A DNA stretch of 64,000 nt, taken from contig CAVPTI010000021.1 in the NCBI GenBank assembly GCA_963708775.1, positions 18,251-82,250 on the forward strand. Reading direction: 5' to 3'. This stretch comes from an uncultured Alphaproteobacteria bacterium (GTDB taxonomy: Bacteria; Pseudomonadota; Alphaproteobacteria; Rhizobiales; Hyphomicrobiaceae). A program made the position numbers and the translations under genes. The notes beneath the pieces are model-generated. The model saw nothing but the letters and a program-made list of their open reading frames with translations. It made no database searches and was not told the origin of the DNA. Below, piece by piece: positions 1-64,000 of the stretch. How positions within the stretch are numbered: position 1 is the first letter of the stretch; the number at the start of each line of letters is the position of its first letter.

Positions 1-236
1 GCCAATCCGGTTTGACGATCGAGGTATGCTTAGCTCCAATGCTCTGGCTATGCCAACAACAAAGTTCGCCTTGCTGGTAGCCAATGAAACGACTGCATCT
101 TGCTTATCATATATGCTGCCTCGCACTTGCCAAGCAGGACCTCCGTAGGCCACTTAGTGGTCGGAGTACAAAGTAACGGCCAATGGCGCTGGTCTCATAG
201 AGGCATACTTACTACCTGACGCGGGGGCGGGCAGCG

Positions 237-1421
237 TTGTTTGGCTTTAGAATATTGACGGCTGTTTTATTGGTAGCTCTTGCGGGTTGTGCCTCGCCAC
301 CGCGACTGCCAGCTTTGCCGCTCGCACTGGCATCAGAGACGAGCCCGTTCGGTATTCCAAATGTGCGCTACTATCCCGACACCGACGGTAAGAAGCTGGA
401 GGCGCTGGGTAAGGCTTCAATCCAAAAGGAACTTCGGGCGAACGCAGGGAAATTGTCGAGCCTTCAGCCAGCAAGTTTCCTAGCCATTTCGGGCGGCGGT
501 GATAGCGGTGCCTTCGGTGCCGGCTTGTTATGTGGATGGAGTAAGAGAGGCGATAGACCCAAGTTCAAATTGGTCACCGGCGTCAGTACCGGAGCTTTAT
601 CGGCACCTTTTGTGTTCCTGGGATCTGACTACGATCATGCATTGGCACAAGTTTATACGACGATCCAAGCTTCAGATGTTTTCGAGCCGCGCAAGGCGCT
701 GGTTGCGGCGGTCAGTGCTGACGCATTGACCGACAGCGCACCTTTGCGGGGCATGATCGCACAATTCATGGACCGGCAAATGATTTCACGGATCGCAGAG
801 GAGTACTCTAAGGGACGACTTCTTTTGATCATGACCACGAACCTTGATCAAGGGCGCCCGGTAATCTGGGATATCGGAGCCATCGCAGCGAGTGGGGATC
901 CGAAATCGCGCGAGTTCATCGTCGACATCCTCATGGCGTCGGCTGCAATCCCCGGGGTGTTCCCACCCGTGATGCTGGACGTCAGTCACGGCGGGATGAA
1001 TTATCAAGAGATGCATGTCGATGGAGGAACGACAGCCCAGGCGTTCCTCTACCCTCCGACGTTCAATCTCAATCGCGCAGCAGGGCAGGATCGTGTGGTA
1101 CGCAAACGCGTCGCGTATATCATTCGCAATGGAAGACTGTTTAGGGAAGAGTCCGACGTCCAGCGACAAACGCTATCGGTTGCCACGGAGGCCGCGTCAG
1201 CAATGATTGCTGCCAACGGCACCAACGACACGTTCCGCATCTATCTCACGACAAAACGCGATGGTGTCGATTACAATCTGGCCTACATCGACGATGACTT
1301 CACCGAACCCTACAAAGGTCCGTTCGATCGCGACTACATGAATAAGCTATTCGACTACGGCTTCGCGTTAGGACGGGCAGGCTATCAGTGGCACAAGGCT
1401 CCACCAGGTTTTGGGGACTAA
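237..1421 (+). CDS. Patatin-like phospholipase, probable lipoprotein
   Basis: 394-aa ORF. Lipobox-like N-terminus LLVALAGCAS. Patatin motifs are present: Gly-rich oxyanion GGGDSGAFGAG, nucleophile elbow GVSTGA (GxSxG) and catalytic Asp in HVDGG. Confidence 0.85.
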   Translation: MFGFRILTAVLLVALAGCASPPRLPALPLALASETSPFGIPNVRYYPDTDGKKLEALGKASIQKELRANAGKLSSLQPASFLAISGGGDSGAFGAGLLCGWSKRGDRPKFKLVTGVSTGALSAPFVFLGSDYDHALAQVYTTIQASDVFEPRKALVAAVSADALTDSAPLRGMIAQFMDRQMISRIAEEYSKGRLLLIMTTNLDQGRPVIWDIGAIAASGDPKSREFIVDILMASAAIPGVFPPVMLDVSHGGMNYQEMHVDGGTTAQAFLYPPTFNLNRAAGQDRVVRKRVAYIIRNGRLFREESDVQRQTLSVATEAASAMIAANGTNDTFRIYLTTKRDGVDYNLAYIDDDFTEPYKGPFDRDYMNKLFDYGFALGRAGYQWHKAPPGFGD

Positions 1422-1427
1422 GCCGGG

Positions 1428-1991
1428 CTACGGTCTTCTGGCAGATATTGTGCGGTCTTGATTGGTATGAAGGGTCAATGTGCCGTCCGCAGCAATTGAA
1501 AACCGCGACACCCGCTCCAAAAGCTCAAGAAAGAGCTGCTCCTGCTTCATGACAGGTTCTTCGCATGCCATCATCGACGACATGCCCTTGCCGATCGATA
1601 GCCCTTCACCCGTGATCTTGTACTCCGCATTGAAGCGGTTACAGGAGCCAAGTCCACTTAATCCGCCCTTTTCTGCGAATGTCATGGTGATGCGCGGCTC
1701 CCCTAAAACAGGTTCTCCCGAAAGGCTGACGACTGTCCATTCCTGTCCCTGAAGAAGGCTGCCTGGATCGCCGCCGCAGCCGTTAAGCCGCTTCGTGCCG
1801 AACGTGACAGTCACCTGCTCAGGTCGCGGCATGCCAGTCATGGTATCAACGCACACTTCGTTCTTGACATTGACCTCCAACGGATCGCCACCGATCGATG
1901 TGAGGTATCGAACCGTGCGGTCGTCGACTGCCGTCGCAGGCGGCACTGCAAATTCAATGCGATTTGCTCCAAAGTCAGTTTCCAGCGTCAT
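1428..1991 (-). CDS. META/HslJ-domain protein (ORF-supported core; N-terminus probably extends to ~2130)
   Basis: 187-aa ORF with a META-type C-terminus (SSMMACEEPVMKQEQLFLELL...GTLTLH). Codons upstream in the same frame read LVGWRQALAFFAVCGSTAAFA...GHEPSWSL, which looks like a lipoprotein signal. The only ATG ATG AAG (2130-2122) lies in another frame, implying a 1-nt indel near 2120. Confidence 0.7.
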   Translation of the reverse strand: MTLETDFGANRIEFAVPPATAVDDRTVRYLTSIGGDPLEVNVKNEVCVDTMTGMPRPEQVTVTFGTKRLNGCGGDPGSLLQGQEWTVVSLSGEPVLGEPRITMTFAEKGGLSGLGSCNRFNAEYKITGEGLSIGKGMSSMMACEEPVMKQEQLFLELLERVSRFSIAADGTLTLHTNQDRTISARRP

Positions 1992-2210
1992 TTTTCCATC
2001 TGACCTGGATAGCGACCAGGACGGCTCGTGACCGATGGCACGCCAATCTGCTTGTGAAGCGAATGCGGCCGTACTGCCACATACTGCAAAGAACGCGAGT
2101 GCTTGCCGCCAGCCGACCAGACTTCATCATTTGAGTTCTCATGTTTCGAATGTGAGTGAGAAAGAATTTGTCTGCAATCGCCGCCAAATTCCTATGGGTG
2201 CCGAGCACCC

Positions 2211-2819
2211 TTACAGAACAATGACCCGCGCTCCGTCTCGCACAGTCCCGAACAGCTCGAAAACATGTTCATTCAACATGCGAATGCAGCCGGAGGAGGC
2301 AAAGTGTCCAATACTCCACGGCTCGTGCGTTCCGTGAATGCGATAGAGTGTGTCTCGACCATCCCTATACAAGTAGAGGGCGCGTGCACCTAGCGGGTTG
2401 CGTGGCCCGCCAGGAACGTGAGATGGCAGCGACGGATCACGCCGCCGCATGTTCGCTGTCGGTGTCCACCCCGGCCATTTGGCCCGTCGCGCTATAATGG
2501 CTTCACCAGTCCACCGCCGACCATCCCGGCCCACCGCAATACCGAACCGGATCGCGCTGCCTGGACGATCAATGTAGTAGAGCATCCGCTCCTGCTTATT
2601 GATAAGAATAGTACCTATGGACTCGGGGCCGGAGTAGGCAACCGATTGGCGATGAAACCGCTCCGGAATTCGCTTTTTATCGACTAACTGAATATCGAAC
2701 GGGCGGTCTGGTATCTTCCCGATGTACCAATCTGATCGTGCAGCCGACACTCCGCGTGGAAAGATGATGGTCGCCGATGAGCCAATCAGAAACCTACGTC
2801 GATCGAGTGAAAAAGACAT
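2211..2819 (-). CDS. L,D-transpeptidase (YkuD domain), TAT/Sec exported
   Basis: Catalytic motif HGTHEPWSIGHFASSGCIRM near the C-terminus. The internal ATG at 2819 gives MSFSLDRRRFLIGSSATIIFPRGVSA, a twin-arginine-like signal. The 5' part of the 295-aa ORF has no protein-like character. Confidence 0.8.
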   Translation of the reverse strand: MSFSLDRRRFLIGSSATIIFPRGVSAARSDWYIGKIPDRPFDIQLVDKKRIPERFHRQSVAYSGPESIGTILINKQERMLYYIDRPGSAIRFGIAVGRDGRRWTGEAIIARRAKWPGWTPTANMRRRDPSLPSHVPGGPRNPLGARALYLYRDGRDTLYRIHGTHEPWSIGHFASSGCIRMLNEHVFELFGTVRDGARVIVL

Positions 2820-3003
2820 CGCCGCCCCTATTGTTCCCAGCAACAAGTGAGATTGCCATTCGGCAAGCAGGCTCGCAAGCCAGCGCCAGTGTTTTGGCCG
2901 CTGGGGTGCTGCGCAATTTTTCTGCCAAAGGCTTTCAGTTCCCCCAAATCCCGGTTGTGTCCCCGATGATCGCGAAACGCCGGCGCCTCCGTTCGTGACG
3001 GAC

Positions 3004-3972
3004 TCAATCAACTTGGTGCAGCTTTTGACCATTGCAGCCGGCCAATGCGGCGCGTAACGTCTCGGAGGGCAATTCTCCGAATAGTTCTTTGTAGGCACCG
3101 GAAACCCGGCCTAAGTCGGATGCGCCGGCCGCTTGCATGATCTGCGTTACGGTAAGGCGGTTATCCGTTGCGCGATAAAGTTTTCGCCTGATCAAATTCA
3201 GTTGCCGAAACCGCAGATAGCGGATCGGCCCCATTCCGATCACGCGGTGAAACGCACGCAACAGAGTCCGAGGGTGGACATGGGCGGCCTCCGCCATTTC
3301 TTCGACGTACCAATCGTCGCTGAGTTCGCCATTACCCAACGACGAAAGCGCTCGTGAAACGGTGTCGTTAGCCTTTAGAGCCGCATGATCCAGTTTGGAG
3401 AGCTGCTCGGTTGTTTCATTCGACAACACGTTGCGCACGGCTGCCAACAGTTCGCCCTCGGCATCTTCTCTCAAGGCGTCAGGCGATCCTTCTGAGGCAA
3501 GGGCATGGATGCGTTCTGCCCAAGCCACCAATTTCATCTGCTGGTCTGGGGTCAGCATGAGGAGATGCGGTCGGTGTTCGGTCCGCTGGATCCTCAGATT
3601 CCCATTTGTGAAGCACGGCGTTTCCACCATCGCGCGAGGCAGCGATATGGCAAACCAGGTGCGTGCACGATCAGCGGAAAAGACGAAGTGGCTGCCTGGA
3701 GGCAGCAGTGCGTAATGGTGTGAGGCGATGATGTCGCCATTTATCGTTATCGACGCGGCGGAAGGCCGATGGCGGCCGATAAGAATGTAGTTGTCGTCGA
3801 GTACCGTGCCGTGGACCACACTTGCGCCGCCATCACTGCCGAATTGCAGCACAATTGATCGCCCGGATATGACATCGAGCCACCAAGGCGCCTCCTCGCG
3901 CTTCGTCAATACAAAGCTCACCCGAGCTTGCTGCACGGCCCTACAATATTGATCGAACGGCACCGGCTTCAT
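3004..3972 (-). CDS. AraC-family transcriptional regulator
   Basis: 322-aa ORF with a C-terminal double HTH typical of AraC/XylS (HPRTLLRAFHRVIGMGPIRYLRFRQLNLIRRKL...VTQIMQAAGASDLGRVSGAYKELFGE). Confidence 0.8.
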   Translation of the reverse strand: MKPVPFDQYCRAVQQARVSFVLTKREEAPWWLDVISGRSIVLQFGSDGGASVVHGTVLDDNYILIGRHRPSAASITINGDIIASHHYALLPPGSHFVFSADRARTWFAISLPRAMVETPCFTNGNLRIQRTEHRPHLLMLTPDQQMKLVAWAERIHALASEGSPDALREDAEGELLAAVRNVLSNETTEQLSKLDHAALKANDTVSRALSSLGNGELSDDWYVEEMAEAAHVHPRTLLRAFHRVIGMGPIRYLRFRQLNLIRRKLYRATDNRLTVTQIMQAAGASDLGRVSGAYKELFGELPSETLRAALAGCNGQKLHQVD

Positions 3973-4561
3973 GCCAGCCTCATTGCAGTCGCCACAGAAG
4001 CTTTTGCGAAAGCTTTGCGTGTCCGACGGGTAACAGGTGGTCCTGGATTTTGGACAGTGTCCGAAATTTCATATCAGAACTCGACGCCGAATGCATTGTG
4101 ATGCTCAATGGTAGCGGGACGCCTGCAGGGGAAAAATTTACCAACTCGGCCGTGACTAGGACGAGCCAGACACTTCGCGTCAGCTGTCGGAGACGTTTAC
4201 GCCATGCACCATCGCCTGACTTGGTTTCTGATCGGAGCTGCCGTCGCGTCGGTGTTTTGGATTGCTGTTTTGCGCGGCATTGGCAATGAGTGGCTCAACA
4301 TTCTTTTGCGGGCCAGCTGATGTTTGGCAGTTTGTTTGGACCTACCGGATTCGTGAGGTGGAGAGCACGTTGTGCGCTGCGGCAAGGGTCCACATTTTTT
4401 GAAGGCGGCTGACCAAGCCAAAACGCCAGCTAGACTTGCGGCGGATGCCTCGGGTGGAGGCCATCGCTTGGACAATGCTGAGATATCACGTAAATGTCAA
4501 AAACTGGATTGCGTTCGGGACGGGGTTAGGTTCTATAGGATCAAGCGATGGTCGATGAGTA

Positions 4562-4903
4562 TTGCTAATGAATTTGCGCGCGATCATGCTGGCCGGCTCT
4601 TCCGCCCTGTTCGCTGTTGCAGCAGGCACGCCGTCGGCGCTCGACATTTACAACACCACGTCTGCATCTCACGGCACCAGTGGGACGATGCCGCATTTGC
4701 GGAGCGTCCAATTCGACGACAATGACGATGGTGTCGGCGGCTGTGTCAACGAATGCAAGCTCAAGCTTGAAATTTGCCTGGGGCAGCGACCCGATGGCGA
4801 GCCCCGGATCGGTGTGAGAAGCTTGAAGATGATTGCGAGAACGCTTGTTATAATTCCGGGCCTGACGCCGGTGACAATACCTAGGTTTGTGAGTGTGCAA
4901 TGA
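4562..4903 (+). CDS. Hypothetical small exported protein
   Basis: 113-aa ORF with a signal-like N-terminus (LRAIMLAGSSALFAVAAGTPSA). No recognisable domain. This is an ORF-only call. Confidence 0.3.
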   Translation: MLMNLRAIMLAGSSALFAVAAGTPSALDIYNTTSASHGTSGTMPHLRSVQFDDNDDGVGGCVNECKLKLEICLGQRPDGEPRIGVRSLKMIARTLVIIPGLTPVTIPRFVSVQ

Positions 4904-5270
4904 AGTGGTCCTGCTGCTGCTTTTGGGCCGGCACGCAAAAAGCAGCTGCTATGAAAGCAAAGAATTTTGGCGAGTAGCCTGCTAATTGGGAAGCCCAAGA
5001 CGGTTTAAATCTGCGGCGTCACAAAGATGCGCAGCGCACTCCCGCGCGAGCCGGCTTGTTCAATGGCCCTAAGCGCACGACTGTGGTGCTCAACACCTCG
5101 AAATAAAGTCATCACGGACCGGGTCTGCCGTGGCGACACGAGGTCGACCACGTCCTAGACGTTGCCTTTGTGCAACAAACCAATCATCTCAGCATCTGTA
5201 TTCAGGATAGCCTAGTTGAAACGAATACAGCTTTGGCGTCAGATGCCGGAAAGCTTTCAAAGCTGGTGGA

Positions 5271-7808
5271 GTGCAGGGCGTGCGGGTTCTCGTGTTGAAG
5301 ATCGTTTTGGGATTAGTTGCGGCTGGCTGCCTTACGACCACAGTGTCGGCGCAGCAAGGTCCCGAGCCTTCGGGGACCGAGGCCTACGAACTCCCGGAAG
5401 TTATCGTCGATACGCAGAAACAAGCAGCCGCCAAAAAGAAGCCGAACTCGCAACCGTCAGCGGGAGCTTCGGAGCCGACGAGCGGTCAAAGTTCGGCCAG
5501 CGGAGAGCCGGAGCCCATCGCCGCCGATGCGGCAGGCGCTGCTCCCGGCGGCACGCCTTCCGCGAATTTCTCATGGCGGGGGCGCTTCTGTAGGTAACGC
5601 GCCAGCAGTTTCCAGTGCCGGGTTCACGTCCGGGCCGCATCGTCGAACAGGTTGGCACCGTCGAGGAAGTCACGGCCGAACAGATCGAGCGCGTCGGGGC
5701 GCGGACGCTGGATGAAGCTATTCGTTTGATGCCCGGCGTTCATGTTCGCAATGGCGGGGACGGCGTGCCGCGCATCGATATCCGCGGCATGCGCACGCGC
5801 AACATCATCATCCTCGTCGATGGCGTGCCGCAAAATGGCACATATGATGGCCAATTCGACCCGCGTGCGATTCCTGTCGAAAATATCGCGCGGATCAAGG
5901 TCACGCGCGGCGGTTCGTCGGTGCTTTACGGGCCGGGCGGTAATGCGGCGGTGATCGATATCATTACTAAAGCCGCGGGACCCGGTCTGCGCGCGACGGG
6001 CGACACCATGGTAGGCTTCGGCCAGCAGAAGGATGCGCGCGTTACGGCGAGTTACGGTGGCGATGCCGTTTCGACTTTCATCAGCGCCTCGATCTACGAG
6101 CAGGATCAGTTTCACCTGTCGGACGATTTTGCATTCACGACGCTGCAGCCGAACGATGCGCGCGTGAACTCCGACCGCGAGGACCGCGCGATCTACGGCA
6201 ACACGCAGATCAAGGTGAACGAGGATATTCAGTGGGGTTTCTCGATCAACTACCGCGAGGGCGAGTACGGCAAGCCGCCGAGCACGCTGTAGCCGACACC
6301 CGGAGTGGAGGCGGAGGTGGGGTGCGGAGAGGCGGAGGACGGCGGCGGCGGTGCGGCTCCATGTACATTTGCGACCGTGCTCAGATTTCGCATCCGGGCT
6401 GCGCTTTGAGCGCGTCGACGATTACAGCGCATTGAGTCTGCAGACTTCCGGCCTGATCGACCTCGGCGGCGGGCTAACCGTGCGACCTATGGCCTACTTA
6501 CAATGTAACAATGAACTGACGAACCGCTATGACGACAAGAATTATCGATTCTCAGCTTCTAAGCGGCGCGTTCAGCGAAGATGCTTCGACGTCAATCTAC
6601 GGCGGCGGTGGTCAGATTGCATTCCGAGCCTGACGACAATAACTTGGTGACAGTTGCTCTCGATGCCCACCGCGAAGCATGGGAGGCGACCGGCTTCAGC
6701 AATACGTCAACAGCACGGTACTTGCTGACAGCGAATGTCAATCCAGCATCGTCAGCAACCTGCACTAACGCAATCGGAACATCGAGCAGCCTGAAGACAA
6801 GCTGCTTGCCCGATTGCAGCGGCTTGCTTCGGCGGAACGCTCGTAGGGCCGATCGCTTTTCAGAATACTGGCAACCCGTCATCAGTTGGGTAATCGCGCC
6901 CGACAAGCATGTACGTCGGCAAACTGGATGTCCCACCGCGACGAAGACCTCGACATCTTCTCCGCCGCCGCTGAATACGAAGTGAAGCTTACAAGCCAAC
7001 TGTCCGGCGTTGTCGGCGCTGGGTGGGCAGAGCAGCACCGGGAAGGTTCCAGCGACGGTGACTACACTTATCTCGCAGGTCTACGGTATGCCTTCACCGA
7101 AGATACTGTCCTGCGCGGCAACATTGCCCGCAAGATTCGCTTCCCCACTCTTCGAAATCTTTATGACGCAGATGGCGGTAATCCGGAATCTTGAAACTGA
7201 AGTCACGCAGAACTATGAAGTGGGTCTCGACCAGCGGCTGCCGTTCATCAACGGACTGTTCAGCGTCACCGTTTTCCGCATCGACGCGGAGAACTTCATC
7301 CGCAGAGCAAATGTCTGCGATGTCGATGGTAGTCAGCCACAAACGAGATCCGTTCTGCAACGACGACCAACTGCGTTTCCAGGGCGTGGAGACGAACTTA
7401 GCTTTCAGTCCGTTCGCCGGCTTCAATGCGCAGGTGGGTTACACGTACTTGGATGCGTCCAACGAGCAGCCGTCGGTGGTTGGTGGCACGTCCACCATCG
7501 ATAACGAGCCCGAGCACAAGGTCATGGCGGCGGTGAGTTATGCGATCGGTGGCGGGGCCACGTTGCTGGCCGATTACCAGTACGTGGCGGGCAGCTTCGC
7601 GGTGGGTCGCGATCAGATCCAGACTTTGGAACTTGCTGACTACCACCTCTTGAACCTCGGTGTGACGCAGGACGTCGGTGGCGGGGCGTACCAGCTTTAT
7701 GGCCGCGTCGAGAACGTGCTGGATGAGAACTACGAGTCATCCTTCGGCTTCCCGGAAGCCGGCCGCGTGTTCTTCATCGGATTGCGCGCGAAGCTCGGAC
7801 CGGGTTGA
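5271..7808 (+). pseudogene. TonB-dependent receptor, disrupted (at least 6 frame changes and an internal stop)
   Basis: Signal peptide and TonB-box-like ELPEVIVDT lie in the frame of 5271-5597. The plug domain lies in 5615-6292 (IRGMRTRNIIILVDGVPQNG...RIKVTRGGSSVLYGPGGNAAVIDIITK). Barrel fragments are spread over the frames of 6351, 6581, 6886, 7010 and 7191. The canonical C-terminus is ...NVLDENYESSFGFPEAGRVFFIGLRAKL. Confidence 0.8.
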
Positions 7809-7868
7809 GTTCGGCCGCTATTAGTGTGCGAGGGTCTTGTCTGTCTCAGGCACTCGACAAGGATCTTA

Positions 7869-8711
7869 ATGCGCTTACGTGTTCTTGGCTTCATTTTCGC
7901 GCTGCTCGTATCGTCGCTGGGGCATTCGCCGGCATATGCTGACGGGCCGCTGCGGCTTGCGATCGTCAACACGCCGAAAATCTCCGGGCTCATCGACGAT
8001 CTCGTCGCCGACTACAAGGCTTCCGGCGGCGGTGATGTGTCGGTCTATGGCGGCAGCGATGTGTTCGAGAAAGCGCGCGAAGGTGAGGCGGATCTCGTGA
8101 TCGCGCACTATGGCAAGGCGGACGTCGAACGCTTCGTGCTTGATGGATATGGCGCCTGGCCGCGCATGGTGTTCTCCAATCAGCTGGCGATCATCGGGCC
8201 GAAGTCAGACCCGGCTGGTATCCGCGGACTGTCGAGCGGCGCGGAAGCGATCAAGAAAATCGCCGCTGCAAAGGCGCCGTTCGCCGTCAATGCATTGCCC
8301 GGCATTACATATCTCACCGACATTCTCTGGCTTCAGGCCGGCTCACCGGACAAGGGCGATTGGGTGCTCGATCCGGGCGTGGCGAAGGGGCAGGCGATGA
8401 AGTTCGCGGAGGAAAAGGGCGCCTACACGATCTGGGGTGCAATTCCGTTTCTGCGCTTCAAGGAGAAACATGCTTCGACACTAGAATTGCTCGTCACCGG
8501 CGATCCGCTGTTCCAGCGCATCATGGCAGCGATCGTGGTGCAGCCGACCAAAGTGCCGGGGGCTCAGGCCGAGCGCGCCGTGAAGTTCGTCGATTACTTG
8601 TTGAGTTCTCGGGCTCAAGCGCGGATCGCGAGCTATCGCTCGCCGGGCGTAGAGCCCCAACTGTGGTGGCCGGCCGCGCGGCATAATCCGACGGAAGGTC
8701 TCGACGAATAA
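7869..8711 (+). CDS. Periplasmic substrate-binding protein, TupA/tungstate-binding-like (PBP-like fold)
   Basis: ATG at 7869 gives the signal MRLRVLGFIFALLVSSLGHSPAYA. LRLAIVNTPKISGLIDDLVADYK...ADLVIAHYGKADVERFVLDGYG...NQLAIIGPKSDPAGI resembles TupA/WtpA-type oxyanion binding proteins. No cognate permease or ATPase is adjacent. Confidence 0.65.
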   Translation: MRLRVLGFIFALLVSSLGHSPAYADGPLRLAIVNTPKISGLIDDLVADYKASGGGDVSVYGGSDVFEKAREGEADLVIAHYGKADVERFVLDGYGAWPRMVFSNQLAIIGPKSDPAGIRGLSSGAEAIKKIAAAKAPFAVNALPGITYLTDILWLQAGSPDKGDWVLDPGVAKGQAMKFAEEKGAYTIWGAIPFLRFKEKHASTLELLVTGDPLFQRIMAAIVVQPTKVPGAQAERAVKFVDYLLSSRAQARIASYRSPGVEPQLWWPAARHNPTEGLDE

Positions 8712-8714
8712 AGC

Positions 8715-9302
8715 TCAGGGGGTGCCGTCAGGCTGGGCGAAGCGCTTTTGCGCCACGCGCCACGCGAGGGCGGTCATCATCGCGCCCATGAAGCCGAAGG
8801 CGATGTGGGTCGAAATCGGGTACAGAATGCCGGCGCGGAACGAGCCGAACTGCATTCCGAAGAATTCCATCAAGCCGAGGCGGATCAGGGGCTTCGTCGC
8901 AAAGGCAAATGCAGTGACGAGCGGCAGCACGATGAATTGCGTTCGCCATCCCGCAAACAGCATGATGCCGAGATCGAGCGCGATGCCCGGTGCCAGATAG
9001 AGGAATGGTGTGGTCCATTCACTTCCTGCACCCATCGCCGCGGCGGTTCCCGCAGACGACAGCGCGGCGATCGTGGCTCCCCACTTATATGTGGTCGAGT
9101 AGCGGGCGAGCGCCAGCAGGGCCATGCCTTCCAGGCCGTGTTGGCCCGGGATGCGCAGCGGATAGCGGATCGTCTCGTGTAGCAGCACGATCGCAACGCC
9201 AATTGCGACGAGAAATGCCAGGCGACCCGCCGTCAGCGGGCCGACGAGCTCAATATTGCTTGGTGAGTTCGCGCGGGACGAGCTGCCAGTCACAGTTGCC
9301 AT
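8715..9302 (-). CDS. Polytopic inner-membrane protein, unknown function
   Basis: From ATG 9302 there are about 195 aa with 5-6 hydrophobic helices (LAFLVAIGVAIVLL, MALLALARY, FLYLAPGIALDLGIMLFAG, FIVLPLVTAFAF, ISTHIAFGFMGAMMTALAW). It overlaps the stop of the upstream gene by ~50 nt, so the start is uncertain. Confidence 0.55.
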   Translation of the reverse strand: MATVTGSSSRANSPSNIELVGPLTAGRLAFLVAIGVAIVLLHETIRYPLRIPGQHGLEGMALLALARYSTTYKWGATIAALSSAGTAAAMGAGSEWTTPFLYLAPGIALDLGIMLFAGWRTQFIVLPLVTAFAFATKPLIRLGLMEFFGMQFGSFRAGILYPISTHIAFGFMGAMMTALAWRVAQKRFAQPDGTP

Positions 9303-10002
9303 TGGTTTTTTCCGCTTTCTCGATGAGGAGGACGGCTTGATGATCGATGAGAACCGGGCGCGGCCAGGGATCGACGGCGATCCGCGCGCCAGGGTCCGGT
9401 GTCTCGCCAGACGGCGAACGCACGACGTGAATTCCAGTATCGGCGAGCAGTGTCTCGATCGAGACAACTCCGGTGAGTTCCCGCACGCCCTCGACCCATA
9501 CGAAGCGCCCGTCGCGGCCGGTTCGGCGAAGGCCCACGCCCGCCAGTGAGCCGATGACGCCCCCCTCGGTACCAGTGACGCCGCGCAGAATAATGCCTTC
9601 GCGCTGCGCCAAAGCGCGGGCGTCCGCCTGCGTCAGCACGGTGTCCTTCGCGCGCCGTCCGAACTCCATCACGGTCTCGCCGACGTCGTCAAAGCGCGCG
9701 ATGGCATAGGCGGCGTCGGACCCCGGTGCGGAGTGTTCCTCAAGGAAGGCGTAAACGATTTCGGACAGGTCAGTGAGTTCCCCGCCTAACCAATCGAGGT
9801 CAAGGCACAGCGAACTGTTGTGAGACGTGTAGGGGATGTCGGGGTGCACATAAAGTTGGTGCCGGCTGATGCCATGCACAACCGCCAGACCGTCATCGGC
9901 CAGCATGCGGCCAACGCCCCGGGCGCGATGGCCCGTGCCCCGGCTTTCATGGTTGTCGGTGTCGTCAATGGCGACGAGGAGGCGGTGGGATTTGATAGCC
10001 AT
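9250..10002 (-). CDS. Stand-alone TiaS-kinase-domain-like protein (IDDTD motif family)
   Basis: 250-aa ORF. The N-terminus LLVAIDDTDNHESRGTGHRAR, then HPDIPYTSHNSS, then TEGGVIGSLAGVGL follow the order and spacing I recall for the N-terminal kinase (TCKD) domain of archaeal tRNA(Ile2) agmatidine synthetase TiaS (GIDDTDS...NPxIPxKTRGNG...GRGxIGALAAVG). No OB or Zn-ribbon part is present. Confidence 0.55.
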   Translation of the reverse strand: MAIKSHRLLVAIDDTDNHESRGTGHRARGVGRMLADDGLAVVHGISRHQLYVHPDIPYTSHNSSLCLDLDWLGGELTDLSEIVYAFLEEHSAPGSDAAYAIARFDDVGETVMEFGRRAKDTVLTQADARALAQREGIILRGVTGTEGGVIGSLAGVGLRRTGRDGRFVWVEGVRELTGVVSIETLLADTGIHVVRSPSGETPDPGARIAVDPWPRPVLIDHQAVLLIEKAEKTNGNCDWQLVPRELTKQY

Positions 10003-10184
10003 ATCTTGTCATACATAGATCGGAAGCAAGATTTGGAAAAGGGGCATCTATCTCAAGCTGCCAGATTGAGCAGTGTCTGGCACGCCGCGTGCTCCCCCGA
10101 CGAGCTGCCCGTCCAGCGTTTAGCTCGCAGAAACGGCCGCAGCATGCTAACGTGGAAAGATTCCAACTTGCATTTTGGTCTTCC

Positions 10185-10678
10185 ATGCGGATCAGAAAAA
10201 CCACTCACAACGCCCTACAAATACTCATTGCGGCTGCGCGCTCGGGTGACGAGCTCGTAAAAGGAGCAACCATCGCCAAAGAGCTCAATCTGACAGAGCA
10301 GAATACATCCAAGATCGTTTATCTCCTTTCGCGCGGCGGGTTCATCAAAGCCGTGCGCGGTCCGCATGGTGGGATGACGCTTGCAAGAAAGCCGGAAGAT
10401 ATACGGATTGGTGACGTGGTCTTGGCCATGGAGAACATGGCGCTTGAGGATGAGCGCCCCGATGCGGGGGGAATCTCACAGGCTTGTTCGATACCGCGCT
10501 CGACGCGTTCGTGTCGGTTCTGAACCAACACACCTTGGCAGACATGGCGCGCACCCGGAAAGGTGGCGCTCTACCGGGATTGAAGCTCATAAAGCGACCG
10601 AAGACGTCCCGCGCGCGGAGCAAAGCCTTGATCGTCGACCACCGGACGCGCAGCGGACCGATCGTCCGCAAAACCTAG
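10185..10678 (+). pseudogene. Rrf2-family transcriptional regulator, frame broken at a G6 run
   Basis: The N-terminal wHTH is MRIRKTTHNALQILIAAARSG...IAKELNLTEQNTSKIVYLLSRGGFIKAVRGPHGGMTLAR. The typical Rrf2 C-terminus (G)LFDTALDAFVSVLNQHTLADMA continues in another frame (ORF 10484-10678). The junction coincides with GGGGGG at 10466-10471. Confidence 0.7.
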
Positions 10679-10779
10679 AACTGTTCCATTTTTCGATGAT
10701 TTTCCATCCGACTATTGACAGCCGGCAGAGTTGAACTGTTCCTTGTCGATCGCGGCACCACTTTCGACCGCATACGATT

Positions 10780-11346
10780 TTGGGGCTTTGCACCCCATCA
10801 ATTGGGGGACAAATGAATTCATATTTGCGCGCTCTCCACGCGCCTCGGGGTTTGCCGAAGATGGAACACCATGTCCGGCATAGCAGAGCAGACATTTACG
10901 TCGGCACAAGTTTTCGATATTGGCTGACAGGTTTCCGAACCGGCGACCTCGTGTATTGGGAGCGCGCGTTTGCCATGTCAGCCCGGTCCTTCGGACTTCG
11001 CGCCGCTAAGGACGTATGTCGCGATTTCTCGCAGTGGGTACGGATCCTGAGTGAGCGCTCTCGGCGTGACCTCCTCGTTTCTGCGCCAACCTGCCCTACG
11101 TTTGGGCACGATGAATGCGTCGCGATGGCGCTTATCGCGGCCTACCAGAACAAGGGATGCCCAGCCCTCCAGATGTGCGCGATGACGCTTCTCGGCTGCG
11201 AACCGCGCCACGACGTGTGCACAGTGTCGGATCGCCTGGCGCAACGGCTATCGGAGTGCGACCATCATCTTTCGGATGACGCGCTCGGCCATGTCGTGCG
11301 GTACGCCGACTTTGGCCCTTGGGCGTCCGCACGCCAAGTTTGCTGA
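10780..11346 (+). CDS. Hypothetical Cys-rich cytoplasmic protein
   Basis: 188-aa ORF with no signal peptide and several conserved-looking Cys residues (APTCPTFGHDECVAMALIAAYQNKGCPALQMCAMTLLGC). I do not recognise a family. The start is uncertain (alternatives MEHH... and MSARS...). Confidence 0.4.
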   Translation: MGLCTPSIGGQMNSYLRALHAPRGLPKMEHHVRHSRADIYVGTSFRYWLTGFRTGDLVYWERAFAMSARSFGLRAAKDVCRDFSQWVRILSERSRRDLLVSAPTCPTFGHDECVAMALIAAYQNKGCPALQMCAMTLLGCEPRHDVCTVSDRLAQRLSECDHHLSDDALGHVVRYADFGPWASARQVC

Positions 11347-11554
11347 CGCTCGTCGCATCAATTTCGGTGAGCAGTGGCCGATGAGGTCATGTTCACGCTC
11401 CGAACATGAGTGTGGCCGCTTATGGTGGCGTCGGAGATCCGGCCACCGCTCGCGTTTCGCCGTGCGCATGCCCAACGTTTCCTCGAGGGCTTAGGGGCTT
11501 CGGTAACTCAGCGCATGTCGTGCTGCCAACAAGCCAAACGGAGCCAGCACACGC

Positions 11555-12601
11555 ATGAGCCTCAGGATACTCGGGTGGGAGGGTTACGACGATCCCGGTT
11601 TAATCGCCCTGTTCAGGGAGAGAACCGGCATCGCGGTGGAGCTCGATGCGCACATCAGCGACTTCGACGCTGCAGAGCGCGTGCTGACCGGCGTGGGTGC
11701 GTGGGATCTCGTCAATATCAACAGTCCGTTTGTGCGGGATGTTCTCTTGTCCACGGGACACATTGAAGAACTCCGGAGCATGCGGTTGCGTGCGGCTGCT
11801 GCGGCACCGATGTCCCCTGTGTTTCAAGAGCTCAACCGCTGGGGAGCTGCGTCCGATGGCGCCCCGATTGGAGTTTGCCAGAGATTTGGCCCGTTTAATC
11901 TCGTCATCAACACCAAAGCGGTTTCGGTGGAAGTTGGAGAAGACCAGGGCTTTGCGCTCGCCCGGGAGCCTCGCTTTGCCGGTCGATACGGCATCTTGGA
12001 TTATGAAGATTTCAATGTGATCCACATCGCAATAGCCGCGGGTTTGGATCCGTTTGTTCGAATGAGCGACCAGCAGGTTCAGGCCTTTAGTCTCACAGCA
12101 GAGGCGTGGTATTCGCGAGCAGCGATGGTGACGAGCGATCATCACGCGCTCAACCGGGCGCTGGTTTGTCGTGATATCGATTTCCACCTGGGTGGGGGCG
12201 TTTATACGTGCTCATCCGCGCGGTTTTCAGGTTACACGCAACTGCGGTCCGTCACGCCGCGGCGTGGTTCAGGCGCGGGACTCGGAGGCATTTCGTTCGT
12301 TGAAGTCAACGCGTTGTTGGCCCGTTCGCAGAAGATGGCTGAGGCAACGTCCTTCCTGGAGTATCTCGTGCAGCCCGAAACGGCTTTGCGTGCGTGTCTG
12401 GCGGGCGGTTCCGTCAATCCGGTTCTGCAGATGATGGAGCCGTCTGTCTTTGCGCAATTCACGGTAGCGCATCTCGATGCTATGCAGTGGGAGACACTGG
12501 AGGAGGATCTCAGCCGTTGCGGACAGTATCGAGTCGTTCCCGACTACCTACGACTGCGGACCGTACTAAGAGCCGCTCGATCCGCAAAGGCCTCAGCCTA
12601 G
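11555..12601 (+). CDS. PotD-like solute-binding-fold protein without signal peptide
   Basis: 348-aa ORF beginning MSLRILGWEGYDDPGLIALFRERTGIAVELD...AWDLVNINSPFV, the N-terminal pattern of spermidine/putrescine-type SBPs. There is no hydrophobic leader and no transporter genes nearby. Confidence 0.55.
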   Translation: MSLRILGWEGYDDPGLIALFRERTGIAVELDAHISDFDAAERVLTGVGAWDLVNINSPFVRDVLLSTGHIEELRSMRLRAAAAAPMSPVFQELNRWGAASDGAPIGVCQRFGPFNLVINTKAVSVEVGEDQGFALAREPRFAGRYGILDYEDFNVIHIAIAAGLDPFVRMSDQQVQAFSLTAEAWYSRAAMVTSDHHALNRALVCRDIDFHLGGGVYTCSSARFSGYTQLRSVTPRRGSGAGLGGISFVEVNALLARSQKMAEATSFLEYLVQPETALRACLAGGSVNPVLQMMEPSVFAQFTVAHLDAMQWETLEEDLSRCGQYRVVPDYLRLRTVLRAARSAKASA

Positions 12602-12729
12602 ACGAGTTGTCGGTTGCGAAAAGGCTTTGCCCCAGAGAGCGGCTGATGTCACGGCAGATTACTTAGGGTTCAGAGAGCAAATGCGCATGCTCGCAGGATG
12701 AGAAAAAGTTGTAAAACCTACGCGTCCGG

Positions 12730-13701
12730 CTATGCCGTCAATTCATGGATGCTGAACTGGGCGCCGCGATCCGTCCAGACGCGCCCAGTGACCCATCCCG
12801 CCTCGCGGGCGAGGTTTTGGAACTCTACGATCGTGTACTTGTAGGAATTCTCCGTATGGATGCTTTCGCCGGCACAAAAACTAAACCGGCGACCGCAAAT
12901 GGTGATTGTCTGCTCAATTAAGCTGACCAGATGCATCTCAATTCTCCCCAGTCGCGGATCGTAGATCGCCTCATGCCGGAATGTAGAAATGTCGATCGCG
13001 CTGCCAAGATCGCGATTTATCCTGGCGAGTAGATTGAGATTGAACGCAGCCGTAATGCCCGCTCGGTCATTGTACGCTTGCACCAGTGTTTGAGCATCCT
13101 TCTTCAGGTCCACGCCAACGACCAACCGACCGTTCACACTTAGAATGTCGCGAAATGACTTCAGCAGCGACACTGCCTCCTCAGCCGTCCAGTTTCCGAT
13201 TGTCGATCCGGGGAAAAACCCAACGCGCGGCCGCTGATGAAGGGTTGCTGGCAGTTCGATCGAGTCTGCAAAGCTGCTGGTGATCGGATGAACGTTAAGC
13301 TTCGGGAACCGGCCCACCAACCGCTTCTTCGCTGCCATCAACGCGGACGACGAAACATCAATGGGGACGTAGGCCACTGTCGGCGCCAAATACTGCAACA
13401 GAAGTTCCGTCTTGGTGCTTGAACCGGATCCGAATTCAACAAGAACGGCGTCATCTGGAATGGATGCAGTGATCTCGGCAGCATGCTCGCGTAAGATGCC
13501 AACTTCGGTCCGGGTCGGATAGTATTCAGGAAGAACCGTTATCTCTTCGAACAAAGCGCTGCCGCGAGCGTCATACAGAAATTGGCAGGGCAACGTTTTG
13601 CGTGGCTTTGACAATCCTTCGATCACCGCGGTCGCAAATACCTGCTGCGCGGGGGTTTCGACTTGCTCGGGTGTGCGGAACAGACGAGCTGGATTTTTCA
13701 C
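12730..13701 (-). CDS. egtD: L-histidine N-alpha-methyltransferase (ergothioneine biosynthesis)
   Basis: LPCQFLYDARGSALFEEITVLPEYYPTRTE...VEFGSGSSTKTELLL...SYKYT is the EgtD signature. The GTG at 13701 overlaps the egtB stop as GTGA, which points to translational coupling. The upstream part of the 395-aa ORF lies inside egtB. Confidence 0.9.
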   Translation of the reverse strand: MKNPARLFRTPEQVETPAQQVFATAVIEGLSKPRKTLPCQFLYDARGSALFEEITVLPEYYPTRTEVGILREHAAEITASIPDDAVLVEFGSGSSTKTELLLQYLAPTVAYVPIDVSSSALMAAKKRLVGRFPKLNVHPITSSFADSIELPATLHQRPRVGFFPGSTIGNWTAEEAVSLLKSFRDILSVNGRLVVGVDLKKDAQTLVQAYNDRAGITAAFNLNLLARINRDLGSAIDISTFRHEAIYDPRLGRIEMHLVSLIEQTITICGRRFSFCAGESIHTENSYKYTIVEFQNLAREAGWVTGRVWTDRGAQFSIHELTA

Positions 13702-15017
13702 GACGACGCCGCCGCGGCGAGGCGCAGGCCGGAGAACTGCCAACGCTGGTGGGGATAGAAAAAATTCCGGTAGGTTGCGCGCGAATGCCCCTCCGGCGTC
13801 GCGCACGACGCCCCACGCAGTACCTGCTGGCTGATCATGAACTTGCCGTTGTATTCGCCGATCGCGCCGGCTGGTGCTCGGTAATTCGGATAAGGCTGAT
13901 ACGCGCTTTGGGTCCATTCCCAGACGTCGCCGAACATCTGCCGCGGCCGGCTGTTATCCCCGGCCTTTGGAGCCGGAAGGGGGCGAAGAGCGCGCGTCGC
14001 AAGTGTATTGCCCGTGGCCGGCAAATCTGCGGCTGCAATTTCCCACTCAAACTCCGTTGGCAGCCTCTTTCCCGCCCATCGCGAAAACGCATCAGCTTCA
14101 AAGTAGGAGACGTGACAGACAGGAGCCGCCGCCGCGACGGGTGCCAGCCCTTCGAGTGACATCTGGTGCCAACCGGAGCTGTGTTCTTCCCAATAAAGCG
14201 GACTTCGCCACTGTTCACGATTGACGAGTGTCCAGCCATCGGCAAGCCAGAGGGATGGCGTGCGGTAGCCGCCATCGGACATGAAGTCTAACCACTCGCC
14301 ATTCGTGACCAGCCTGTCCGCAAGGCAGAATGGGCTGATCAGGGCATCATGCCGTGGCCGCTCGTTATCCCACGAAAAGCCGTATCCAGAGTGGCCGACC
14401 TTTTGAATGCCACCGCTGTATTCAACCCACCGCACCGGTTCGATCGCTGCTGGCGAACACGGCGCAGACGCTGCCCGGTACGCGGGACGCAAGGGACTGC
14501 AGGCAAAGAGAGACAGAATATCGGTCAGAAGCAACTCTTGATGCTGCTGTTCGTGATTGATCCCGATTTCAATGACCTCGGCTAATTCCTGATGGATGAC
14601 CGGCTGCGCAAGTAAAGCTGCCAGGGCTTCATCGACATGTGCTCTGTACGAAAGAACACGCTCGACTGACGGCCGCGTGAGCAATCCGCGATGCCCGCGA
14701 GCTTGTCGTGGCCCGACCGCTTCATAATATGAGTTGAAGCAGAAGTTAAACGCTTCATCGAATGGCTGGTACCCCTCCACGAATTTCGCCAGAACAAAGG
14801 TCTCGAAGAACCACGTGACGTGGGCGAGATGCCATTTGGTTGGGCTGGCGTCGTCCATCGGCTGGACGGTCATGTCCTCGGCGCTCAGTGGCCGAGCGAG
14901 TTCCAGCGACAGCTGCCGAGTCTCGAACAGGCGCTCTGCCATGCGGCCAACTGACCTCTCTTGCGCGATGAGGCCTGATGACCTGTGCTTCGTATCGATG
15001 CGATCGACCCCTGGCAT
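13698..15017 (-). CDS. egtB: Hercynine oxygenase/sulfoxide synthase EgtB (DinB-like plus FGE-sulfatase domains)
   Basis: 439-aa ORF with HLAHVTWFFETFVL (DinB-like metal site), INHEQQHQELL, and the C-terminal GDVWEWTQSAYQPYP...RGASCATP...YRNFFYPHQRWQFSGLRLA. The alternative start MAERLF sits at 14942. Confidence 0.9.
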   Translation of the reverse strand: MPGVDRIDTKHRSSGLIAQERSVGRMAERLFETRQLSLELARPLSAEDMTVQPMDDASPTKWHLAHVTWFFETFVLAKFVEGYQPFDEAFNFCFNSYYEAVGPRQARGHRGLLTRPSVERVLSYRAHVDEALAALLAQPVIHQELAEVIEIGINHEQQHQELLLTDILSLFACSPLRPAYRAASAPCSPAAIEPVRWVEYSGGIQKVGHSGYGFSWDNERPRHDALISPFCLADRLVTNGEWLDFMSDGGYRTPSLWLADGWTLVNREQWRSPLYWEEHSSGWHQMSLEGLAPVAAAAPVCHVSYFEADAFSRWAGKRLPTEFEWEIAAADLPATGNTLATRALRPLPAPKAGDNSRPRQMFGDVWEWTQSAYQPYPNYRAPAGAIGEYNGKFMISQQVLRGASCATPEGHSRATYRNFFYPHQRWQFSGLRLAAAASS

Positions 15018-15281
15018 CCCACGCTTTCCAAAATACTGAACAATCAGTCGCTCAACGACACAGGCAACGCTTTGGTTTCCTCAGGCTGTCAATCAGCCCT
15101 AACGCTATCCGTCCGGCGGTGACGATCCGGTCATAAGACGTGCGCATGTTGTCCGGGAGACCTTGGCATCGCCTTGTTTGAAATTGCACCTTCAGCGCGT
15201 GTGAAGAAGTTTTCGAACGTCCCGCGGCGTGCTCCCGAGGCTACCATCGGCAAGCGGGGCCTTAACGGCGAAGGTCACACT

Positions 15282-15533
15282 TCAATCGGGCTTATGAGCT
15301 CTCTCTTCGTCCAGCTGTACGACTTTACTTTCAGGGCCATTTACTTCTGAAAAGTGGCTGACCTTATTCGCGTCGCAGACGTAGATCCACTTATGGTCGA
15401 ATAGCTCTCCGTCTCGAACATAGCCCAGCATGGGGCCTTTTTGTTTCCGCCAGAAAAGCACGGGCGCGCCGGAAGTGCCGAGCTTTTCCCAGTTCGGTTC
15501 GATAAACTCGTCAATCGATTTCCAGTGAATCAT
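15282..15533 (-). CDS. Small hypothetical protein, DUF551-like (phage-associated type)
   Basis: 83-aa ORF in a visibly AT-richer stretch. The pattern W..I.E..P......VLFW...G...GY........W........VSHFSE..GP resembles the phage DUF551 layout. This is a weak call from recollection only. Confidence 0.4.
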   Translation of the reverse strand: MIHWKSIDEFIEPNWEKLGTSGAPVLFWRKQKGPMLGYVRDGELFDHKWIYVCDANKVSHFSEVNGPESKVVQLDEERAHKPD

Positions 15534-15595
15534 ACCCCTGCGCCCCTTGTGCCTTATCGTGACTGTTTAGCAATATGGCTATGCTGTGGTTGGAC

Positions 15596-15913
15596 TTATA
15601 GCAGAATGGTACTTCCGTCGGGTCTCTTCACGTAGACAGCTGTTGGCCCCAAGAGGCGTTTGCCGATGGCAGCGATCTCCTGAATGCTTTCATAACTGCC
15701 CGATACCATCAGGATGGCGACCTCTTCCTTGACGATCTTATTGGCTGGATCCATCCAGCCACCCTTGCCGCGATGAATGGTGAACCCGCCGCAGCTGTTG
15801 AGTGATGCGTCTTCGAGAGCTGCAATCGCAATCGCGATATCGACGTCGGTGTTCGGCGTGCCATCCGCTTTGGGGCCCAAGCCGAAGACGAGCGTGTACT
15901 CGGTGTTGCTCAT
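15596..15913 (-). CDS. Small hypothetical protein
   Basis: Starting from MSNTEYTLVFGL it is ~105 aa, co-oriented with 15282-15533 in the same AT-richer stretch. The segment GGFTIHRGKGGWMDP...EEVAILMV is vaguely DUF3574-like. No firm assignment. Confidence 0.4.
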   Translation of the reverse strand: MSNTEYTLVFGLGPKADGTPNTDVDIAIAIAALEDASLNSCGGFTIHRGKGGWMDPANKIVKEEVAILMVSGSYESIQEIAAIGKRLLGPTAVYVKRPDGSTILL

Positions 15914-16206
15914 GGCAGCTGCTCCCACCGTGGCTGAAACTGGATCACCTGCCGGCGGCCTTTCACGGGATCATTGAACTGGATGTTGGTTCTAATTAGC
16001 CAGTAAACTTCTAACGCCACGCCAGCGCAACGACACGGTGACAGCTTTGCGCTTGCGTCGGGCTCTGCCATTCAACTCCCCTCTCGTGCCATCGCGCTAT
16101 GCCAGCCGAGTGACCCGGCCCACTCTGTCGATGGGCTAAGCAGCTTGTCGTTGTGCCGCGGGAACTTAAGTCGCCGCCAGCCGTCCACTTATTCTGGAGG
16201 CAATAC

Positions 16207-17220
16207 ATGCAAATTCATAGATCTCGACACGCGTCTTCGCCGCTCTACAACGGCTGGATCCAAGCAGCGGCACTGGGAGCCGCGGGTCTGGCAGCTTCCG
16301 CTGTACTAGTCCGATTCCTTACTAACAAGGCTGAAAGCGAACATCGCCAGTTGGGCGAACTCATCGACATTGACAACACTCGCATCCATTATGTGGATCG
16401 TGGCAGCGGTCCGGTTGTCATCGTCTTGCACGGCAATGGAGCGATGCTCGAAGAAATGGACTCGAGCGGGGTGCTGGAACACCTTGCGAAGTCGCATCGA
16501 GTCATCGCGCTCGACAGGCCGGGTTTTGGTCTGTCCTCAAGGCCAGAGGGACATTGGACCCCAGAACGTGAATTGAAGCTGCTGTTCGCCTTTATGCGAA
16601 AGCTGGGGCTAGACCGACCAGTTATCGTCGCCCACTCTTGGGCTACGTTGGTCGCGGTGAATTTGGCGCTCGATGAGCCGGACGCGATCTCAGGCTTGGT
16701 ATTAATCGGCGGATATTTCTACCCGACGACGCGTACGGACGTGGCGATTTAGAGCTTCGTTGCCACCCCTATCGTGGGCGACGTTTTCCGACACACGCTT
16801 ATGTCGTTCATTTCGCGCGCGGTCGCTCCGATGGCGTTCGACAAGATGTTTGCGCCGCTGACACCACCGCAAGCGTTTTTAGAAGCTTATTCTGTAGCGA
16901 TGGCCACCAGACCTAGCCAACTTGGTTCGGTGGCCTTTGACACGGTAGAGATGCCAATTGCTGCCGGCCGGCTTGCTTCGCGGTACACGGAGTTGCTCAT
17001 CCCGATCGCTCTTATCGCTGGCGCCGGTGACCAGATCTCGACACTCGCCCATCAAAGCAGACGACTTAATAGCGAGTTGCCTAACAGCACGATCGATGAG
17101 GTTCCAGATGCGGGACATATGCTCCATCACGCCTATCCTGACCTGGTCGAACGACGGGTCGCACAGGTGTTCGAGCGCACGGTCCGACCGATTGACGCCA
17201 GCTTGGAGCCAGCCTCTTAA
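16207..17220 (+). pseudogene. Alpha/beta-hydrolase interrupted by an in-frame TAG
   Basis: GGAGG lies 6 nt before ATG 16207. The first half contains HGNGAMLEEM...DRPGFGLS...VIVAHSWATLVAV (nucleophile elbow). ORFs 16153-16752 and 16774-17220 share one frame and are separated only by TAG at 16750-16752. The second half carries IAGAGDQIS...DAGHMLHH, which supplies the acid and His of the triad. Confidence 0.8.
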
Positions 17221-17251
17221 CTTGACGCGGCTGCCGGACTTAACAGGAAAA

Positions 17252-17283
17252 CCCCCGATAGAGAAATCTATCGGGGGTTGCTT
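17252..17283 (+). terminator. Rho-independent terminator candidate after the hydrolase gene
   Basis: Perfect 10-bp stem CCCCGATAG.../...CTATCGGGGG (17252-17261 and 17268-17277) with loop AGAAAT, followed by TTGCTT. Confidence 0.55.
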
Positions 17284-17436
17284 ATGTAGCGGGTCAGCCA
17301 AACTCGGCAGCCCTACTACTGATCCGCAGAGCTGCCGAATTTCTCGATATTGGGCAAATGGGCGATCGTTGATCCTGGGGATCGAGCGACGCAGACATTC
17401 TGTACCCCGCAGACTTTATCTTTTCAGCAGCACCAT

Positions 17437-17474
17437 CTTCCAGAAGCTTCTCCGTCTTCCAGAAGCTTCTCCGT
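17437..17474. repeat. Perfect 19-bp tandem duplication (CTTCCAGAAGCTTCTCCGT x2)
   Basis: Units 17437-17455 and 17456-17474 are identical. Each contains the 10-bp palindrome AGAAGCTTCT. The repeat is intergenic, ~225 bp upstream of the HWE kinase start. Confidence 0.9.
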
Positions 17475-17698
17475 CTAGTCACCTGCCAGCAAAGTTGCCG
17501 TATATCCTTCCTCCGAGGCATGTAGTTTAGACGGCCGACCTGCTAAACCAGGACGCTGGTTCTGCACCTAGCAGATAAGGTTCCGCTTCAGCATGGCAAT
17601 CGGTCGTTCAGCAGGCGTGACTGCTTAAACGTCGGGACGTCACGTTAGCTGCGCTGCCTGGGACGGAAATCCCCGCGGATCAGCTTAAGGAAGCTTAA

Positions 17699-18712
17699 AT
17701 GAACCTCACTGCTCAGAATTTGGTGCTCCCATTGTGGGAACCTAAGAACTTGGTTCGCGCAATCGAGGCCGCCGGGGTGACACTTTGGTCATGGAACGTC
17801 GACACCGACGCGCTGGCCATGGACGACCGAGCTTATGACCTGTGGGGCGTGCCGCGCGGTGACGGGATTAAATTTGAAGATCTTTCTGCGCACATTCATC
17901 CTGCTGACCGCGATCGAGTGAAAGCGGCGTTCACGGCCACGCGTGCCATCATAGGCCCCTATGAAATCGACTTCCGGGTGATGATCGGAGACGAACTGCG
18001 GTGGATTTCCGCCCGTGGTAAAGGCGACGACGAAGGGATGGTCCACCGGATCAAATTCGGCATTTTCATCGATGTTACGGGGCGAAAGCAGGCAGAAGAA
18101 GGCCGCGAACTGCTGGCAGGCGAAATGAGCCATCGGGTCAAAAACCTGCTCGCTATTGCCTCTGGGCTCACCAGCATTTCATCTCGGTCGACATCAACGC
18201 CGACCGATATGGCAAGAGAACTGACGCTGAGACTGAGTGCTTTGGGTCGGGCACACGATCTCGTTCGGCCGGTGCCCGGGCAAACTGAAGCTGCCTCGGC
18301 GGCACTCCTTGGCGACCTCCTCACAGTACTCCTTGCTCCCTACGATGACATGGGGGCGTTTAGTGGACGAATACGCGTGTCGGTACCGCGGATGAGCGTT
18401 GGAAACGCCTCCACAACGATCCTTGCTCTCGTCATGCATGAGCTAGCGACGAACTCTCTGAAACACGGAGCCCTGTCGGTGGAGACAGGTACACTCGATG
18501 TTTCGTGCTCTGCGCAAGACGCCGTGGTCAAGATCGTCTGGACTGAGTGTGGAGGGCCGCCGGTGAAGCTGCCAGTGAGTTCAGGCGGCTATGGCAGTAA
18601 ACTTGTGGAGCGCAGCGTAACAGGACATTTGCGCGGGACCATCGACTATGAGTGGGCCGAACAAGGTGTCATTGTCACCCTGACCATCAACCCGGAACGC
18701 CTCGCTCAGTAA
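17699..18712 (+). CDS. PAS-domain sensor histidine kinase, HWE/HisKA_2 family
   Basis: 337-aa ORF. The N-terminal PAS-like region (LWSWNVDTDALAMDD...ELRWISARGK) is followed by an H-box EMSHRVKNLLAIASGL and an HWE-type ATPase region (HELATNSLKHGAL...GGYGSKLVERSV). Confidence 0.85.
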   Translation: MNLTAQNLVLPLWEPKNLVRAIEAAGVTLWSWNVDTDALAMDDRAYDLWGVPRGDGIKFEDLSAHIHPADRDRVKAAFTATRAIIGPYEIDFRVMIGDELRWISARGKGDDEGMVHRIKFGIFIDVTGRKQAEEGRELLAGEMSHRVKNLLAIASGLTSISSRSTSTPTDMARELTLRLSALGRAHDLVRPVPGQTEAASAALLGDLLTVLLAPYDDMGAFSGRIRVSVPRMSVGNASTTILALVMHELATNSLKHGALSVETGTLDVSCSAQDAVVKIVWTECGGPPVKLPVSSGGYGSKLVERSVTGHLRGTIDYEWAEQGVIVTLTINPERLAQ

Positions 18713-19066
18713 TTAGAACAGCTAAATCAAGGTCGCCGCGATGTCTGCGGTTGGCCCATCACGCGATCGTTTTGAAATACCATGCGTCGTGGATTGCGCG
18801 GCCCAATACCACCGAGCGAACTGATGTATCCGTCTCGAGAAATGGCAAGCGGACTAACTTCGGTCCTGATGACATGCATCCAGCTTTATATGTACGGCGC
18901 ACCCAGTACTCTCCGGCACGAGCTAGGCATTGACGGTACCTTGCTTGAGCCAGAGCTGCGGTGCGCCGAGATTCGAAATTGGGCGCAACCGGTTGCTGCT
19001 GGATAGTTTCTCTCCATTTATAGGTTGTTTCAAACGAGTTTGAGAAGACGCGACTTAGCGTTTCAC

Positions 19067-19108
19067 AAAAGAGGCCGCACCCTCGGAATGGTGCGGCCTC
19101 TTTCTTTC
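19067..19108. terminator. Bidirectional rho-independent terminator
   Basis: An 11-bp perfect stem GAGGCCGCACC/GGTGCGGCCTC (19071-19081 and 19090-19100) is flanked by AAAA on the 5' side and TTTCTTTC on the 3' side. It lies 30 bp downstream of the arylsulfatase stop on the minus strand. Confidence 0.7.
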
Positions 19109-19137
19109 GTCGACGAAGTCGGCCAGCGACTGGCGCG

Positions 19138-20706
19138 TTAGTTGTTACCAGGCTTGCTCATCACCGCTTCCATGACACGGTCGAGGTTGAAGCTGCCTGG
19201 CTTTTGGCGGGGCGGAAACTCTCTGAAGCTCTGCAGCCAGTTGCCAATGTAGGCTCCAGCCGGAGCGATCAGGAACATCCGGTCCATGTACCAGCGTTGG
19301 TATCCCATGGCATTTTCGTGTTCGGCGCGCTCGAACGGATCCATGCGCAGGTTAGTCAGCAAGGGCGCCCGGAGAACCTTGAAAGGATCTTGCCAGACGC
19401 GAAGGCCCTCCGCTTCCTGCTCGAGGAAAGTGACTTTCCAATTATTGTAGCGCAAGGCGGCGACGCTGCCGTCATCAGTCCAGTAGATGAACTCCTTACG
19501 CGGCCACTCCGCCTCGCCTTTCAGAGCCGGCCCTAGATCATAGCCGTCCAAGTGGACCTTGTAGGTTACGTCACCGATTTTACGTCCCGTCAGGAGATCT
19601 TCCTTCGCCGTCTTGTCTCCGGCGGCTGCGACCAGCGTCGTCAGCATGTCCTCATGTGCGCAAATGTCGTTGACTACTGTCCCGGGCTTGATCACCCCAG
19701 GCCATCTGATCACGGTCGGGACCCGATAGCCGCCCTCCCAGTTCGTGTTTTTTTCGCCTCGGAACATTGTGGTTCCGCCATCGGGCCAAGTGAAGGTCTC
19801 GGCACCATTGTCGGTCGAATACATGACGATCGTATTCTGATCGAGCCCAAGCTCCTTGAGCTTTGCGAGAACCTGCCCGACGTGTCCATCATGTTCAGCC
19901 ATGCCATCGGCATAGATGCCAAGTCCGGTTTTGCCGTCCGACTCTTTCTTCAAGTGCGTGAAGACATGCATGCGAGTGGAGTTCCACCACATGAAAAATG
20001 GCTTCTTGTCCTTTGCGGCGCGATCCATAAAGTCGAGCGCTTTGACCGTGACCTCTTCGTCAATCGTCTCCATGCGCTTGCGTGTCAGCGGGCCTGTATC
20101 GGTGATTTTGCCGTCTGCAAAACTATGAATGACGCCGCGAGGACCGAACTTCTTCTTGAATTCGGGATCCTTCGGATAATCCGGATTTTCCGGCTCTTCC
20201 TCGGCGTTGAGGTGATAAAGGTTGCCAAAGAACTCATCGAACCCGTGGTTGGTCGGCAGCATCTCGTCACGGTCGCCCAGGTGGTTCTTGCCGAATTGGC
20301 CCGTCAGATACCCTTGCGCCTTCAGAAGTGTCGCGATCGTCGGATCTTCTTTCTTCATGCCTTCAGGCGCGCCGGGAAGTCCGACTTTGGTGAGGCCTGT
20401 GCGAATGGGTGATTGTCCGGTGACGAAGGCGGCACGTCCTGCCGTGCAGCTCTGCTGCCCATACCAATCAGTAAACAGGGCGCCTTCGTTGGCAATGCTA
20501 TCGATATTTGGTGTCTTGTATCCCATCATGCCTCGGTTGTAGGCGCTGATGTTGAACTGGCCAATATCGTCGCCCCAAATCACGAGGATATTGGGCTTGT
20601 TTTGCGCCGAAGCTACGGATGCGCTGGCGGCGATGAGGAGCGCTGTTGTCGCCAAACGACAGGCTCTCCCATACCAACTGGAGTAAAATTTCACTGGTTT
20701 CTCCAC
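19138..20706 (-). CDS. Arylsulfatase (formylglycine-dependent sulfatase family), exported
   Basis: 522-aa ORF with signal LIAASASVASA. It has NILVIWGDDIG and the sulfatase signature SCTAGRAAFVTG (C-x-A-x-R), plus GKNHLGD and further sulfatase blocks. Confidence 0.9.
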   Translation of the reverse strand: MEKPVKFYSSWYGRACRLATTALLIAASASVASAQNKPNILVIWGDDIGQFNISAYNRGMMGYKTPNIDSIANEGALFTDWYGQQSCTAGRAAFVTGQSPIRTGLTKVGLPGAPEGMKKEDPTIATLLKAQGYLTGQFGKNHLGDRDEMLPTNHGFDEFFGNLYHLNAEEEPENPDYPKDPEFKKKFGPRGVIHSFADGKITDTGPLTRKRMETIDEEVTVKALDFMDRAAKDKKPFFMWWNSTRMHVFTHLKKESDGKTGLGIYADGMAEHDGHVGQVLAKLKELGLDQNTIVMYSTDNGAETFTWPDGGTTMFRGEKNTNWEGGYRVPTVIRWPGVIKPGTVVNDICAHEDMLTTLVAAAGDKTAKEDLLTGRKIGDVTYKVHLDGYDLGPALKGEAEWPRKEFIYWTDDGSVAALRYNNWKVTFLEQEAEGLRVWQDPFKVLRAPLLTNLRMDPFERAEHENAMGYQRWYMDRMFLIAPAGAYIGNWLQSFREFPPRQKPGSFNLDRVMEAVMSKPGNN

Positions 20707-20826
20707 TACTTCCGGCCGAAGCCATAAACGTCAATAACGAAAGCTGTCTCGAACTATGGAACGATCAGAGACTGTTTCAGCATATTCGACTGCCCCGGGA
20801 CAGATTGGCACAAATGGACCATTTCC

Positions 20827-21495
20827 ATGGCAAAAAGAGTGAAGCTCTATCCGCTTAATGAAGTTGGCTGGCTTGCAGAACAATCCAACGATTTTATCGA
20901 GTGGGCGGAGCAGGTAGGCCGTTGGAAGACCTTCAAAAAAGGACAATTCATCTATCATGCGGGCGACCGGTCTGATGGACTTTACGGTCTGGCATCTGGA
21001 AGCCTGCAAATGACATTCCCGCTTGTGGCGGAAGAGCCCGTTGTCATTTACCGCGCCGAGATAGGCTTCTGGATTGGCGACGCAGCGGAACTGACGAACC
21101 GTCCGCGGATGGTGACGCTGATGGCTGCTTCACAAGCGAAACTGCTTCATCTTCCAAGCTCTGCCATCAAAATACTGCTGGCCAATAAGCCCGAACAGTG
21201 GCGGTGTTTTTATCAGCTTAGCGCGTCGAATTTGCATGCGGCAGTTACCCAACTCGCTGAAGTGTTGGCGTTAACTGTAAGAGCACGCGTCTGCAGGCGC
21301 TTGCTTGCGCTTTCAGATCAAGACGGTTTTGCTGCAATCACGCAGGAAGAGCTCGCAAGATTGTTGGGTGTCGCCCGGCCAACTTTACGGCGATGCCTTG
21401 CCGATCTTGAAGCGCAAGGTGGGCTCGAGACGAACTATCGTAAGCTGCGCGTTCTCGATTCTTCTGTCTTGAATGCCTTCAAAAATGAGCAATGA
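20827..21495 (+). CDS. Crp/Fnr-family transcriptional regulator
   Basis: 222-aa ORF with a cNMP-binding-like beta-roll (FKKGQFIYHAGDRSDGLYGLASGSL) and a C-terminal HTH ITQEELARLLGVARPTLRRCLADLEAQG. Confidence 0.85.
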   Translation: MAKRVKLYPLNEVGWLAEQSNDFIEWAEQVGRWKTFKKGQFIYHAGDRSDGLYGLASGSLQMTFPLVAEEPVVIYRAEIGFWIGDAAELTNRPRMVTLMAASQAKLLHLPSSAIKILLANKPEQWRCFYQLSASNLHAAVTQLAEVLALTVRARVCRRLLALSDQDGFAAITQEELARLLGVARPTLRRCLADLEAQGGLETNYRKLRVLDSSVLNAFKNEQ

Positions 21496-21996
21496 GCCGC
21501 ATTCGTCCCTTTTGTAGCGCCTACCAAAACCGAGCGTTCATCTCAGCGGTTGGCTTTTTGCCCGCCGGCAACCGAAGAGGCGAACCTCCTCTTGGCACGT
21601 ATGTCGTTGCACCTCGCGATGCAGCAAATACACAATTTCGCCAGCGGCACAGGCCGAACGAGAATGCCGTGGTTGTCTCCTCATGGCCCTAAGGCGTAGT
21701 TGAGGTTTGGGCTCGCCACGGCTGCCGACAGTCTCACGCGCGACGACCCGCGCATCAGCTGACTTCGCGCGTGCGGGAGGGACATCAACCTTAGCGTCAG
21801 AGCCGACGGAGTAGCCTGGTCCGTTTTCTCAATAAGGAGGCGTTACTCTTTCGACTGCTCTTCACAAGGACCCTGCGGCTCAGGGGTTCCCGCTTGCTAA
21901 CCGCCTTCAGATGCTGCTTTCCATCAAAAGCGACCCTTCGCGTGCACCGCACAGCCGTCGCTTGATGCCGCCTTCGTTTCCCGCTTCCTGGCAAGC

Positions 21997-22905
21997 TCAC
22001 GTTACTCTTTGTTGCATGGCGTTGTTCCAACGATTGACCAACTCCCGAACTCCGTCTTGCCACGAAGGTAGTCGGAGAGAAAACGTTTCATCGAACTTCT
22101 TGTAATCCAAAGTGCAGTTTGGCGGACGTATCGTTAGCGTCGGGTATTGAGCTGTCGATATTGGTGTGACCCTTACCTTCTCCTTTTTCGCGTTCTCGAG
22201 GTTTTTGCATATTTCTTTGGCGAATTCGTACCACGTCGGACTTCCAGGTGCGGCGACGTGATAGATGCCCCACGCTTTATCGCCATGTGCTTCAGCAAGG
22301 AGGCGCCGCGCGAGTGCAAGCAGCAGTGTCGCGAAATGCGGCGCATAGGTTGGGTTGCCGCGTTGATCGTCAACGATGTCCAGCGGAGTATCACTCTTCG
22401 AAGCAAGATCTAAAACGCGGGTGAAGAAGTTGCGGCCTGTAGCGCTGTAAACCCATCCAGTGCGAACGATAATATGCTTCGCGTTTACTTGTCTTACGGC
22501 CTCCTCTCCCTCCAGCTTTGATTGCCCATAGATGGTGGTTGGCCGTGTCTCGTCCGTCTCGGCGTAGGGCGCCGATTTCATTCCGTCGAAGACATAGTGG
22601 GTCGATAGATGGATGATCGGCACGTTTCGACGAGCTGCGGCTTCCGCAAATCTCCGAGCCCCATCGCGGTTTAAGAGAAATGCAAGGTCGGGTTCGGTTT
22701 CCGCTTTGTCGACGGCAGTATACGCCGCAGTATTGATTACGAGATCCGGGCTGACGTCGGCAAAGGCCCGCTCGATAGAGCGCGGGTCGCGGACGTCGAG
22801 AGCAGGTCGCCCGATAGCAAACGCCTGAACGTCAGGTGATGACATCGCCTCATCAGCCAAGGCCCTCGCGATCTGGCCATGCCAGCCTGAAATAATTAGC
22901 CGCAT
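21997..22905 (-). CDS. rfbD: dTDP-4-dehydrorhamnose reductase
   Basis: From ATG 22905: MRLIISGWHGQIARAL..., VINTAAYTAVDKAE, STHYVFDG...PYAETD...IYGQSKLEGE (the YxxxK motif). No rmlA, rmlB or rmlC lies in the window. Confidence 0.85.
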   Translation of the reverse strand: MRLIISGWHGQIARALADEAMSSPDVQAFAIGRPALDVRDPRSIERAFADVSPDLVINTAAYTAVDKAETEPDLAFLLNRDGARRFAEAAARRNVPIIHLSTHYVFDGMKSAPYAETDETRPTTIYGQSKLEGEEAVRQVNAKHIIVRTGWVYSATGRNFFTRVLDLASKSDTPLDIVDDQRGNPTYAPHFATLLLALARRLLAEAHGDKAWGIYHVAAPGSPTWYEFAKEICKNLENAKKEKVRVTPISTAQYPTLTIRPPNCTLDYKKFDETFSLRLPSWQDGVRELVNRWNNAMQQRVT

Positions 22906-23024
22906 GGTTCCATGTGGTGCCGCACGTTTGTGACTATGTGGTGGCCGTCGATGGGTGGCCAGTTGCGGGATGGACAAAAAGCTGCAGGCCCTGTCGAGCG
23001 TGCATACGGAAAAAGCGCGTTCGA

Positions 23025-23279
23025 CTACTTCTTCTTAGCTCGCTTTCGATGCGATCTGGATGGCTCCTTGTTCTCCAGCCGGCGGCAAAAATCACTATTC
23101 GTTCCGCTTAAGCATCCATAGCGTTCGAGTAGTTCGGCATCACGGTCGCTTATCGGTCCCCCCGCTCTTGCATTTGCTCTCGCATGCTCGAGTTCCGCTG
23201 CCTCTCCAAGGCCGCCTGCTGTCGCCGGCGTCGCAAGGAAGAGCATGAGAAGGACTATAGTAGAAACGAAATTGTTCAT
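23025..23279 (-). CDS. Small exported hypothetical protein
   Basis: From MNNFVSTIVLLMLFLATPATA (signal) it is ~84 aa with a basic C-terminal tail. ORF-only evidence. Confidence 0.4.
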   Translation of the reverse strand: MNNFVSTIVLLMLFLATPATAGGLGEAAELEHARANARAGGPISDRDAELLERYGCLSGTNSDFCRRLENKEPSRSHRKRAKKK

Positions 23280-23672
23280 CGAGGCACCAGAGGATGATCG
23301 TAGGTCAACCTCTGTCCTATAGGAGTTCAATAAGCTTGGGTAGCGCACCGCTCGTTGCCGGTTCTCAAAGCCGGTGCAGACGACCGCCGAACCGCTGCGC
23401 GACAGGGCCGACCTTCAGATACATGGTACCACTGCGATAAGCGGCACCGGAACGACCTGCAGGGTGATGTCGTCGTCCCGGTGCCCAACCCAACGTCGTG
23501 CAGGGGACGTTGAGTATTGGAGCCGATTGCGCTGGTGCGTGGTGCTGGCAGTTGTCTAGCAAGCGCCCTGTAACGTCGGAGAGAGGTTACAATCAACGTC
23601 GTTCGCGGAGATAACATCGCGGTTGCCGTTTTTAACATCGTGTTAGCGGCAGACTTGCGATGGTCTTGCCGG

Positions 23673-24218
23673 CTAGCGGCCGCCGCCGGTGGCCCCAGCA
23701 CCAGGTTGTCCCCCGGCTCCGGGCCCAACCGGTCCAGGTGGCGGACGATCGGGCGGTGGAATATGGAGGGATCCTGCGCGCGCAATTTCGGTTGCCACCA
23801 ACTGGCAATCGCGATTTTCATCCAGAATGCGAAAGGCTGGATTTTCCTTCGCCGTCATTTCGACGTGCGACAGCGACCCGTTCTTGTCAGCATCGAAAAA
23901 GCTCAAATCGGCGACGACAAACATCCGATCGGTTTTCGCGATTGATGCAAATTCTACGGCTGAGATGGACTGGTTTCGATCGGCGTCGACTTCGGAAATG
24001 ATCATGCTGACATATCCATTCCACTCATCACACGTCACCGTCTCGTCTTTGTTCAAATCCCAACTGGCGACAGACATCAGATATGCCTTATCGGGACCTC
24101 CCGGTTGCTGCGGAACAATGGGGGAGTTCCAAACCCCGCAACCCGTGAGGGTGAAAAGACAAAGGGACAGTGATGCTCGAAGGGCTGCGCGAGGGGGTGC
24201 CGGCACAACGTGTGGCAC
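23673..24218 (-). CDS. EF-hand calcium-binding lipoprotein
   Basis: Lipobox LFTLTGC. Four EF-hand-like loops are present: DLNKDETVTCDE, DADRNQSISAVE, DADKNGSLSHVE and DENRDCQLVATE. The C-terminal tail is Pro/Gly-rich. Confidence 0.7.
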   Translation of the reverse strand: MPHVVPAPPRAALRASLSLCLFTLTGCGVWNSPIVPQQPGGPDKAYLMSVASWDLNKDETVTCDEWNGYVSMIISEVDADRNQSISAVEFASIAKTDRMFVVADLSFFDADKNGSLSHVEMTAKENPAFRILDENRDCQLVATEIARAGSLHIPPPDRPPPGPVGPGAGGQPGAGATGGGR

Positions 24219-24324
24219 GGTCGACTTGTCCCTGTGCCTTGATGAAAATCGTCCGCACCGGCTGAGTCTTCAACGGCGCAAAACCGATCCTTGAATACGC
24301 TGAAGGCCGGGGAACACTCTGTGT

Positions 24325-25777
24325 CTAGCGGCGCGGCAATGAAATTCTCACGCTGAGACCACCGCCGTCGCGGTTGAGCAAGTCGATCGTTCCGCCGTGG
24401 CTTTGAACAACGTCACGTGCAATGGTCAGTCCCAGACCGGCACCTGGTACGTTTTGCCCACGGGCGGGGTCAAGGCGCCGGAATGGCGCGAACGCGTCTT
24501 CCTTCCTATCGATCGGGATTCCTGGCCCCTCATCATCGACGGTGACCACCAGCGCGTCCGGTTCGACGGACAATCCGATATGTGCTGACGTCCCATACTT
24601 GATCGCATTGTCGACGACATTGCGAAAGGCTCGTTTGAGGGAGGTCGGATGCGCCATGGCCTCGACGTGGTTGGGTCCATCATATGTGCAACGGCGTCCT
24701 GCGTCGCATTCTTCATCCGCGAGGCTAATCAGGAGCGCAGCGACATCTGTTGATTGATTGGGTGCGATCCGCGCTTCACCGCTTGCGAATGCCAGAGTCG
24801 AATTCAATCATGGACTGCATATCGGCAATTTCAGCCAGCAGAGCAGACTTCTCATCGCCTTTGACGAGAGGCTCCGCCGCCAGCCTCAGTCGCGTCAGTG
24901 AGGATCGCAAATCATGCGAGATGGCTGCCAATATTTGTGTCCGATCATCGACAAAGCGCAGCAGACGCCGCTGCATATCTTCAAATGCCTTGGCCACTGA
25001 CGCGAATTCATGCAGGCCGTGCGTATCGACCTGGACGGGATCACGTGCGCTTCCGACCTGGTCCGCCGCCTTGACGAGGCGGTCGAGCGGCGCAACCAAG
25101 CGACGAGCCATAAATGTTGAAACGAGCGCAATGATAATGCCACCTGCCAACAGGGGCGCGAAGGGAAGATGTCCATGCGGGTTGCCTTCGTGGAATCCAA
25201 TGAGTTCAACGCCGAGCCACGTACGATCGCGCATTTCAACCCATATCCGGGTGCCAGCCAGAGCTAGAACTTCGGGTTCGTTAGGACCTACCGGCCCGGT
25301 TCCCAACTGCGAACGGATCGAGGCCGGTTCGATACTCACTTTCACAAGATCTAGAGGAAATCTATGGTTGAGGATGGATGCTGCGACGCGGATCTGTATG
25401 GCATTGGATGCCAACTTCTCGCTCAAGGTGGCGGCCAGTCGCGCCGCCAAGGGGGACGTGCTTTCATCAGCGTCTGATGCTGGCGGCGAGCGGGACCAGG
25501 TAAGGTGAAGCCCCGTCTCGGTAGCCAAGGCTTCGACGGCTCGAGGCCGCAATTGGATGGGCTTTGCTTGAATCTGCTCGACGATATAGGCCGTTTGCTC
25601 TGACAGCCATCTTGTCCCTGTCAGCCGAATTTCAGGATCAGAAAATAGCCGGAGTTGAACAAGTGCCTGCGTTTGAATGGCAACGAGTGACAAAATAAGG
25701 GTCATGGCAATACGGCGGCTCAGGCTTGGTCTTAGTAGCCATCCTGTTGTTGTGCCAGTGTCAGGAGCTTTCACCAT
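24325..25777 (-). pseudogene. EnvZ-type sensor histidine kinase, frame broken after the H-box
   Basis: ORF 24776-25777 carries two TM segments, a HAMP-like region and H-box AAISHDLRSSLTRLRL...EIADMQSMI. ORF 24325-24807 continues in another frame with STLAFASGE..., then N-box VVDNAIKYG, DDEGPGIP and GLGLTIARDVVQSHGG. The junction lies at 24776-24807. Confidence 0.8.
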
Positions 25778-26495
25778 CGGGCAGTGTGACCTCGGGCGTG
25801 AAAATGTAACCGCTGTTGCGAACAGTTTTGATAATTTGCGGAGTTTGAGGATCGACCTCCAGCTTACGCCGCAACCGCATCACTTGCACATCAATGGCCC
25901 GGTCCACACTCAAGCTGGCACGGCCTCGGGCAAGGTCCAGCAACTGATCGCGATTGAGGACAACGTTTGGATGTTCCACGAAGGCTTGCAGAAGATCAAA
26001 TTCTCCCGTTGTCAGATCGACGAGGGCACCTGACCGTGACGTTAGTGTACGGGCGCGAACATCGAGAAGCCAACCTGCAAAGCCGAACTGCGTGGCCCCT
26101 TTCTTTTCTTGTCCGAGAGCCTGCGCCCCCTTGCGTCGCAATACCACGCGGATGCGGGCGAGAAGCTCGCGAGGGCTGAACGGCTTGCAGACGTAGTCTT
26201 CAGCCCCGATTTCGAGACCAATGATGCGATCTGTTTCCGCGGCGATGGCCGTTAGAAGTATCACAGGGATTTTGGTTTCAGTTGCCATCCGGCGGCAAAT
26301 TGACAGTCCATCCTCGCCCGGCATCATCACGTCCAGAACAAGGAGATCGATGTGAGCGTTGGCGAGTTTCAACTGCATATCGTGGCCGTCGGCGGCCGCT
26401 GTCACGCGAACCCCCTGCTCGGTCAAATACTTCGCCAACCCAGATCTGATCTTAGGGTCATCATCGACGACCATGACGTGTGGATTGCGTGACAT
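25761..26495 (-). CDS. OmpR-family response regulator
   Basis: From ATG 26495: HVMVVDDDPKIR...DLLVLDVMMPGEDG...KPFSPRELLARI (receiver domain), then a winged-helix C-terminus (LTTGEFDLLQAF...VDVQVMRLRRKLE...IKTVRNSGYIF). It overlaps the kinase start by 17 nt. Confidence 0.85.
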   Translation of the reverse strand: MSRNPHVMVVDDDPKIRSGLAKYLTEQGVRVTAAADGHDMQLKLANAHIDLLVLDVMMPGEDGLSICRRMATETKIPVILLTAIAAETDRIIGLEIGAEDYVCKPFSPRELLARIRVVLRRKGAQALGQEKKGATQFGFAGWLLDVRARTLTSRSGALVDLTTGEFDLLQAFVEHPNVVLNRDQLLDLARGRASLSVDRAIDVQVMRLRRKLEVDPQTPQIIKTVRNSGYIFTPEVTLPDGESS

Positions 26496-26879
26496 TGAAC
26501 TTATATGACGTCCGGTGAACGGAGTGACAAGCCGCGGCATGTAACACTTTGTTGCATTCGACCGAGCCTTTCCTCGACTTGTTACACACTGTTACGAGAA
26601 TGGATGGACGGGTCATCGGCCCAGCCTGGAGGAGCGCTATGATTCCTCGGCATGAATAGTACAACCAAACCCAAACTGGTCACCCGCCCGGAAATCGTGG
26701 TCGGCATCGCTAAGCCGGCTCCACCGGCGAGCGAAACGCGAGGGTTTTCGACATCATCGGCGGTTATTGCCGGTGATGGCAGCCGTAGCATCCGGTCTCG
26801 GCTGCCATGGTGAGTGATGCCCCGTTGCTTCGCGATCTGGAGAGACAGATTTCCGTCAAGGACAGCGAGGTTATTTGTC

Positions 26880-27262
26880 ATGATAGCCACCAATCTTGAC
26901 CCCACCGCTTCGCGGGCTGTCCTCGTGGTCGACACCGATCTGGTCCGCGGTCTTTCCCTGCGCTTTGTCCTTGCCAAACACGGATACGACGTCGTGCAGG
27001 CCTTTAATGACGGCGTGGCTGAAACGTTAATTAAAAAGGGCTTTGTGCCGCCGTCGTTTGGCTGACGAGTAAACAATTTCAGTCGTCGCAAATAATTGAA
27101 AGCCTGCTGGAGCAACAAATTCCAGTCTTGGTTCTGTTGAGCAGCGACGCGCGATCATGTCAGCAGACCTATGCAGCCGCCGTGATTCAGCCTGGTAATT
27201 CCTCGATCCAAACCATTATGGCGCTCATTGGCGGAATGGCTACGCCTGAGTTGCGGAGTTAG
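26880..27262 (+). pseudogene. Degenerate single-domain receiver remnant
   Basis: GAGG lies before ATG 26880. AVLVVDTDLVRGLSLRFVLAKHGYDVVQAFNDGVAE looks like receiver beta1-alpha1-beta2. The frame stops at 27063-27065, and the receiver-like remainder (IPVLVLLSSD...AAAVIQPG...IMALI) continues in another frame to TAG 27260-27262. No clear phospho-acceptor Asp is visible. Confidence 0.35.
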
Positions 27263-29134
27263 CGCGTTGATCTATGTGATATCGAGACTGGCCGGCAGCC
27301 TTAAGTCTGTCCTCATTGGGGTGATCGCAACTGCTATCGTTTTGAGTTTCCCATCACCGGGTTTGGCGACGGGGCAAACGCTTGCCATCCAATGGCGCGT
27401 TGAAAATCCATTTCGCCTATTTCGCGATCCCGCGGACACTGAAGACATTGCAAGGGTCCGGCGTGGCCTCTCACCCCAGGACCAAAAGCGCCCCGTCCTT
27501 GCAGCAGAGCAGTCGATGGCAGAAGACAACATGCACGGCTGGGCGGAACACATTTACCGCAAGACATGCTGGTCGTCGTCGCAACTTCGCTACACATGCG
27601 ATGCGAAGTCAGCTTATGCAGATCCGCGAACTCACCGCGTCCTTGTCAGCCTGACCGCTCCGCCAAATGGCGTATGTACGTGGAGCGTACAAACGGATGA
27701 TGCTGGCGCCGCTGCGTCGACTGCAATCGTTTCCAAGCCGTGCTCCGGACACAGACGGTGCTCGAGATCCCTTATCCAAATGGAGCCGACGTTGTCGTGT
27801 CTCAGAGTGGCCGAGAACGCGCGCGGATCCGTATTCAAGTGCGGGATCTCTTCATCGTTGGCTTGGGCAATTCTTATGCGTCGGGTGATGGAAATCCGGA
27901 TCGTCCGGTCCGCTTTGATGACCGCAAATCGATCAGCTATGAAGCGGACGCCGGCGACAAGCTGACAGGTTACCCTGCCAGAGCCGGCGACTGGCGCTCG
28001 ATCAATTCGCTGAAGTTTACTCAAACTGACGCTGATTGGCTTGATACGCCGTGCCGCCGTTCGCTGTACGGGCATCAACTAAGGGCTGCCCTGCAATTAG
28101 CCCTCGAGGATCCCCACCGGGCTGTCACGTTTGCGAGCTTTGCGTGCTGGGGCGCACATATTGTCCAAGGCCTTTTCGTTCCGCAGAGCTCAAGCAAATT
28201 GCAGCCGGGTTTATCGCCCCGTTCACAGCTTTCCGATGTTGCGGCTCTTCAGTGTGGCACGCATGCGCCAGAAGCCCGGCACTGGCCAAGCACTTTTGAC
28301 CGAGGTGGGACGGTCCCAACATTGAAGGATCTGACCGTGTTGGTCTGCCCTCGGCGATTTGCGCGGCCGATTGATTTGTTGCTTTTGTCGGTTGGTGGAA
28401 ACGACATCGGCTTTTCCCAACTTGTCGCCGATGCGATTTTGGGCAACGAGCTCCCTTTTCGGCATCTGAGTGGCGTGGTCGGCATGACCATCGAAGCCAA
28501 TGAAGCGGAATCCCAGCTCAGCATTCTGCGCGAAAAGCTTTCGTCCCTCAACCGAGCGCTCAGACTTTTGCTTCACATCCCTTGGTCGCAGTCAGAGCGC
28601 ATCGTTTTGACCGGATATCCGCCGATATCTCTTATGGACCAATCTGCCGATACTTGCCCGTCTGGGCGTCAGGGCATGACCGTTATTCCAGGGTTCTCGC
28701 TCAATGCTCAGAAGGCGCGTTCGGCTGAACGAGTTGCTGAGTCGTTGCACCAGACCATGGCGAAGGCAGCCGGTCAGATGGGCTGGACGTTCGTTGACGC
28801 ATTCCGCCCTGAATTCGCTCGCCGTGGTTATTGTGCCGGCACATTTGGTGCACTGGCGAGCCCCTATGACGACGCCCGGCTTCCAAGATTGATCAATGCA
28901 GTATGGCGGCCATATGCGCCCTCACAGTGGCGTCCGTATGCACCGCGTGCGAGGTGGATCAGAAGCCCGAACGATGGATATCTAACGACGAACTTCCATG
29001 TTCCAGATGTCAGCCTCTCTCCCATGAACCTTATGCTCGCCAGCAGCTATTCGGGTAGCTTTCACCCGACGGCGGAAGGGCAGGCCGCCATGGCTGACGC
29101 AGTCGTCAGCAAGGCCCGTGTGTTACTGCATTGA
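27228..29134 (+). pseudogene. Exported SGNH/GDSL-type hydrolase with N-terminal extension, frame change near 27750
   Basis: Signal or anchor ISRLAGSLKSVLIGVIATAIVLSFPSPGLA (GTG 27276 or TTG 27228). ORF 27740-29134 carries SGNH block I FIVGLGNSYASGDGNP, block III LLSVGGNDIGF and block V GSFHPTAEGQ. The two ORFs overlap by 226 nt in different frames, which is best explained by one gene with an indel. Confidence 0.65.
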
Positions 29135-29261
29135 ACGTTTTACCGCTGGCATCAGAGCAATATGGGAGGGAAGTCGGTCATAGAACACTCTACTCTCAGA
29201 TAATTCATTGAAGCCGGCGCAATCTGAGGCGGGTCAGGCGAACTGGCCAGCACCAGTGGCG

Positions 29262-30832
29262 CTATTCCACAATGAACCCGAAATCGCCTTTAAGAGCTTC
29301 CAGGTTTGACGGCGCTCCCGCGCGCCCATAGATGCGATTGATGTGCCCTAGAAAATTTGCGCGCGCATCGGATTCCGGAGCCAGTCCGTCAGTCGGTGCA
29401 GATAACTCGTGTCTTGCTGCCGGCTTGACCAAGTAAGGCGTGATAATGACCACTAATTCGGTTTCAGATTTCACGAAATCACGGCTTCGGAACAAGGTAC
29501 CCAAGACTGGTACGTCCTTGAGTCCTGGAAAGCCGTCGATATTCTGCTTCACAGATTCTGAAATTAATCCGGCGAGGGCAAGCGAACCCCCTGAGGGCAG
29601 TTCGACAGTCGAAATGGCCTCCCGCTTTTTCAGCGCGGACACCGAAACGGAATTGAGGGTAACGGCACCTTCGCTCGTGAGTTCAGAAACTTCTGTCTCG
29701 ATTTTAAGGCTGATGCGACCTTCCGACATCACAGTCGGCGTGAATGCCAGTCCCACGCCGTATTCTTTGAACGTGACGGACGTGTTGCCATCAGAATCGA
29801 CGGTCGTAATCGGGAACTCGCCGCCAGCCAGAAACTTCGCCGATTCTCCTGAAACAGCCGTCAGATTGGGTTCCGCCAGCGTGCGCACCAGACCCTGTCG
29901 CTCCATGGCCTTCAGTGCGGACGTCAGTTTGTTGCCGCCTGATGACCATGATGTGGTCGCACCGGAATTGGTCGCGCCGCTCATGCCTAAAATCCCCGTT
30001 GTGGCGTCGACCGAAGCGATCGGCAGCGTCCCTAATCCCTGGGCTGCGGTGAGAGGCAGAGCATTTTCGGTCAGAATTGTCGTTGATAGATTGCCGGCCG
30101 TGATTGTAGCGCCCAAATTGACCCCAAATTGCTTCAATGCGGATCTTTGAACTTCTGCGACCAGTACCCGAAGCATCACTTGTTCTTCGCCATCGACTGT
30201 AATCATGCTGATGACCTGTGACTTGGGGGATCTTTTTCGCCGGGTGCGGCGATATACCGGGCCGCAACATCTCGTGCCAAGTTAGCGGCGATGGGTGAGG
30301 GGACATGCCCGCTTAGAAGGACCGTGTCGTTCATGATTTTGACCTTGATCTGCGAGTCTGGAATGACGTCGCGCAAGATCTCATCTAATTCCGATGGATC
30401 GCGGTCGATTGACACTTCAAGCGTCAAAATCATCTGCCCAGTGCTGTCGAAAAACATGGCGTTAGCCTGACCCACTTTGTCCTTTCCCAGCAAATAGACC
30501 GTCTGCGATGACTGGAGGGTGACATCGAGCAGTTCTGGTGCGGACACCATCACATCGCGGAGTTCACGCTCGAACTGGATGAGCACCGCTTTGTTGCGGC
30601 CAATTCTCAGGCGGCGGGAGCCACCGACATCGTTCTCCTCGACGCGCAATGTAGATGTCGGCACGGCCACAGCATTGAGTGCCACCGTATCGCCGGCGCT
30701 CGCATCAAGTGGCGCCAAACTGAGAAGCAGGACGCCGGTGCTGGCCATTCGTGCAATAGTTGATTTCGGCGTCAGTCTGGCCCTATTCGCAAACATCAGC
30801 GTCTCCAGCGTCGCAATAGTTGCGCAATTCAT
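29262..30832 (-). pseudogene. cpaC: CpaC/RcpA-type secretin (Tad/Flp pilus family), frame broken at a G5/C5 run
   Basis: ORF 30203-30832 is the signal plus N-terminal BON-like region (RLRIGRNKAVLIQFE...). ORF 29262-30206 is the secretin core (LAEPNLTAVSGESAKFLAGGEFPI...GFPGLKDVPVLGTLFRSRDF...ELVVIITPYLVKP). Reading through the run at 30225-30229 gives a continuous ...GEKDPPKSQVISMITVDGEEQVML. Confidence 0.8.
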
Positions 30833-30988
30833 ATGCTGCGTCGCGATGGGCTGTGTTCCGTCGAAATATCGAAATGTAACCGCGTGTAACAGAAGCGGTC
30901 GATTTTGCTCGATGATGGCTGTTCTTAATTCACTTAGTGGCCGCGCTTTGCTTCCGATTTAGGAAGCAGGGGCGGGTGTCGGTCCGCG

Positions 30989-32530
30989 CTAAGGAAAAGG
31001 CTTGCAGCCTATAGAACCTTGCACGATGCGCTCATAGGCCTGCGCCACGTGAGGATAGTCGCGGTCGATCATGAATGCTGGAGATAATCTGAAGCCCCGG
31101 CTTTGGCCGATTGCGTAGGCGACGAGTTTGATGAAGCGGTCTTGATCGAAGTAGGATGTATGGATGAGTTCCTTCCAGGTCAGATAATCCGCCAGGACAT
31201 CGGCCGTCGTCTGCTTCGTATCGGCCTCCGTTAGATTTTCAACAATGTTACGGAACTTTGGGATCACCTCGCTAATGGCGCGGTCGCTAGCCTGCTCGAG
31301 ATCGGCTGCGATCCACTCGGGTAGGGGAGGATATCCGCGGGAAAGCCAGATCGGCCATTCGGCGGCGTCGACAGCCAGGGCTTCCTGCATGTCGCTGCCG
31401 TAGGCCACGGCCTTGAGCTGGGAGACCGTGAGCGGATTGAGAGCAAGGCTGAGCCCGTGGCTCACGATGCGTGCGGCTTTGTTGAAGATCCAGGTCAGGC
31501 AGACGGCGGTCCCGATTAGCAGAACAAGACTGACCACGAGCAGCCCGAGGGTCTCGAGATCCGACAGCTTCCCGAAGGCCGTGGGCGGGATGAACAGACT
31601 TGCCGGCACGACGATAAGCCAGAGCAGGACAACGGCGGAATTCTCGAAAATGTCGTGTCCACCTGCCGTGTAAATGTCGTCGGCAGTTAGCGCGTCGAAG
31701 CGCAAGAAGAGCTGTTCCGAAAGGTTATCCATGATTGGCTCGGACGTGAGTAGCAAGAGGCAGACGATCGGGATAATTGCGATTGCCAGGAGATTGAGGG
31801 CAGCCGCGGCGAAGTCACGGGAGAACACTTCGACATCAAGCTTCTTGACGGCCTTCAAGCTTTGAACCGCCTCGTCCTTGGCATGCCACAGGGACAGCCA
31901 CCTTTGGCCAAAGGTCTCCGCGGCAACGCCGGACGTGTTCGAGGCACGACTGAAGCCATTACGGAACTGACGGAAGGCCATTGCCGCGTAGAATGCAGCC
32001 ATGGGACCAAAGGCGCAGAGCACGGCAATCACCCATTCAGGCCACTCGCGTTTGTCGGCCCCAACGAAAACTGCCAGTCCGACGAGCACCATGAAGGTCA
32101 AGAGGGTGAGATAGATCGCCTTGCCAAAAATGCCGAGGCGCGAGAACAGAAGGCGGTGTCGCTCCGTCTTGATGAATGGCGTGCCCACCGTGATCCAGCG
32201 CTGCAGGTTGCTCAGTGTGTTGCCAGCGCGTGCGCTCTCAAGCAACGCTGCGCTGACGACTGAGCCGCCGTGGCTGTGGCCGATGATGGCGTAAGGTTCG
32301 CCACGGCCTTCAAGCGCGGCCAGCTTAGCGGCAAGCTCTTGGCCAGCGGCACGGCGCGACGCTTCACTGTTGAGGCCATTCCATACGAACGGGGCGAGAG
32401 TAACGGAGCCGCCGTCAGCCTGCAGCAACATAGCAAGGCGCATCGTAAATGGGCTGCCATATTGCCACCAGGCACGCCCTTCGAGCGGCCCCGTCGCGAA
32501 TGTCCCATGTACGGTAATGAGTGTCGCCAC
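30989..32530 (-). CDS. Membrane-embedded alpha/beta-hydrolase-like protein (GHSHG nucleophile elbow)
   Basis: 513-aa ORF. The N-terminal ~130 aa have a lipase/esterase-like layout (ITVHGTF...FVWNGLNS...YAIIGHSHGGSV...ITVGTPF). At least 5 hydrophobic helices follow, then a ~140-aa soluble C-terminal region. I do not recognise a family. Confidence 0.55.
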   Translation of the reverse strand: MATLITVHGTFATGPLEGRAWWQYGSPFTMRLAMLLQADGGSVTLAPFVWNGLNSEASRRAAGQELAAKLAALEGRGEPYAIIGHSHGGSVVSAALLESARAGNTLSNLQRWITVGTPFIKTERHRLLFSRLGIFGKAIYLTLLTFMVLVGLAVFVGADKREWPEWVIAVLCAFGPMAAFYAAMAFRQFRNGFSRASNTSGVAAETFGQRWLSLWHAKDEAVQSLKAVKKLDVEVFSRDFAAAALNLLAIAIIPIVCLLLLTSEPIMDNLSEQLFLRFDALTADDIYTAGGHDIFENSAVVLLWLIVVPASLFIPPTAFGKLSDLETLGLLVVSLVLLIGTAVCLTWIFNKAARIVSHGLSLALNPLTVSQLKAVAYGSDMQEALAVDAAEWPIWLSRGYPPLPEWIAADLEQASDRAISEVIPKFRNIVENLTEADTKQTTADVLADYLTWKELIHTSYFDQDRFIKLVAYAIGQSRGFRLSPAFMIDRDYPHVAQAYERIVQGSIGCKPFP

Positions 32531-32681
32531 GCTGTCCCCCTATGGCGCTGCGGCCGCCAACTTTCGACGAATTGGTGCGCTTAGCAAGGCTTCGCACTCA
32601 AGACAGCGCCCGAAATTCCCCGCTGCGATTTGATCATAAAGGCCAGTTCCGAGCTGGCCAGGGCGACCGATGCCGGGATCT

Positions 32682-33692
32682 CTAAGGCTTGGGAAGCAGC
32701 ATAAAGATGTAAGCGACATAGCCCAACAGTAGGGCGGCGCCTTCGATGCGGGTGATCCGGTTGCCGCGCCAAGCGAACGCGAACATCGCGACGCTGGCAG
32801 CGACCATGACCAGGTTATCGAAGCTTACGATCTCGCGCGGGACGGGAGTTGGCTGGATCAGACCGGTCACGCCACCAATGCCGAGGATGTTATAGATGTT
32901 CGAACCCATGATGTTTCCGAGTGCGACATCGCCGTGCTTGCGTATCGCAGCCACGACCGACGTGACGAACTCGGGCATTGAGGTTCCGATGGCAACGATC
33001 GTGAGGCCGATGACCGTTTCCGTCATGCCGTAGGCGCGGGCTATTCCGATGGCGCCGTCGACGAGGAGCTTGCCGCCGAGTACAACAATTGCGAGGCCGC
33101 CGAGTGCCATCAGGAGCGGAATCACAACACCGGTCTTGTCAGCGCTCGTCTCGGCATCGCTCCCGCGGCCGATCATGGGGTCATGTAGCTCGCCGAAGGC
33201 CTCGGCCTTTTCGAATGCCGACGTGTGGCCACCCACTGCAACTGCTGGCATCTTCTCTTGGCGATAGGCGTAGACCAGATAGGCAGCGAGCAAAGTGACG
33301 AATATCGAGCCTGTGATGCGGTCGAGGTTGCCGAAATAGGAGACGATAGAGAAGAGCAGTGCGCTAGCGACGACAACCACACCGTCGCGGCGCAACGCCG
33401 TGGATTGCACGGCCATTGGCGTAATGAGTGCCGAGAGGCCGAGGATGAGCAAAATATTGGAGATGCTTGAGCCGACGATGTTGCCAATTGCTATGCCAGG
33501 AGAGCCAGCAAGCGCCGCCTGCACGCTGGTCACGAGCTCCGGTGCCGACGTTCCAAGGCCGACAAGTGTCAAGCCGATCAGAAGCGGTGACATCCCGATC
33601 TTTTCGGCAACGGCGACTGCTCCTCGCACAAGCAACTCGCCACCGATGACCAGCAACACGAACCCGCCAAGCAATAGACCGGCATCCCCCAT
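32682..33692 (-). CDS. Ca2+/Na+ (cation) antiporter, CaCA/YrbG family
   Basis: 336-aa polytopic ORF with the two alpha-repeat signatures GLGTSAPELVTS and AIGTSMPEFVTS, plus GNIVGS/GNIMGSNIYNILG. Confidence 0.85.
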   Translation of the reverse strand: MGDAGLLLGGFVLLVIGGELLVRGAVAVAEKIGMSPLLIGLTLVGLGTSAPELVTSVQAALAGSPGIAIGNIVGSSISNILLILGLSALITPMAVQSTALRRDGVVVVASALLFSIVSYFGNLDRITGSIFVTLLAAYLVYAYRQEKMPAVAVGGHTSAFEKAEAFGELHDPMIGRGSDAETSADKTGVVIPLLMALGGLAIVVLGGKLLVDGAIGIARAYGMTETVIGLTIVAIGTSMPEFVTSVVAAIRKHGDVALGNIMGSNIYNILGIGGVTGLIQPTPVPREIVSFDNLVMVAASVAMFAFAWRGNRITRIEGAALLLGYVAYIFMLLPKP

Positions 33693-33794
33693 GTCCGTCC
33701 CCCATGAATGGCCCCACCATATTCATTGACGACAACAATTGCCAGCGCTCGGTCTCTAAATAACGAACGGGGACAACTGGATTTATCACTCTGA

Positions 33795-34064
33795 AGTTTT
33801 TTTCGAATGACCTGTAGCAGGCGCATATCCGCGAACCGCCAATGCGACGTGCATCCGGAAATCTTGACGACTTACGTCGAGGGCGCTCTGGCGCTCGAGG
33901 TAAAAAAACAGGTCGAAAGGGAATTGCGCGAGGATATCGCAACTCTACGACCGGAAGAGGTGGCCGTGCTGACGCTCTTGCGATCTCGGCTCAATCTCAG
34001 TCTTACGGATAAGCTCAAGAATAGCGTTGAAGAGCTGTCCGGGAAGTCTTCGCAAGCAGGCTAG
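33795..34064 (+). pseudogene. 3'-terminal remnant of a type IB DNA topoisomerase gene
   Basis: The frame opens only at 33795. ...NRQCDVHPEILTTYVEGALALEVKKQVERELREDIATLRPEEVAVLTLLRSRL matches the C-terminal ...CRKCYIHPEIL...LKPEE..VL..L segment I recall for bacterial TopIB. The active-site Tyr position reads Asp, and the ~270 upstream codons are absent. Confidence 0.45.
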
Positions 34065-34594
34065 GCTCGATCGAGTGCGTTTAGAACATCCTCGGGTCTT
34101 ACATCCTTTTTGAGATCTTTGAGGTCGCTGCGCTTTGCCGTTTCCGACCCCAGTCGATCTCCAATCTCGCTGACCATTTGCACGAGCCGGGTGATCTCAT
34201 GTTCCGATAGAAGATTGATTTGAAGGGCCAGATCGGCTCGCCTGTCGGCTTGCGCCTGCATCCGGTTTTGAGTGATGAGGATGAACGTCGATAGAAAGAT
34301 CGCCTCGACGGAAGCAGCCATGGCCAAGATGACGAGGCTGGGGTCGAAATGAGGTAAGCCGGGCACGAGATTGGTTGCGATCCAAAGACCGAAGACGATG
34401 GCGTGAACCCAAACGAATGTCATCGTTCCGGCCAGTGCGGTGATGGCCGCAGCCAAGCGTTCCTGCCATCCGAGCTGCTTGTCTTCTTCGGCGCGATGGG
34501 CAAGCAAAGCATCGATGTTGCGATCGACGATGTGCGTCGTCGACGAAACAGGAGGCGCTTTTTTGAGGTCCGATTGCGAGAGCATGCCACTCAA
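34061..34594 (-). CDS. DUF1003-family membrane protein
   Basis: 177-aa ORF with two TM helices followed by FLSTFILITQNRMQAQADRRADLALQINLLSEHEI, the DUF1003 hallmark (xxQNRxxxxDRxxA...NLxxE). Confidence 0.7.
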   Translation of the reverse strand: MSGMLSQSDLKKAPPVSSTTHIVDRNIDALLAHRAEEDKQLGWQERLAAAITALAGTMTFVWVHAIVFGLWIATNLVPGLPHFDPSLVILAMAASVEAIFLSTFILITQNRMQAQADRRADLALQINLLSEHEITRLVQMVSEIGDRLGSETAKRSDLKDLKKDVRPEDVLNALDRA

Positions 34595-34737
34595 TTTTCG
34601 ATGTTTTCAGGGTGGCTCTTTACAGCCGACATAACCCTATTTAATGCCTCGTCCACCGGTTGGTTCCTGTTGCGCGGTTTGACGATCGGGAGCGCGGCAC
34701 GCGAAGCTGGCGCTTTTGAGCCAGATGCGGTTGACTG

Positions 34738-36717
34738 ATGGAATCCATTTGGGGAGCCACCATGTTCGTTCAGCAATGGGTCTCGGGTCGGTTTGCTCTA
34801 TGTGTCATTGCGGTTGCGACACTGAGTGTCGGGGGCGCTGGCCATCCCGCTCAGGCGGCGAAGGACCAGCCGACGCTCGCAGCGGGCGAGTGCGCTGCCA
34901 TCGAGGGCTTTGCCGTTCTCGCCACACCGTCGGCACCTTGGAAGGGCGCGCCTCTGCGTGTGATCGTCGTGGCGGAAGAGGCGATCGAGGGCGATCTTGA
35001 GCTACATGCGCCAGATGGTGCGGTCGCGGCGAGGGCGCCGGGCCGCCGTGGTGGGCCGCCGTACTTCTGGTTGGCGGATGTCGCGGAGCCGATTGCCGGA
35101 GCCTGGCAAGCAAAACTAAACCTCGCGGTGGAGAAGGCGAATTGCAAGGCCCTCGTGCACTCTGTCACCGTTCGGCGCGCGGCGGCCGGTGGGCCGGGCG
35201 CTTCGGCAAAAAGTGTCTGGCCGATACGGGCGGCATGGAACCGGGAGACGGAGAACCTCTACTCCGCATGGATTGAAGCGCTGTTCGATGCGCCGATCGA
35301 TGCGTCACCGTCTTGGGCGGCCCTGCACGAAGTTTTGCGCGATCCAGCGCGTAACGTCCTGTTCAACCATTTGGGTGTGGGCGAAGACGAACGGGGGCTC
35401 GTGATCAAGCCCGACTGTGCCGACCTGCCATACTTTCTGCGCGGTTACTTCGCTTTCAAGCTCGGCTTGCCGTTTGGCTATTCGAAGTGTACGCGCGGGA
35501 GCAAGGGGAAGCCGCCTGCGTGTGTAAGCTGGTGGACAATCGAGAACCTTGAGCCGCCACCCAAATCCGAAGACGCGCCCGCTCAGACGGGGGTATTCGA
35601 TGGGTTGTTCGGCAGCACTCCAGAAAAGCCCAAAGCGAAACCGCCCGGTTTGGTACCGGGGTTCGGCACCTATCTCTCCGAGACGGTGGCGAATGCGGTG
35701 CATTCGGGATCAGGTCGTCCGCCGGCGTCAGCAGACAATACGGACTACTATTCCGTGCCGTTGACGGAAGCGGCGCTGAGGCCGGGAACTGTCTATCACG
35801 ATCCATATGGGCACATCCTCGTCGTGGTGCGGCGGGTCCCGCAGACAACCGATGCAGCCGGTTTGATCCTTGCGGTCGACGGGCAGCCGGATGGAACGGT
35901 TGCGCGCAAGCGTTTTTGGCGTGGCAATTTTCTCTTCGCACAGAATCCGGCGCTGGGCAGTCCGGGGTTCAAACGGTTCCGGCCGATCGTTCGGGGGAAG
36001 TCGGGATTGCGGCGGCTGACCAATGCGGAAATCGCGAAGTCGGCCGATTACGGAGACTTCTCGCTCGAGCAGACGAAACTTGGCGTCGAGGATTTCTACG
36101 ACCGGATGGATGATGTGATGTCGCCGGCGCCGCTTGATCCGGTGCGCGCGATGACGGAGGTGATCACGGCGCTGGACGAGCAAGTGAAGGCGCGGGTGAC
36201 GTCAGTCGAGAACGGACGCAAGTATCATGCAAAGGGCGGTGGCGAAGTTGCGATGCCGAGTGGGCCATCGATCTTCGAGACGACGGGGGCTTGGGAGGAT
36301 TTCGCGACGCCCTCGCGCGATCTTCGGCTGCTGATTGCGATCGACGTGGTGCGCGGATTTCCCGACCGGGTGGCGCGACGCCCGGAGCGATACGCGATGC
36401 CGGCGGGCAAGACAGCCGCGGATGTGAAAGCGGAATTGGACCGGACGCTCGCCGGCGAACTGGCTTCGCGCAAGTTCAGCTACACGCGCAGCGACGGTTC
36501 GGAGTGGACGCTGGCTCTTTCAGATGTTGTTGCGCGTGCCCCGGAGTTGGAGTTGGCTTACAATATCAATGATTGCGTCGAGTTGCGCTGGGGTGCACCG
36601 GAAGGAAGTACCGAAGCACAAACGTGTCAACGCCGCGCTCCGGAAGCGCAACGATCGAAGATGGCGTCGGACTACCGTCCGTGGTTCAGCGAAAGGCGGC
36701 GCCCTCCAAGAGGCTGA
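34738..36717 (+). CDS. Large exported hypothetical protein (659 aa)
   Basis: Signal FALCVIAVATLSVGGAGHPAQA (likely start ATG 34762). The single long frame has uniform protein-like composition. No family recognised. See the finding on possible Cys/His motifs. Confidence 0.6.
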   Translation: MESIWGATMFVQQWVSGRFALCVIAVATLSVGGAGHPAQAAKDQPTLAAGECAAIEGFAVLATPSAPWKGAPLRVIVVAEEAIEGDLELHAPDGAVAARAPGRRGGPPYFWLADVAEPIAGAWQAKLNLAVEKANCKALVHSVTVRRAAAGGPGASAKSVWPIRAAWNRETENLYSAWIEALFDAPIDASPSWAALHEVLRDPARNVLFNHLGVGEDERGLVIKPDCADLPYFLRGYFAFKLGLPFGYSKCTRGSKGKPPACVSWWTIENLEPPPKSEDAPAQTGVFDGLFGSTPEKPKAKPPGLVPGFGTYLSETVANAVHSGSGRPPASADNTDYYSVPLTEAALRPGTVYHDPYGHILVVVRRVPQTTDAAGLILAVDGQPDGTVARKRFWRGNFLFAQNPALGSPGFKRFRPIVRGKSGLRRLTNAEIAKSADYGDFSLEQTKLGVEDFYDRMDDVMSPAPLDPVRAMTEVITALDEQVKARVTSVENGRKYHAKGGGEVAMPSGPSIFETTGAWEDFATPSRDLRLLIAIDVVRGFPDRVARRPERYAMPAGKTAADVKAELDRTLAGELASRKFSYTRSDGSEWTLALSDVVARAPELELAYNINDCVELRWGAPEGSTEAQTCQRRAPEAQRSKMASDYRPWFSERRRPPRG

Positions 36718-36726
36718 TTAAAACCA

Positions 36727-38064
36727 TCAACTCGCCAGTCGCTCACCGACTGTATCATCGGATGGCAACTCAGCTGAATATCGCGCTTCGCAGGTGCGTT
36801 CTCTTTGTTCAAGCATGGCTTCCGTCTCCGCGATGTAATCGCGTGTGATGGGGAGAGCCGCAAGGTGTTTGGCAAGTTGGATTTGGAACACGACGAGATT
36901 GCCAAACCGGAAGGCGCTCTCGCAGCATGCAAGATAGAACTCCCACATACGGCAGAAGCGTTCGTCATAGAGCGTGCGGGCGACATCGCGTTTTTCAAGA
37001 AAGCGTTCGCGCCAAGCCTTAAGCGTTTCGGCATAGTGGATGCGCAAAATCTCGATGTCGGTTACGATCAGGCCTGCGCGTTCTATGGCCGGCATAATGT
37101 CGGAGAGTGCGGGAACATAACCGCCGGGGAAGATGTATTTTGCCATCCAGGGATTGGTAGGACCCGGCTTGTCGGTCCGGCCAATCGTATGCAGGAGCAT
37201 GACGCCGTCGTGTTCGAGGCGTTCGGCGGCGGTTTTAAAGTAGGTGCCGTAATATGGCAGACCGACGTGTTCGAACATGCCAACGGATACGATGCGGTCG
37301 AACCGGCCGGTGACATCGCGGTAATCCTGCAGGCGGAAGCTGACGTTCGTCGACGCTCCGGCTCGTTCACCCGCAATTTTCAATTGCTCTTGCGATAGCG
37401 TGACGCCGATGATGCGCGCGTTGCAAAATTGTTCCAGATAAAGCGCCAGTCCGCCCCAGCCGGAGCCAATATCGAGAACCCGGCTTGCGGGTTTCAGCCA
37501 AAGTTTCGCTGCGATATGGCGCTTTTTTGCCTGCTGCGCCGCTTCGAGACTCTGATTGGGATATTCGAAATAGGCGCAGGAATATTGCCAGTCAGCATCA
37601 AGGAAGAGGCTGTAGAGTCGGCGGTCAAGATCATAGTGGCAGGCGACATTTCTCTTGGCTCGCCGCAGGCCGTTGACCTGGCTCAGATAGCGCGTGGCGT
37701 GTCGTATTGCGGCCCATGCCTTGGCTGGACCTGGCGGTTCCGCTTTTCCCAGATTGAGCCATGCGAGAGCCAGAAGGTCGTAGATGGATCCCTGCTCGAC
37801 GGTCAGCCGCCCGTCCATGTAGAGATCCCTCAGGGCCGACGACGGATCCGTCATGAGTTGGACCGCCGCGCGTCGGTCATGAAGTCGAATGCAAATGGGA
37901 TTGCCGGTGCCATCGCCGACTTGAAAGCTGCCACCGATGGTTTTGACAGTCACAGTCCCGGTATGAATGACACGTTTGAAAAACGCACGGAGCACCATGG
38001 TCATTGGCGCCTCCTCTAGCCTCGAGAGCAGCCGATAAACGCGGGCGCTGTCGATTTGTTGCAA
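36727..38064 (-). CDS. cfa: Cyclopropane-fatty-acyl-phospholipid synthase
   Basis: HYDLDRRLYSLFLD, SAM motif VLDIGSGWGGLALYL, SVGMFEHVG, GGYVPALSDI and HYAETLKAWRERF are the standard Cfa blocks. Confidence 0.85.
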   Translation of the reverse strand: MQQIDSARVYRLLSRLEEAPMTMVLRAFFKRVIHTGTVTVKTIGGSFQVGDGTGNPICIRLHDRRAAVQLMTDPSSALRDLYMDGRLTVEQGSIYDLLALAWLNLGKAEPPGPAKAWAAIRHATRYLSQVNGLRRAKRNVACHYDLDRRLYSLFLDADWQYSCAYFEYPNQSLEAAQQAKKRHIAAKLWLKPASRVLDIGSGWGGLALYLEQFCNARIIGVTLSQEQLKIAGERAGASTNVSFRLQDYRDVTGRFDRIVSVGMFEHVGLPYYGTYFKTAAERLEHDGVMLLHTIGRTDKPGPTNPWMAKYIFPGGYVPALSDIMPAIERAGLIVTDIEILRIHYAETLKAWRERFLEKRDVARTLYDERFCRMWEFYLACCESAFRFGNLVVFQIQLAKHLAALPITRDYIAETEAMLEQRERTCEARYSAELPSDDTVGERLAS

Positions 38065-38184
38065 TAATGTGCGAGGCTATGCTCAGCCGGTGTGAAACCA
38101 TATTTCCATATTCAGCACGCGACATGCTTTTGCATTGGTTAATCACACTGTATCCGTTGTTTCCGGCATTCCTGCGGGAGGGTA

Positions 38185-38616
38185 TTGATCTTGATGTTTA
38201 TGAGTTGCGACGCGCCGTCCAACGGCGCGCAGCAGGGTGCCGTGCCCCGTGGCCATCGCGACCTGCGCGGGAAAATTGTCCTGGTGGTGGAGGACGAATT
38301 CATGATTGCCATGGATTACGCAATGTACCTTGAAGCCATGGGCGCCACGGTCATTGGACCGGTATCGAGCGTGCCGCAGGCTTTGGCTATGTTGCGTGAG
38401 CAGCGGATCGACGCGGCGGTGCTCGACATCGATTTGCAAGGAACCAAAGCATTCATGGTGGCGGACGCACTCATGGAGCGCCGCATCGGCTTTGTTTTCG
38501 CGTCGGGATACGACGACATCATGATCCCTGAGCGTTTTTCGGGGGTCATTCGGTGCGGAAAGCCAGCAAAGGCTGCCGACGTGGCCGATGCGTTGGGTCG
38601 CGTTTGTGCCGAATGA
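38185..38616 (+). CDS. Single-domain response regulator (receiver only)
   Basis: KIVLVVEDEFMIAMD...IDAAVLDIDLQG...FVFASGY...CGKP follows the receiver acidic pocket/Asp/Ser-Thr/Lys pattern. The start within the first ~15 codons is uncertain. Confidence 0.75.
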   Translation: MILMFMSCDAPSNGAQQGAVPRGHRDLRGKIVLVVEDEFMIAMDYAMYLEAMGATVIGPVSSVPQALAMLREQRIDAAVLDIDLQGTKAFMVADALMERRIGFVFASGYDDIMIPERFSGVIRCGKPAKAADVADALGRVCAE

Positions 38617-38758
38617 GGGCAGGGGGGACCCGTAGGCGCGCAGGATCATCAATTCGAGGGCTAATGCAGTCGAGCGGGGATTGAGCCGCGACGGCCTTGC
38701 ATCTCAGGGGAAATGCCGCCGTATAAGGGTGAAAGACACCACCCATCGGGACACAGGC

Positions 38759-39400
38759 ATGGCCAACACCAATTCCCATACGACGGACGAGGCGACGCGG
38801 GTCCGCGCGATGCCCGGGTTCTACAACAATCTCGATGGATCTTTGGCGCATGCTTGGGCGATGATCGGGCGCGGGGTGGCCGACCGGCGCAGCGCGTTCC
38901 ACACGCCCGTGGTGGCAACGGTTGACGAAACGGGAGCCCCTAGCCAGCGGGTCATGGTCTTGCGCGCAGCTGATGGTGCGGCGCGGACATTGCGGTTGCA
39001 CACGGACCTGCGTTCGGAAAAGTTGATGCACATTGGGGAGCAGCCGCGCGTGTCGCTGGCGTTTTACGATGCGAGTGCGAAGCTGCAATTGAGGCTGGGC
39101 GCGCAGGCCCACATTCATGTCCAGGACGGCGTCGCGGACCAAGCCTGGCTTAATTCGCGGCCGCAAAGCCGGCTCTGCTATGAGCAAGCCGTCGCGCCCG
39201 GGGCGCCGGTGGCGGCTCCCTTGCCGGAGCTCCCCGCTAACGCGCGCGTTGCATTAGCAGATGATGGCAGACCGAACTTCGCTGTACTGATCATGGTCGT
39301 AGACACCATCGAATGGCTGTACCTTGCGGTCGAAGGACATCGCCGGGCGCGGTGGCTCTGGAAGGACGAGCGGTGGCAGGGAACGTGGCTCGCACCGTAA
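38759..39400 (+). CDS. Pyridoxamine 5'-phosphate oxidase-family FMN-binding protein
   Basis: From MANTNS...: AFHTPVVATVDETGAPSQRVMVLR...LRLHTDLRSEKLMHI...RVSLAFYD is the split-barrel PNPOx-like pattern. Confidence 0.7.
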   Translation: MANTNSHTTDEATRVRAMPGFYNNLDGSLAHAWAMIGRGVADRRSAFHTPVVATVDETGAPSQRVMVLRAADGAARTLRLHTDLRSEKLMHIGEQPRVSLAFYDASAKLQLRLGAQAHIHVQDGVADQAWLNSRPQSRLCYEQAVAPGAPVAAPLPELPANARVALADDGRPNFAVLIMVVDTIEWLYLAVEGHRRARWLWKDERWQGTWLAP

Positions 39401-39445
39401 CCAGACGGACCTATCCGATTACGAGTTCAGACAAGGACGCATTTA

Positions 39446-40234
39446 ATGAGAAAGATTGTTTTCGCGCTCGTTTCAGTGGTGATCGCCGGGATCGCTCCTG
39501 CTGCCGCGCAGGACATGTTGGACATGGTGGATCTGACTTCAGATCAGTTCACGAAGGCGGAGATGAGCCGTGCCGATATCGAGGCCGGGCTGGCGAAGCT
39601 GGCAGACGGGCAGAAGCTCGATCTGACAGGTAAGGCTCTCAATGGCCTCGATTTGTCGGGAATTGACCTGAGGAGAACCGTGCTGCAATCGGCGCGGTTG
39701 ATGAAGGTGAACCTGAAGGGCGCCAATCTGGAAGGTGTCAATCTCGACAGCATCTGGTCACTGAATTCCGATCTGACGGGGGCTAACTTGAAGGACGCCA
39801 GCATGTTCGGCGCGCAATTTGTCGGGTCCAAGCTCGACGGCGCCGACCTATCGGGTGCTCGCGTGGCGGGCGATTTCTCCAAAGCGAGCATGACTGGCGT
39901 GAAGCTCGATGGTGCCGATCTCTCAGCGGATGAAAAGAACCAGTCGATGGGGCTGATGCGCGGGACGTTTCGGTCAACCAACCTTGAAGGCGCATCCCTG
40001 AAGGGCGCAAATCTCAACCGTGCGATGCTGGAGTTTGCCTCGCTAAAAAATGCCGATCTGTCGGGCGTTTCGTTGAAGGAGAGCGAAATCGCCGGCGCTG
40101 ATCTCACCGGCGCTAACGTGGCCGGTGCCGACTTCACGGGTGCGGATGTGAATTCGGCGCGGATTGGCGCGATGTCCGGCGCAGCTAAAAATCTCGACAA
40201 GGCCAAGAACCTCGACAAGGCCTACCGGAATTGA
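39446..40234 (+). CDS. Exported pentapeptide-repeat protein (paralogue 1)
   Basis: Signal MRKIVFALVSVVIAGIAPAAA. A long run of A(D/N)LxG-type pentapeptides follows (ANLKGANLEGVNLDS..., ADLSGARVAGDFSKASMTGVKLDGADLS...). Confidence 0.8.
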   Translation: MRKIVFALVSVVIAGIAPAAAQDMLDMVDLTSDQFTKAEMSRADIEAGLAKLADGQKLDLTGKALNGLDLSGIDLRRTVLQSARLMKVNLKGANLEGVNLDSIWSLNSDLTGANLKDASMFGAQFVGSKLDGADLSGARVAGDFSKASMTGVKLDGADLSADEKNQSMGLMRGTFRSTNLEGASLKGANLNRAMLEFASLKNADLSGVSLKESEIAGADLTGANVAGADFTGADVNSARIGAMSGAAKNLDKAKNLDKAYRN

Positions 40235-40359
40235 TTTCCGCCTCGAGGAATTCGCCTGATCGGGGCGATCAGAAAAGGTGAAGTTCAACGTCGGGGAAGG
40301 CGTATCGGATGTTCGGGCTCCATGATAGGCAAGCGGCAAGTCGCTCATGGAGTGCCCAC

Positions 40360-41154
40360 ATGCCTTTCCGCCGTCTTGCCGTCGCCGTCCTTCTTATGTT
40401 CGTTGCGATCCCGGTGACCAGCGCCCAGGACCCTTTCCAAGGCCTTGATCTCACGTCCGACGCATTCACCAAATCGGAAATGACGCGTGAGGAGGTTCTT
40501 GCAATCGTCGCTAAGGGTACGCCTGAGACGCCAGCGGATCTGTCGGGAAAGTCGCTCAACGGAATTGATCTATCGGGTGCGGATCTGCACGGTGTCATTT
40601 TCCGAGCGGCGCGTCTCAACAAGGCGAATTTGAAGGGTGCAAATCTTTCTGGTGCTGCGCTCGATGCCGTCTGGGCCATGGACGCCGAGTTCGCGGATGC
40701 GACGTTCGCCAGTGCGAGCATCATCGGTGCGCAGTTCATCAGAGCGAAAATGGACGGGGCTGATTTCACGAACGCGAAGGTGAAGTCGAACTTTGCGCAG
40801 GCGAGTCTCGTGAAAGCGCGTTTCGACGGGGCGGACCTGTCGCCGGGAAAGAAGAATCAGCGAGCGATGGTGAAGCGGGGATTTGAGAGTGCGATCCTGG
40901 ATGGGGCCTCGTTTAAAAATGCGAACATGGTGGAAGTCGATCTTGAGTTTGCCTCGCTTCGCGACGCCGATTTGACGAATGCCGTGCTGGCGGGCGCCGA
41001 TCTGGCAGGTGCGACGCTCGCCGGCGCCGATGTGACGGGCGCGGATTTCAATGGGGCGAATGTCGAAAGTGCCAAGCTGAGCGGCATCAAGAACCTAGGT
41101 GCGGCAAAAGCCTTCGATACCGTTCGCAACTACGACAAGGCGTTCAAGAACTAG
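40360..41154 (+). CDS. Exported pentapeptide-repeat protein (paralogue 2)
   Basis: From MPFRRLAVAVLLMFVAIPVTSA (signal). It has the same architecture and the same N-terminal motif as paralogue 1 (DLTSDAFTKSEMTREEV versus DLTSDQFTKAEMSRADI), and both end ...KAxxN. Confidence 0.8.
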   Translation: MPFRRLAVAVLLMFVAIPVTSAQDPFQGLDLTSDAFTKSEMTREEVLAIVAKGTPETPADLSGKSLNGIDLSGADLHGVIFRAARLNKANLKGANLSGAALDAVWAMDAEFADATFASASIIGAQFIRAKMDGADFTNAKVKSNFAQASLVKARFDGADLSPGKKNQRAMVKRGFESAILDGASFKNANMVEVDLEFASLRDADLTNAVLAGADLAGATLAGADVTGADFNGANVESAKLSGIKNLGAAKAFDTVRNYDKAFKN

Positions 41155-41160
41155 CCTACG

Positions 41161-42588
41161 CTACAACGGCACTGAAATGATCGCACGAAGGCCGCCCATG
41201 GAGCTTTCGCCCAAAGTGACCGTTCCACCGTGGCTCTTGGCGATGTCACGGGCAATGGCGAGGCCAAGTCCGGAATTGGCGCTGTCCTGGTTGCGGGATT
41301 TATCGATCCGGTAGAACGGCCGGAAAACATTCTCGCGTTCGGATGCGGGGATTCCCGGCCCGTTGTCGTCGATCTCGACGCGGAGCCAGTTTCCTTCGGT
41401 GGCGGCTCGGATGATGATCTTATCGCCGTACCGCACAGCATTCGATACGAGGTTGGTGACGGCGCGCTTGAAAGCATTGCGTTTCAAGGGGAGCACGAGG
41501 TCCTGCTTGCTGCGGCGCAGTTTCAGATCGATCGGCGTGCCGTAGGATTGTGATTCCTCGTGCACCTCTTCCAGCAGCGTGCGCAAGTTCGTGGGCTTGG
41601 CTTCCTCGCCTCCGTCGCCCCGCGCGAAGGCGAGGTAGTCTTCAAGCATATGCTGCATTTCGTTCACGTCGCTGCGCAAAGACCGCGTCTCTGCCGTATC
41701 GGGGAGAAATGCGAGTTCCAGCTTGAAGCGCGTGAGAATGGTGCGCAGATCGTGGCTGACGCCGGCAAGCATGGTGGTGCGCTGCTCGACATGTTGGGTG
41801 ATGCGATCGCGCATCTCGATGAAGGATTGCGAAGCCTGGCGAACCTCGCGCGCACCGCGGGGGCGAAAGTCGTCGGGAAACGGCCGACCTTTGCCGAATG
41901 CATCGGCGGCGTCTGCAAGTTTCAAGATGGGGCGGATCTGGTTGCGCAGGAAAAGGATTGCGACCGTCAAAAGGATGATGGAGGTGCCGATCATCCAGAG
42001 CAGAAAGATATGGGAATTGGACGCGTAAGTCTGCGTGCGGGTCGCGATGAAGCGCAGGATGGCGTCGTCGTGCTTGACGCGGATCTCCACGAGGCGCGCT
42101 TCGCCCAAGGTATCGATCCAGAAAGGCCGCTGCACGTTTCGCGAGATTTCCTTGGACAGTGCGCGGTCGAGGAGATTGAAGAATGGCTTGGGGGCAGGTG
42201 CCGGCAGATCGCCCGCCGGTAGGATCTGCATGGTGAGATTGAGCTTGTCGCGGGCAAGTTCGATCAAGCGCGTGTTGGCTGTGGCGTCCTTGCTGGTGTC
42301 ATAGAGTTCGATGAGCACGGCGATGTTGCGGGCGGTGGCCTCTGACAGGCGCCGCGTGACGGATTGCCAGTGGCGTTCCATGAAGACGAACGCGATGACG
42401 CCCTCGAGCACGACGATCGGCGTGATGATGATGAGCAGAGCGCGCGCGAAGAGGCCCTTTGGCAACGCTTCGGCCAACCAAGCCGTAGCGGCTGCGTGAA
42501 AGTTCGTCAGCGCTTCGCGGGCGGATGTGAGCCGCGACTTGATCTTATCGACTGGCGCATCGAAGCGGGCGACCATGAAAGGGCTCAC
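41161..42588 (-). CDS. EnvZ-type sensor histidine kinase
   Basis: 475-aa ORF with two TM segments, a HAMP region, H-box LAGVSHDLRTILTRFKL, N-box NLVSNAVRYG, DDNGPGIP and GLGLAIARDIAKSHGG. Confidence 0.85.
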   Translation of the reverse strand: MSPFMVARFDAPVDKIKSRLTSAREALTNFHAAATAWLAEALPKGLFARALLIIITPIVVLEGVIAFVFMERHWQSVTRRLSEATARNIAVLIELYDTSKDATANTRLIELARDKLNLTMQILPAGDLPAPAPKPFFNLLDRALSKEISRNVQRPFWIDTLGEARLVEIRVKHDDAILRFIATRTQTYASNSHIFLLWMIGTSIILLTVAILFLRNQIRPILKLADAADAFGKGRPFPDDFRPRGAREVRQASQSFIEMRDRITQHVEQRTTMLAGVSHDLRTILTRFKLELAFLPDTAETRSLRSDVNEMQHMLEDYLAFARGDGGEEAKPTNLRTLLEEVHEESQSYGTPIDLKLRRSKQDLVLPLKRNAFKRAVTNLVSNAVRYGDKIIIRAATEGNWLRVEIDDNGPGIPASERENVFRPFYRIDKSRNQDSANSGLGLAIARDIAKSHGGTVTLGESSMGGLRAIISVPL

Positions 42589-42590
42589 TC

Positions 42591-43307
42591 TTAATCGGTG
42601 TAGAGGATGTAGCCCTTGCCGCGCACCGTCTGCAGATAAATCGGATTGGACGGGTCGCTCTCAATTTTGCGGCGGAGCCGGTTGATCTGTACGTCAATCG
42701 CGCGTTCGCTGCCGGTGCTGTCGTCGTTGGACAATTCGTGGCGGGGTATCGGCAAGCCGCGGCGCTGGGCGAACTGGCGCAGCAGATCGCGTTCGCGCTC
42801 GGTGAGTTTGATCGCCTCGTCGTCGCGCTTCAGTTCACCGCGCGAGATGATGAACGTGAACGGGCCCATGCGCACTTCATCGACCGGAGCGTGGGGTCCG
42901 GGTTGACCACGGCGTAAGATATTGCGGAGCCGGAGCAGCAATTCTCGGGGCTCGAAGGGCTTGGTGACATAGTCGTCGACCCCGATCTCAAGCCCTTCAA
43001 TGCGATTTTCGGTGTCGGCCCGGGCCGTCAGCAGGCAGACCGGCACCCGTGTCGTCGCTTTGAGATGCTGCGCGAGGGAGAGGCCGCTTTCGCCGGGCAT
43101 CATGACGTCGAGGAGGATGAGATCAAAGGCTAGACCGCGCATGGCGGCGCGTGCCGTCGCAGCATCAGCAGAAATTGTGACGCGAAAGCCGTTTTCGAAA
43201 AGGTAGCGCCCTAGCAGGTCGCGGATCTTCTGGTCGTCGTCGACAACCAGAATGTGGGGAGCGTCATCGGGAAGCGGATCGGTTCGCCGGGCCAAATTCG
43301 TCGTCAT
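42591..43307 (-). CDS. OmpR-family response regulator
   Basis: HILVVDDDQKIRDLL...DLILLDVMMPGESG...KPFEPRELLLRL plus a winged helix (LTERERDLLRQF...IDVQINRLRRKIE...LQTVRGKGYIL). It lies 2 nt upstream of the kinase. It may be the conserved alphaproteobacterial CenR-type pair, but this is not verified. Confidence 0.9.
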   Translation of the reverse strand: MTTNLARRTDPLPDDAPHILVVDDDQKIRDLLGRYLFENGFRVTISADAATARAAMRGLAFDLILLDVMMPGESGLSLAQHLKATTRVPVCLLTARADTENRIEGLEIGVDDYVTKPFEPRELLLRLRNILRRGQPGPHAPVDEVRMGPFTFIISRGELKRDDEAIKLTERERDLLRQFAQRRGLPIPRHELSNDDSTGSERAIDVQINRLRRKIESDPSNPIYLQTVRGKGYILYTD

Positions 43308-43357
43308 GTGTTCGCCTCGCGTGGGGGCTCATCGCCTCGTCTGGGCTTCTTTGCGCG

Positions 43358-43939
43358 TCAGGTGCCAGCGGGATCGCCGCCGGGTGGTGGGCTGTCCGAC
43401 CATCGGACAAGATTTGCTACCTGACCGCGTTCATGGGGCTCGATCATGGCGAGAAGAAAACGGCGCGTCACCTCGTCGGCCTCCGCGCCAGCCACCTGCA
43501 GAGCGCCGGCGATGCGGCGGACTTGGAGTTCAGTCAATTTATCGGTCAAACGCACGCCTTTCGGGGTCAGGTGGAGGCGCCGTTCACGCAGGTCGGCGGG
43601 ACCTGGGCGCTGCTCGATGAAGCCTTTCTCCCGCAGATCCTTGAGAACACGGGCGAGGCTCTGCTTGGTAATCTTGAGGATGTCCAGCAGTTCGGCGACT
43701 TTCAGGCCGGGATTGCGATGGACGAAGTGCAAGACGCGATGGTGTGCGCGCCCGAAACCATAACGCTCCAAAACCGCGTCGGCATCGCCAGTGAAATTGC
43801 GATAAGCAAAATAGAACAACTCCATAAAACTGACGAGCGCCGGAGACACCGGCACGGCGGCGCTTTCCGCGGCAGGATCGGAGCCTGCGGAAGTCAACGC
43901 ACGGCGCTGTCTGCACGTCTCGGCAGTTATGTCAGCCAT
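43358..43939 (-). CDS. MarR-family transcriptional regulator
   Basis: RVLHFVHRNPGLKVAELLDILKITKQSLARVLKDLREKGFIEQR...RERRLHLTPKG is a MarR winged helix. Confidence 0.85.
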   Translation of the reverse strand: MADITAETCRQRRALTSAGSDPAAESAAVPVSPALVSFMELFYFAYRNFTGDADAVLERYGFGRAHHRVLHFVHRNPGLKVAELLDILKITKQSLARVLKDLREKGFIEQRPGPADLRERRLHLTPKGVRLTDKLTELQVRRIAGALQVAGAEADEVTRRFLLAMIEPHERGQVANLVRWSDSPPPGGDPAGT

Positions 43940-44175
43940 GTTGACTTATTTGCCGTCGATCGATAGACGTGGCAAGTCATTTCGCGACCCGATTGAAGAC
44001 GACTTTGCGCGGTGGTCCGCGCGTGCGCGCTCCCCGCCGCGGACTGCTGTCCGTCACGGCGGGTCCAGGCCCGCCGCCCCTGCATGCGCTGCAGAGTTTG
44101 CTTTATCGTCGCGCTGATGCGCGTGGCGCCGTCCGCCGTAAGTCATGCGCCGCCCGATAACAAGGAACGGAATTT

Positions 44176-45072
44176 ATGGCCGATCTCGTCCCCTATCACG
44201 ACCGCGACGGTTCCATTTGGTTCGACGGCAAGATGGTGCCGTGGCGTGAGGCACAGGTCCATGTGCTGACCCATGCGTTGCATTATGCAAGCGCGGTGTT
44301 CGAGGGTGAGCGGTCGTACGGAGGCGAAATCTTCAAGCTGCGCGAGCATACCGAACGGCTCATCGAGAGCGGGCGGATGCTGGATTTTGAGATCCCATAC
44401 TCCCCCGAGGAAATCGATCAGGCTTGCCGTGACACGCTCAAGGCCAACGGTCTCACGGACGGTTACATTCGACCGATCGCATGGCGGGGCAGCGAACAGA
44501 TGGGCGTGTCGGCGCAGAAGAGCAAGATCCATCTCGCCGTTGCGGCGTGGAATTGGGGCTCGTACTTCGACATGAACGAGCGTCTGAAAGGTATTCGTAT
44601 CGGCCTTGCGCACTATCGCCGTCCAGATCCGGCGACCATTCCATGCAAGGCGAAGGCGACCGGCCTCTATATGATCTGCACGATCGAGAAGCATCGCGCA
44701 GAGCGGGCGGGATATGCGGATGCGATGATGCTCGATTATCGCGGGCACGTGGCCGAATGCACGGGCGCCAACATGTTCTTCATCAAGGACGGCGAGATCC
44801 ACACGCCGACTCCCGATTGCTTCTTGAACGGCATCACGCGGCAGACGGTCATCGACCTGGCGCGGCGGCGGGGTATCAAGGTGATCGAACGCACCATCAT
44901 GCCGGATGAGCTCAGCTCATTCTCGGAGGTTTTCATCACCGGTACAGCGGCGGAAATCACGCCGGTGCGCGAGATTGGGCCAAACAGCTATACACCCGGC
45001 CGATTTTGCGAACTGCTGCTGAACGATTATATGGCTGAAGTGCAGCCGAAATCGCGGGCGGCTGCGGAGTAA
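44176..45072 (+). CDS. ilvE: Branched-chain amino acid aminotransferase
   Basis: WFDGKMVPWREAQVHVLTHALHYASAVFEGERSY, GYIRPIAWRG, KATGLYM and TGTAAEITPV are class IV aminotransferase blocks. Confidence 0.9.
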   Translation: MADLVPYHDRDGSIWFDGKMVPWREAQVHVLTHALHYASAVFEGERSYGGEIFKLREHTERLIESGRMLDFEIPYSPEEIDQACRDTLKANGLTDGYIRPIAWRGSEQMGVSAQKSKIHLAVAAWNWGSYFDMNERLKGIRIGLAHYRRPDPATIPCKAKATGLYMICTIEKHRAERAGYADAMMLDYRGHVAECTGANMFFIKDGEIHTPTPDCFLNGITRQTVIDLARRRGIKVIERTIMPDELSSFSEVFITGTAAEITPVREIGPNSYTPGRFCELLLNDYMAEVQPKSRAAAE

Positions 45073-45080
45073 GTCCAGGG

Positions 45081-45332
45081 TCAGTTGGATTTCGCGCTGA
45101 GCACGATAAAAAACGCGCCAAGGAAAGCCGCGATAGCGGAGCCCGCCAGCAGAAGCGCACTGAGATCCAGCGGGTAGCCGATCATCCCGGCCACTGCAGC
45201 GAAGAGAGCGATCCAGAAAATGGCTGGAACAAACGCTGTCAGCGCGAGACCGGTCAAAAAATCAGACCGGGAGGACGATGCAATTGCTTTTGTGGCGGGA
45301 ATACCCAGCGGCTGAGCAGTTGTCGTCTGCAT
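45081..45332 (-). CDS. Small membrane protein, hypothetical
   Basis: From MQTTTAQPLG it is ~83 aa with two hydrophobic helices (LALTAFVPAIFWIALFAAVAGMI and LLLAGSAIAAFLGAFFIVL). ORF-only evidence. Confidence 0.4.
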   Translation of the reverse strand: MQTTTAQPLGIPATKAIASSSRSDFLTGLALTAFVPAIFWIALFAAVAGMIGYPLDLSALLLAGSAIAAFLGAFFIVLSAKSN

Positions 45333-45559
45333 CGCTATCGCTCCGGAACAGCATCGATCGAGTACAAGTGTCGGGTCAACCCGTAAACGAAACGTTAACG
45401 AAGGCATTACGGAAAAATTAAGGAAACCTAAGAAATTTGACGAAGGCGTTTTCGTGCAACAGTCGATGTGCGAAAGGGTTTCGGTGTTTTTCTGATTATC
45501 GATAGGGGCTTGCGACGCGCCGGGGCGTCGCGCCCGAAGTCATAAAGGCAGGACAGACC

Positions 45560-47155
45560 GTGTATGATGTGGCGATTATCGGTGGCGGCCACAATGGTCT
45601 GACGGCTGCGGCGTACCTCTCGCGCGCTGGGCTTTCCGTGGTGGTTTTGGAAAAAAATGCGGTGGCGGGAGGTGCGGCGCTAACGGAGGCGTTTCATCCC
45701 GGCTTCCGCAACTCCGTCGCGTCCTACACTGTGAGCCTGCTCGATCCGGGCGTGATCCGGGATCTTGAACTGCATGACCATGGGTTGAAAATCATCGAGC
45801 GACCGGCCGCCAACTTCATGCCGATCGACCGCGAAAGAGCATTTTTCTGGCCTTACGGAATGGCCGCCAAGCAAGCAGAAATTGCAAAGTTTTCGGTGCG
45901 CGATGCGGAATGGTATCCGAAGTACGACGCGGCACTCGATCGAGCGGCCGCCGTGTTGCGCGATCTCACGAGGAAGACGCCTCCGAACGCAGGTGGCGGC
46001 TGGCTGGATGTCTTGAAGGGCGCGGGGATTGGCCGGCGCGTCCTCGGGCTATCGCTGGAAGACCAACGCGTACTTACCGATCTCTTCACGAAAAGTGCGG
46101 CGGACTTTCTCGACCCCTGGTTTGAGAACGAGCATGTGAAGGCGCTGTTCGCGTTCGATGGCATCGTCGGATCGTTTGCTGCGCCTTCGACGCCCGGTAC
46201 GGCCTACGTGCTGCTTCATCATTGCTTCGGAGAGGTGAATGGTAAGCCGGGCGTGTGGGGCCATGCCGTCGGTGGCATGGGCGCGATTACGCAGGCCATG
46301 GCGCGAGCAGCAGAGAAGGCTGGAGCAGAGATCAGACTTGAAGCTTCGGTCGCGCGGGTGGTCGTCGAAAAGGCCCGTGCCGTGGGAGTCGAACTTCAAT
46401 CTGGCGAGATTGTGCGGGCTCGAGCCGTTGCTGCGAATGTCGGACCCAAGCTCCTGTTCCGCGATCTTGTCGATGAGAAGGATGTTGATCCGCCGCTCTA
46501 CAGGCGGCTTTCGAACATCAAGACGGGGTCCGGCACGTTTCGCATGAACGTGGCCTTGAGCGAATTGCCAAACTTCACCGCTCGACCGGGTGCGGAGCCC
46601 AGCCCACACCACGGTGCAGGCATCGTGATCGCGCCGACGATGGCGTACATGGAGCGCGCCTACCTCGATGCGAAGCGTGACGGCTGGTCACACGAACCGG
46701 TCGTGGAGATGCTGATCCCCTCAGTGCTCGATGGGTCGCTGGCGCCGAAGGGTCAGCACGTCGCCTCTCTGTTCGTGCAGCACGTGGCGCCGAAACTGAC
46801 GGGTGGCCGATCATGGGACGATCAGCGCGAAAAAGAACGGTTCGCGGACGTCGTTATCGAAACCGTGACGAAGCATGCTCCAAACTTCCGTAGTTCGATC
46901 CTTGGCATGCAGGTGCTCTCGCCGCTCGATCTGGAGATGCGGTTCGGGCTCGTGGATGGCGACATCTTTCACGGCCAGCTGTCGCTCGATCAGCTGTTTT
47001 CGATGCGGCCGGTGCTCGGGTATGCCGATTACCGGATGCCGATTTCCGGGCTTTACCTATGCGGGTCGGGCGCTCATCCAGGCGGTGGGGTCACAGGATT
47101 GCCGGGCCGCAATGCCGCGCGCGAAATCGTGCGGGACCTCAAGGGGTGGTTTTGA
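45560..47155 (+). CDS. FAD-dependent oxidoreductase, phytoene-desaturase (CrtI)-related family
   Basis: N-terminal Rossmann motif DVAIIGGGHNGLTAAAYLSRAGLSVVVLE. Its 531-aa length and C-terminal LYLCGSGAHPGGGV are typical of COG1233-type enzymes. Confidence 0.8.
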   Translation: MYDVAIIGGGHNGLTAAAYLSRAGLSVVVLEKNAVAGGAALTEAFHPGFRNSVASYTVSLLDPGVIRDLELHDHGLKIIERPAANFMPIDRERAFFWPYGMAAKQAEIAKFSVRDAEWYPKYDAALDRAAAVLRDLTRKTPPNAGGGWLDVLKGAGIGRRVLGLSLEDQRVLTDLFTKSAADFLDPWFENEHVKALFAFDGIVGSFAAPSTPGTAYVLLHHCFGEVNGKPGVWGHAVGGMGAITQAMARAAEKAGAEIRLEASVARVVVEKARAVGVELQSGEIVRARAVAANVGPKLLFRDLVDEKDVDPPLYRRLSNIKTGSGTFRMNVALSELPNFTARPGAEPSPHHGAGIVIAPTMAYMERAYLDAKRDGWSHEPVVEMLIPSVLDGSLAPKGQHVASLFVQHVAPKLTGGRSWDDQREKERFADVVIETVTKHAPNFRSSILGMQVLSPLDLEMRFGLVDGDIFHGQLSLDQLFSMRPVLGYADYRMPISGLYLCGSGAHPGGGVTGLPGRNAAREIVRDLKGWF

Positions 47156-47191
47156 GTTGACGATGGCCGATCCGTTCGGCAATCGGAACGT

Positions 47192-47719
47192 ATGCACTCC
47201 ATCCCACAAATGATAGGATTGACGCCGCCCATGGACGCTCCCCGCTACCGCGCCCTCATGCGCCATCAGGCGGGAGCCGTTGCGATCATCGCGGCCGGCC
47301 ACTCCGGTGCGCGGGGGGGACTGACCGCGACGGCATTTTCTTCGCTTTCGGATAGTCCGCCGACGCTGCTCGTTTGCGTGCAGCGCAAGTCGGGAACGCA
47401 TGGGGTTATCGTTGCGGCGAAATCCTTCAGCGTGAACATCCTGGCACGCGAACAGCAAACGCTCGCGGAACGGTTTTCAGGTAAGGGCGGGGTGACGGGT
47501 GAGCACCGCTTCGAAGGCGGTGCGGTATGGGAGACGCTGGCAACGGGCGCGCCCGTTCTTTCAGGCGCGCTGGCAAGCCTCGATTGCGAACTCCTCGACG
47601 AGCATCAGTTCTCGACGCACTCGATCTTCATCGGTCGCGTGGTCGATGGACGGTTCCGTGGCGAAGGAGAGCCGCTGCTCTACTTCCGCAACGACTATTG
47701 GGATATCGGTGCGCGATAG
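47192..47719 (+). CDS. Flavin reductase-domain protein (HpaC-like)
   Basis: YRALMRHQAGAVAIIAA...GLTATAFSSLSDSPPTLLVCV...SFSVNIL...LDCEL...HSIFIG fits the flavin reductase-like FMN-binding domain. Confidence 0.75.
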   Translation: MHSIPQMIGLTPPMDAPRYRALMRHQAGAVAIIAAGHSGARGGLTATAFSSLSDSPPTLLVCVQRKSGTHGVIVAAKSFSVNILAREQQTLAERFSGKGGVTGEHRFEGGAVWETLATGAPVLSGALASLDCELLDEHQFSTHSIFIGRVVDGRFRGEGEPLLYFRNDYWDIGAR

Positions 47720-47749
47720 AGTGCCACGAACGGGCGAAAGACAACCAGC

Positions 47750-48166
47750 GTGCGGATCACAGTCAATCTTACGCTTGATGAGCGCGATATCGAGGAACGC
47801 TTCGTGCGCGCTTCGGGGCCGGGCGGGCAGAACGTCAACAAAGTCTCAACGGCAGTCGAGCTGCGTTACAACGTGCGGCACGGAACGCTGCCGGTCGCCG
47901 TGCGGGACCGGCTCGTCACGATTGCCGGCCGGCGGATGACGGACGAGGGCGTGCTCGTGATCCGCGCCGAGCGGTTTCGCACGCAAGAGCGCAATCGCGA
48001 AGACGCGCGGGAGCGGCTGGCAGAATTGGTGCGAAAGGCGCTGCATGTGCCGAAAAAGCGCATCGCAACAAAACCGACGCGGGCTGCGCGGACGCGGCGA
48101 TTGGAAGCCAAGGGCAAGCGCGGGGACGTCAAACGCATGCGCCGGTCCAAGCCCGATATGGATTGA
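47750..48166 (+). CDS. arfB: Alternative ribosome-rescue factor ArfB (peptidyl-tRNA hydrolase, GGQ)
   Basis: 138 aa with SGPGGQNVNKVSTAVELRY and a basic C-terminal tail (KKRIATKPTRAARTRRLEAKGKRGDVKRMR). Confidence 0.85.
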   Translation: MRITVNLTLDERDIEERFVRASGPGGQNVNKVSTAVELRYNVRHGTLPVAVRDRLVTIAGRRMTDEGVLVIRAERFRTQERNREDARERLAELVRKALHVPKKRIATKPTRAARTRRLEAKGKRGDVKRMRRSKPDMD

Positions 48167-48177
48167 GGAATCCGCCC

Positions 48178-48954
48178 ATGCCGCGTTTTGCCGCCAATCT
48201 CAGCATGCTCTTCACCGAAGTTCCGTTTCTCGACCGGTTCGAGGCGGCCGCAAAAGCTGGTTTCAAGGGTGTGGAATTCCTGTTTCCCTATGCGTTCGAT
48301 GTGGACGAAATCCGGGCGCGGCTCGATCGACTTGGTCTTGAGGTCGTGCTGTTCAATTTGCCGCCCGGCCATTGGGACGAAGGCGAGCGTGGCATCACGG
48401 CGCTGAAGGGCCGTGAGGATGAATTCGCGGCCGGAGTCGATTTGGCGCTGCGCTACGCGGAGGTGCTTGGCTGTCCTCGGCTTCATGCGATGGCAGGTCT
48501 CGACCCGCAAGTGACGGACCGCGATGTGTATTTGAAGAATTTGACGCTAGCGGCCGATTGGGCGCGCGGCGAGGGCGTTGATATTCTGATCGAGCCGATC
48601 AACACGTTTGATATGCCGGGCTATTTCCTGACGACGACAGAGGCAGCGCGTGACGTCATCGAAAAGGTGGGTGCGGCGAACCTCGGCCTGCAATTCGATC
48701 TCTATCATCGCCATCGCATGCAGGGTGGTGTTATCGAGGCGATCTCAGAATTCGCCCCCATCGCGCGGCATTATCAGTGCGCGAACCCGCCGGATCGCAG
48801 CGAACCGGGAGTGGACGTGCTCAACTATCGGCGCATTTTCGAAGCGATTGATCAGACTGGTTTCACGGGCTGGATCGGCTGTGAATACAAGCCGAAGGGG
48901 TCCACGCTGGAGGGACTCGAATGGCCTGAGCAATGCGGCGTCGCGCTGGGTTAA
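48178..48954 (+). CDS. hyi: Hydroxypyruvate isomerase-family TIM-barrel protein
   Basis: MPRFAANLSMLFTEVPFLDRFEAAAKAGFKGVEFLFPY..., ILIEPIN, QFDLYH and GWIGCEYKP are the Hyi/OtnI family pattern. The ORF overlaps the arfB stop. Confidence 0.8.
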   Translation: MPRFAANLSMLFTEVPFLDRFEAAAKAGFKGVEFLFPYAFDVDEIRARLDRLGLEVVLFNLPPGHWDEGERGITALKGREDEFAAGVDLALRYAEVLGCPRLHAMAGLDPQVTDRDVYLKNLTLAADWARGEGVDILIEPINTFDMPGYFLTTTEAARDVIEKVGAANLGLQFDLYHRHRMQGGVIEAISEFAPIARHYQCANPPDRSEPGVDVLNYRRIFEAIDQTGFTGWIGCEYKPKGSTLEGLEWPEQCGVALG

Positions 48955-49037
48955 TCTCGGCTGGGCGAAGACGGCTGCAGGTGGCATAATCCGAGCCAAC
49001 GGGGTCCTCGGCCTCGTCCTACGGGGGAAGACCACCG

Positions 49038-50063
49038 ATGGTCCGACGAATGTCACGGGATCGCCGTGCGTTTTTGAACGCGGCAGCTGCTGCTGTTGCT
49101 GCACCGTTTTTGTTGCGCTCGATGACCGTGGCGGCTTTGGCGCAGGATGCGCTACCCGGCACGGGTGCGGTGTCGCCGATCTGGGGGGAACTCGGTCGGC
49201 TGACGATCTCCGCCCAGAAGATGGGCCTCGCGGTGCCGCGTATGTCGCTCGGGCCTGAGAGTTTGACTGACGATTTCTCCACTACGATGCCGGCCATCGT
49301 CGATTTCATGGATAGCCTTGATGCTGCGATCGCATCGGCGCCCATCGAAAAGGCAGATGCGGCGGAAGATCTGAAGCAGGAGGCGAGCACGCTTCTGGGA
49401 AAGGTGCTCGCGGCGGAGAAGCTGCCGAGGGAGGCGACGGAGGAGCCTGGTCCGCCAGGGGCGGCGCCGACCGTGAAGGCGCCGAAGTTCGAGGATGTAG
49501 CGGAGGGCTATCGGGACCTGTTCCGTACGTGTGTGATCCGCACGGATATGACCTCGCAAGTGAAATGGTACACCGACAAGCTTGTCGATCCCGCGCGGCG
49601 CGAGCGCTATCAGAGGATCGAGGATGAGATCTGTGTTCCCTGGTATTTCGTCGGCATCATTCATGGGATGGAGTGCGGCTTTGACTTCAACAAGCATCTT
49701 CACAACGGCGATCCTTTAAAAGGGCGCACGGTGCAGGTGCCAAAAGGCAGGCCGCAGGTCTGGAATCCGCCGACGGATTGGCATTCGAGTGCGGTCGATG
49801 CGCTGCGTTACGACAAGTTCGCTGATCTCACGGATTGGGATCTGGCGCGGATGCTCTACCGCTGGGAAGCCTACAACGGTTGGCGCTCGCGGCTTCTCTA
49901 CAACATCAATACGCCGTACCTCTGGAGCTTTTCGAACCACTACACGAAGGGCAAGTTCGTCGCTGACAACGTGTGGGATGCGAACGCCGTTTCGAAGCAA
50001 TGCGGCGCGGCGGTGATGCTCAAGATGATCGTGGACGGCGGCGTCGTCGGCCAGCCGGCTTGA
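49038..50063 (+). CDS. TAT-exported hypothetical protein (possible muramidase-like C-terminal domain)
   Basis: Twin-arginine leader SRDRRAFLNAAAAAVAAPFLL. The C-terminal VPWYFVGIIHGMECGFDFNKHLHNGDPLKGRTVQVPKGRP...EAYNGWRSR resembles a family I vaguely recall as lysozyme-like. The functional call is weak. Confidence 0.5.
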   Translation: MVRRMSRDRRAFLNAAAAAVAAPFLLRSMTVAALAQDALPGTGAVSPIWGELGRLTISAQKMGLAVPRMSLGPESLTDDFSTTMPAIVDFMDSLDAAIASAPIEKADAAEDLKQEASTLLGKVLAAEKLPREATEEPGPPGAAPTVKAPKFEDVAEGYRDLFRTCVIRTDMTSQVKWYTDKLVDPARRERYQRIEDEICVPWYFVGIIHGMECGFDFNKHLHNGDPLKGRTVQVPKGRPQVWNPPTDWHSSAVDALRYDKFADLTDWDLARMLYRWEAYNGWRSRLLYNINTPYLWSFSNHYTKGKFVADNVWDANAVSKQCGAAVMLKMIVDGGVVGQPA

Positions 50064-50067
50064 AGAT

Positions 50068-51228
50068 TCAGGAACTGCCGTAAACGAGGCCGACAGCCTG
50101 CTGGGCGGCGAGGACTTGATCGCAGTCGCTTTCGGCGAAACCTGATCCTTTCTTCTGCGTGAGATCCAGACAGGATTGCAGGAAGCCTTCCGCCGCTTCG
50201 ACCAAGGTTGCGGTCTGGTTCAGGTTTGCCGTCATCGTGCGGTAGGTAAGGTGGGCGAGTTTTTGGCGGCCGAGCGGCTTCACCGTCGTGCCGCGATGTT
50301 CGCCGCCTTCGGAGATGAGATAGGCAAACTTGTTCAGAATGCCACTATTGAAGTGGACACATCCGTTGTCGTTCAGCCAGGTCGTGGCGCAGATCTGGTC
50401 GTCCGCCGTGACGACGTCACCATAGTGGTCAGGCTGGCCGCGGTTGCTGCTGGAGAAGGCTTGGGATCTGTCGAAGAGCGATGTGCCGTCCGGTGTCGAG
50501 AGATTTGGATTGGCAAGTGAGCGGAGTGGACGGTCCGGAGAATAGCCCGGCGCGCTTTCTCCGAGCAGCCAATTGGCGGAGCCGGACTTTGCGTAGAATT
50601 CGATGAGTGCGCCGAAGATGTCGGCGATGCTTTCGTTCACGGCGCCGGGCTCGTCGGAATAAATCAGGTTCGCCTCGTGCTGGATGATGCCGTGCACCAT
50701 TTCGTGCGCGACGATGTCGATTGCGCCGGCGTATCCGGGCCCAAAGACCATCACGTTCTGCTTCGGGCAATAGTACGATTTGGATGGGCACCAGTAGGCG
50801 TTGCGCACGGTACCGTAGCGGACGTAGCTCTCAAGAGGTGCACCGCCCTTGGGGCCGTCCTGATCGTTGTCGTCGTAGCTGTTGCGGCCGAAGACGAGGA
50901 AGAAGAAGTCACGCACAGCGCCGGTATAGCGGAAGGCCTGTTCAGCATCAGCCGGAAGTGACTGACCTTTGCCTTTTCCGTCTTCGTCGACGAGCGCAGC
51001 CGTATCGGCAGGGTTCGCATAATCGTAAATGCGGCGGATCAGTCCTGAGGGTTTGTCGCGGTAGAAGTGGAAGACCTCGCCCGACTTGGCATCGACGAAC
51101 AGGCGGAAGCTATCGATCGACACCAGCCACGCGAGGCGGGCACCGCCATCGACGTTGGCGCGCAGCAGGGCCGGGTCGAAGACCACGACTTCGGCGGTGG
51201 CCGGTGTGGTCTGAGGATTGGGCCCCAT
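50068..51228 (-). pseudogene. Thermolysin-family (M4) metallopeptidase catalytic region, probably the 3' part of the 51272-54121 frame
   Basis: HEXXH with downstream Glu (VAHEMVHGIIQHE...NESIADIFG), and the M4 C-domain motif NDNGCVHFNSGILNKFAYL. This frame stays open upstream of ATG 51228 (LAELLKGSSTGTAPPLP-MGPN...). There is no signal peptide or propeptide of its own. Confidence 0.75.
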
Positions 51229-51271
51229 GGGAAGGGGCGGTGCGGTGCCGGTGCTGGATCCTTTCAGCAGT

Positions 51272-54121
51272 TCAGCCAGCCGAGTTCCGGGCGGCGGCCG
51301 TGGCCGCGCTTTCAGCGATGTCGGGTGCGGTCTTGTCGACCTGGGCTGCCGATGTGGAGCCCTGATACTTGGTCACGCCGAGCGTGTTCTCGACCGTGAG
51401 ACGGGCGGAGGAGCCGAACACCTTCACGCCATTGACGCGCTGTTCGACGTTGGCGATGTAGCGGCCGGGGAAATCCGGATCCTTGCGACGGCCGATGTAT
51501 TTGAGTTCGGCTTTCTTGCCCTTTGCGGGAAGTGCCGCGGTGATGCCGCTGGTGTCGAGAAAGGTTTCGACGATGCGCCGGGTGTCGTCTTCCGACTGTT
51601 CCGCGGGGCGGGCGCCTGCCGCGAGTGACGTGGCGTCGGGTCTGAAGCCAGAGATGCTGCTCGGAAGGCCGGTGGCGGGATTGATGACGACCTTCAGATC
51701 CGGGTTGGCCTTCTTCAGGTCCTCTACGCCCTTGCTGACTTCGATGCGAACCTCTTCGGCCGGGGCACCTGCGACGGTGCTGTTATCGGTTACGGGACCT
51801 CCGGCGACAACGTCCGTGACGGCGCTGCTCGGCGCTTCAGGGGAAGCGGCAGGCACTTGTCCGCCGGAAGCGGGCAAGTTCAGCGCTGCGATGAGGCCGC
51901 CATCCCTCCGCCGGCACTTGACCGGCTGTTCGGAACTGCTGCCGGCGTCGGAGGCGACGAGGCTGTGTGCAATGCGGGCGCTGAGGCCGGTTTCTGTGAA
52001 CGCGGCTTTGAGTGCATCGGTTGTTGCGGTCCACGCAGTTTCGATCGGCGCGATGTCGGATTTGAGAGCGGGGATGCGCGCGGCCTTTGCTTCGCGGACG
52101 GAAGCCTGACCATCGCCGTTGAGATCGATGCGGGGAAAATGACACTCGTTGTCATCGATCAGCCCGTCGCCGTTCAGATCTTCGGTGAAAGCGGTCTCTG
52201 TTGCAGCCGCGGTCTCGATTGCGATGAGCGCGCGGGCAAAGAGCTTGACGTCGTCTGCATCGATCGTGCCGTTGCCATCGAGGTCGGCGAGACGCTTGCG
52301 CGCGCTTTCGGAAACCGATGCGGCTGCTGCAATCGCGTCGATGCGCGGCGCGTGGGAGTCACCCGTCACGCCACTCTCTTTCAACGCAGCGATGATTTCC
52401 TCGGGCGCTTTCTCCGGGGCAAGTTCGAACAAGAGGCCGGCGAGCGCGGCAACGTGCGGGGCAGCTTGTGACGTGCCCGAGCAGACGCCGAAGGGGGACG
52501 TGGTGCTGCCGAGCGTGCTCATGATGTCGACGCCGGGTGCGGAAACATGACCGCCCGTGTTCGAAAAGCCGGCACGATTGCCGTCACGACCGGTGGCTTC
52601 AACCACGATGATGTTGCGGACGGGTTCACCACTCGTCCAAGCATACGTGCCGGCCCAGGCGAATGGCGAGGCCCAGCGGGCTTCGAGCGGCTTATCGAGT
52701 CCCTCGCTGTCGTTGCCGGCGGCGACGACGAACAGCACTTCATTTTCAACGAGGCGAGCCATCGTGCGAATGACGCTCGCCTGATCGGCGATGTGCAGCT
52801 TCAGTCCCTCGACATCGTCGGGGTTGGCGTCACCGAGGACACCGCGCGCCACGAAGTTATAGGCCAGACTGACATTGAGGACGCGCAGATTGCCGCCCTG
52901 CTTCAAGTTGGTCGTGAGGTAGATCATCGTGTTCGACAACACATCGGAGAACAGCATGGCCTGGGCCTGCCAGCTGAGATCCGCATCGAGATTGTCGCGT
53001 TCGCCGATGAACTCGGCTGCGATCGCAACTGCTTCGAGGTTGGCGTCGGGAACGATGCCATCGATGCCGGGGGCCGCGGTCTGCTTGGCACCGATGATGC
53101 CGGCGACATGGGTGCCGTGGTTGGTTTCGCAGTCGGGGCGCACGAGTGGCGGACGATAGGCGCCGCGGGCCAGCGTGTACTTGACGTTGGCGTTCTCGGT
53201 GAAGCCGATGTCGATGATGCCGATTTTTGGACGCACCGCTTCTGGATTGGCGGCGCGATGGCGTTCGATCAGCGACCACATGGCCGGCATGCGAATAGCC
53301 TTGAGGCCCCAATTGCCATCGGGCGTGTCGCCCGGCTGCCAACGCCAAGCATAGGACTTGTCGCCGATCTTGATCTCGGCACCGGACGGTTTGGGCAGAG
53401 CTTTGGTACCGATGAGGCTATCGACGAATGCGGCGTCGACGGTGGGTTCCTTGCGAAGAGCCTGCACCAAGGGCGGATCGAGAATGCGGTTCAGCTTCTG
53501 ATCTGGGGCTGCGCCTTCCAGGCTGCGCGTTGGTTCAGACGGATTGTTCTGCTCGACGGTGATGACGCCGAGCGCGCCGATCACTTTCGTGATCTTCAAG
53601 TCGTATTTCTTTAGCAGCTCTTGGATCTGCTGTTCGGTTACGTCCGGTTTCAGCTGGATCATGTAGCTGTTCTTTTTCGCCACCGGCACACCCGACGGAG
53701 GTGTGGCGCTGCCGCCTGTTCTGATCACGAGCGAGGAGGCGGTGCCCGTTGCTGCGTCTGTGGCAGTGCCGCTCAAAGGTGCGGCTTGAGCCGGGAGAGG
53801 CGAACGGAAAATCGAAGAGGATTTTCCGCCCCAGACTTTCTTTTTGATGTTGTCGTACCAGCTGTCCGATGCGCCTTGGCGTTTGCGCTTCGACGCGCCG
53901 GGATCGGGCTTGACGTACTCAAAGTCGGTTTTGTTTTGCGCGGGTGGGGACGGCGATCGGCTGCCAGGTTGCGGAGCAGGTTTGGCCGCGCCATCGGGCT
54001 GGAACTTATCTTCCAGAATATTCTTCAGGCGATCATATTCGCCGGTCTGCGCCACGGCCGGCACCGCTGAGGCCATTGCGGAGAGCGCGGCCCCGATCAG
54101 GATCGTGGTGCGGATTTTCAT
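51272..54121 (-). pseudogene. Exported subtilase (S8) - DxDxDG Ca-binding repeats - M4-type FTP/PepSY propeptide region
   Basis: ATG 54121 gives signal MKIRTTILIGAALSAMASAVPAVA, followed by an I9-like propeptide (YMIQLKPDVTEQQIQELLKKY). The S8 triad sits in IGIIDIGF, HGTHVAGIIGA and GTSQAAPHVAALAGLL. Three loops follow: DLDGNGTIDADD, DLNGDGLIDDNE and DLNGDGQASVRE. The frame ends with FTP-like IVETFLDTSG...VEQRVNGVKVFGSSARLTV. Confidence 0.75.
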
Positions 54122-54149
54122 GTCAGGACCTCGTCGGACGCGACGTTGA

Positions 54150-55723
54150 TCAGCTGCGCCATTTGGACCACCAGTTCGAGACGCCATCCTTCATCCATTG
54201 CCACCAGCCCTGTTCAGCGTCGGGCGTTGGTGCGGGACTGGGCTGCGGCGCGGGTGCAGGCTCAGGTGCGGGTGCAGGCGTTGGCTGCGGCTCAGGTACT
54301 GGTGCCGGAGCAGGGGGGGCGGGAGAGGGCGCTGGGTCGGGCTGCGGGGTCGGCGCGGGGATTGGTTGCGGCTCCGGTTGCGGCTCCGGTGCAGGAGCAG
54401 GTGGAGCCGGCACGGGTTCCGGTGCAGGCACGGGTGCAGGTTCTGGTTCAGGAATTGGCGCGGGCGACGGTTCAGGCGCAGGTTCGGCGCAGGTGACGGT
54501 TCCGGCGCAGGGGCGGGTTCCGGTGCGGGCGCTGGTGCAGGTTCAGGAATTGGCGTGGGGGTAGGCGCTGGCGCGGGTGCCGGTGTGGGTTCGGGAGACG
54601 GTTGCGGTTGCGGCTCGGGCTGCGGTGCAGGCGGTGCAGCGCCGATCTCGTAATTCGCGTCGATGAGGAGCGTGCCATCGGCGCCAATGCCCGGATCGAG
54701 ACCTTTGTCGCGGCGAAGGGCGGCGACGAGCGAGGTGAAAACAGGGACGTAGGCCGTAACCGTTTTTGTGCCAGCCTTGATGGTTTGGCGCGCCTGAAAA
54801 TGCAGATGCAGGCTCGTGGACGGCGAACCGTTCATGTACTTCGAAACTTTGCCGAGCACTTGGCCCTGCTTTACCGTTTGCCCGGTCTTCACTTTGATCG
54901 AGCTGGGGTGCATGTGGAGGTAGTAGTAGTCGGTGCCGTCTTTGGCCTTTGAGCTGAACGGTCGTGTTCTTCGTGACGTTGGTGATGGTGCCGTCAGTGA
55001 CGGCGACAGCCTCCCACGTATTATCTTTGAACGTGGCGGGGCGGATGTCTTGGCCTTGATGACCGGCCCCTGATGGGCAGAGCGGCATCGCCCAGCCGCG
55101 GACTTCGCAATAGTTGTCGCGCTGCTGCATGGGATCGTAGTTGCGGCGGTCGCTTTCGCTGCCGCCGGGTGCGCCTTTGCCGCCCCAGCCACCGCCGCCG
55201 TAGCCCCAAATCTGCGAATTCATGTGCGGGAATTGGCCGTCGCCGAGTTTCAGCGGGAAGACGATGTCGGGCAGGTAGACGAAGCGATCGTTGGCGCGAC
55301 CGCGGCCGGCATCTTTCTCGAGGAGATTGCCGGGCGGGTGATAGGCGAACGGAGGTTTCGGAAGGTCCGGCGCGGGGCCGGGGGTGGGCGTCGGGAGTGG
55401 GGCTCGGCGTGGGTGCAGGTTCAGGTGCGAGCTGGCACTTGGCGAGTTGAATTCGGGCCTGCGTGCTCGTGCCGGATTGCGGTGGGCAGGCTGGTTGATC
55501 GGGGAAGCGCTGCTGCGACGGCAACGTGGGCGCATGGGCGCCGAGCCCCTGCAGCAATGCGTGGCTCATCAGATCGCGGCCTGCAAGTGCCATGCGCGCT
55601 GGCGCGCGATCGTTGGAAAGCGCGGGATAGGTCGCCAGGAGAGCGGCAACGGACAGTGCCGACGCCGCCAAGGAGACAAGCGGTGGCGCTTCCTCTGCGG
55701 CCTGCGGTTCGATGAAACGCCAC
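54150..55723 (-). pseudogene. M23-family metallopeptidase with Pro-rich repeat linker and Trp-rich C-terminal tail; needs at least 3 frame changes
   Basis: Joined frames give a hydrophobic leader (LVSLAASALSVAALLATYPAL), then GHQGQDIRPA...VTDGTITNV / KDGTDYYYLHMH...GQVLGKV...SLHLHFQ (M23 H-x3-D and HxH-type blocks). About 140 aa of (P-A/E/T/Q) repeats follow, then DAEQGWWQWMKDGVSNWWSKWRS and the stop at 54150. The stop is 28 nt before the S8 start. Confidence 0.7.
54221..54637 (-). repeat. Coding low-complexity repeat (PAPEP-type, ~140 codons)
   Basis: An imperfect CCN-GCN/GAR periodic repeat is visible directly. On the plus strand it reads GGTGCNGGNTCAGG..., which creates the Gly-rich shadow ORF 53944-54564. 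Confidence 0.9.
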
Positions 55724-55990
55724 GACGAATTCCCCCTGTCCGTCCCGATCGCGACCTAGGCGGCATCCGGTTCAGTCCTACAAAAACTATGCCCCAACGG
55801 GCGCGAGCCACGCAACGCGGGCCGGCCTAGGATCCCGATCTACCCCCCGAAAGAAGCGAGTTCAGAAAAGCCTTCTGTGCTGCTGTCAAACGCGCTGCCG
55901 CGGCCGGATCGGAAAGGATGCGATCGATGCGTGCTGCGAGATCCGCCGGCAACGCGTTCGGCAGCGCCGTCGCGGGTGGCGCAGTATCGG

Positions 55991-58243
55991 CTATGCTTCC
56001 GGCGCTGCGCCGGGAATGGGTTCGAGGCTTGCGAGAAATGCCGGGCCGATCCAGAGCTTCTTGGTCCAGTCGCCTTTGATGACGATATTGAAGAAGAGGT
56101 TCTGGACATCGATATTCTGATTGATCAGGCGGCGGGGTACGACAACGTTGCCGACGGAGCGCAGCGCTGCGGTGGGGCCGCGCATCGTGAGGTCCGGCGC
56201 GGACGTGACGGTTCCATTTTTGATCGTGTAGGTGGCCGTCAGGTTCTCGACCGGCGTATTGCGGGACGGCGTGTAGCCCCATCCTTTGTAGTTCCAGAGT
56301 TGGGCCACCATTTCGCCGATGTCCCAGCCGCGCAGCTGGCCCTTCGTCATTTCGATGCGGGCGTTGCCGTCGAGTGTGGTGACGAGTTCTGCCGGAGAGC
56401 GACCCGTCGCGCGCGTCGCAATATCGACCGTAGAGACACCTTTGAGCAGTGGCCTGCCGGACAACTCGGCGGTGATCGGTTCGGCATCGACGTTCTGTAA
56501 CTTCAGCGCGAGTGCTGCGTCCTGCGATGTTCCGCGCGCCTTGAGGCTCAGAGCGCCCGATCCGCTGCCTGCGCCGATGGCGATGCGATCGATGTTGGCG
56601 GAGAGTTCGCCGTTGTCGAGCATTGCTTTGACGCGTGCGTTGGCGAGCGGGAGCTGTCCGAACTTCACTTCGGGGATGGCCAGATCGAGGTCCAGATCGA
56701 CGGCGCGCAAGGCTTTGAGATCGATCGGCGCTGTGCTCCATGTGGATGGTGCGGGCGCGGCTTCGAGGGATGGCGGTGGCGTTCGAGCCGGTGCGGTCTC
56801 TAATGCTTCGAGTTCGGCGGACAGCACATCGAACGTCGTTTCGAAGCCTGCGTCGGATGGATCGCCATTCGCAGCCAACGATGGCGGTGCGGGCGGTGTA
56901 CGGCCGAGCAGAGCATCAAGGTCGATGCGCGAGATCTGGAGGTTGCCTGTGACGCGAGGCCGTGGCCCGCCAAGTGTGATGTCCCCGGTGAAGGCGCCGG
57001 TGCGGCCATCGGCATCGAATGCGGTCTCGGAGAAGGCGATTTTGCCTGGGCGGGCGTCCATCGTGCCGGAAAGTGAACCGGGACCTAAGGCTTCGATCGC
57101 GGGATGGCTGATCCCCAAGCGAGCGCCGATACGGCCGATCGAGTCCGTCTTTGCTGATACAGCGCCCGCGTAGCTTCGTTCAGAGCCGAGCGACACCGTT
57201 CCATCAATTTCGGCGGCAAGTCCCGGACCAGCGATCGCGCCTTTGAGCGCGGAAGGTTTGCCCGCGATGGCCTCGCGGAGGCTTGCGAGCGTCAGGTCAT
57301 AGGTGACGGGATGCATCGCGCAGGATGATCGATCCTGTCGCGCGGGATTTTGTTTGGGGATCGGTCGTGGCCTTGAGGGACTATCGCGCCGGCGGTCGCA
57401 GGGCACGCTCTCGCCGAATCCCAGCCACGTCGCGAGGTCGCGCGCGGACGGGCTTGTCGCATCGATTTCACCTGAGAGCATCGGCGTTTCACCAATGGCG
57501 CCTTCGCCGGCCAATTTTGCTTTCAGTATGCGGCTGTCGATAGAGAGCGCCAGCGGGGTCGCCCGTCCAGCAGCGGCGGCCGCTGCATCGGAAACGGCGA
57601 GATCGAATGTCAGCGGTTCCTTGTTGTAGGTGAATGTGCCGTTGGCGGCCGCGCCGCCGTACTGTGGATCGGCGGCGATGGAGGCGCTGACGGCATCGAG
57701 CCGCAGTTGGGTTGCGGTGCCTTCGTCGGTGTAGATGATCGTGCCGTTGCTGACCGTTGTAGGTGGCAGAGCGAAAGCCACCGGCACCGTAGGCTCGGCC
57801 ACTTGCGCCAGCTGCCAGTTTCCAGTGCCGCTGGCGGCGCGAACGAGATTGACCACGGGTGCGTCGAGTTCCAGTGAAACAATTTGCGGGTTGCGGTCGA
57901 TGATCGAGCGCAAGGGCACGCGCGCCGTGATTTTTCGGGATGCGAACGGTGATGATCCCGGCGCGCTGCCGGGGCGGCCGAGTTCGACGCCGGAGAGTTC
58001 GACAGTGACGATCTCGCGGATGTGGTAGCGCGAATTCGTGACCGTGAGTTCTCGTCCCGTTTGGTCGTGAATGGCCTTCTTCAAAAGCGAGGTGAAGAAG
58101 AATGCTGGCGGGGCAAAGAGAAGGCTTGCGGCAAGGCTGGCAATCAGCAGCAGGAAACCGGTGGCAATCCAGCCCCAGCGAATGCGGGCGTGTGTCTTGC
58201 GCTGGCGTGATTGTCGTTTCGCGTCATTTTTCCCCCACTGCAC
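55991..58243 (-). CDS. asmA: AsmA-family outer-membrane biogenesis protein
   Basis: 750-aa ORF with an N-terminal TM anchor (WGWIATGFLLLIASLAASLLFA), a long beta-rich repetitive body, and the AsmA C-terminal region (LDGNARIEMTKGQLRGWDIG...YTIKNGTVTS...LRSVGNVVVPRR...VIKGDW). The segment ~57300-57420 translates as Arg/Pro-rich and may hide compensating indels. Confidence 0.8.
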   Translation of the reverse strand: MQWGKNDAKRQSRQRKTHARIRWGWIATGFLLLIASLAASLLFAPPAFFFTSLLKKAIHDQTGRELTVTNSRYHIREIVTVELSGVELGRPGSAPGSSPFASRKITARVPLRSIIDRNPQIVSLELDAPVVNLVRAASGTGNWQLAQVAEPTVPVAFALPPTTVSNGTIIYTDEGTATQLRLDAVSASIAADPQYGGAAANGTFTYNKEPLTFDLAVSDAAAAAAGRATPLALSIDSRILKAKLAGEGAIGETPMLSGEIDATSPSARDLATWLGFGESVPCDRRRDSPSRPRPIPKQNPARQDRSSCAMHPVTYDLTLASLREAIAGKPSALKGAIAGPGLAAEIDGTVSLGSERSYAGAVSAKTDSIGRIGARLGISHPAIEALGPGSLSGTMDARPGKIAFSETAFDADGRTGAFTGDITLGGPRPRVTGNLQISRIDLDALLGRTPPAPPSLAANGDPSDAGFETTFDVLSAELEALETAPARTPPPSLEAAPAPSTWSTAPIDLKALRAVDLDLDLAIPEVKFGQLPLANARVKAMLDNGELSANIDRIAIGAGSGSGALSLKARGTSQDAALALKLQNVDAEPITAELSGRPLLKGVSTVDIATRATGRSPAELVTTLDGNARIEMTKGQLRGWDIGEMVAQLWNYKGWGYTPSRNTPVENLTATYTIKNGTVTSAPDLTMRGPTAALRSVGNVVVPRRLINQNIDVQNLFFNIVIKGDWTKKLWIGPAFLASLEPIPGAAPEA

Positions 58244-58400
58244 CCTAGCGCAGCCAAGACGCCACTGTCATGTCATCGGCGGAGAGGTGGCACATATCCG
58301 ACACACTCGCGGTGTTGCGCTGCTTGATGGTCAGCGTGGCAGGGCGCTAAGGTGGCGCGTGCAAGAATGGGGTAGGATTGTGCGACGGGTTCAATCCGGA

Positions 58401-59024
58401 ATGATTTTTGATTGCGGCTGTTTTTGTGGCCGCAGGCGTCTGTGCAGGCTGCGGAGCAACTGCTTGAGCGTGGACTGGTCGAATGCGGAATTGACCAACT
58501 TCGTGGCGGCGAAAAAAGAGGAGGCCGCGCGTGGGGCGGCGCCGGTTGCGCCCTCGCGGCTTGATAAGGTGAAACTTCCCGTGCTCGCGTTCGAAGGGGC
58601 ACCGGGCCTCGTGCAGAATTCTTTCCCCGGTCTTGGACCCCAGCCGATGGGCACGCGCGACATTCACACGGACGAGACGAACCCCGTCTGGTACCAAATC
58701 GTCGATACCTACGGAGATGTGACGGTGAGCGTTTCTGCAGATCTGCGCGTGCAGCATGCGTTCGGTGCGGATTATCCGATTTATCCCACATCCGGGCCGG
58801 GTGCCGCGCCGACGGCGGGGCCCGAGGTGTCGGTTTTTGACGAGAATGATGAACAAGGCATGGAAGGTTCGATCGCCGAATACACGGTGACGAAGTTCGG
58901 CGTCCCGTACACCGTGACGATCGAATGTACCGCGGCGACGAAGGCGCAGTGCCAGGATATCGCGCAAATTGCGAAGGACAGTGCGCTGTCTGAAGGTCAT
59001 TGCCGCGACGCCGCCAGAGTATAA
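58401..59024 (+). CDS. Hypothetical protein (probable lipoprotein after frame correction)
   Basis: Protein-like sequence runs from ~58470 (VDWSNAELTNFVAAKKEE...TVTIECTAATKAQCQDIAQIAK). A signal or lipobox-like LIAAVFVAAGVCAGCG is encoded at 58408-58460 in another frame, starting right after a T5 run (58405-58409). Confidence 0.4.
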   Translation: MIFDCGCFCGRRRLCRLRSNCLSVDWSNAELTNFVAAKKEEAARGAAPVAPSRLDKVKLPVLAFEGAPGLVQNSFPGLGPQPMGTRDIHTDETNPVWYQIVDTYGDVTVSVSADLRVQHAFGADYPIYPTSGPGAAPTAGPEVSVFDENDEQGMEGSIAEYTVTKFGVPYTVTIECTAATKAQCQDIAQIAKDSALSEGHCRDAARV

Positions 59025-59034
59025 TTCAACTAGC

Positions 59035-60390
59035 TCACGAGATTGGACGTGATACGGACATGCGCGCGGCTCGGATGCGGGAGGCGTCGCGAGATCGGGG
59101 CCTTGCGGGCTGGCCATCGTCATGGCGCGGATGGCGCCGTTTTTTTGTGCCCGCGATCATGTTGGAGGTGACGAGGCAGGGCCCGGCGTCTGCGTCGGAC
59201 GAGATCATGATGCCAGTCGCCGCGTCTCGTACGAGGTTCTGTGTTACAAGACAGTTGCGCATGTAGCGGCCCCAGCCGACCATGATTCCGCAGGTGGGTG
59301 CATTCTCGATCACGTTCCCGGAGACGATGCTATCGGCTTCGACAGAGATGCCTTCGCCACGCTTGTCGACGGGTTCGTGCTCGCGACGGTGAAGATTGCG
59401 AATGAGATTGCCTTCGACAACGGCGAGGCGGCCGCCATCGTTGAAGTTCGTAACGGAGATGCCCGTGGCGGCGCCGTCCACGAGGTTATTGGCGACGATG
59501 GCGCCTTCGAAGCCGAATTCGACGTAGAGCGCGACTTCGCCGATGCGCTGCACGTTGTTGGCGAGGATCTGCAAATTGGAGGCTGCGTTGCCGCGTACGG
59601 CCGAGTACGCGCAATCAGTGATGCGGTTGCCGGAGACGATGACATTGCCGGCGCGGAACACGTTCACGCCGTTGCCGTTCTCGCCGGTGCCTCCACCTTT
59701 GGCCTCGATCCGGGCGATACGGTTGGCGGTGACGATCGTGCCATCCTCACCGGTTGCGAACGCCAGAATCTGGATGCCGTTGTTGCGGCAGTCGCTGATT
59801 TCATTGTGCGCGATTTCGATGCCGGTTGCATCGAGGCTGCGGATGGCGGCGAGCAGGACGTGTGCCAATGAGCAATCGGTGATGCGGCCGCTGCAGCGCG
59901 TGAGTGAAACGCCGTTGGCGAGGGAGCGCCGGATGGAACGTTGGCAATCCTGATGTGATTGCAATCCACGAGACGGAGGAGGGCTGCGTCTTCGTCTGCA
60001 TCGAGTGCGCGGCTCGCGCCGTCGAGAACGAGGTTTTCGATGCGCAATTCGTGGGCGTTGGTGGCGGCAAGAAGGCTTGTGCCACCGATGAATTCGAGCG
60101 TCGTCAAACCATAGGCGCCGATCAGGGCCGTGCCGGGACGGAGTGTGAGCGTGCTGGTGCGGTATGTGCCGGCGGCGAGCAGCACGGGTCGGCCTTCGGC
60201 GGCGGCACGGTCGATTTCTGCCTGGAGGCGAAAGGGTGTCGTCCAGACCGGTATCCGGGACGAGAGCGTGGGTGCCAACGGGTTGATCCACGGCCGTTTT
60301 GCGCGGGCCGGCCGTGGCGGCGACGGTCGCAGCCGTGGTGGCGGCGGCACCAAGGGCGCCGGTCAACAGTGAGCGTCTCGACGGGATCAT
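59035..60390 (-). pseudogene. TAT-exported parallel beta-helix repeat protein (TIGR03808-like), needs at least 4 frame changes
   Basis: Twin-arginine leader MIPSRRSLLTGALGAAATTAATVAATA (ATG 60390). The middle part is in the frame of ORF 59664-60353 (FRLQAEIDRAAAEGRPVLLAAGTYRTSTLTLRPGTALIG...LRIENLVLDG). The beta-helix repeats are in the 530-aa frame (IEIAHNEISDCRNNGIQI...VSGNRITDC...ANNVQRIG...VEGNLIRN...VSGNVIEN). A further junction sits at the T7 run 59140-59146. Confidence 0.7.
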
Positions 60391-60546
60391 CTGGCGGGCT
60401 CTAAACGGACGGGACTGGTCTAGTGATGCACGAACAAGACCAATGGCGCGGTTAACGGTGATTAATGGGGCGGTCCGGGCCGGTTCGGATCGTCCTATGG
60501 TAGACACTCCTCGGATTTGGAGCTCGGCGGCAAAATGGAGACTGAG

Positions 60547-61104
60547 ATGCGCGGTCGATGGCTGATGCTTTTTGTCAGGTCTTGCGGCCATAGCGATAGC
60601 GGCGACTGCGGGAGCACATGAGATCAAGTCAAAACGCTGCGATCGATCATCCGTGGATCCGCGCGACGCCGAAGGGATCAGCAGTGACGGCCGGTTATCT
60701 GACCGTTTCTAACCACGGGAAGGCTGCCGACCGGCTGATTGGTGCATCGCTGCAGGGAGCAGGCTCCGCCGAACTGCACGAGACGACGATCGAGAATGGC
60801 ATTGCGAGGATGCGTCCGCTGCGCGACGGTGATCGAGATCGGTGCGGGCCAGACTGTTTCGCTCGAGCCCAGCGGACGCCATATCATGTTCTTCGATCTC
60901 ACGACGTCATTCGAGGCGGACACTTACGTGGACGGTACCTTGACGTTCGAGAAGGCGGGCAAGGTGCCGGTGGAGTTTTTTGTAGAGGCGGGGACCGGCA
61001 AGCCGCATCATTCGGCGCCGGCCGGTCCAGAAACGGCACCGACCGGGAAGCCACGAGCACCATCAGCACTGAGAGCGGCTTGTACCTCAGCGTGCCCTAG
61101 CTGA
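60547..61104 (+). pseudogene. Periplasmic copper chaperone PCu(A)C (DUF461), needs 3 frame changes
   Basis: Joined frames give signal MRGRWLMLF|LSGLAAIAIAATAGAHEIK|...AIDHPWIRATPKGSAVTAGYLTVSNHGKAADRLIGAS...AELHETTIENGIARMRPLRDG|VIEIGAGQTVSLEPSGRHIMFFDL...GTLTFEKAGKVPVEF. Junctions lie at T5 (60569-60573), A4 (60631-60634) and ~60828. Confidence 0.7.
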
Positions 61105-61125
61105 GCGGCATGGGATATTCCAAGC

Positions 61126-63936
61126 TTAGCGGCCCGGACGGCCGGTTTTCTTTTGGCGGCCGCGGCGGGATTTTGTTTCAGTGGGATCGTCGATCTCGAT
61201 CGTGCGCGTCGGCAGTTGCGGTTTGCTCGGCGCTCGGCCCGATTTGACGGGGAGGGAGGCATGCGGGCCCATTTCGTCAAGCGTGGGTTTGTGGGGACGC
61301 CACGTGCTCTGCCGAACGCGCCGGCTTTCGTGCGCGGATCGATCTGTTTTTTTCTGCGGGCTTTGCGTGCCGGGATCGGCCTATCGGTCCCTGGGCCCAT
61401 GTTGTCGAGCGAGGGCTTGCTGACGCGTGATGTGGACTGCGCGTAGGTCGGTTGAACGGGTTGATATTCGGTGGCGATGCGGGAGGAGGGCGGCAGATTG
61501 CCCGGCCGCACCGTACTTCTTTTCGCCTTTATAGCCGCCGGTGCGATCGTCGATCTCGGACTGGCGGGTGAGGGGATCGTCGGCGATGGCGAGTTCGGTT
61601 TCGCGCAGGCGCTTGATCTCGTCGCGAAGCCGCGCGGCGGTTTCGAATTCGAGGTCGGCGGCGGCCTCGCGCATGCGCCGCTCCATGTCCTCGATGGTCT
61701 TCGCAAGGTTGTGGCCGACGAGAGGCTGGTCGGCGAGGCCCGCATCGACGGTGACATGGTCCTGCTCGTAGACGCTGGACATGACGTCGTGGATGTTGCG
61801 CTTGATGCTTTCCGGCGTGATGCCGTTGGCAAGGTTATAGGCGCGCTGCTTCTCGCGGCGGCGGTTCGTTTCCGCAATGGCGCGCTCCATGGAGCCGGTC
61901 ATGCTGTCGGCGTAGAGAATGACGCGGCCGTCGACGTTGCGGGCGGCGCGGCCGATGGTCTGGATCAGCGAGGTTTCGGAGCGCAGGAAGCCTTCCTTGT
62001 CCGCGTCGAGGATCGCGACCATGCCGCACTCGGGGATGTCGAGGCCTTCGCGCAGAAGGTTGATGCCGATGAGCACGTCGAAGGCGCCGAGGCGGAGGTC
62101 GCGGATGATCTCGATGCGCTCCAGCGTTTCGATGTCGGAGTGCATGTAGCGGACGCGGATGCCGGTCTCGTGCATGTACTCGGTGAGGTCTTCGGCCATG
62201 CGCTTGGTCAGGGTGGTGACCAGGATGCGATGGCCCTTCTTGGCGACTTCGCGGACTTCGGCGAGCAGGTCGTCGACCTGGTTCTTGGCGGGCCGGATTT
62301 CGACCTCGGGATCGATAAGCCCGGTTGGGCGGATGACCTGCTCTGAAAAGGTGCCGCCGGTCTGTTCCATTTCCCAGGAGCCGGGCGTGGCGGAGACGTA
62401 AACCGATTGCGGGCGCATCGCATTCCACTCCTCGAAGCGGAGCGGGCGGTTGTCCATGCAGGAGGGCAGGCGGAAGCCGTATTCGGCGAGCGTCGCCTTG
62501 CGCCGGTAGTCGCCGCGGAACATGCCGCCGATCTGCGGAATGGTGACATGGCTTTCGTCGGCGAAGACGAGGGCGTTGTCGGGCAGGTATTCGAACAGCG
62601 TGGGCGGCGGCTCGCCGGGTGCGCGGCCGGTGAGATAGCGCGAGTAGTTCTCGATGCCGGCGCATGAACCGGTGGCTTCCATCATCTCCATGTCGAAGGT
62701 GGTGCGCTGTTCGAGGCGCTGGGCTTCGAGGAGCTTGCCGACGGAGTAGAGTTCTTCCAGGCGCTGCTTCAGTTCGGATTTGATGTTCTTGATGGCCTGC
62801 TGCAGCGTCGGCTTCGGCGTGACGTAATGCGAGTTCGAATAGACCTTCACCAGCGCCAGTTCGTCGGTCTTGTTGCCGGTGAGCGGATCGAATTCGACAA
62901 TGCTTTCGACTTCGTCGCCGAAGAGGGAAATGCGCCACGCGCGGTCTTCGTAATGGGCGGGGAAGACTTCGACGGTATCGCCGCGGGCGCGGAAAGTTCC
63001 GCGGGTGAAGGCGGCGTCGTTGCGGCGGTAGTGCAGCGCGACGAGATCGGCCAGGAGCTGATCGCGCGAGAGGCGGTCGCCGACTTTCACGGCGAAGGTC
63101 ATGGCGGTGTAGGTCTCGACCGAGCCGATACCGTAGATGCACGAGACGGAGGCGACGATGATGACGTCGTCGCGTTCGAGCAGCGAGCGCGTCGCGGCGT
63201 GGCGCATGCGGTCGATCTGCTCGTTGATCGACGATTCCTTCTCGATGTAGGTGTCGGTGCGGGGGACGTAGGCTTCGGGCTGGTAGTAGTCGTAGTAGGA
63301 GACGAAATATTCGACGGCATTGTTGGGGAAGAAGCTCTTGAACTCGCCGTAGAGCTGGGCGGCGAGGGTCTTGTTCGGCGCGAGGATGAGCGCGGGGCGC
63401 TGGGTGGCGGCAATGACCTGCGCCATGGTGAAGGTCTTGCCGGAGCCGGTGACGCCAAGCAGGACCTGGTCGCGTTCGAGCTGGTTAATACCCTCGACGA
63501 GTTCGGCAATGGCCGTGGGCTGGTCGCCCTTGGGCGAATACTCCGAGACGATCTCAAAGCGGATGCCGCCTTCGCTCTTCTCCGGTCGCGCGGGGCGATG
63601 GGGAACGAATTCGCGCGCGGCGCCGGTGACGATCGGATGCGAGGCGAGCATCGGCTGCCGGGATAGGATCTCCTTGGCGCGATCGCTGCGTTCGGCCGGT
63701 TTGGCGAGCAGCGCGTTGAGCATGTCGGAGATCGAGCTGTCGCCGGCGCGCGGCGGCAGCGGCCCCGAAGTGCGCAGGGCGGGAAGGGTCGAGGTCCCAG
63801 GAATGTAGGACGACTGCATCGACTCGCCGAAGCCCGGCGTCCCAGCCGCCGTCTCGGCGGGAGGCGCAGCAGGTTTCCCAGAGCGTCCCCGCGAGGGCCG
63901 CGCTTTCGGCAGATCGGATTTAGGTGGTCGAGCCAT
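61126..63936 (-). CDS. uvrB: Excinuclease ABC subunit B; core intact, C-terminal tail needs 2 frame changes
   Basis: The 851-aa ORF 61381-63936 carries [10 protein letters not shown] (Walker A), [14 protein letters not shown], helicase motifs and the UVR domain ([15 protein letters not shown]). The tail continues in two other frames (..[15 protein letters not shown].. then [15 protein letters not shown]...[13 protein letters not shown]) to TAA 61126-61128. The second junction is at the G4 run 61293-61296. Confidence 0.9.
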
Positions 63937-64000
63937 GCGTTCTCTATATGGCCCCTGCGGACCCGGAGATCAAATGCCGGAAGCAATCCAGGCGGGAAGG

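What the first reader, a model, noticed from the sequence alone, without database searches (positions are those of the whole stretch)
50068..54121. One frame joins an S8 subtilase, Ca-binding DxDxDG loops and an M4 thermolysin pro-enzyme: candidate ~1,350-aa dual protease
Seen directly: a single open frame (51272-54121) starts with a Sec signal and an I9-like propeptide. It contains a complete S8 triad (D in IGIIDIGF, H in HGTHVAGII, S in GTSQAAPHVA), followed by three dockerin/EF-hand-like loops (DLDGNGTIDADD, DLNGDGLIDDNE, DLNGDGQASVRE). After a ~150-aa Ala/Ser/Pro linker, the same frame runs into what looks like the FTP/PepSY propeptide of an M4 protease (IVETFLDTSG...VEQRVNGVKVFGSSARLTVENT). 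The M4 catalytic domain (HEMVH...ESIADIFG...CVHFNSGILNKFAYL) follows immediately in a different frame that is open across the junction (51228-51290). That domain has no signal peptide or propeptide of its own. The M4 unit is therefore split from its own propeptide only by one frame change, and the propeptide is physically fused to the S8 enzyme. Serine plus metallo dual proteases on one exported polypeptide are, to my knowledge, not a described architecture. A pro-M4 tethered to an S8 could be a self-activating cascade.
Basis: partly seen in the sequence, partly recalled or inferred. Interest (0 to 1): 0.7.

Follow-up and report, generated by a model that had tools for sequence, protein, structure and literature searches.

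The report
Fused subtilase–thermolysin secreted protease gene
This is a real, conserved Hyphomicrobium gene that joins a serine protease and a zinc protease in one exported 1,350-residue protein. In this window it is interrupted by a single extra base, which is most likely a sequencing error.

Summary
On the minus strand, an S8 subtilase frame (54121..51272) and an M4 thermolysin frame (open 51372..50068) overlap. One extra base among 51285-51288 separates them. Deleting it gives a 1,350-codon ORF.

The closest relative (P0001, 97% identity) is an intact protein of exactly 1,350 aa. 81 protein clusters and 36 species-level Hyphomicrobium loci carry the same single ORF. Across 78 sequences the S8 residues D304/H335/N470/S551 and the M4 residues HExxH, E1163 and H1256 are invariant.

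More distant Hyphomicrobiaceae, such as Filomicrobium, carry two adjacent genes instead: S8-dockerin, then an M4 pre-pro-enzyme with its own signal peptide. The fusion therefore came from a conserved gene pair. The M4 signal peptide was replaced by a disordered 41-108 aa linker.

Predicted structures support a subtilisin-type prodomain and an FTP/PepSY-type M4 propeptide.

The window has at least five frame breaks in four of about ten genes over 16 kb. The out-of-frame M4 part still shows 73 synonymous against 8 non-synonymous codon differences. A sequencing error is therefore the likeliest cause.

Reverse-order M4-S8 fusions exist in Bacillaceae. I found no literature on any of these. This is a new variant of known kinds, of moderate interest.

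The parts
50068..54121 (-). Whole S8-M4 fusion gene. It is 1,350 codons plus stop once one extra base at 51285-51288 is removed.
   Evidence: Deleting base 51288 gives an ORF with only the terminal stop. It is 97% identical over 100% of its length to the intact 1,350-aa P0001. The nucleotide alignment to L001 shows a single uncompensated extra base.
51285..51288 (-). Site of the single-base insertion (GGAA; one G or one A is extra). It shifts the frame between R945 and T946, inside the first helix of the PepSY-like part of the M4 propeptide.
   Evidence: L001, L002 and L010 all lack the base. ORF A then stops at TGA 51274..51272.
54047..54121 (-). Sec-type signal peptide (MKIRTTILIGAALSAMASAVPAVA/Q), residues 1-25.
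   Evidence: Read directly from the sequence. N-termini align across 78 homologues. A GAGG Shine-Dalgarno-like motif lies upstream. The cleavage site is inferred.
53693..54046 (-). N-terminal variable region, residues 26-143. It has one conserved helix (YDRLKNILEDKF, residues 28-39) and is otherwise predicted disordered.
   Evidence: AF2 model: pLDDT below 50 for residues 46-63 and 79-142, and 93 for block 31-40. L32 and L36 are invariant.
53417..53692 (-). Subtilisin-type (I9-like) N-terminal prodomain, residues ~144-235.
   Evidence: The model shows a beta-alpha-beta-beta-alpha-beta unit with pLDDT 89-97. The best Foldseek hits are unautoprocessed pro-subtilisin E (3whi, E 1e-15, 476 columns) and pro-Tk-subtilisin. 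There is no Pfam I9 hit.
52307..53380 (-). S8 subtilase catalytic domain, residues ~248-605. Catalytic codons: D304 at 53212-53210, H335 at 53119-53117, oxyanion N470 at 52714-52712, S551 at 52471-52469.
   Evidence: Pfam PF00082 E 2e-26. The four residues are invariant in 78 sequences. Foldseek matches subtilisins with TMt 0.7-0.78. Codons were checked.
51914..52306 (-). Dockerin-like Ca-binding module with three DxDxDG-type loops (D613-D624, D648-E659, D666-E677). It ends at invariant C736, which is the C-terminus of the S8 protein where the genes are separate.
   Evidence: Dockerin_1 is hit in 35 of 35 relatives (best E 2.3e-6), but the window copy scores E 1.3e-3, below the cut-off. Loop residues are invariant. 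Split-gene S8 proteins end ...PCQ*...PCR* or ...CTW*. Model pLDDT is about 90.
51740..51913 (-). Ala/Pro/Ser/Thr/Gly-rich linker, residues 737-794. It occupies the place of the old intergenic spacer plus the M4 signal peptide.
   Evidence: Its length varies from 41 to 108 aa in relatives, it is poorly conserved, and it has no hydrophobic core. pLDDT is below 50 in both models.
51061..51739 (-). M4 propeptide of FTP + PepSY type, residues ~795-1020. The C-terminal boundary is approximate.
   Evidence: It is homologous to the post-signal region of stand-alone M4 pre-pro-enzymes. In the AF2 model of P0021 this region has pLDDT 80-97. Foldseek matches the vibriolysin MCP-02 propeptide chain 3nqz_A/3nqy_A (E 1.4e-5, TMt 0.54-0.57), the fungalysin propeptide 4k90_B and the YpeB PepSY protein 5boi. 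Pfam FTP is hit weakly in 11 of 35 relatives.
50071..51060 (-). M4 thermolysin-like catalytic domain, residues ~1021-1350. H1139-E1140-xx-H1143 lies at 50706-50692, E1163 at 50634-50632, H1256 at 50355-50353. The stop codon is at 50068-50070.
   Evidence: Pfam PF01447 and PF02868. The profile matches thermolysin at E 1e-52. Foldseek matches thermolysin and neutral protease at E 1e-19 to 1e-20, TMt 0.72-0.75. Catalytic residues are invariant.

Best explanation
The locus encodes the Hyphomicrobium version of a conserved S8/M4 protease pair, fused into one secreted pre-pro-polyprotein of 1,350 residues.

Domain order: Sec signal peptide, variable N-terminal region, subtilisin-type prodomain, S8 catalytic domain, three-loop dockerin-like Ca module, disordered linker, FTP/PepSY-type propeptide, M4 catalytic domain.

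Shown:
- The fusion is real and conserved.
- It derives from two adjacent genes that are still separate in other Hyphomicrobiaceae.
- The M4 unit lost its own signal peptide.
- Both catalytic centres and both prodomains are retained.

Inferred:
- The single N-terminal signal peptide exports both enzymes together, one copy of each.
- Each unit folds with its own intramolecular-chaperone prodomain and removes it by autoprocessing, as in subtilisin and thermolysin-like proteases.
- The exposed linker is probably cut, releasing two enzymes that act together.
- They may act alongside the neighbouring M23 peptidase and the lysozyme-family protein.

In this window the gene is interrupted by one extra base at 51285-51288. 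This is most likely a consensus error of an indel-rich assembly, not biology.
For: Fusion real:
- P0001 is 1,350 aa, 97% identical over 100% of the query. 81 clusters of 1,233-1,498 aa carry S8 + M4 + M4_C.
- 36 intact single-ORF loci were found, including the cultured H. zavarzinii ATCC 27496 (L019) and Hyphomicrobium sp. LHD-15 (L017).

Both enzymes under selection:
- D304, H335, N470, S551, H1139, E1140, H1143, Y1154, E1163, D1167, D1251 and H1256, plus ten Cys, are invariant across 78 sequences down to 46% identity.

Origin from a gene pair:
- At least 16 loci (Filomicrobium and other Hyphomicrobiaceae) have S8-dockerin (~740 aa) followed by M4 (~600 aa) with its own signal peptide.
- All window-clade fusions form one clade in NJ trees of the M4 part.

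Linker:
- Variable in length and sequence, not hydrophobic, and predicted disordered.

Prodomains:
-.

Frameshift is probably an artefact:
- One window-unique base is absent from L001, L002 and L010.
- The same 16 kb holds 19 window-unique 1-nt insertions. Frame breaks also occur in the NosD-like, AsmA and M23 genes.
- The shifted M4 part has no internal stop. Against L001 it shows 73 synonymous and 8 non-synonymous codon differences.

Neighbourhood:
- M23 lies upstream in 57 loci and the 341-aa protein downstream in 50 loci.
Against: - No reads or quality values are available, so a genuine, very recent inactivating mutation in this strain cannot be excluded.
- Nothing here shows secretion beyond the periplasm, autoprocessing, linker cleavage or any activity.
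- The NJ trees have no support values.
- The I9, FTP and PepSY assignments rest on predicted structures and weak HMM hits, not on curated thresholds.
- The dockerin-like module has no identified partner.
- The functional link to the M23 and lysozyme-family neighbours is by synteny only.
Confidence: 0.8

Rival explanations
1. The frameshift is real. In this strain the fusion gene is a recent pseudogene. It would yield an exported S8-dockerin protein with a truncated FTP tail, and no functional M4 enzyme.
For: The extra base is in the sequence as given. An exact-pattern scan of metagenome contigs found no copy of this allele, with or without the base, so there is no independent correction. ORF B from its ATG lacks a signal peptide and most of the propeptide.
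Against: The downstream 405 codons have no stop, and their differences from L001 are 73 synonymous to 8 non-synonymous. Four of about ten genes in the same 16 kb are also frame-broken by window-unique single-base insertions, which is implausible for a free-living bacterium. All 36 intact relatives keep one ORF.
Confidence: 0.12
2. Programmed +1 ribosomal frameshifting joins the two frames. The M4 part would then be made only in a regulated fraction of translations.
For: The two frames overlap by about 100 nt with no stop in the second frame. The shift needed is a simple +1.
Against: None of about 70 orthologous loci has a frame change at this position. Frameshifted copies in L027, L044, L046 and L069 are broken at different places. 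There is no stop or other recognisable shift-prone codon at the site. The sequence differs from L001 on both sides of the site.
Confidence: 0.01
3. As written, these are two ordinary independent genes, an S8 gene and an M4 gene, as in Filomicrobium. The apparent continuity of frames would be a coincidence of high G+C content.
For: Distant relatives do have two genes with a stop and a second signal peptide.
Against: In the window, the S8 frame runs without a stop through the linker and 150 residues of M4 propeptide. ORF B has no signal peptide and starts inside the PepSY-like domain. The window sits inside the fused clade next to L002.
Confidence: 0.02
4. The fusion protein stays as one tethered bifunctional enzyme. 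The dockerin-like module would anchor it to a cell-surface or partner protein. Alternatively it is an obligatory cascade in which one protease removes the other's propeptide.
For: S8-M4 fusions arose repeatedly: the main Hyphomicrobium clade, probably L035/P0122 separately, and reverse-order fusions in Bacillaceae. The dockerin-like loops are invariant. From established knowledge, M4 proteases start activation cascades elsewhere: aureolysin activates SspA, and LasB activates the M23 protease LasA.
Against: Each unit keeps its own complete prodomain, which suffices for self-maturation in the characterised families. The linker is long, variable and disordered, which is typical of a cleavable spacer. 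No cohesin-like partner was looked for or found.
Confidence: 0.2

Closest known systems
Thermolysin-like (M4) pre-pro-enzymes, e.g. vibriolysin MCP-02 (PDB 3NQY/3NQZ), thermolysin, Bacillus cereus neutral protease
   Same: The catalytic domain shares the fold and all catalytic residues. The propeptide is an FTP + PepSY-type fold that matches the MCP-02 propeptide chain. It is expected to act as intramolecular chaperone and inhibitor and to be removed by autoprocessing (established knowledge for the family).
   Different: There is no signal peptide of its own. The pro-enzyme is attached through a disordered linker to the C-terminus of a complete subtilase. The propeptide is too diverged for Pfam FTP or PepSY at curated thresholds.
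Subtilisin-type (S8) pro-enzymes, e.g. pro-subtilisin E (3WHI), pro-Tk-subtilisin (2E1P)
   Same: D-H-S triad with oxyanion Asn, an N-terminal beta-alpha-beta prodomain, and best structural matches to unautoprocessed pro-subtilisins.
   Different: A ~120-residue disordered region sits between the signal peptide and the prodomain. A C-terminal three-loop dockerin-like module is followed by a second protease. The nearest NCBIfam similarity is only a weak mycosin-like hit.
Adjacent S8-dockerin and M4 genes of Filomicrobium and other Hyphomicrobiaceae (L058, L060, L061, L030, L049 and others)
   Same: Orthologous proteins (38-52% identity) in the same order and orientation. The neighbours are the same: M23 upstream and the lysozyme-family protein downstream.
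   Different: They have a stop codon after the conserved C-terminal Cys of the S8 protein. The M4 gene has its own start and signal peptide. In the window's clade these are replaced by a 41-108 aa linker.
Reverse-order M4-S8 fusion proteins of Bacillaceae (WP_052351512.1 Parageobacillus genomosp. 1, 1,349 aa; WP_098846032.1 Bacillus sp. AFS055030, 1,225 aa)
   Same: One polypeptide with a thermolysin-type and a subtilisin-type catalytic domain.
   Different: The order is opposite: FTP-PepSY-M4-M4_C, then S8. The accessory domains differ (Big_6, MAM-like), the phylum is unrelated and the origin is independent. These too are annotated only as bacillolysin or M4 peptidase.
Secreted protease activation cascades (S. 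aureus aureolysin to SspA to SspB; P. aeruginosa LasB to LasA, an M23 protease). Cited from established knowledge, not tested here.
   Same: An M4 protease works with a serine protease and/or an M23 peptidase encoded nearby. An M23 gene is a conserved upstream neighbour here.
   Different: Those are separate proteins with demonstrated trans-activation. Here the partners are covalently fused, and no activation relationship has been shown.

Membership tests
Peptidase family S8 (subtilases) | Sequence match to the family model above the curated threshold | tested here: met
   PF00082 scores 93.4 bits against a cut-off of 21.8, E 2e-26. All 35 relatives tested match.
Peptidase family S8 (subtilases) | Catalytic triad in the order Asp-His-Ser, plus the oxyanion-hole Asn | tested here: met
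   D304, H335, S551 and N470 are present in the window and invariant in 78 sequences.
Peptidase family S8 (subtilases) | Subtilisin alpha/beta fold | tested here: met
   The AF2 model has pLDDT 89-98 over the domain. Foldseek matches subtilisins with E 1e-13 to 1e-15 and TMt up to 0.78. This is a predicted structure, not a solved one.
Peptidase family S8 (subtilases) | Proteolytic activity | not testable with these tools
   Needs expression and an enzyme assay.
Peptidase family M4 (thermolysin-like) | Sequence match to both family models above curated thresholds | tested here: met
   PF01447 scores 39 bits (cut-off 22.4). PF02868 scores 114 bits (cut-off 24.4). The family profile matches thermolysin at E 1.3e-52.
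Peptidase family M4 (thermolysin-like) | HExxH plus a downstream Glu (NExxxD) as zinc ligands, and the catalytic His/Tyr/Asp equivalent to thermolysin H231/Y157/D226 | tested here: met
   H1139, E1140, H1143, E1163, D1167, Y1154, D1251 and H1256 are invariant. Codons were checked.
Peptidase family M4 (thermolysin-like) | Two-lobed thermolysin fold | tested here: met
   Model of the 66%-identical P0021: Foldseek matches neutral protease and thermolysin at E 8e-20 to 1e-18, TMt 0.72-0.75.
Peptidase family M4 (thermolysin-like) | N-terminal FTP/PepSY propeptide | tested here: inconclusive
   No Pfam hit in the window pieces. FTP is hit in 11 of 35 relatives with best E 0.0095, and PepSY in none. 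The predicted fold matches the MCP-02 propeptide chain (E 1.4e-5, TMt 0.54-0.57), the fungalysin propeptide and the YpeB PepSY protein. The region is homologous to the pro-region of stand-alone M4 precursors.
Inhibitor_I9 (subtilisin propeptide) | Match to PF05922 | tested here: not met
   No hit in the window or in 35 relatives. One relative gives a weak Fervidolysin_NPro-like hit.
Inhibitor_I9 (subtilisin propeptide) | Beta-alpha-beta-beta-alpha-beta prodomain immediately upstream of the catalytic domain | tested here: met
   The model shows it at residues 145-233 with pLDDT 89-97. The top Foldseek hits are unautoprocessed pro-subtilisins, with alignments longer than the catalytic domain. 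It works like an I9 prodomain. Membership by sequence is not shown.
Dockerin type I | Match to PF00404 above the curated threshold | tested here: inconclusive
   The window copy scores 19.3 bits against a cut-off of 22.9. All 35 relatives hit at E <= 0.05, the best at 2.3e-6.
Dockerin type I | Paired Ca-binding loop-helix repeats | tested here: met
   There are three DxDxDG-type loops with invariant D613, G618, D624, D648, N650, D652, N658, E659, D666, G669 and G671. A canonical dockerin has two loops, not three.
Dockerin type I | A cohesin partner | not tested
   No cohesin search was made.
Programmed ribosomal frameshift site | The frame change and shift-prone motif are conserved in orthologues | tested here: not met
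   L001, L002, L010 and all other intact loci have one continuous frame at this position.

The most novel reading that the evidence does not exclude
S8 and M4 secreted proteases may form an obligate functional partnership, through mutual or one-way zymogen activation or through co-degradation of one substrate class.

The partnership would be strong enough to be fixed by gene fusion several times independently: once at the base of Hyphomicrobium, probably once more in another Hyphomicrobiaceae lineage (L035), and in the opposite order in Bacillaceae.

In Hyphomicrobiaceae the pair would belong to a conserved four-gene lytic module (M23 peptidase, S8, M4, lysozyme-family protein). That module might be used for bacteriolysis or for remodelling the wall of the budding hypha.
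Probability: 0.25. Interest if true: 0.55.

Novelty: new variant of a known kind. Interest (0 to 1): 0.38.

Why it matters
Both halves are textbook enzyme families. What is unusual is that they are covalently joined, and that unfused relatives still exist to show how the join was made.

A 'Rosetta-stone' fusion of this kind predicts that the separate S8 and M4 proteases of other bacteria cooperate. It also offers a natural system for asking how two zymogens with different prodomains are exported and matured from one chain.

A cultured strain, H. zavarzinii ATCC 27496, carries an intact copy, so this can be tested.

Current annotation names these proteins only 'M4 family metallopeptidase' and so hides the serine protease half.

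For this window specifically, the main practical message is that the assembly contains many single-base insertion errors. Apparent split genes in it should not be over-interpreted.

Tried and rejected
- Pfam and NCBIfam on the two window ORFs gave no FTP, PepSY or I9 hit. I turned to relatives and predicted structures instead.
- The family profile against PDB sequences aligned only the catalytic domains. It did not align the propeptide of full-length thermolysin 5a3y.
- Programmed frameshifting was rejected because no orthologue shares the shift.
- 'Two ordinary genes' was rejected for this clade, although it is true for distant relatives.
- An exact-pattern scan of metagenome contigs for the frameshift site, allowing the base to be present or absent, gave 0 hits.
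- An exact look-up of the window's 341-aa neighbour, meant to identify the source assembly, found nothing on record.
- Six literature searches on S8/M4 fusions, dual proteases, Hyphomicrobium proteases and compound peptidases found nothing relevant. The library is open-access only, so absence is weak evidence.
- Pfam, NCBIfam and PDB sequence searches on the 341-aa neighbour gave no hits. Only JGI's name 'lysozyme family protein' on homologues is available.
- I could not model the full 1,350-aa chain because of the 1,200-aa limit. The relative arrangement of the two enzymes is therefore unknown.

Full report
**1. Observation**

On the minus strand, the ORF listing gives a 971-codon ORF at 51272..54187 and a 386-codon ORF at 50068..51228. 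The second frame is open upstream to 51372, so the two frames overlap by about 100 nt.

Pfam finds these domains:
- Peptidase_S8 in the first ORF (E 2e-26).
- Peptidase_M4 (E 1.4e-9) and Peptidase_M4_C (E 8.6e-33) in the second.
- Weak Dockerin_1 and EF-hand hits after the S8 domain.

The start used by relatives is ATG 54121 (MKIRTT...), which has GAGG 9-12 nt upstream. No FTP, PepSY or I9 model hits either window piece.

**2. The fusion is real**

I joined the frames at ...AATAAAR|TRLAELLKG..., which gives 1,350 aa, and searched with that sequence. The search returned 81 clusters of 1,233-1,498 aa that carry PF00082 + PF01447 + PF02868 in one protein, at 45-97% identity and about 100% coverage. 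The best hit, P0001, is exactly 1,350 aa and 97% identical. Where named, these proteins are called 'M4 family metallopeptidase [Hyphomicrobium sp.]'.

A scan of one genome per species found 70 loci, all Hyphomicrobiaceae apart from a few vaguely labelled MAGs. In 36 of them one stop-free frame carries both enzymes. These include the cultured H. zavarzinii ATCC 27496 and Hyphomicrobium sp. LHD-15.

**3. Nature of the break in the window**

The window gene was aligned to L001, the gene encoding P0001 (94% nucleotide identity). The alignment shows one uncompensated extra base at about 51288, plus a compensated -1/+1 pair at 53808/53795. From the sequence, the extra base is one of GGAA at 51285-51288. 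Removing it gives 1,350 codons with only the terminal stop.

The 405 codons downstream of the break differ from L001 at 73 synonymous and 8 non-synonymous codons. That frame has therefore been under purifying selection until now.

A four-way alignment of 16 kb (window 44068-60121 against L001, L002 and L010) shows 19 single-base insertions unique to the window. A tblastn of the neighbours' proteins shows frame changes in the window's NosD-like, AsmA and M23 genes as well (two changes in M23). That makes at least five frame breaks in four of about ten genes.

This density is implausible for a living genome and is typical of an unpolished consensus. I therefore read the frameshift as a sequencing or assembly error (about 0.85), with a recent real mutation as the alternative. 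Programmed frameshifting is excluded because no orthologue has the shift, and other frame-broken copies (L027, L044, L046, L069) are broken elsewhere.

**4. Both enzymes are maintained**

The alignment covers 78 full-length sequences, down to 46% identity. The following are invariant:
- S8 residues D304, H335, N470 and S551.
- M4 residues H1139, E1140, H1143, Y1154, E1163, D1167, D1251 and H1256.
- Ten cysteines.
- The Asp/Asn/Gly positions of three Ca-type loops (613-624, 648-659, 666-677).

**5. Origin**

In more distant Hyphomicrobiaceae (Filomicrobium and unnamed MAGs, 38-52% identity) the same two proteins are encoded by adjacent genes. The S8-dockerin protein (~740 aa) ends one to three residues (eight in L049) after a conserved Cys (...PCQ*...PCR*...CTW*). 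An M4 gene (~600 aa) follows, with its own signal peptide, for example MVKTITAAIAILSTTYVIWSLPANAQ in L058.

That conserved Cys is C736 of the fusion. It is followed there by an Ala/Pro/Ser/Thr/Gly-rich stretch of 41-108 aa with no hydrophobic core.

In NJ trees of the M4 part, all fusions of the window's type form one clade. The split locus L049 is their sister, and the other split loci lie outside. One further fused locus (L035 = P0122/P0262) has a short, Cys-less junction. It branches outside this clade, which suggests a second fusion. The trees are rough and carry no support values.

Stand-alone M4 precursors match the fusion from about residue 790 to the end. This shows that residues ~795-1020 are the pro-region of an M4 pre-pro-enzyme.

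**6. Structure predictions**

Window ORF A (949 aa, 100-sequence alignment, mean pLDDT 79.8) shows:
- residues 1-25: signal peptide
- residues 28-39: conserved helix
- residues 46-142: disordered
- residues 145-233: compact beta-alpha-beta prodomain
- residues ~248-605: S8 domain
- up to ~720: well-defined dockerin-like module
- residues 750-785: disordered linker
- residues 789-946: folded FTP-like unit

Its best PDB matches are unautoprocessed pro-subtilisin E (3whi, E 1e-15) and pro-Tk-subtilisin, ahead of mature subtilisins.

The model of P0021 (66% identical, 1,004 aa, pLDDT 78.2) shows the same disordered linker and a well-folded propeptide. In window numbering this propeptide covers about 789-1030. 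Foldseek matches are:
- thermolysin and neutral protease: E ~1e-19
- propeptide chain of autoprocessed vibriolysin MCP-02 (3nqz_A, 3nqy_A): E 1.4e-5, TMt 0.54-0.57
- fungalysin propeptide 4k90_B
- PepSY protein YpeB (5boi)

The FTP/PepSY and I9-like assignments are therefore supported by fold. By sequence they are weak: Pfam FTP in 11 of 35 relatives with best E 0.0095, PepSY in none, I9 in none.

**7. Context**

An M23 peptidase gene lies upstream on the same strand in 57 loci. A 341-aa protein with a twin-arginine-like signal lies downstream in 50 loci. Both neighbours occur in fused and in split arrangements. The 341-aa protein has no Pfam, NCBIfam or PDB sequence match, but JGI names its homologues 'lysozyme family protein'. 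The neighbourhood therefore looks like a module for cell-wall or protein lysis. This rests on synteny only.

**8. Mechanism (inferred)**

The proposed mechanism has these steps:
- One signal peptide exports a pre-pro-S8-dockerin-linker-pro-M4 chain.
- Each unit uses its own prodomain as folding chaperone and inhibitor, and removes it autocatalytically, as established for subtilisins and thermolysin-like proteases.
- The exposed linker is probably cut, which releases two enzymes in equal amounts.

A tethered bifunctional enzyme, or a trans-activation cascade, cannot be excluded. From established knowledge, M4 enzymes start such cascades in S. aureus (aureolysin to SspA) and in P. aeruginosa (LasB to the M23 protease LasA).

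**9. Comparison and novelty**

Both domains pass the membership tests for S8 and M4.

The combination is not unique to this clade. Reverse-order FTP-PepSY-M4-M4_C...S8 proteins occur in Parageobacillus genomosp. 1 (WP_052351512.1, 1,349 aa) and Bacillus sp. AFS055030 (WP_098846032.1, 1,225 aa). They also occur in two unnamed metagenomic proteins.

Six full-text searches found no paper describing any S8/M4 fusion.

I rate this a new variant of known kinds. It is a recurrent, conserved but apparently uncharacterised dual-protease architecture with a clear evolutionary origin. Interest is moderate (0.38). In this window the split is most likely an artefact.

Noticed in passing
window 49038-50063 (+): A 341-aa protein with a twin-arginine-like signal (MSRDRRAFLNAAAAAVAAPFLL) has no Pfam, NCBIfam or PDB sequence match. 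It is nevertheless conserved immediately downstream of the S8-M4 gene (or of the split M4 gene) in 50 of 70 Hyphomicrobiaceae loci. JGI names homologues 'lysozyme family protein'.
   Followed up: partly
window ~54191-55723 (-): The upstream M23 peptidase gene is a conserved neighbour in 57 loci. It carries a long Pro/Ala/Glu-rich (PAPAPEP-type) repeat. In the window it is split over three reading frames by single-base insertions near 55400 and 54950.
   Followed up: partly
window 44068-60121: There are 19 single-base insertions unique to the window, against only 4 single-base deletions, relative to three close relatives. Many are not in homopolymers. Frame breaks also occur in the NosD-like gene (~59937) and at the AsmA C-terminus (~55995). 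The window looks like an insertion-biased, unpolished consensus, so other 'split genes' in it deserve suspicion.
   Followed up: partly
window 53795-53808, 57311-57400 and 58409-58467: Some indels cluster and restore the frame. There is a -1/+1 pair 13 nt apart in the N-terminal variable region of S8-M4. There are three +1 insertions within 90 nt of the AsmA gene (57400, 57380, 57311), and another three at 58467/58440/58409. Random errors would not be expected to compensate so neatly. These could be real compensated changes or alignment artefacts in diverged segments.
   Followed up: no
P0227, P0214, P0211, P0114 (not in the window): Independent fusions in the opposite order (FTP-PepSY-M4-M4_C ... 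S8) occur in Parageobacillus genomosp. 1 (WP_052351512.1), Bacillus sp. AFS055030 (WP_098846032.1) and two unnamed metagenomic proteins. Where annotated, they are named only as bacillolysin or M4 peptidase.
   Followed up: partly
L035:308-4282 (= P0122/P0262): A Hyphomicrobiaceae MAG has a fused S8-M4 ORF with a short junction that lacks the conserved Cys. It branches outside the main fused clade in an NJ tree, so it is probably a second, independent fusion within the family.
   Followed up: partly
L009 and L071 (JBLMYE01, labelled 'Deltaproteobacteria bacterium MAG237'): These contigs carry the Hyphomicrobium-type fusion gene at 80-90% protein identity, with the same neighbours. The bin's taxonomic label is probably wrong, or the contigs are mis-binned.
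   Followed up: no
L030, L032, L038, L041 (split loci): In several split loci the M4 reading frame continues in the same frame directly after the single stop codon of the S8 gene. One stop-codon substitution would then suffice to fuse them. This offers a simple route for the fusion event.
   Followed up: no
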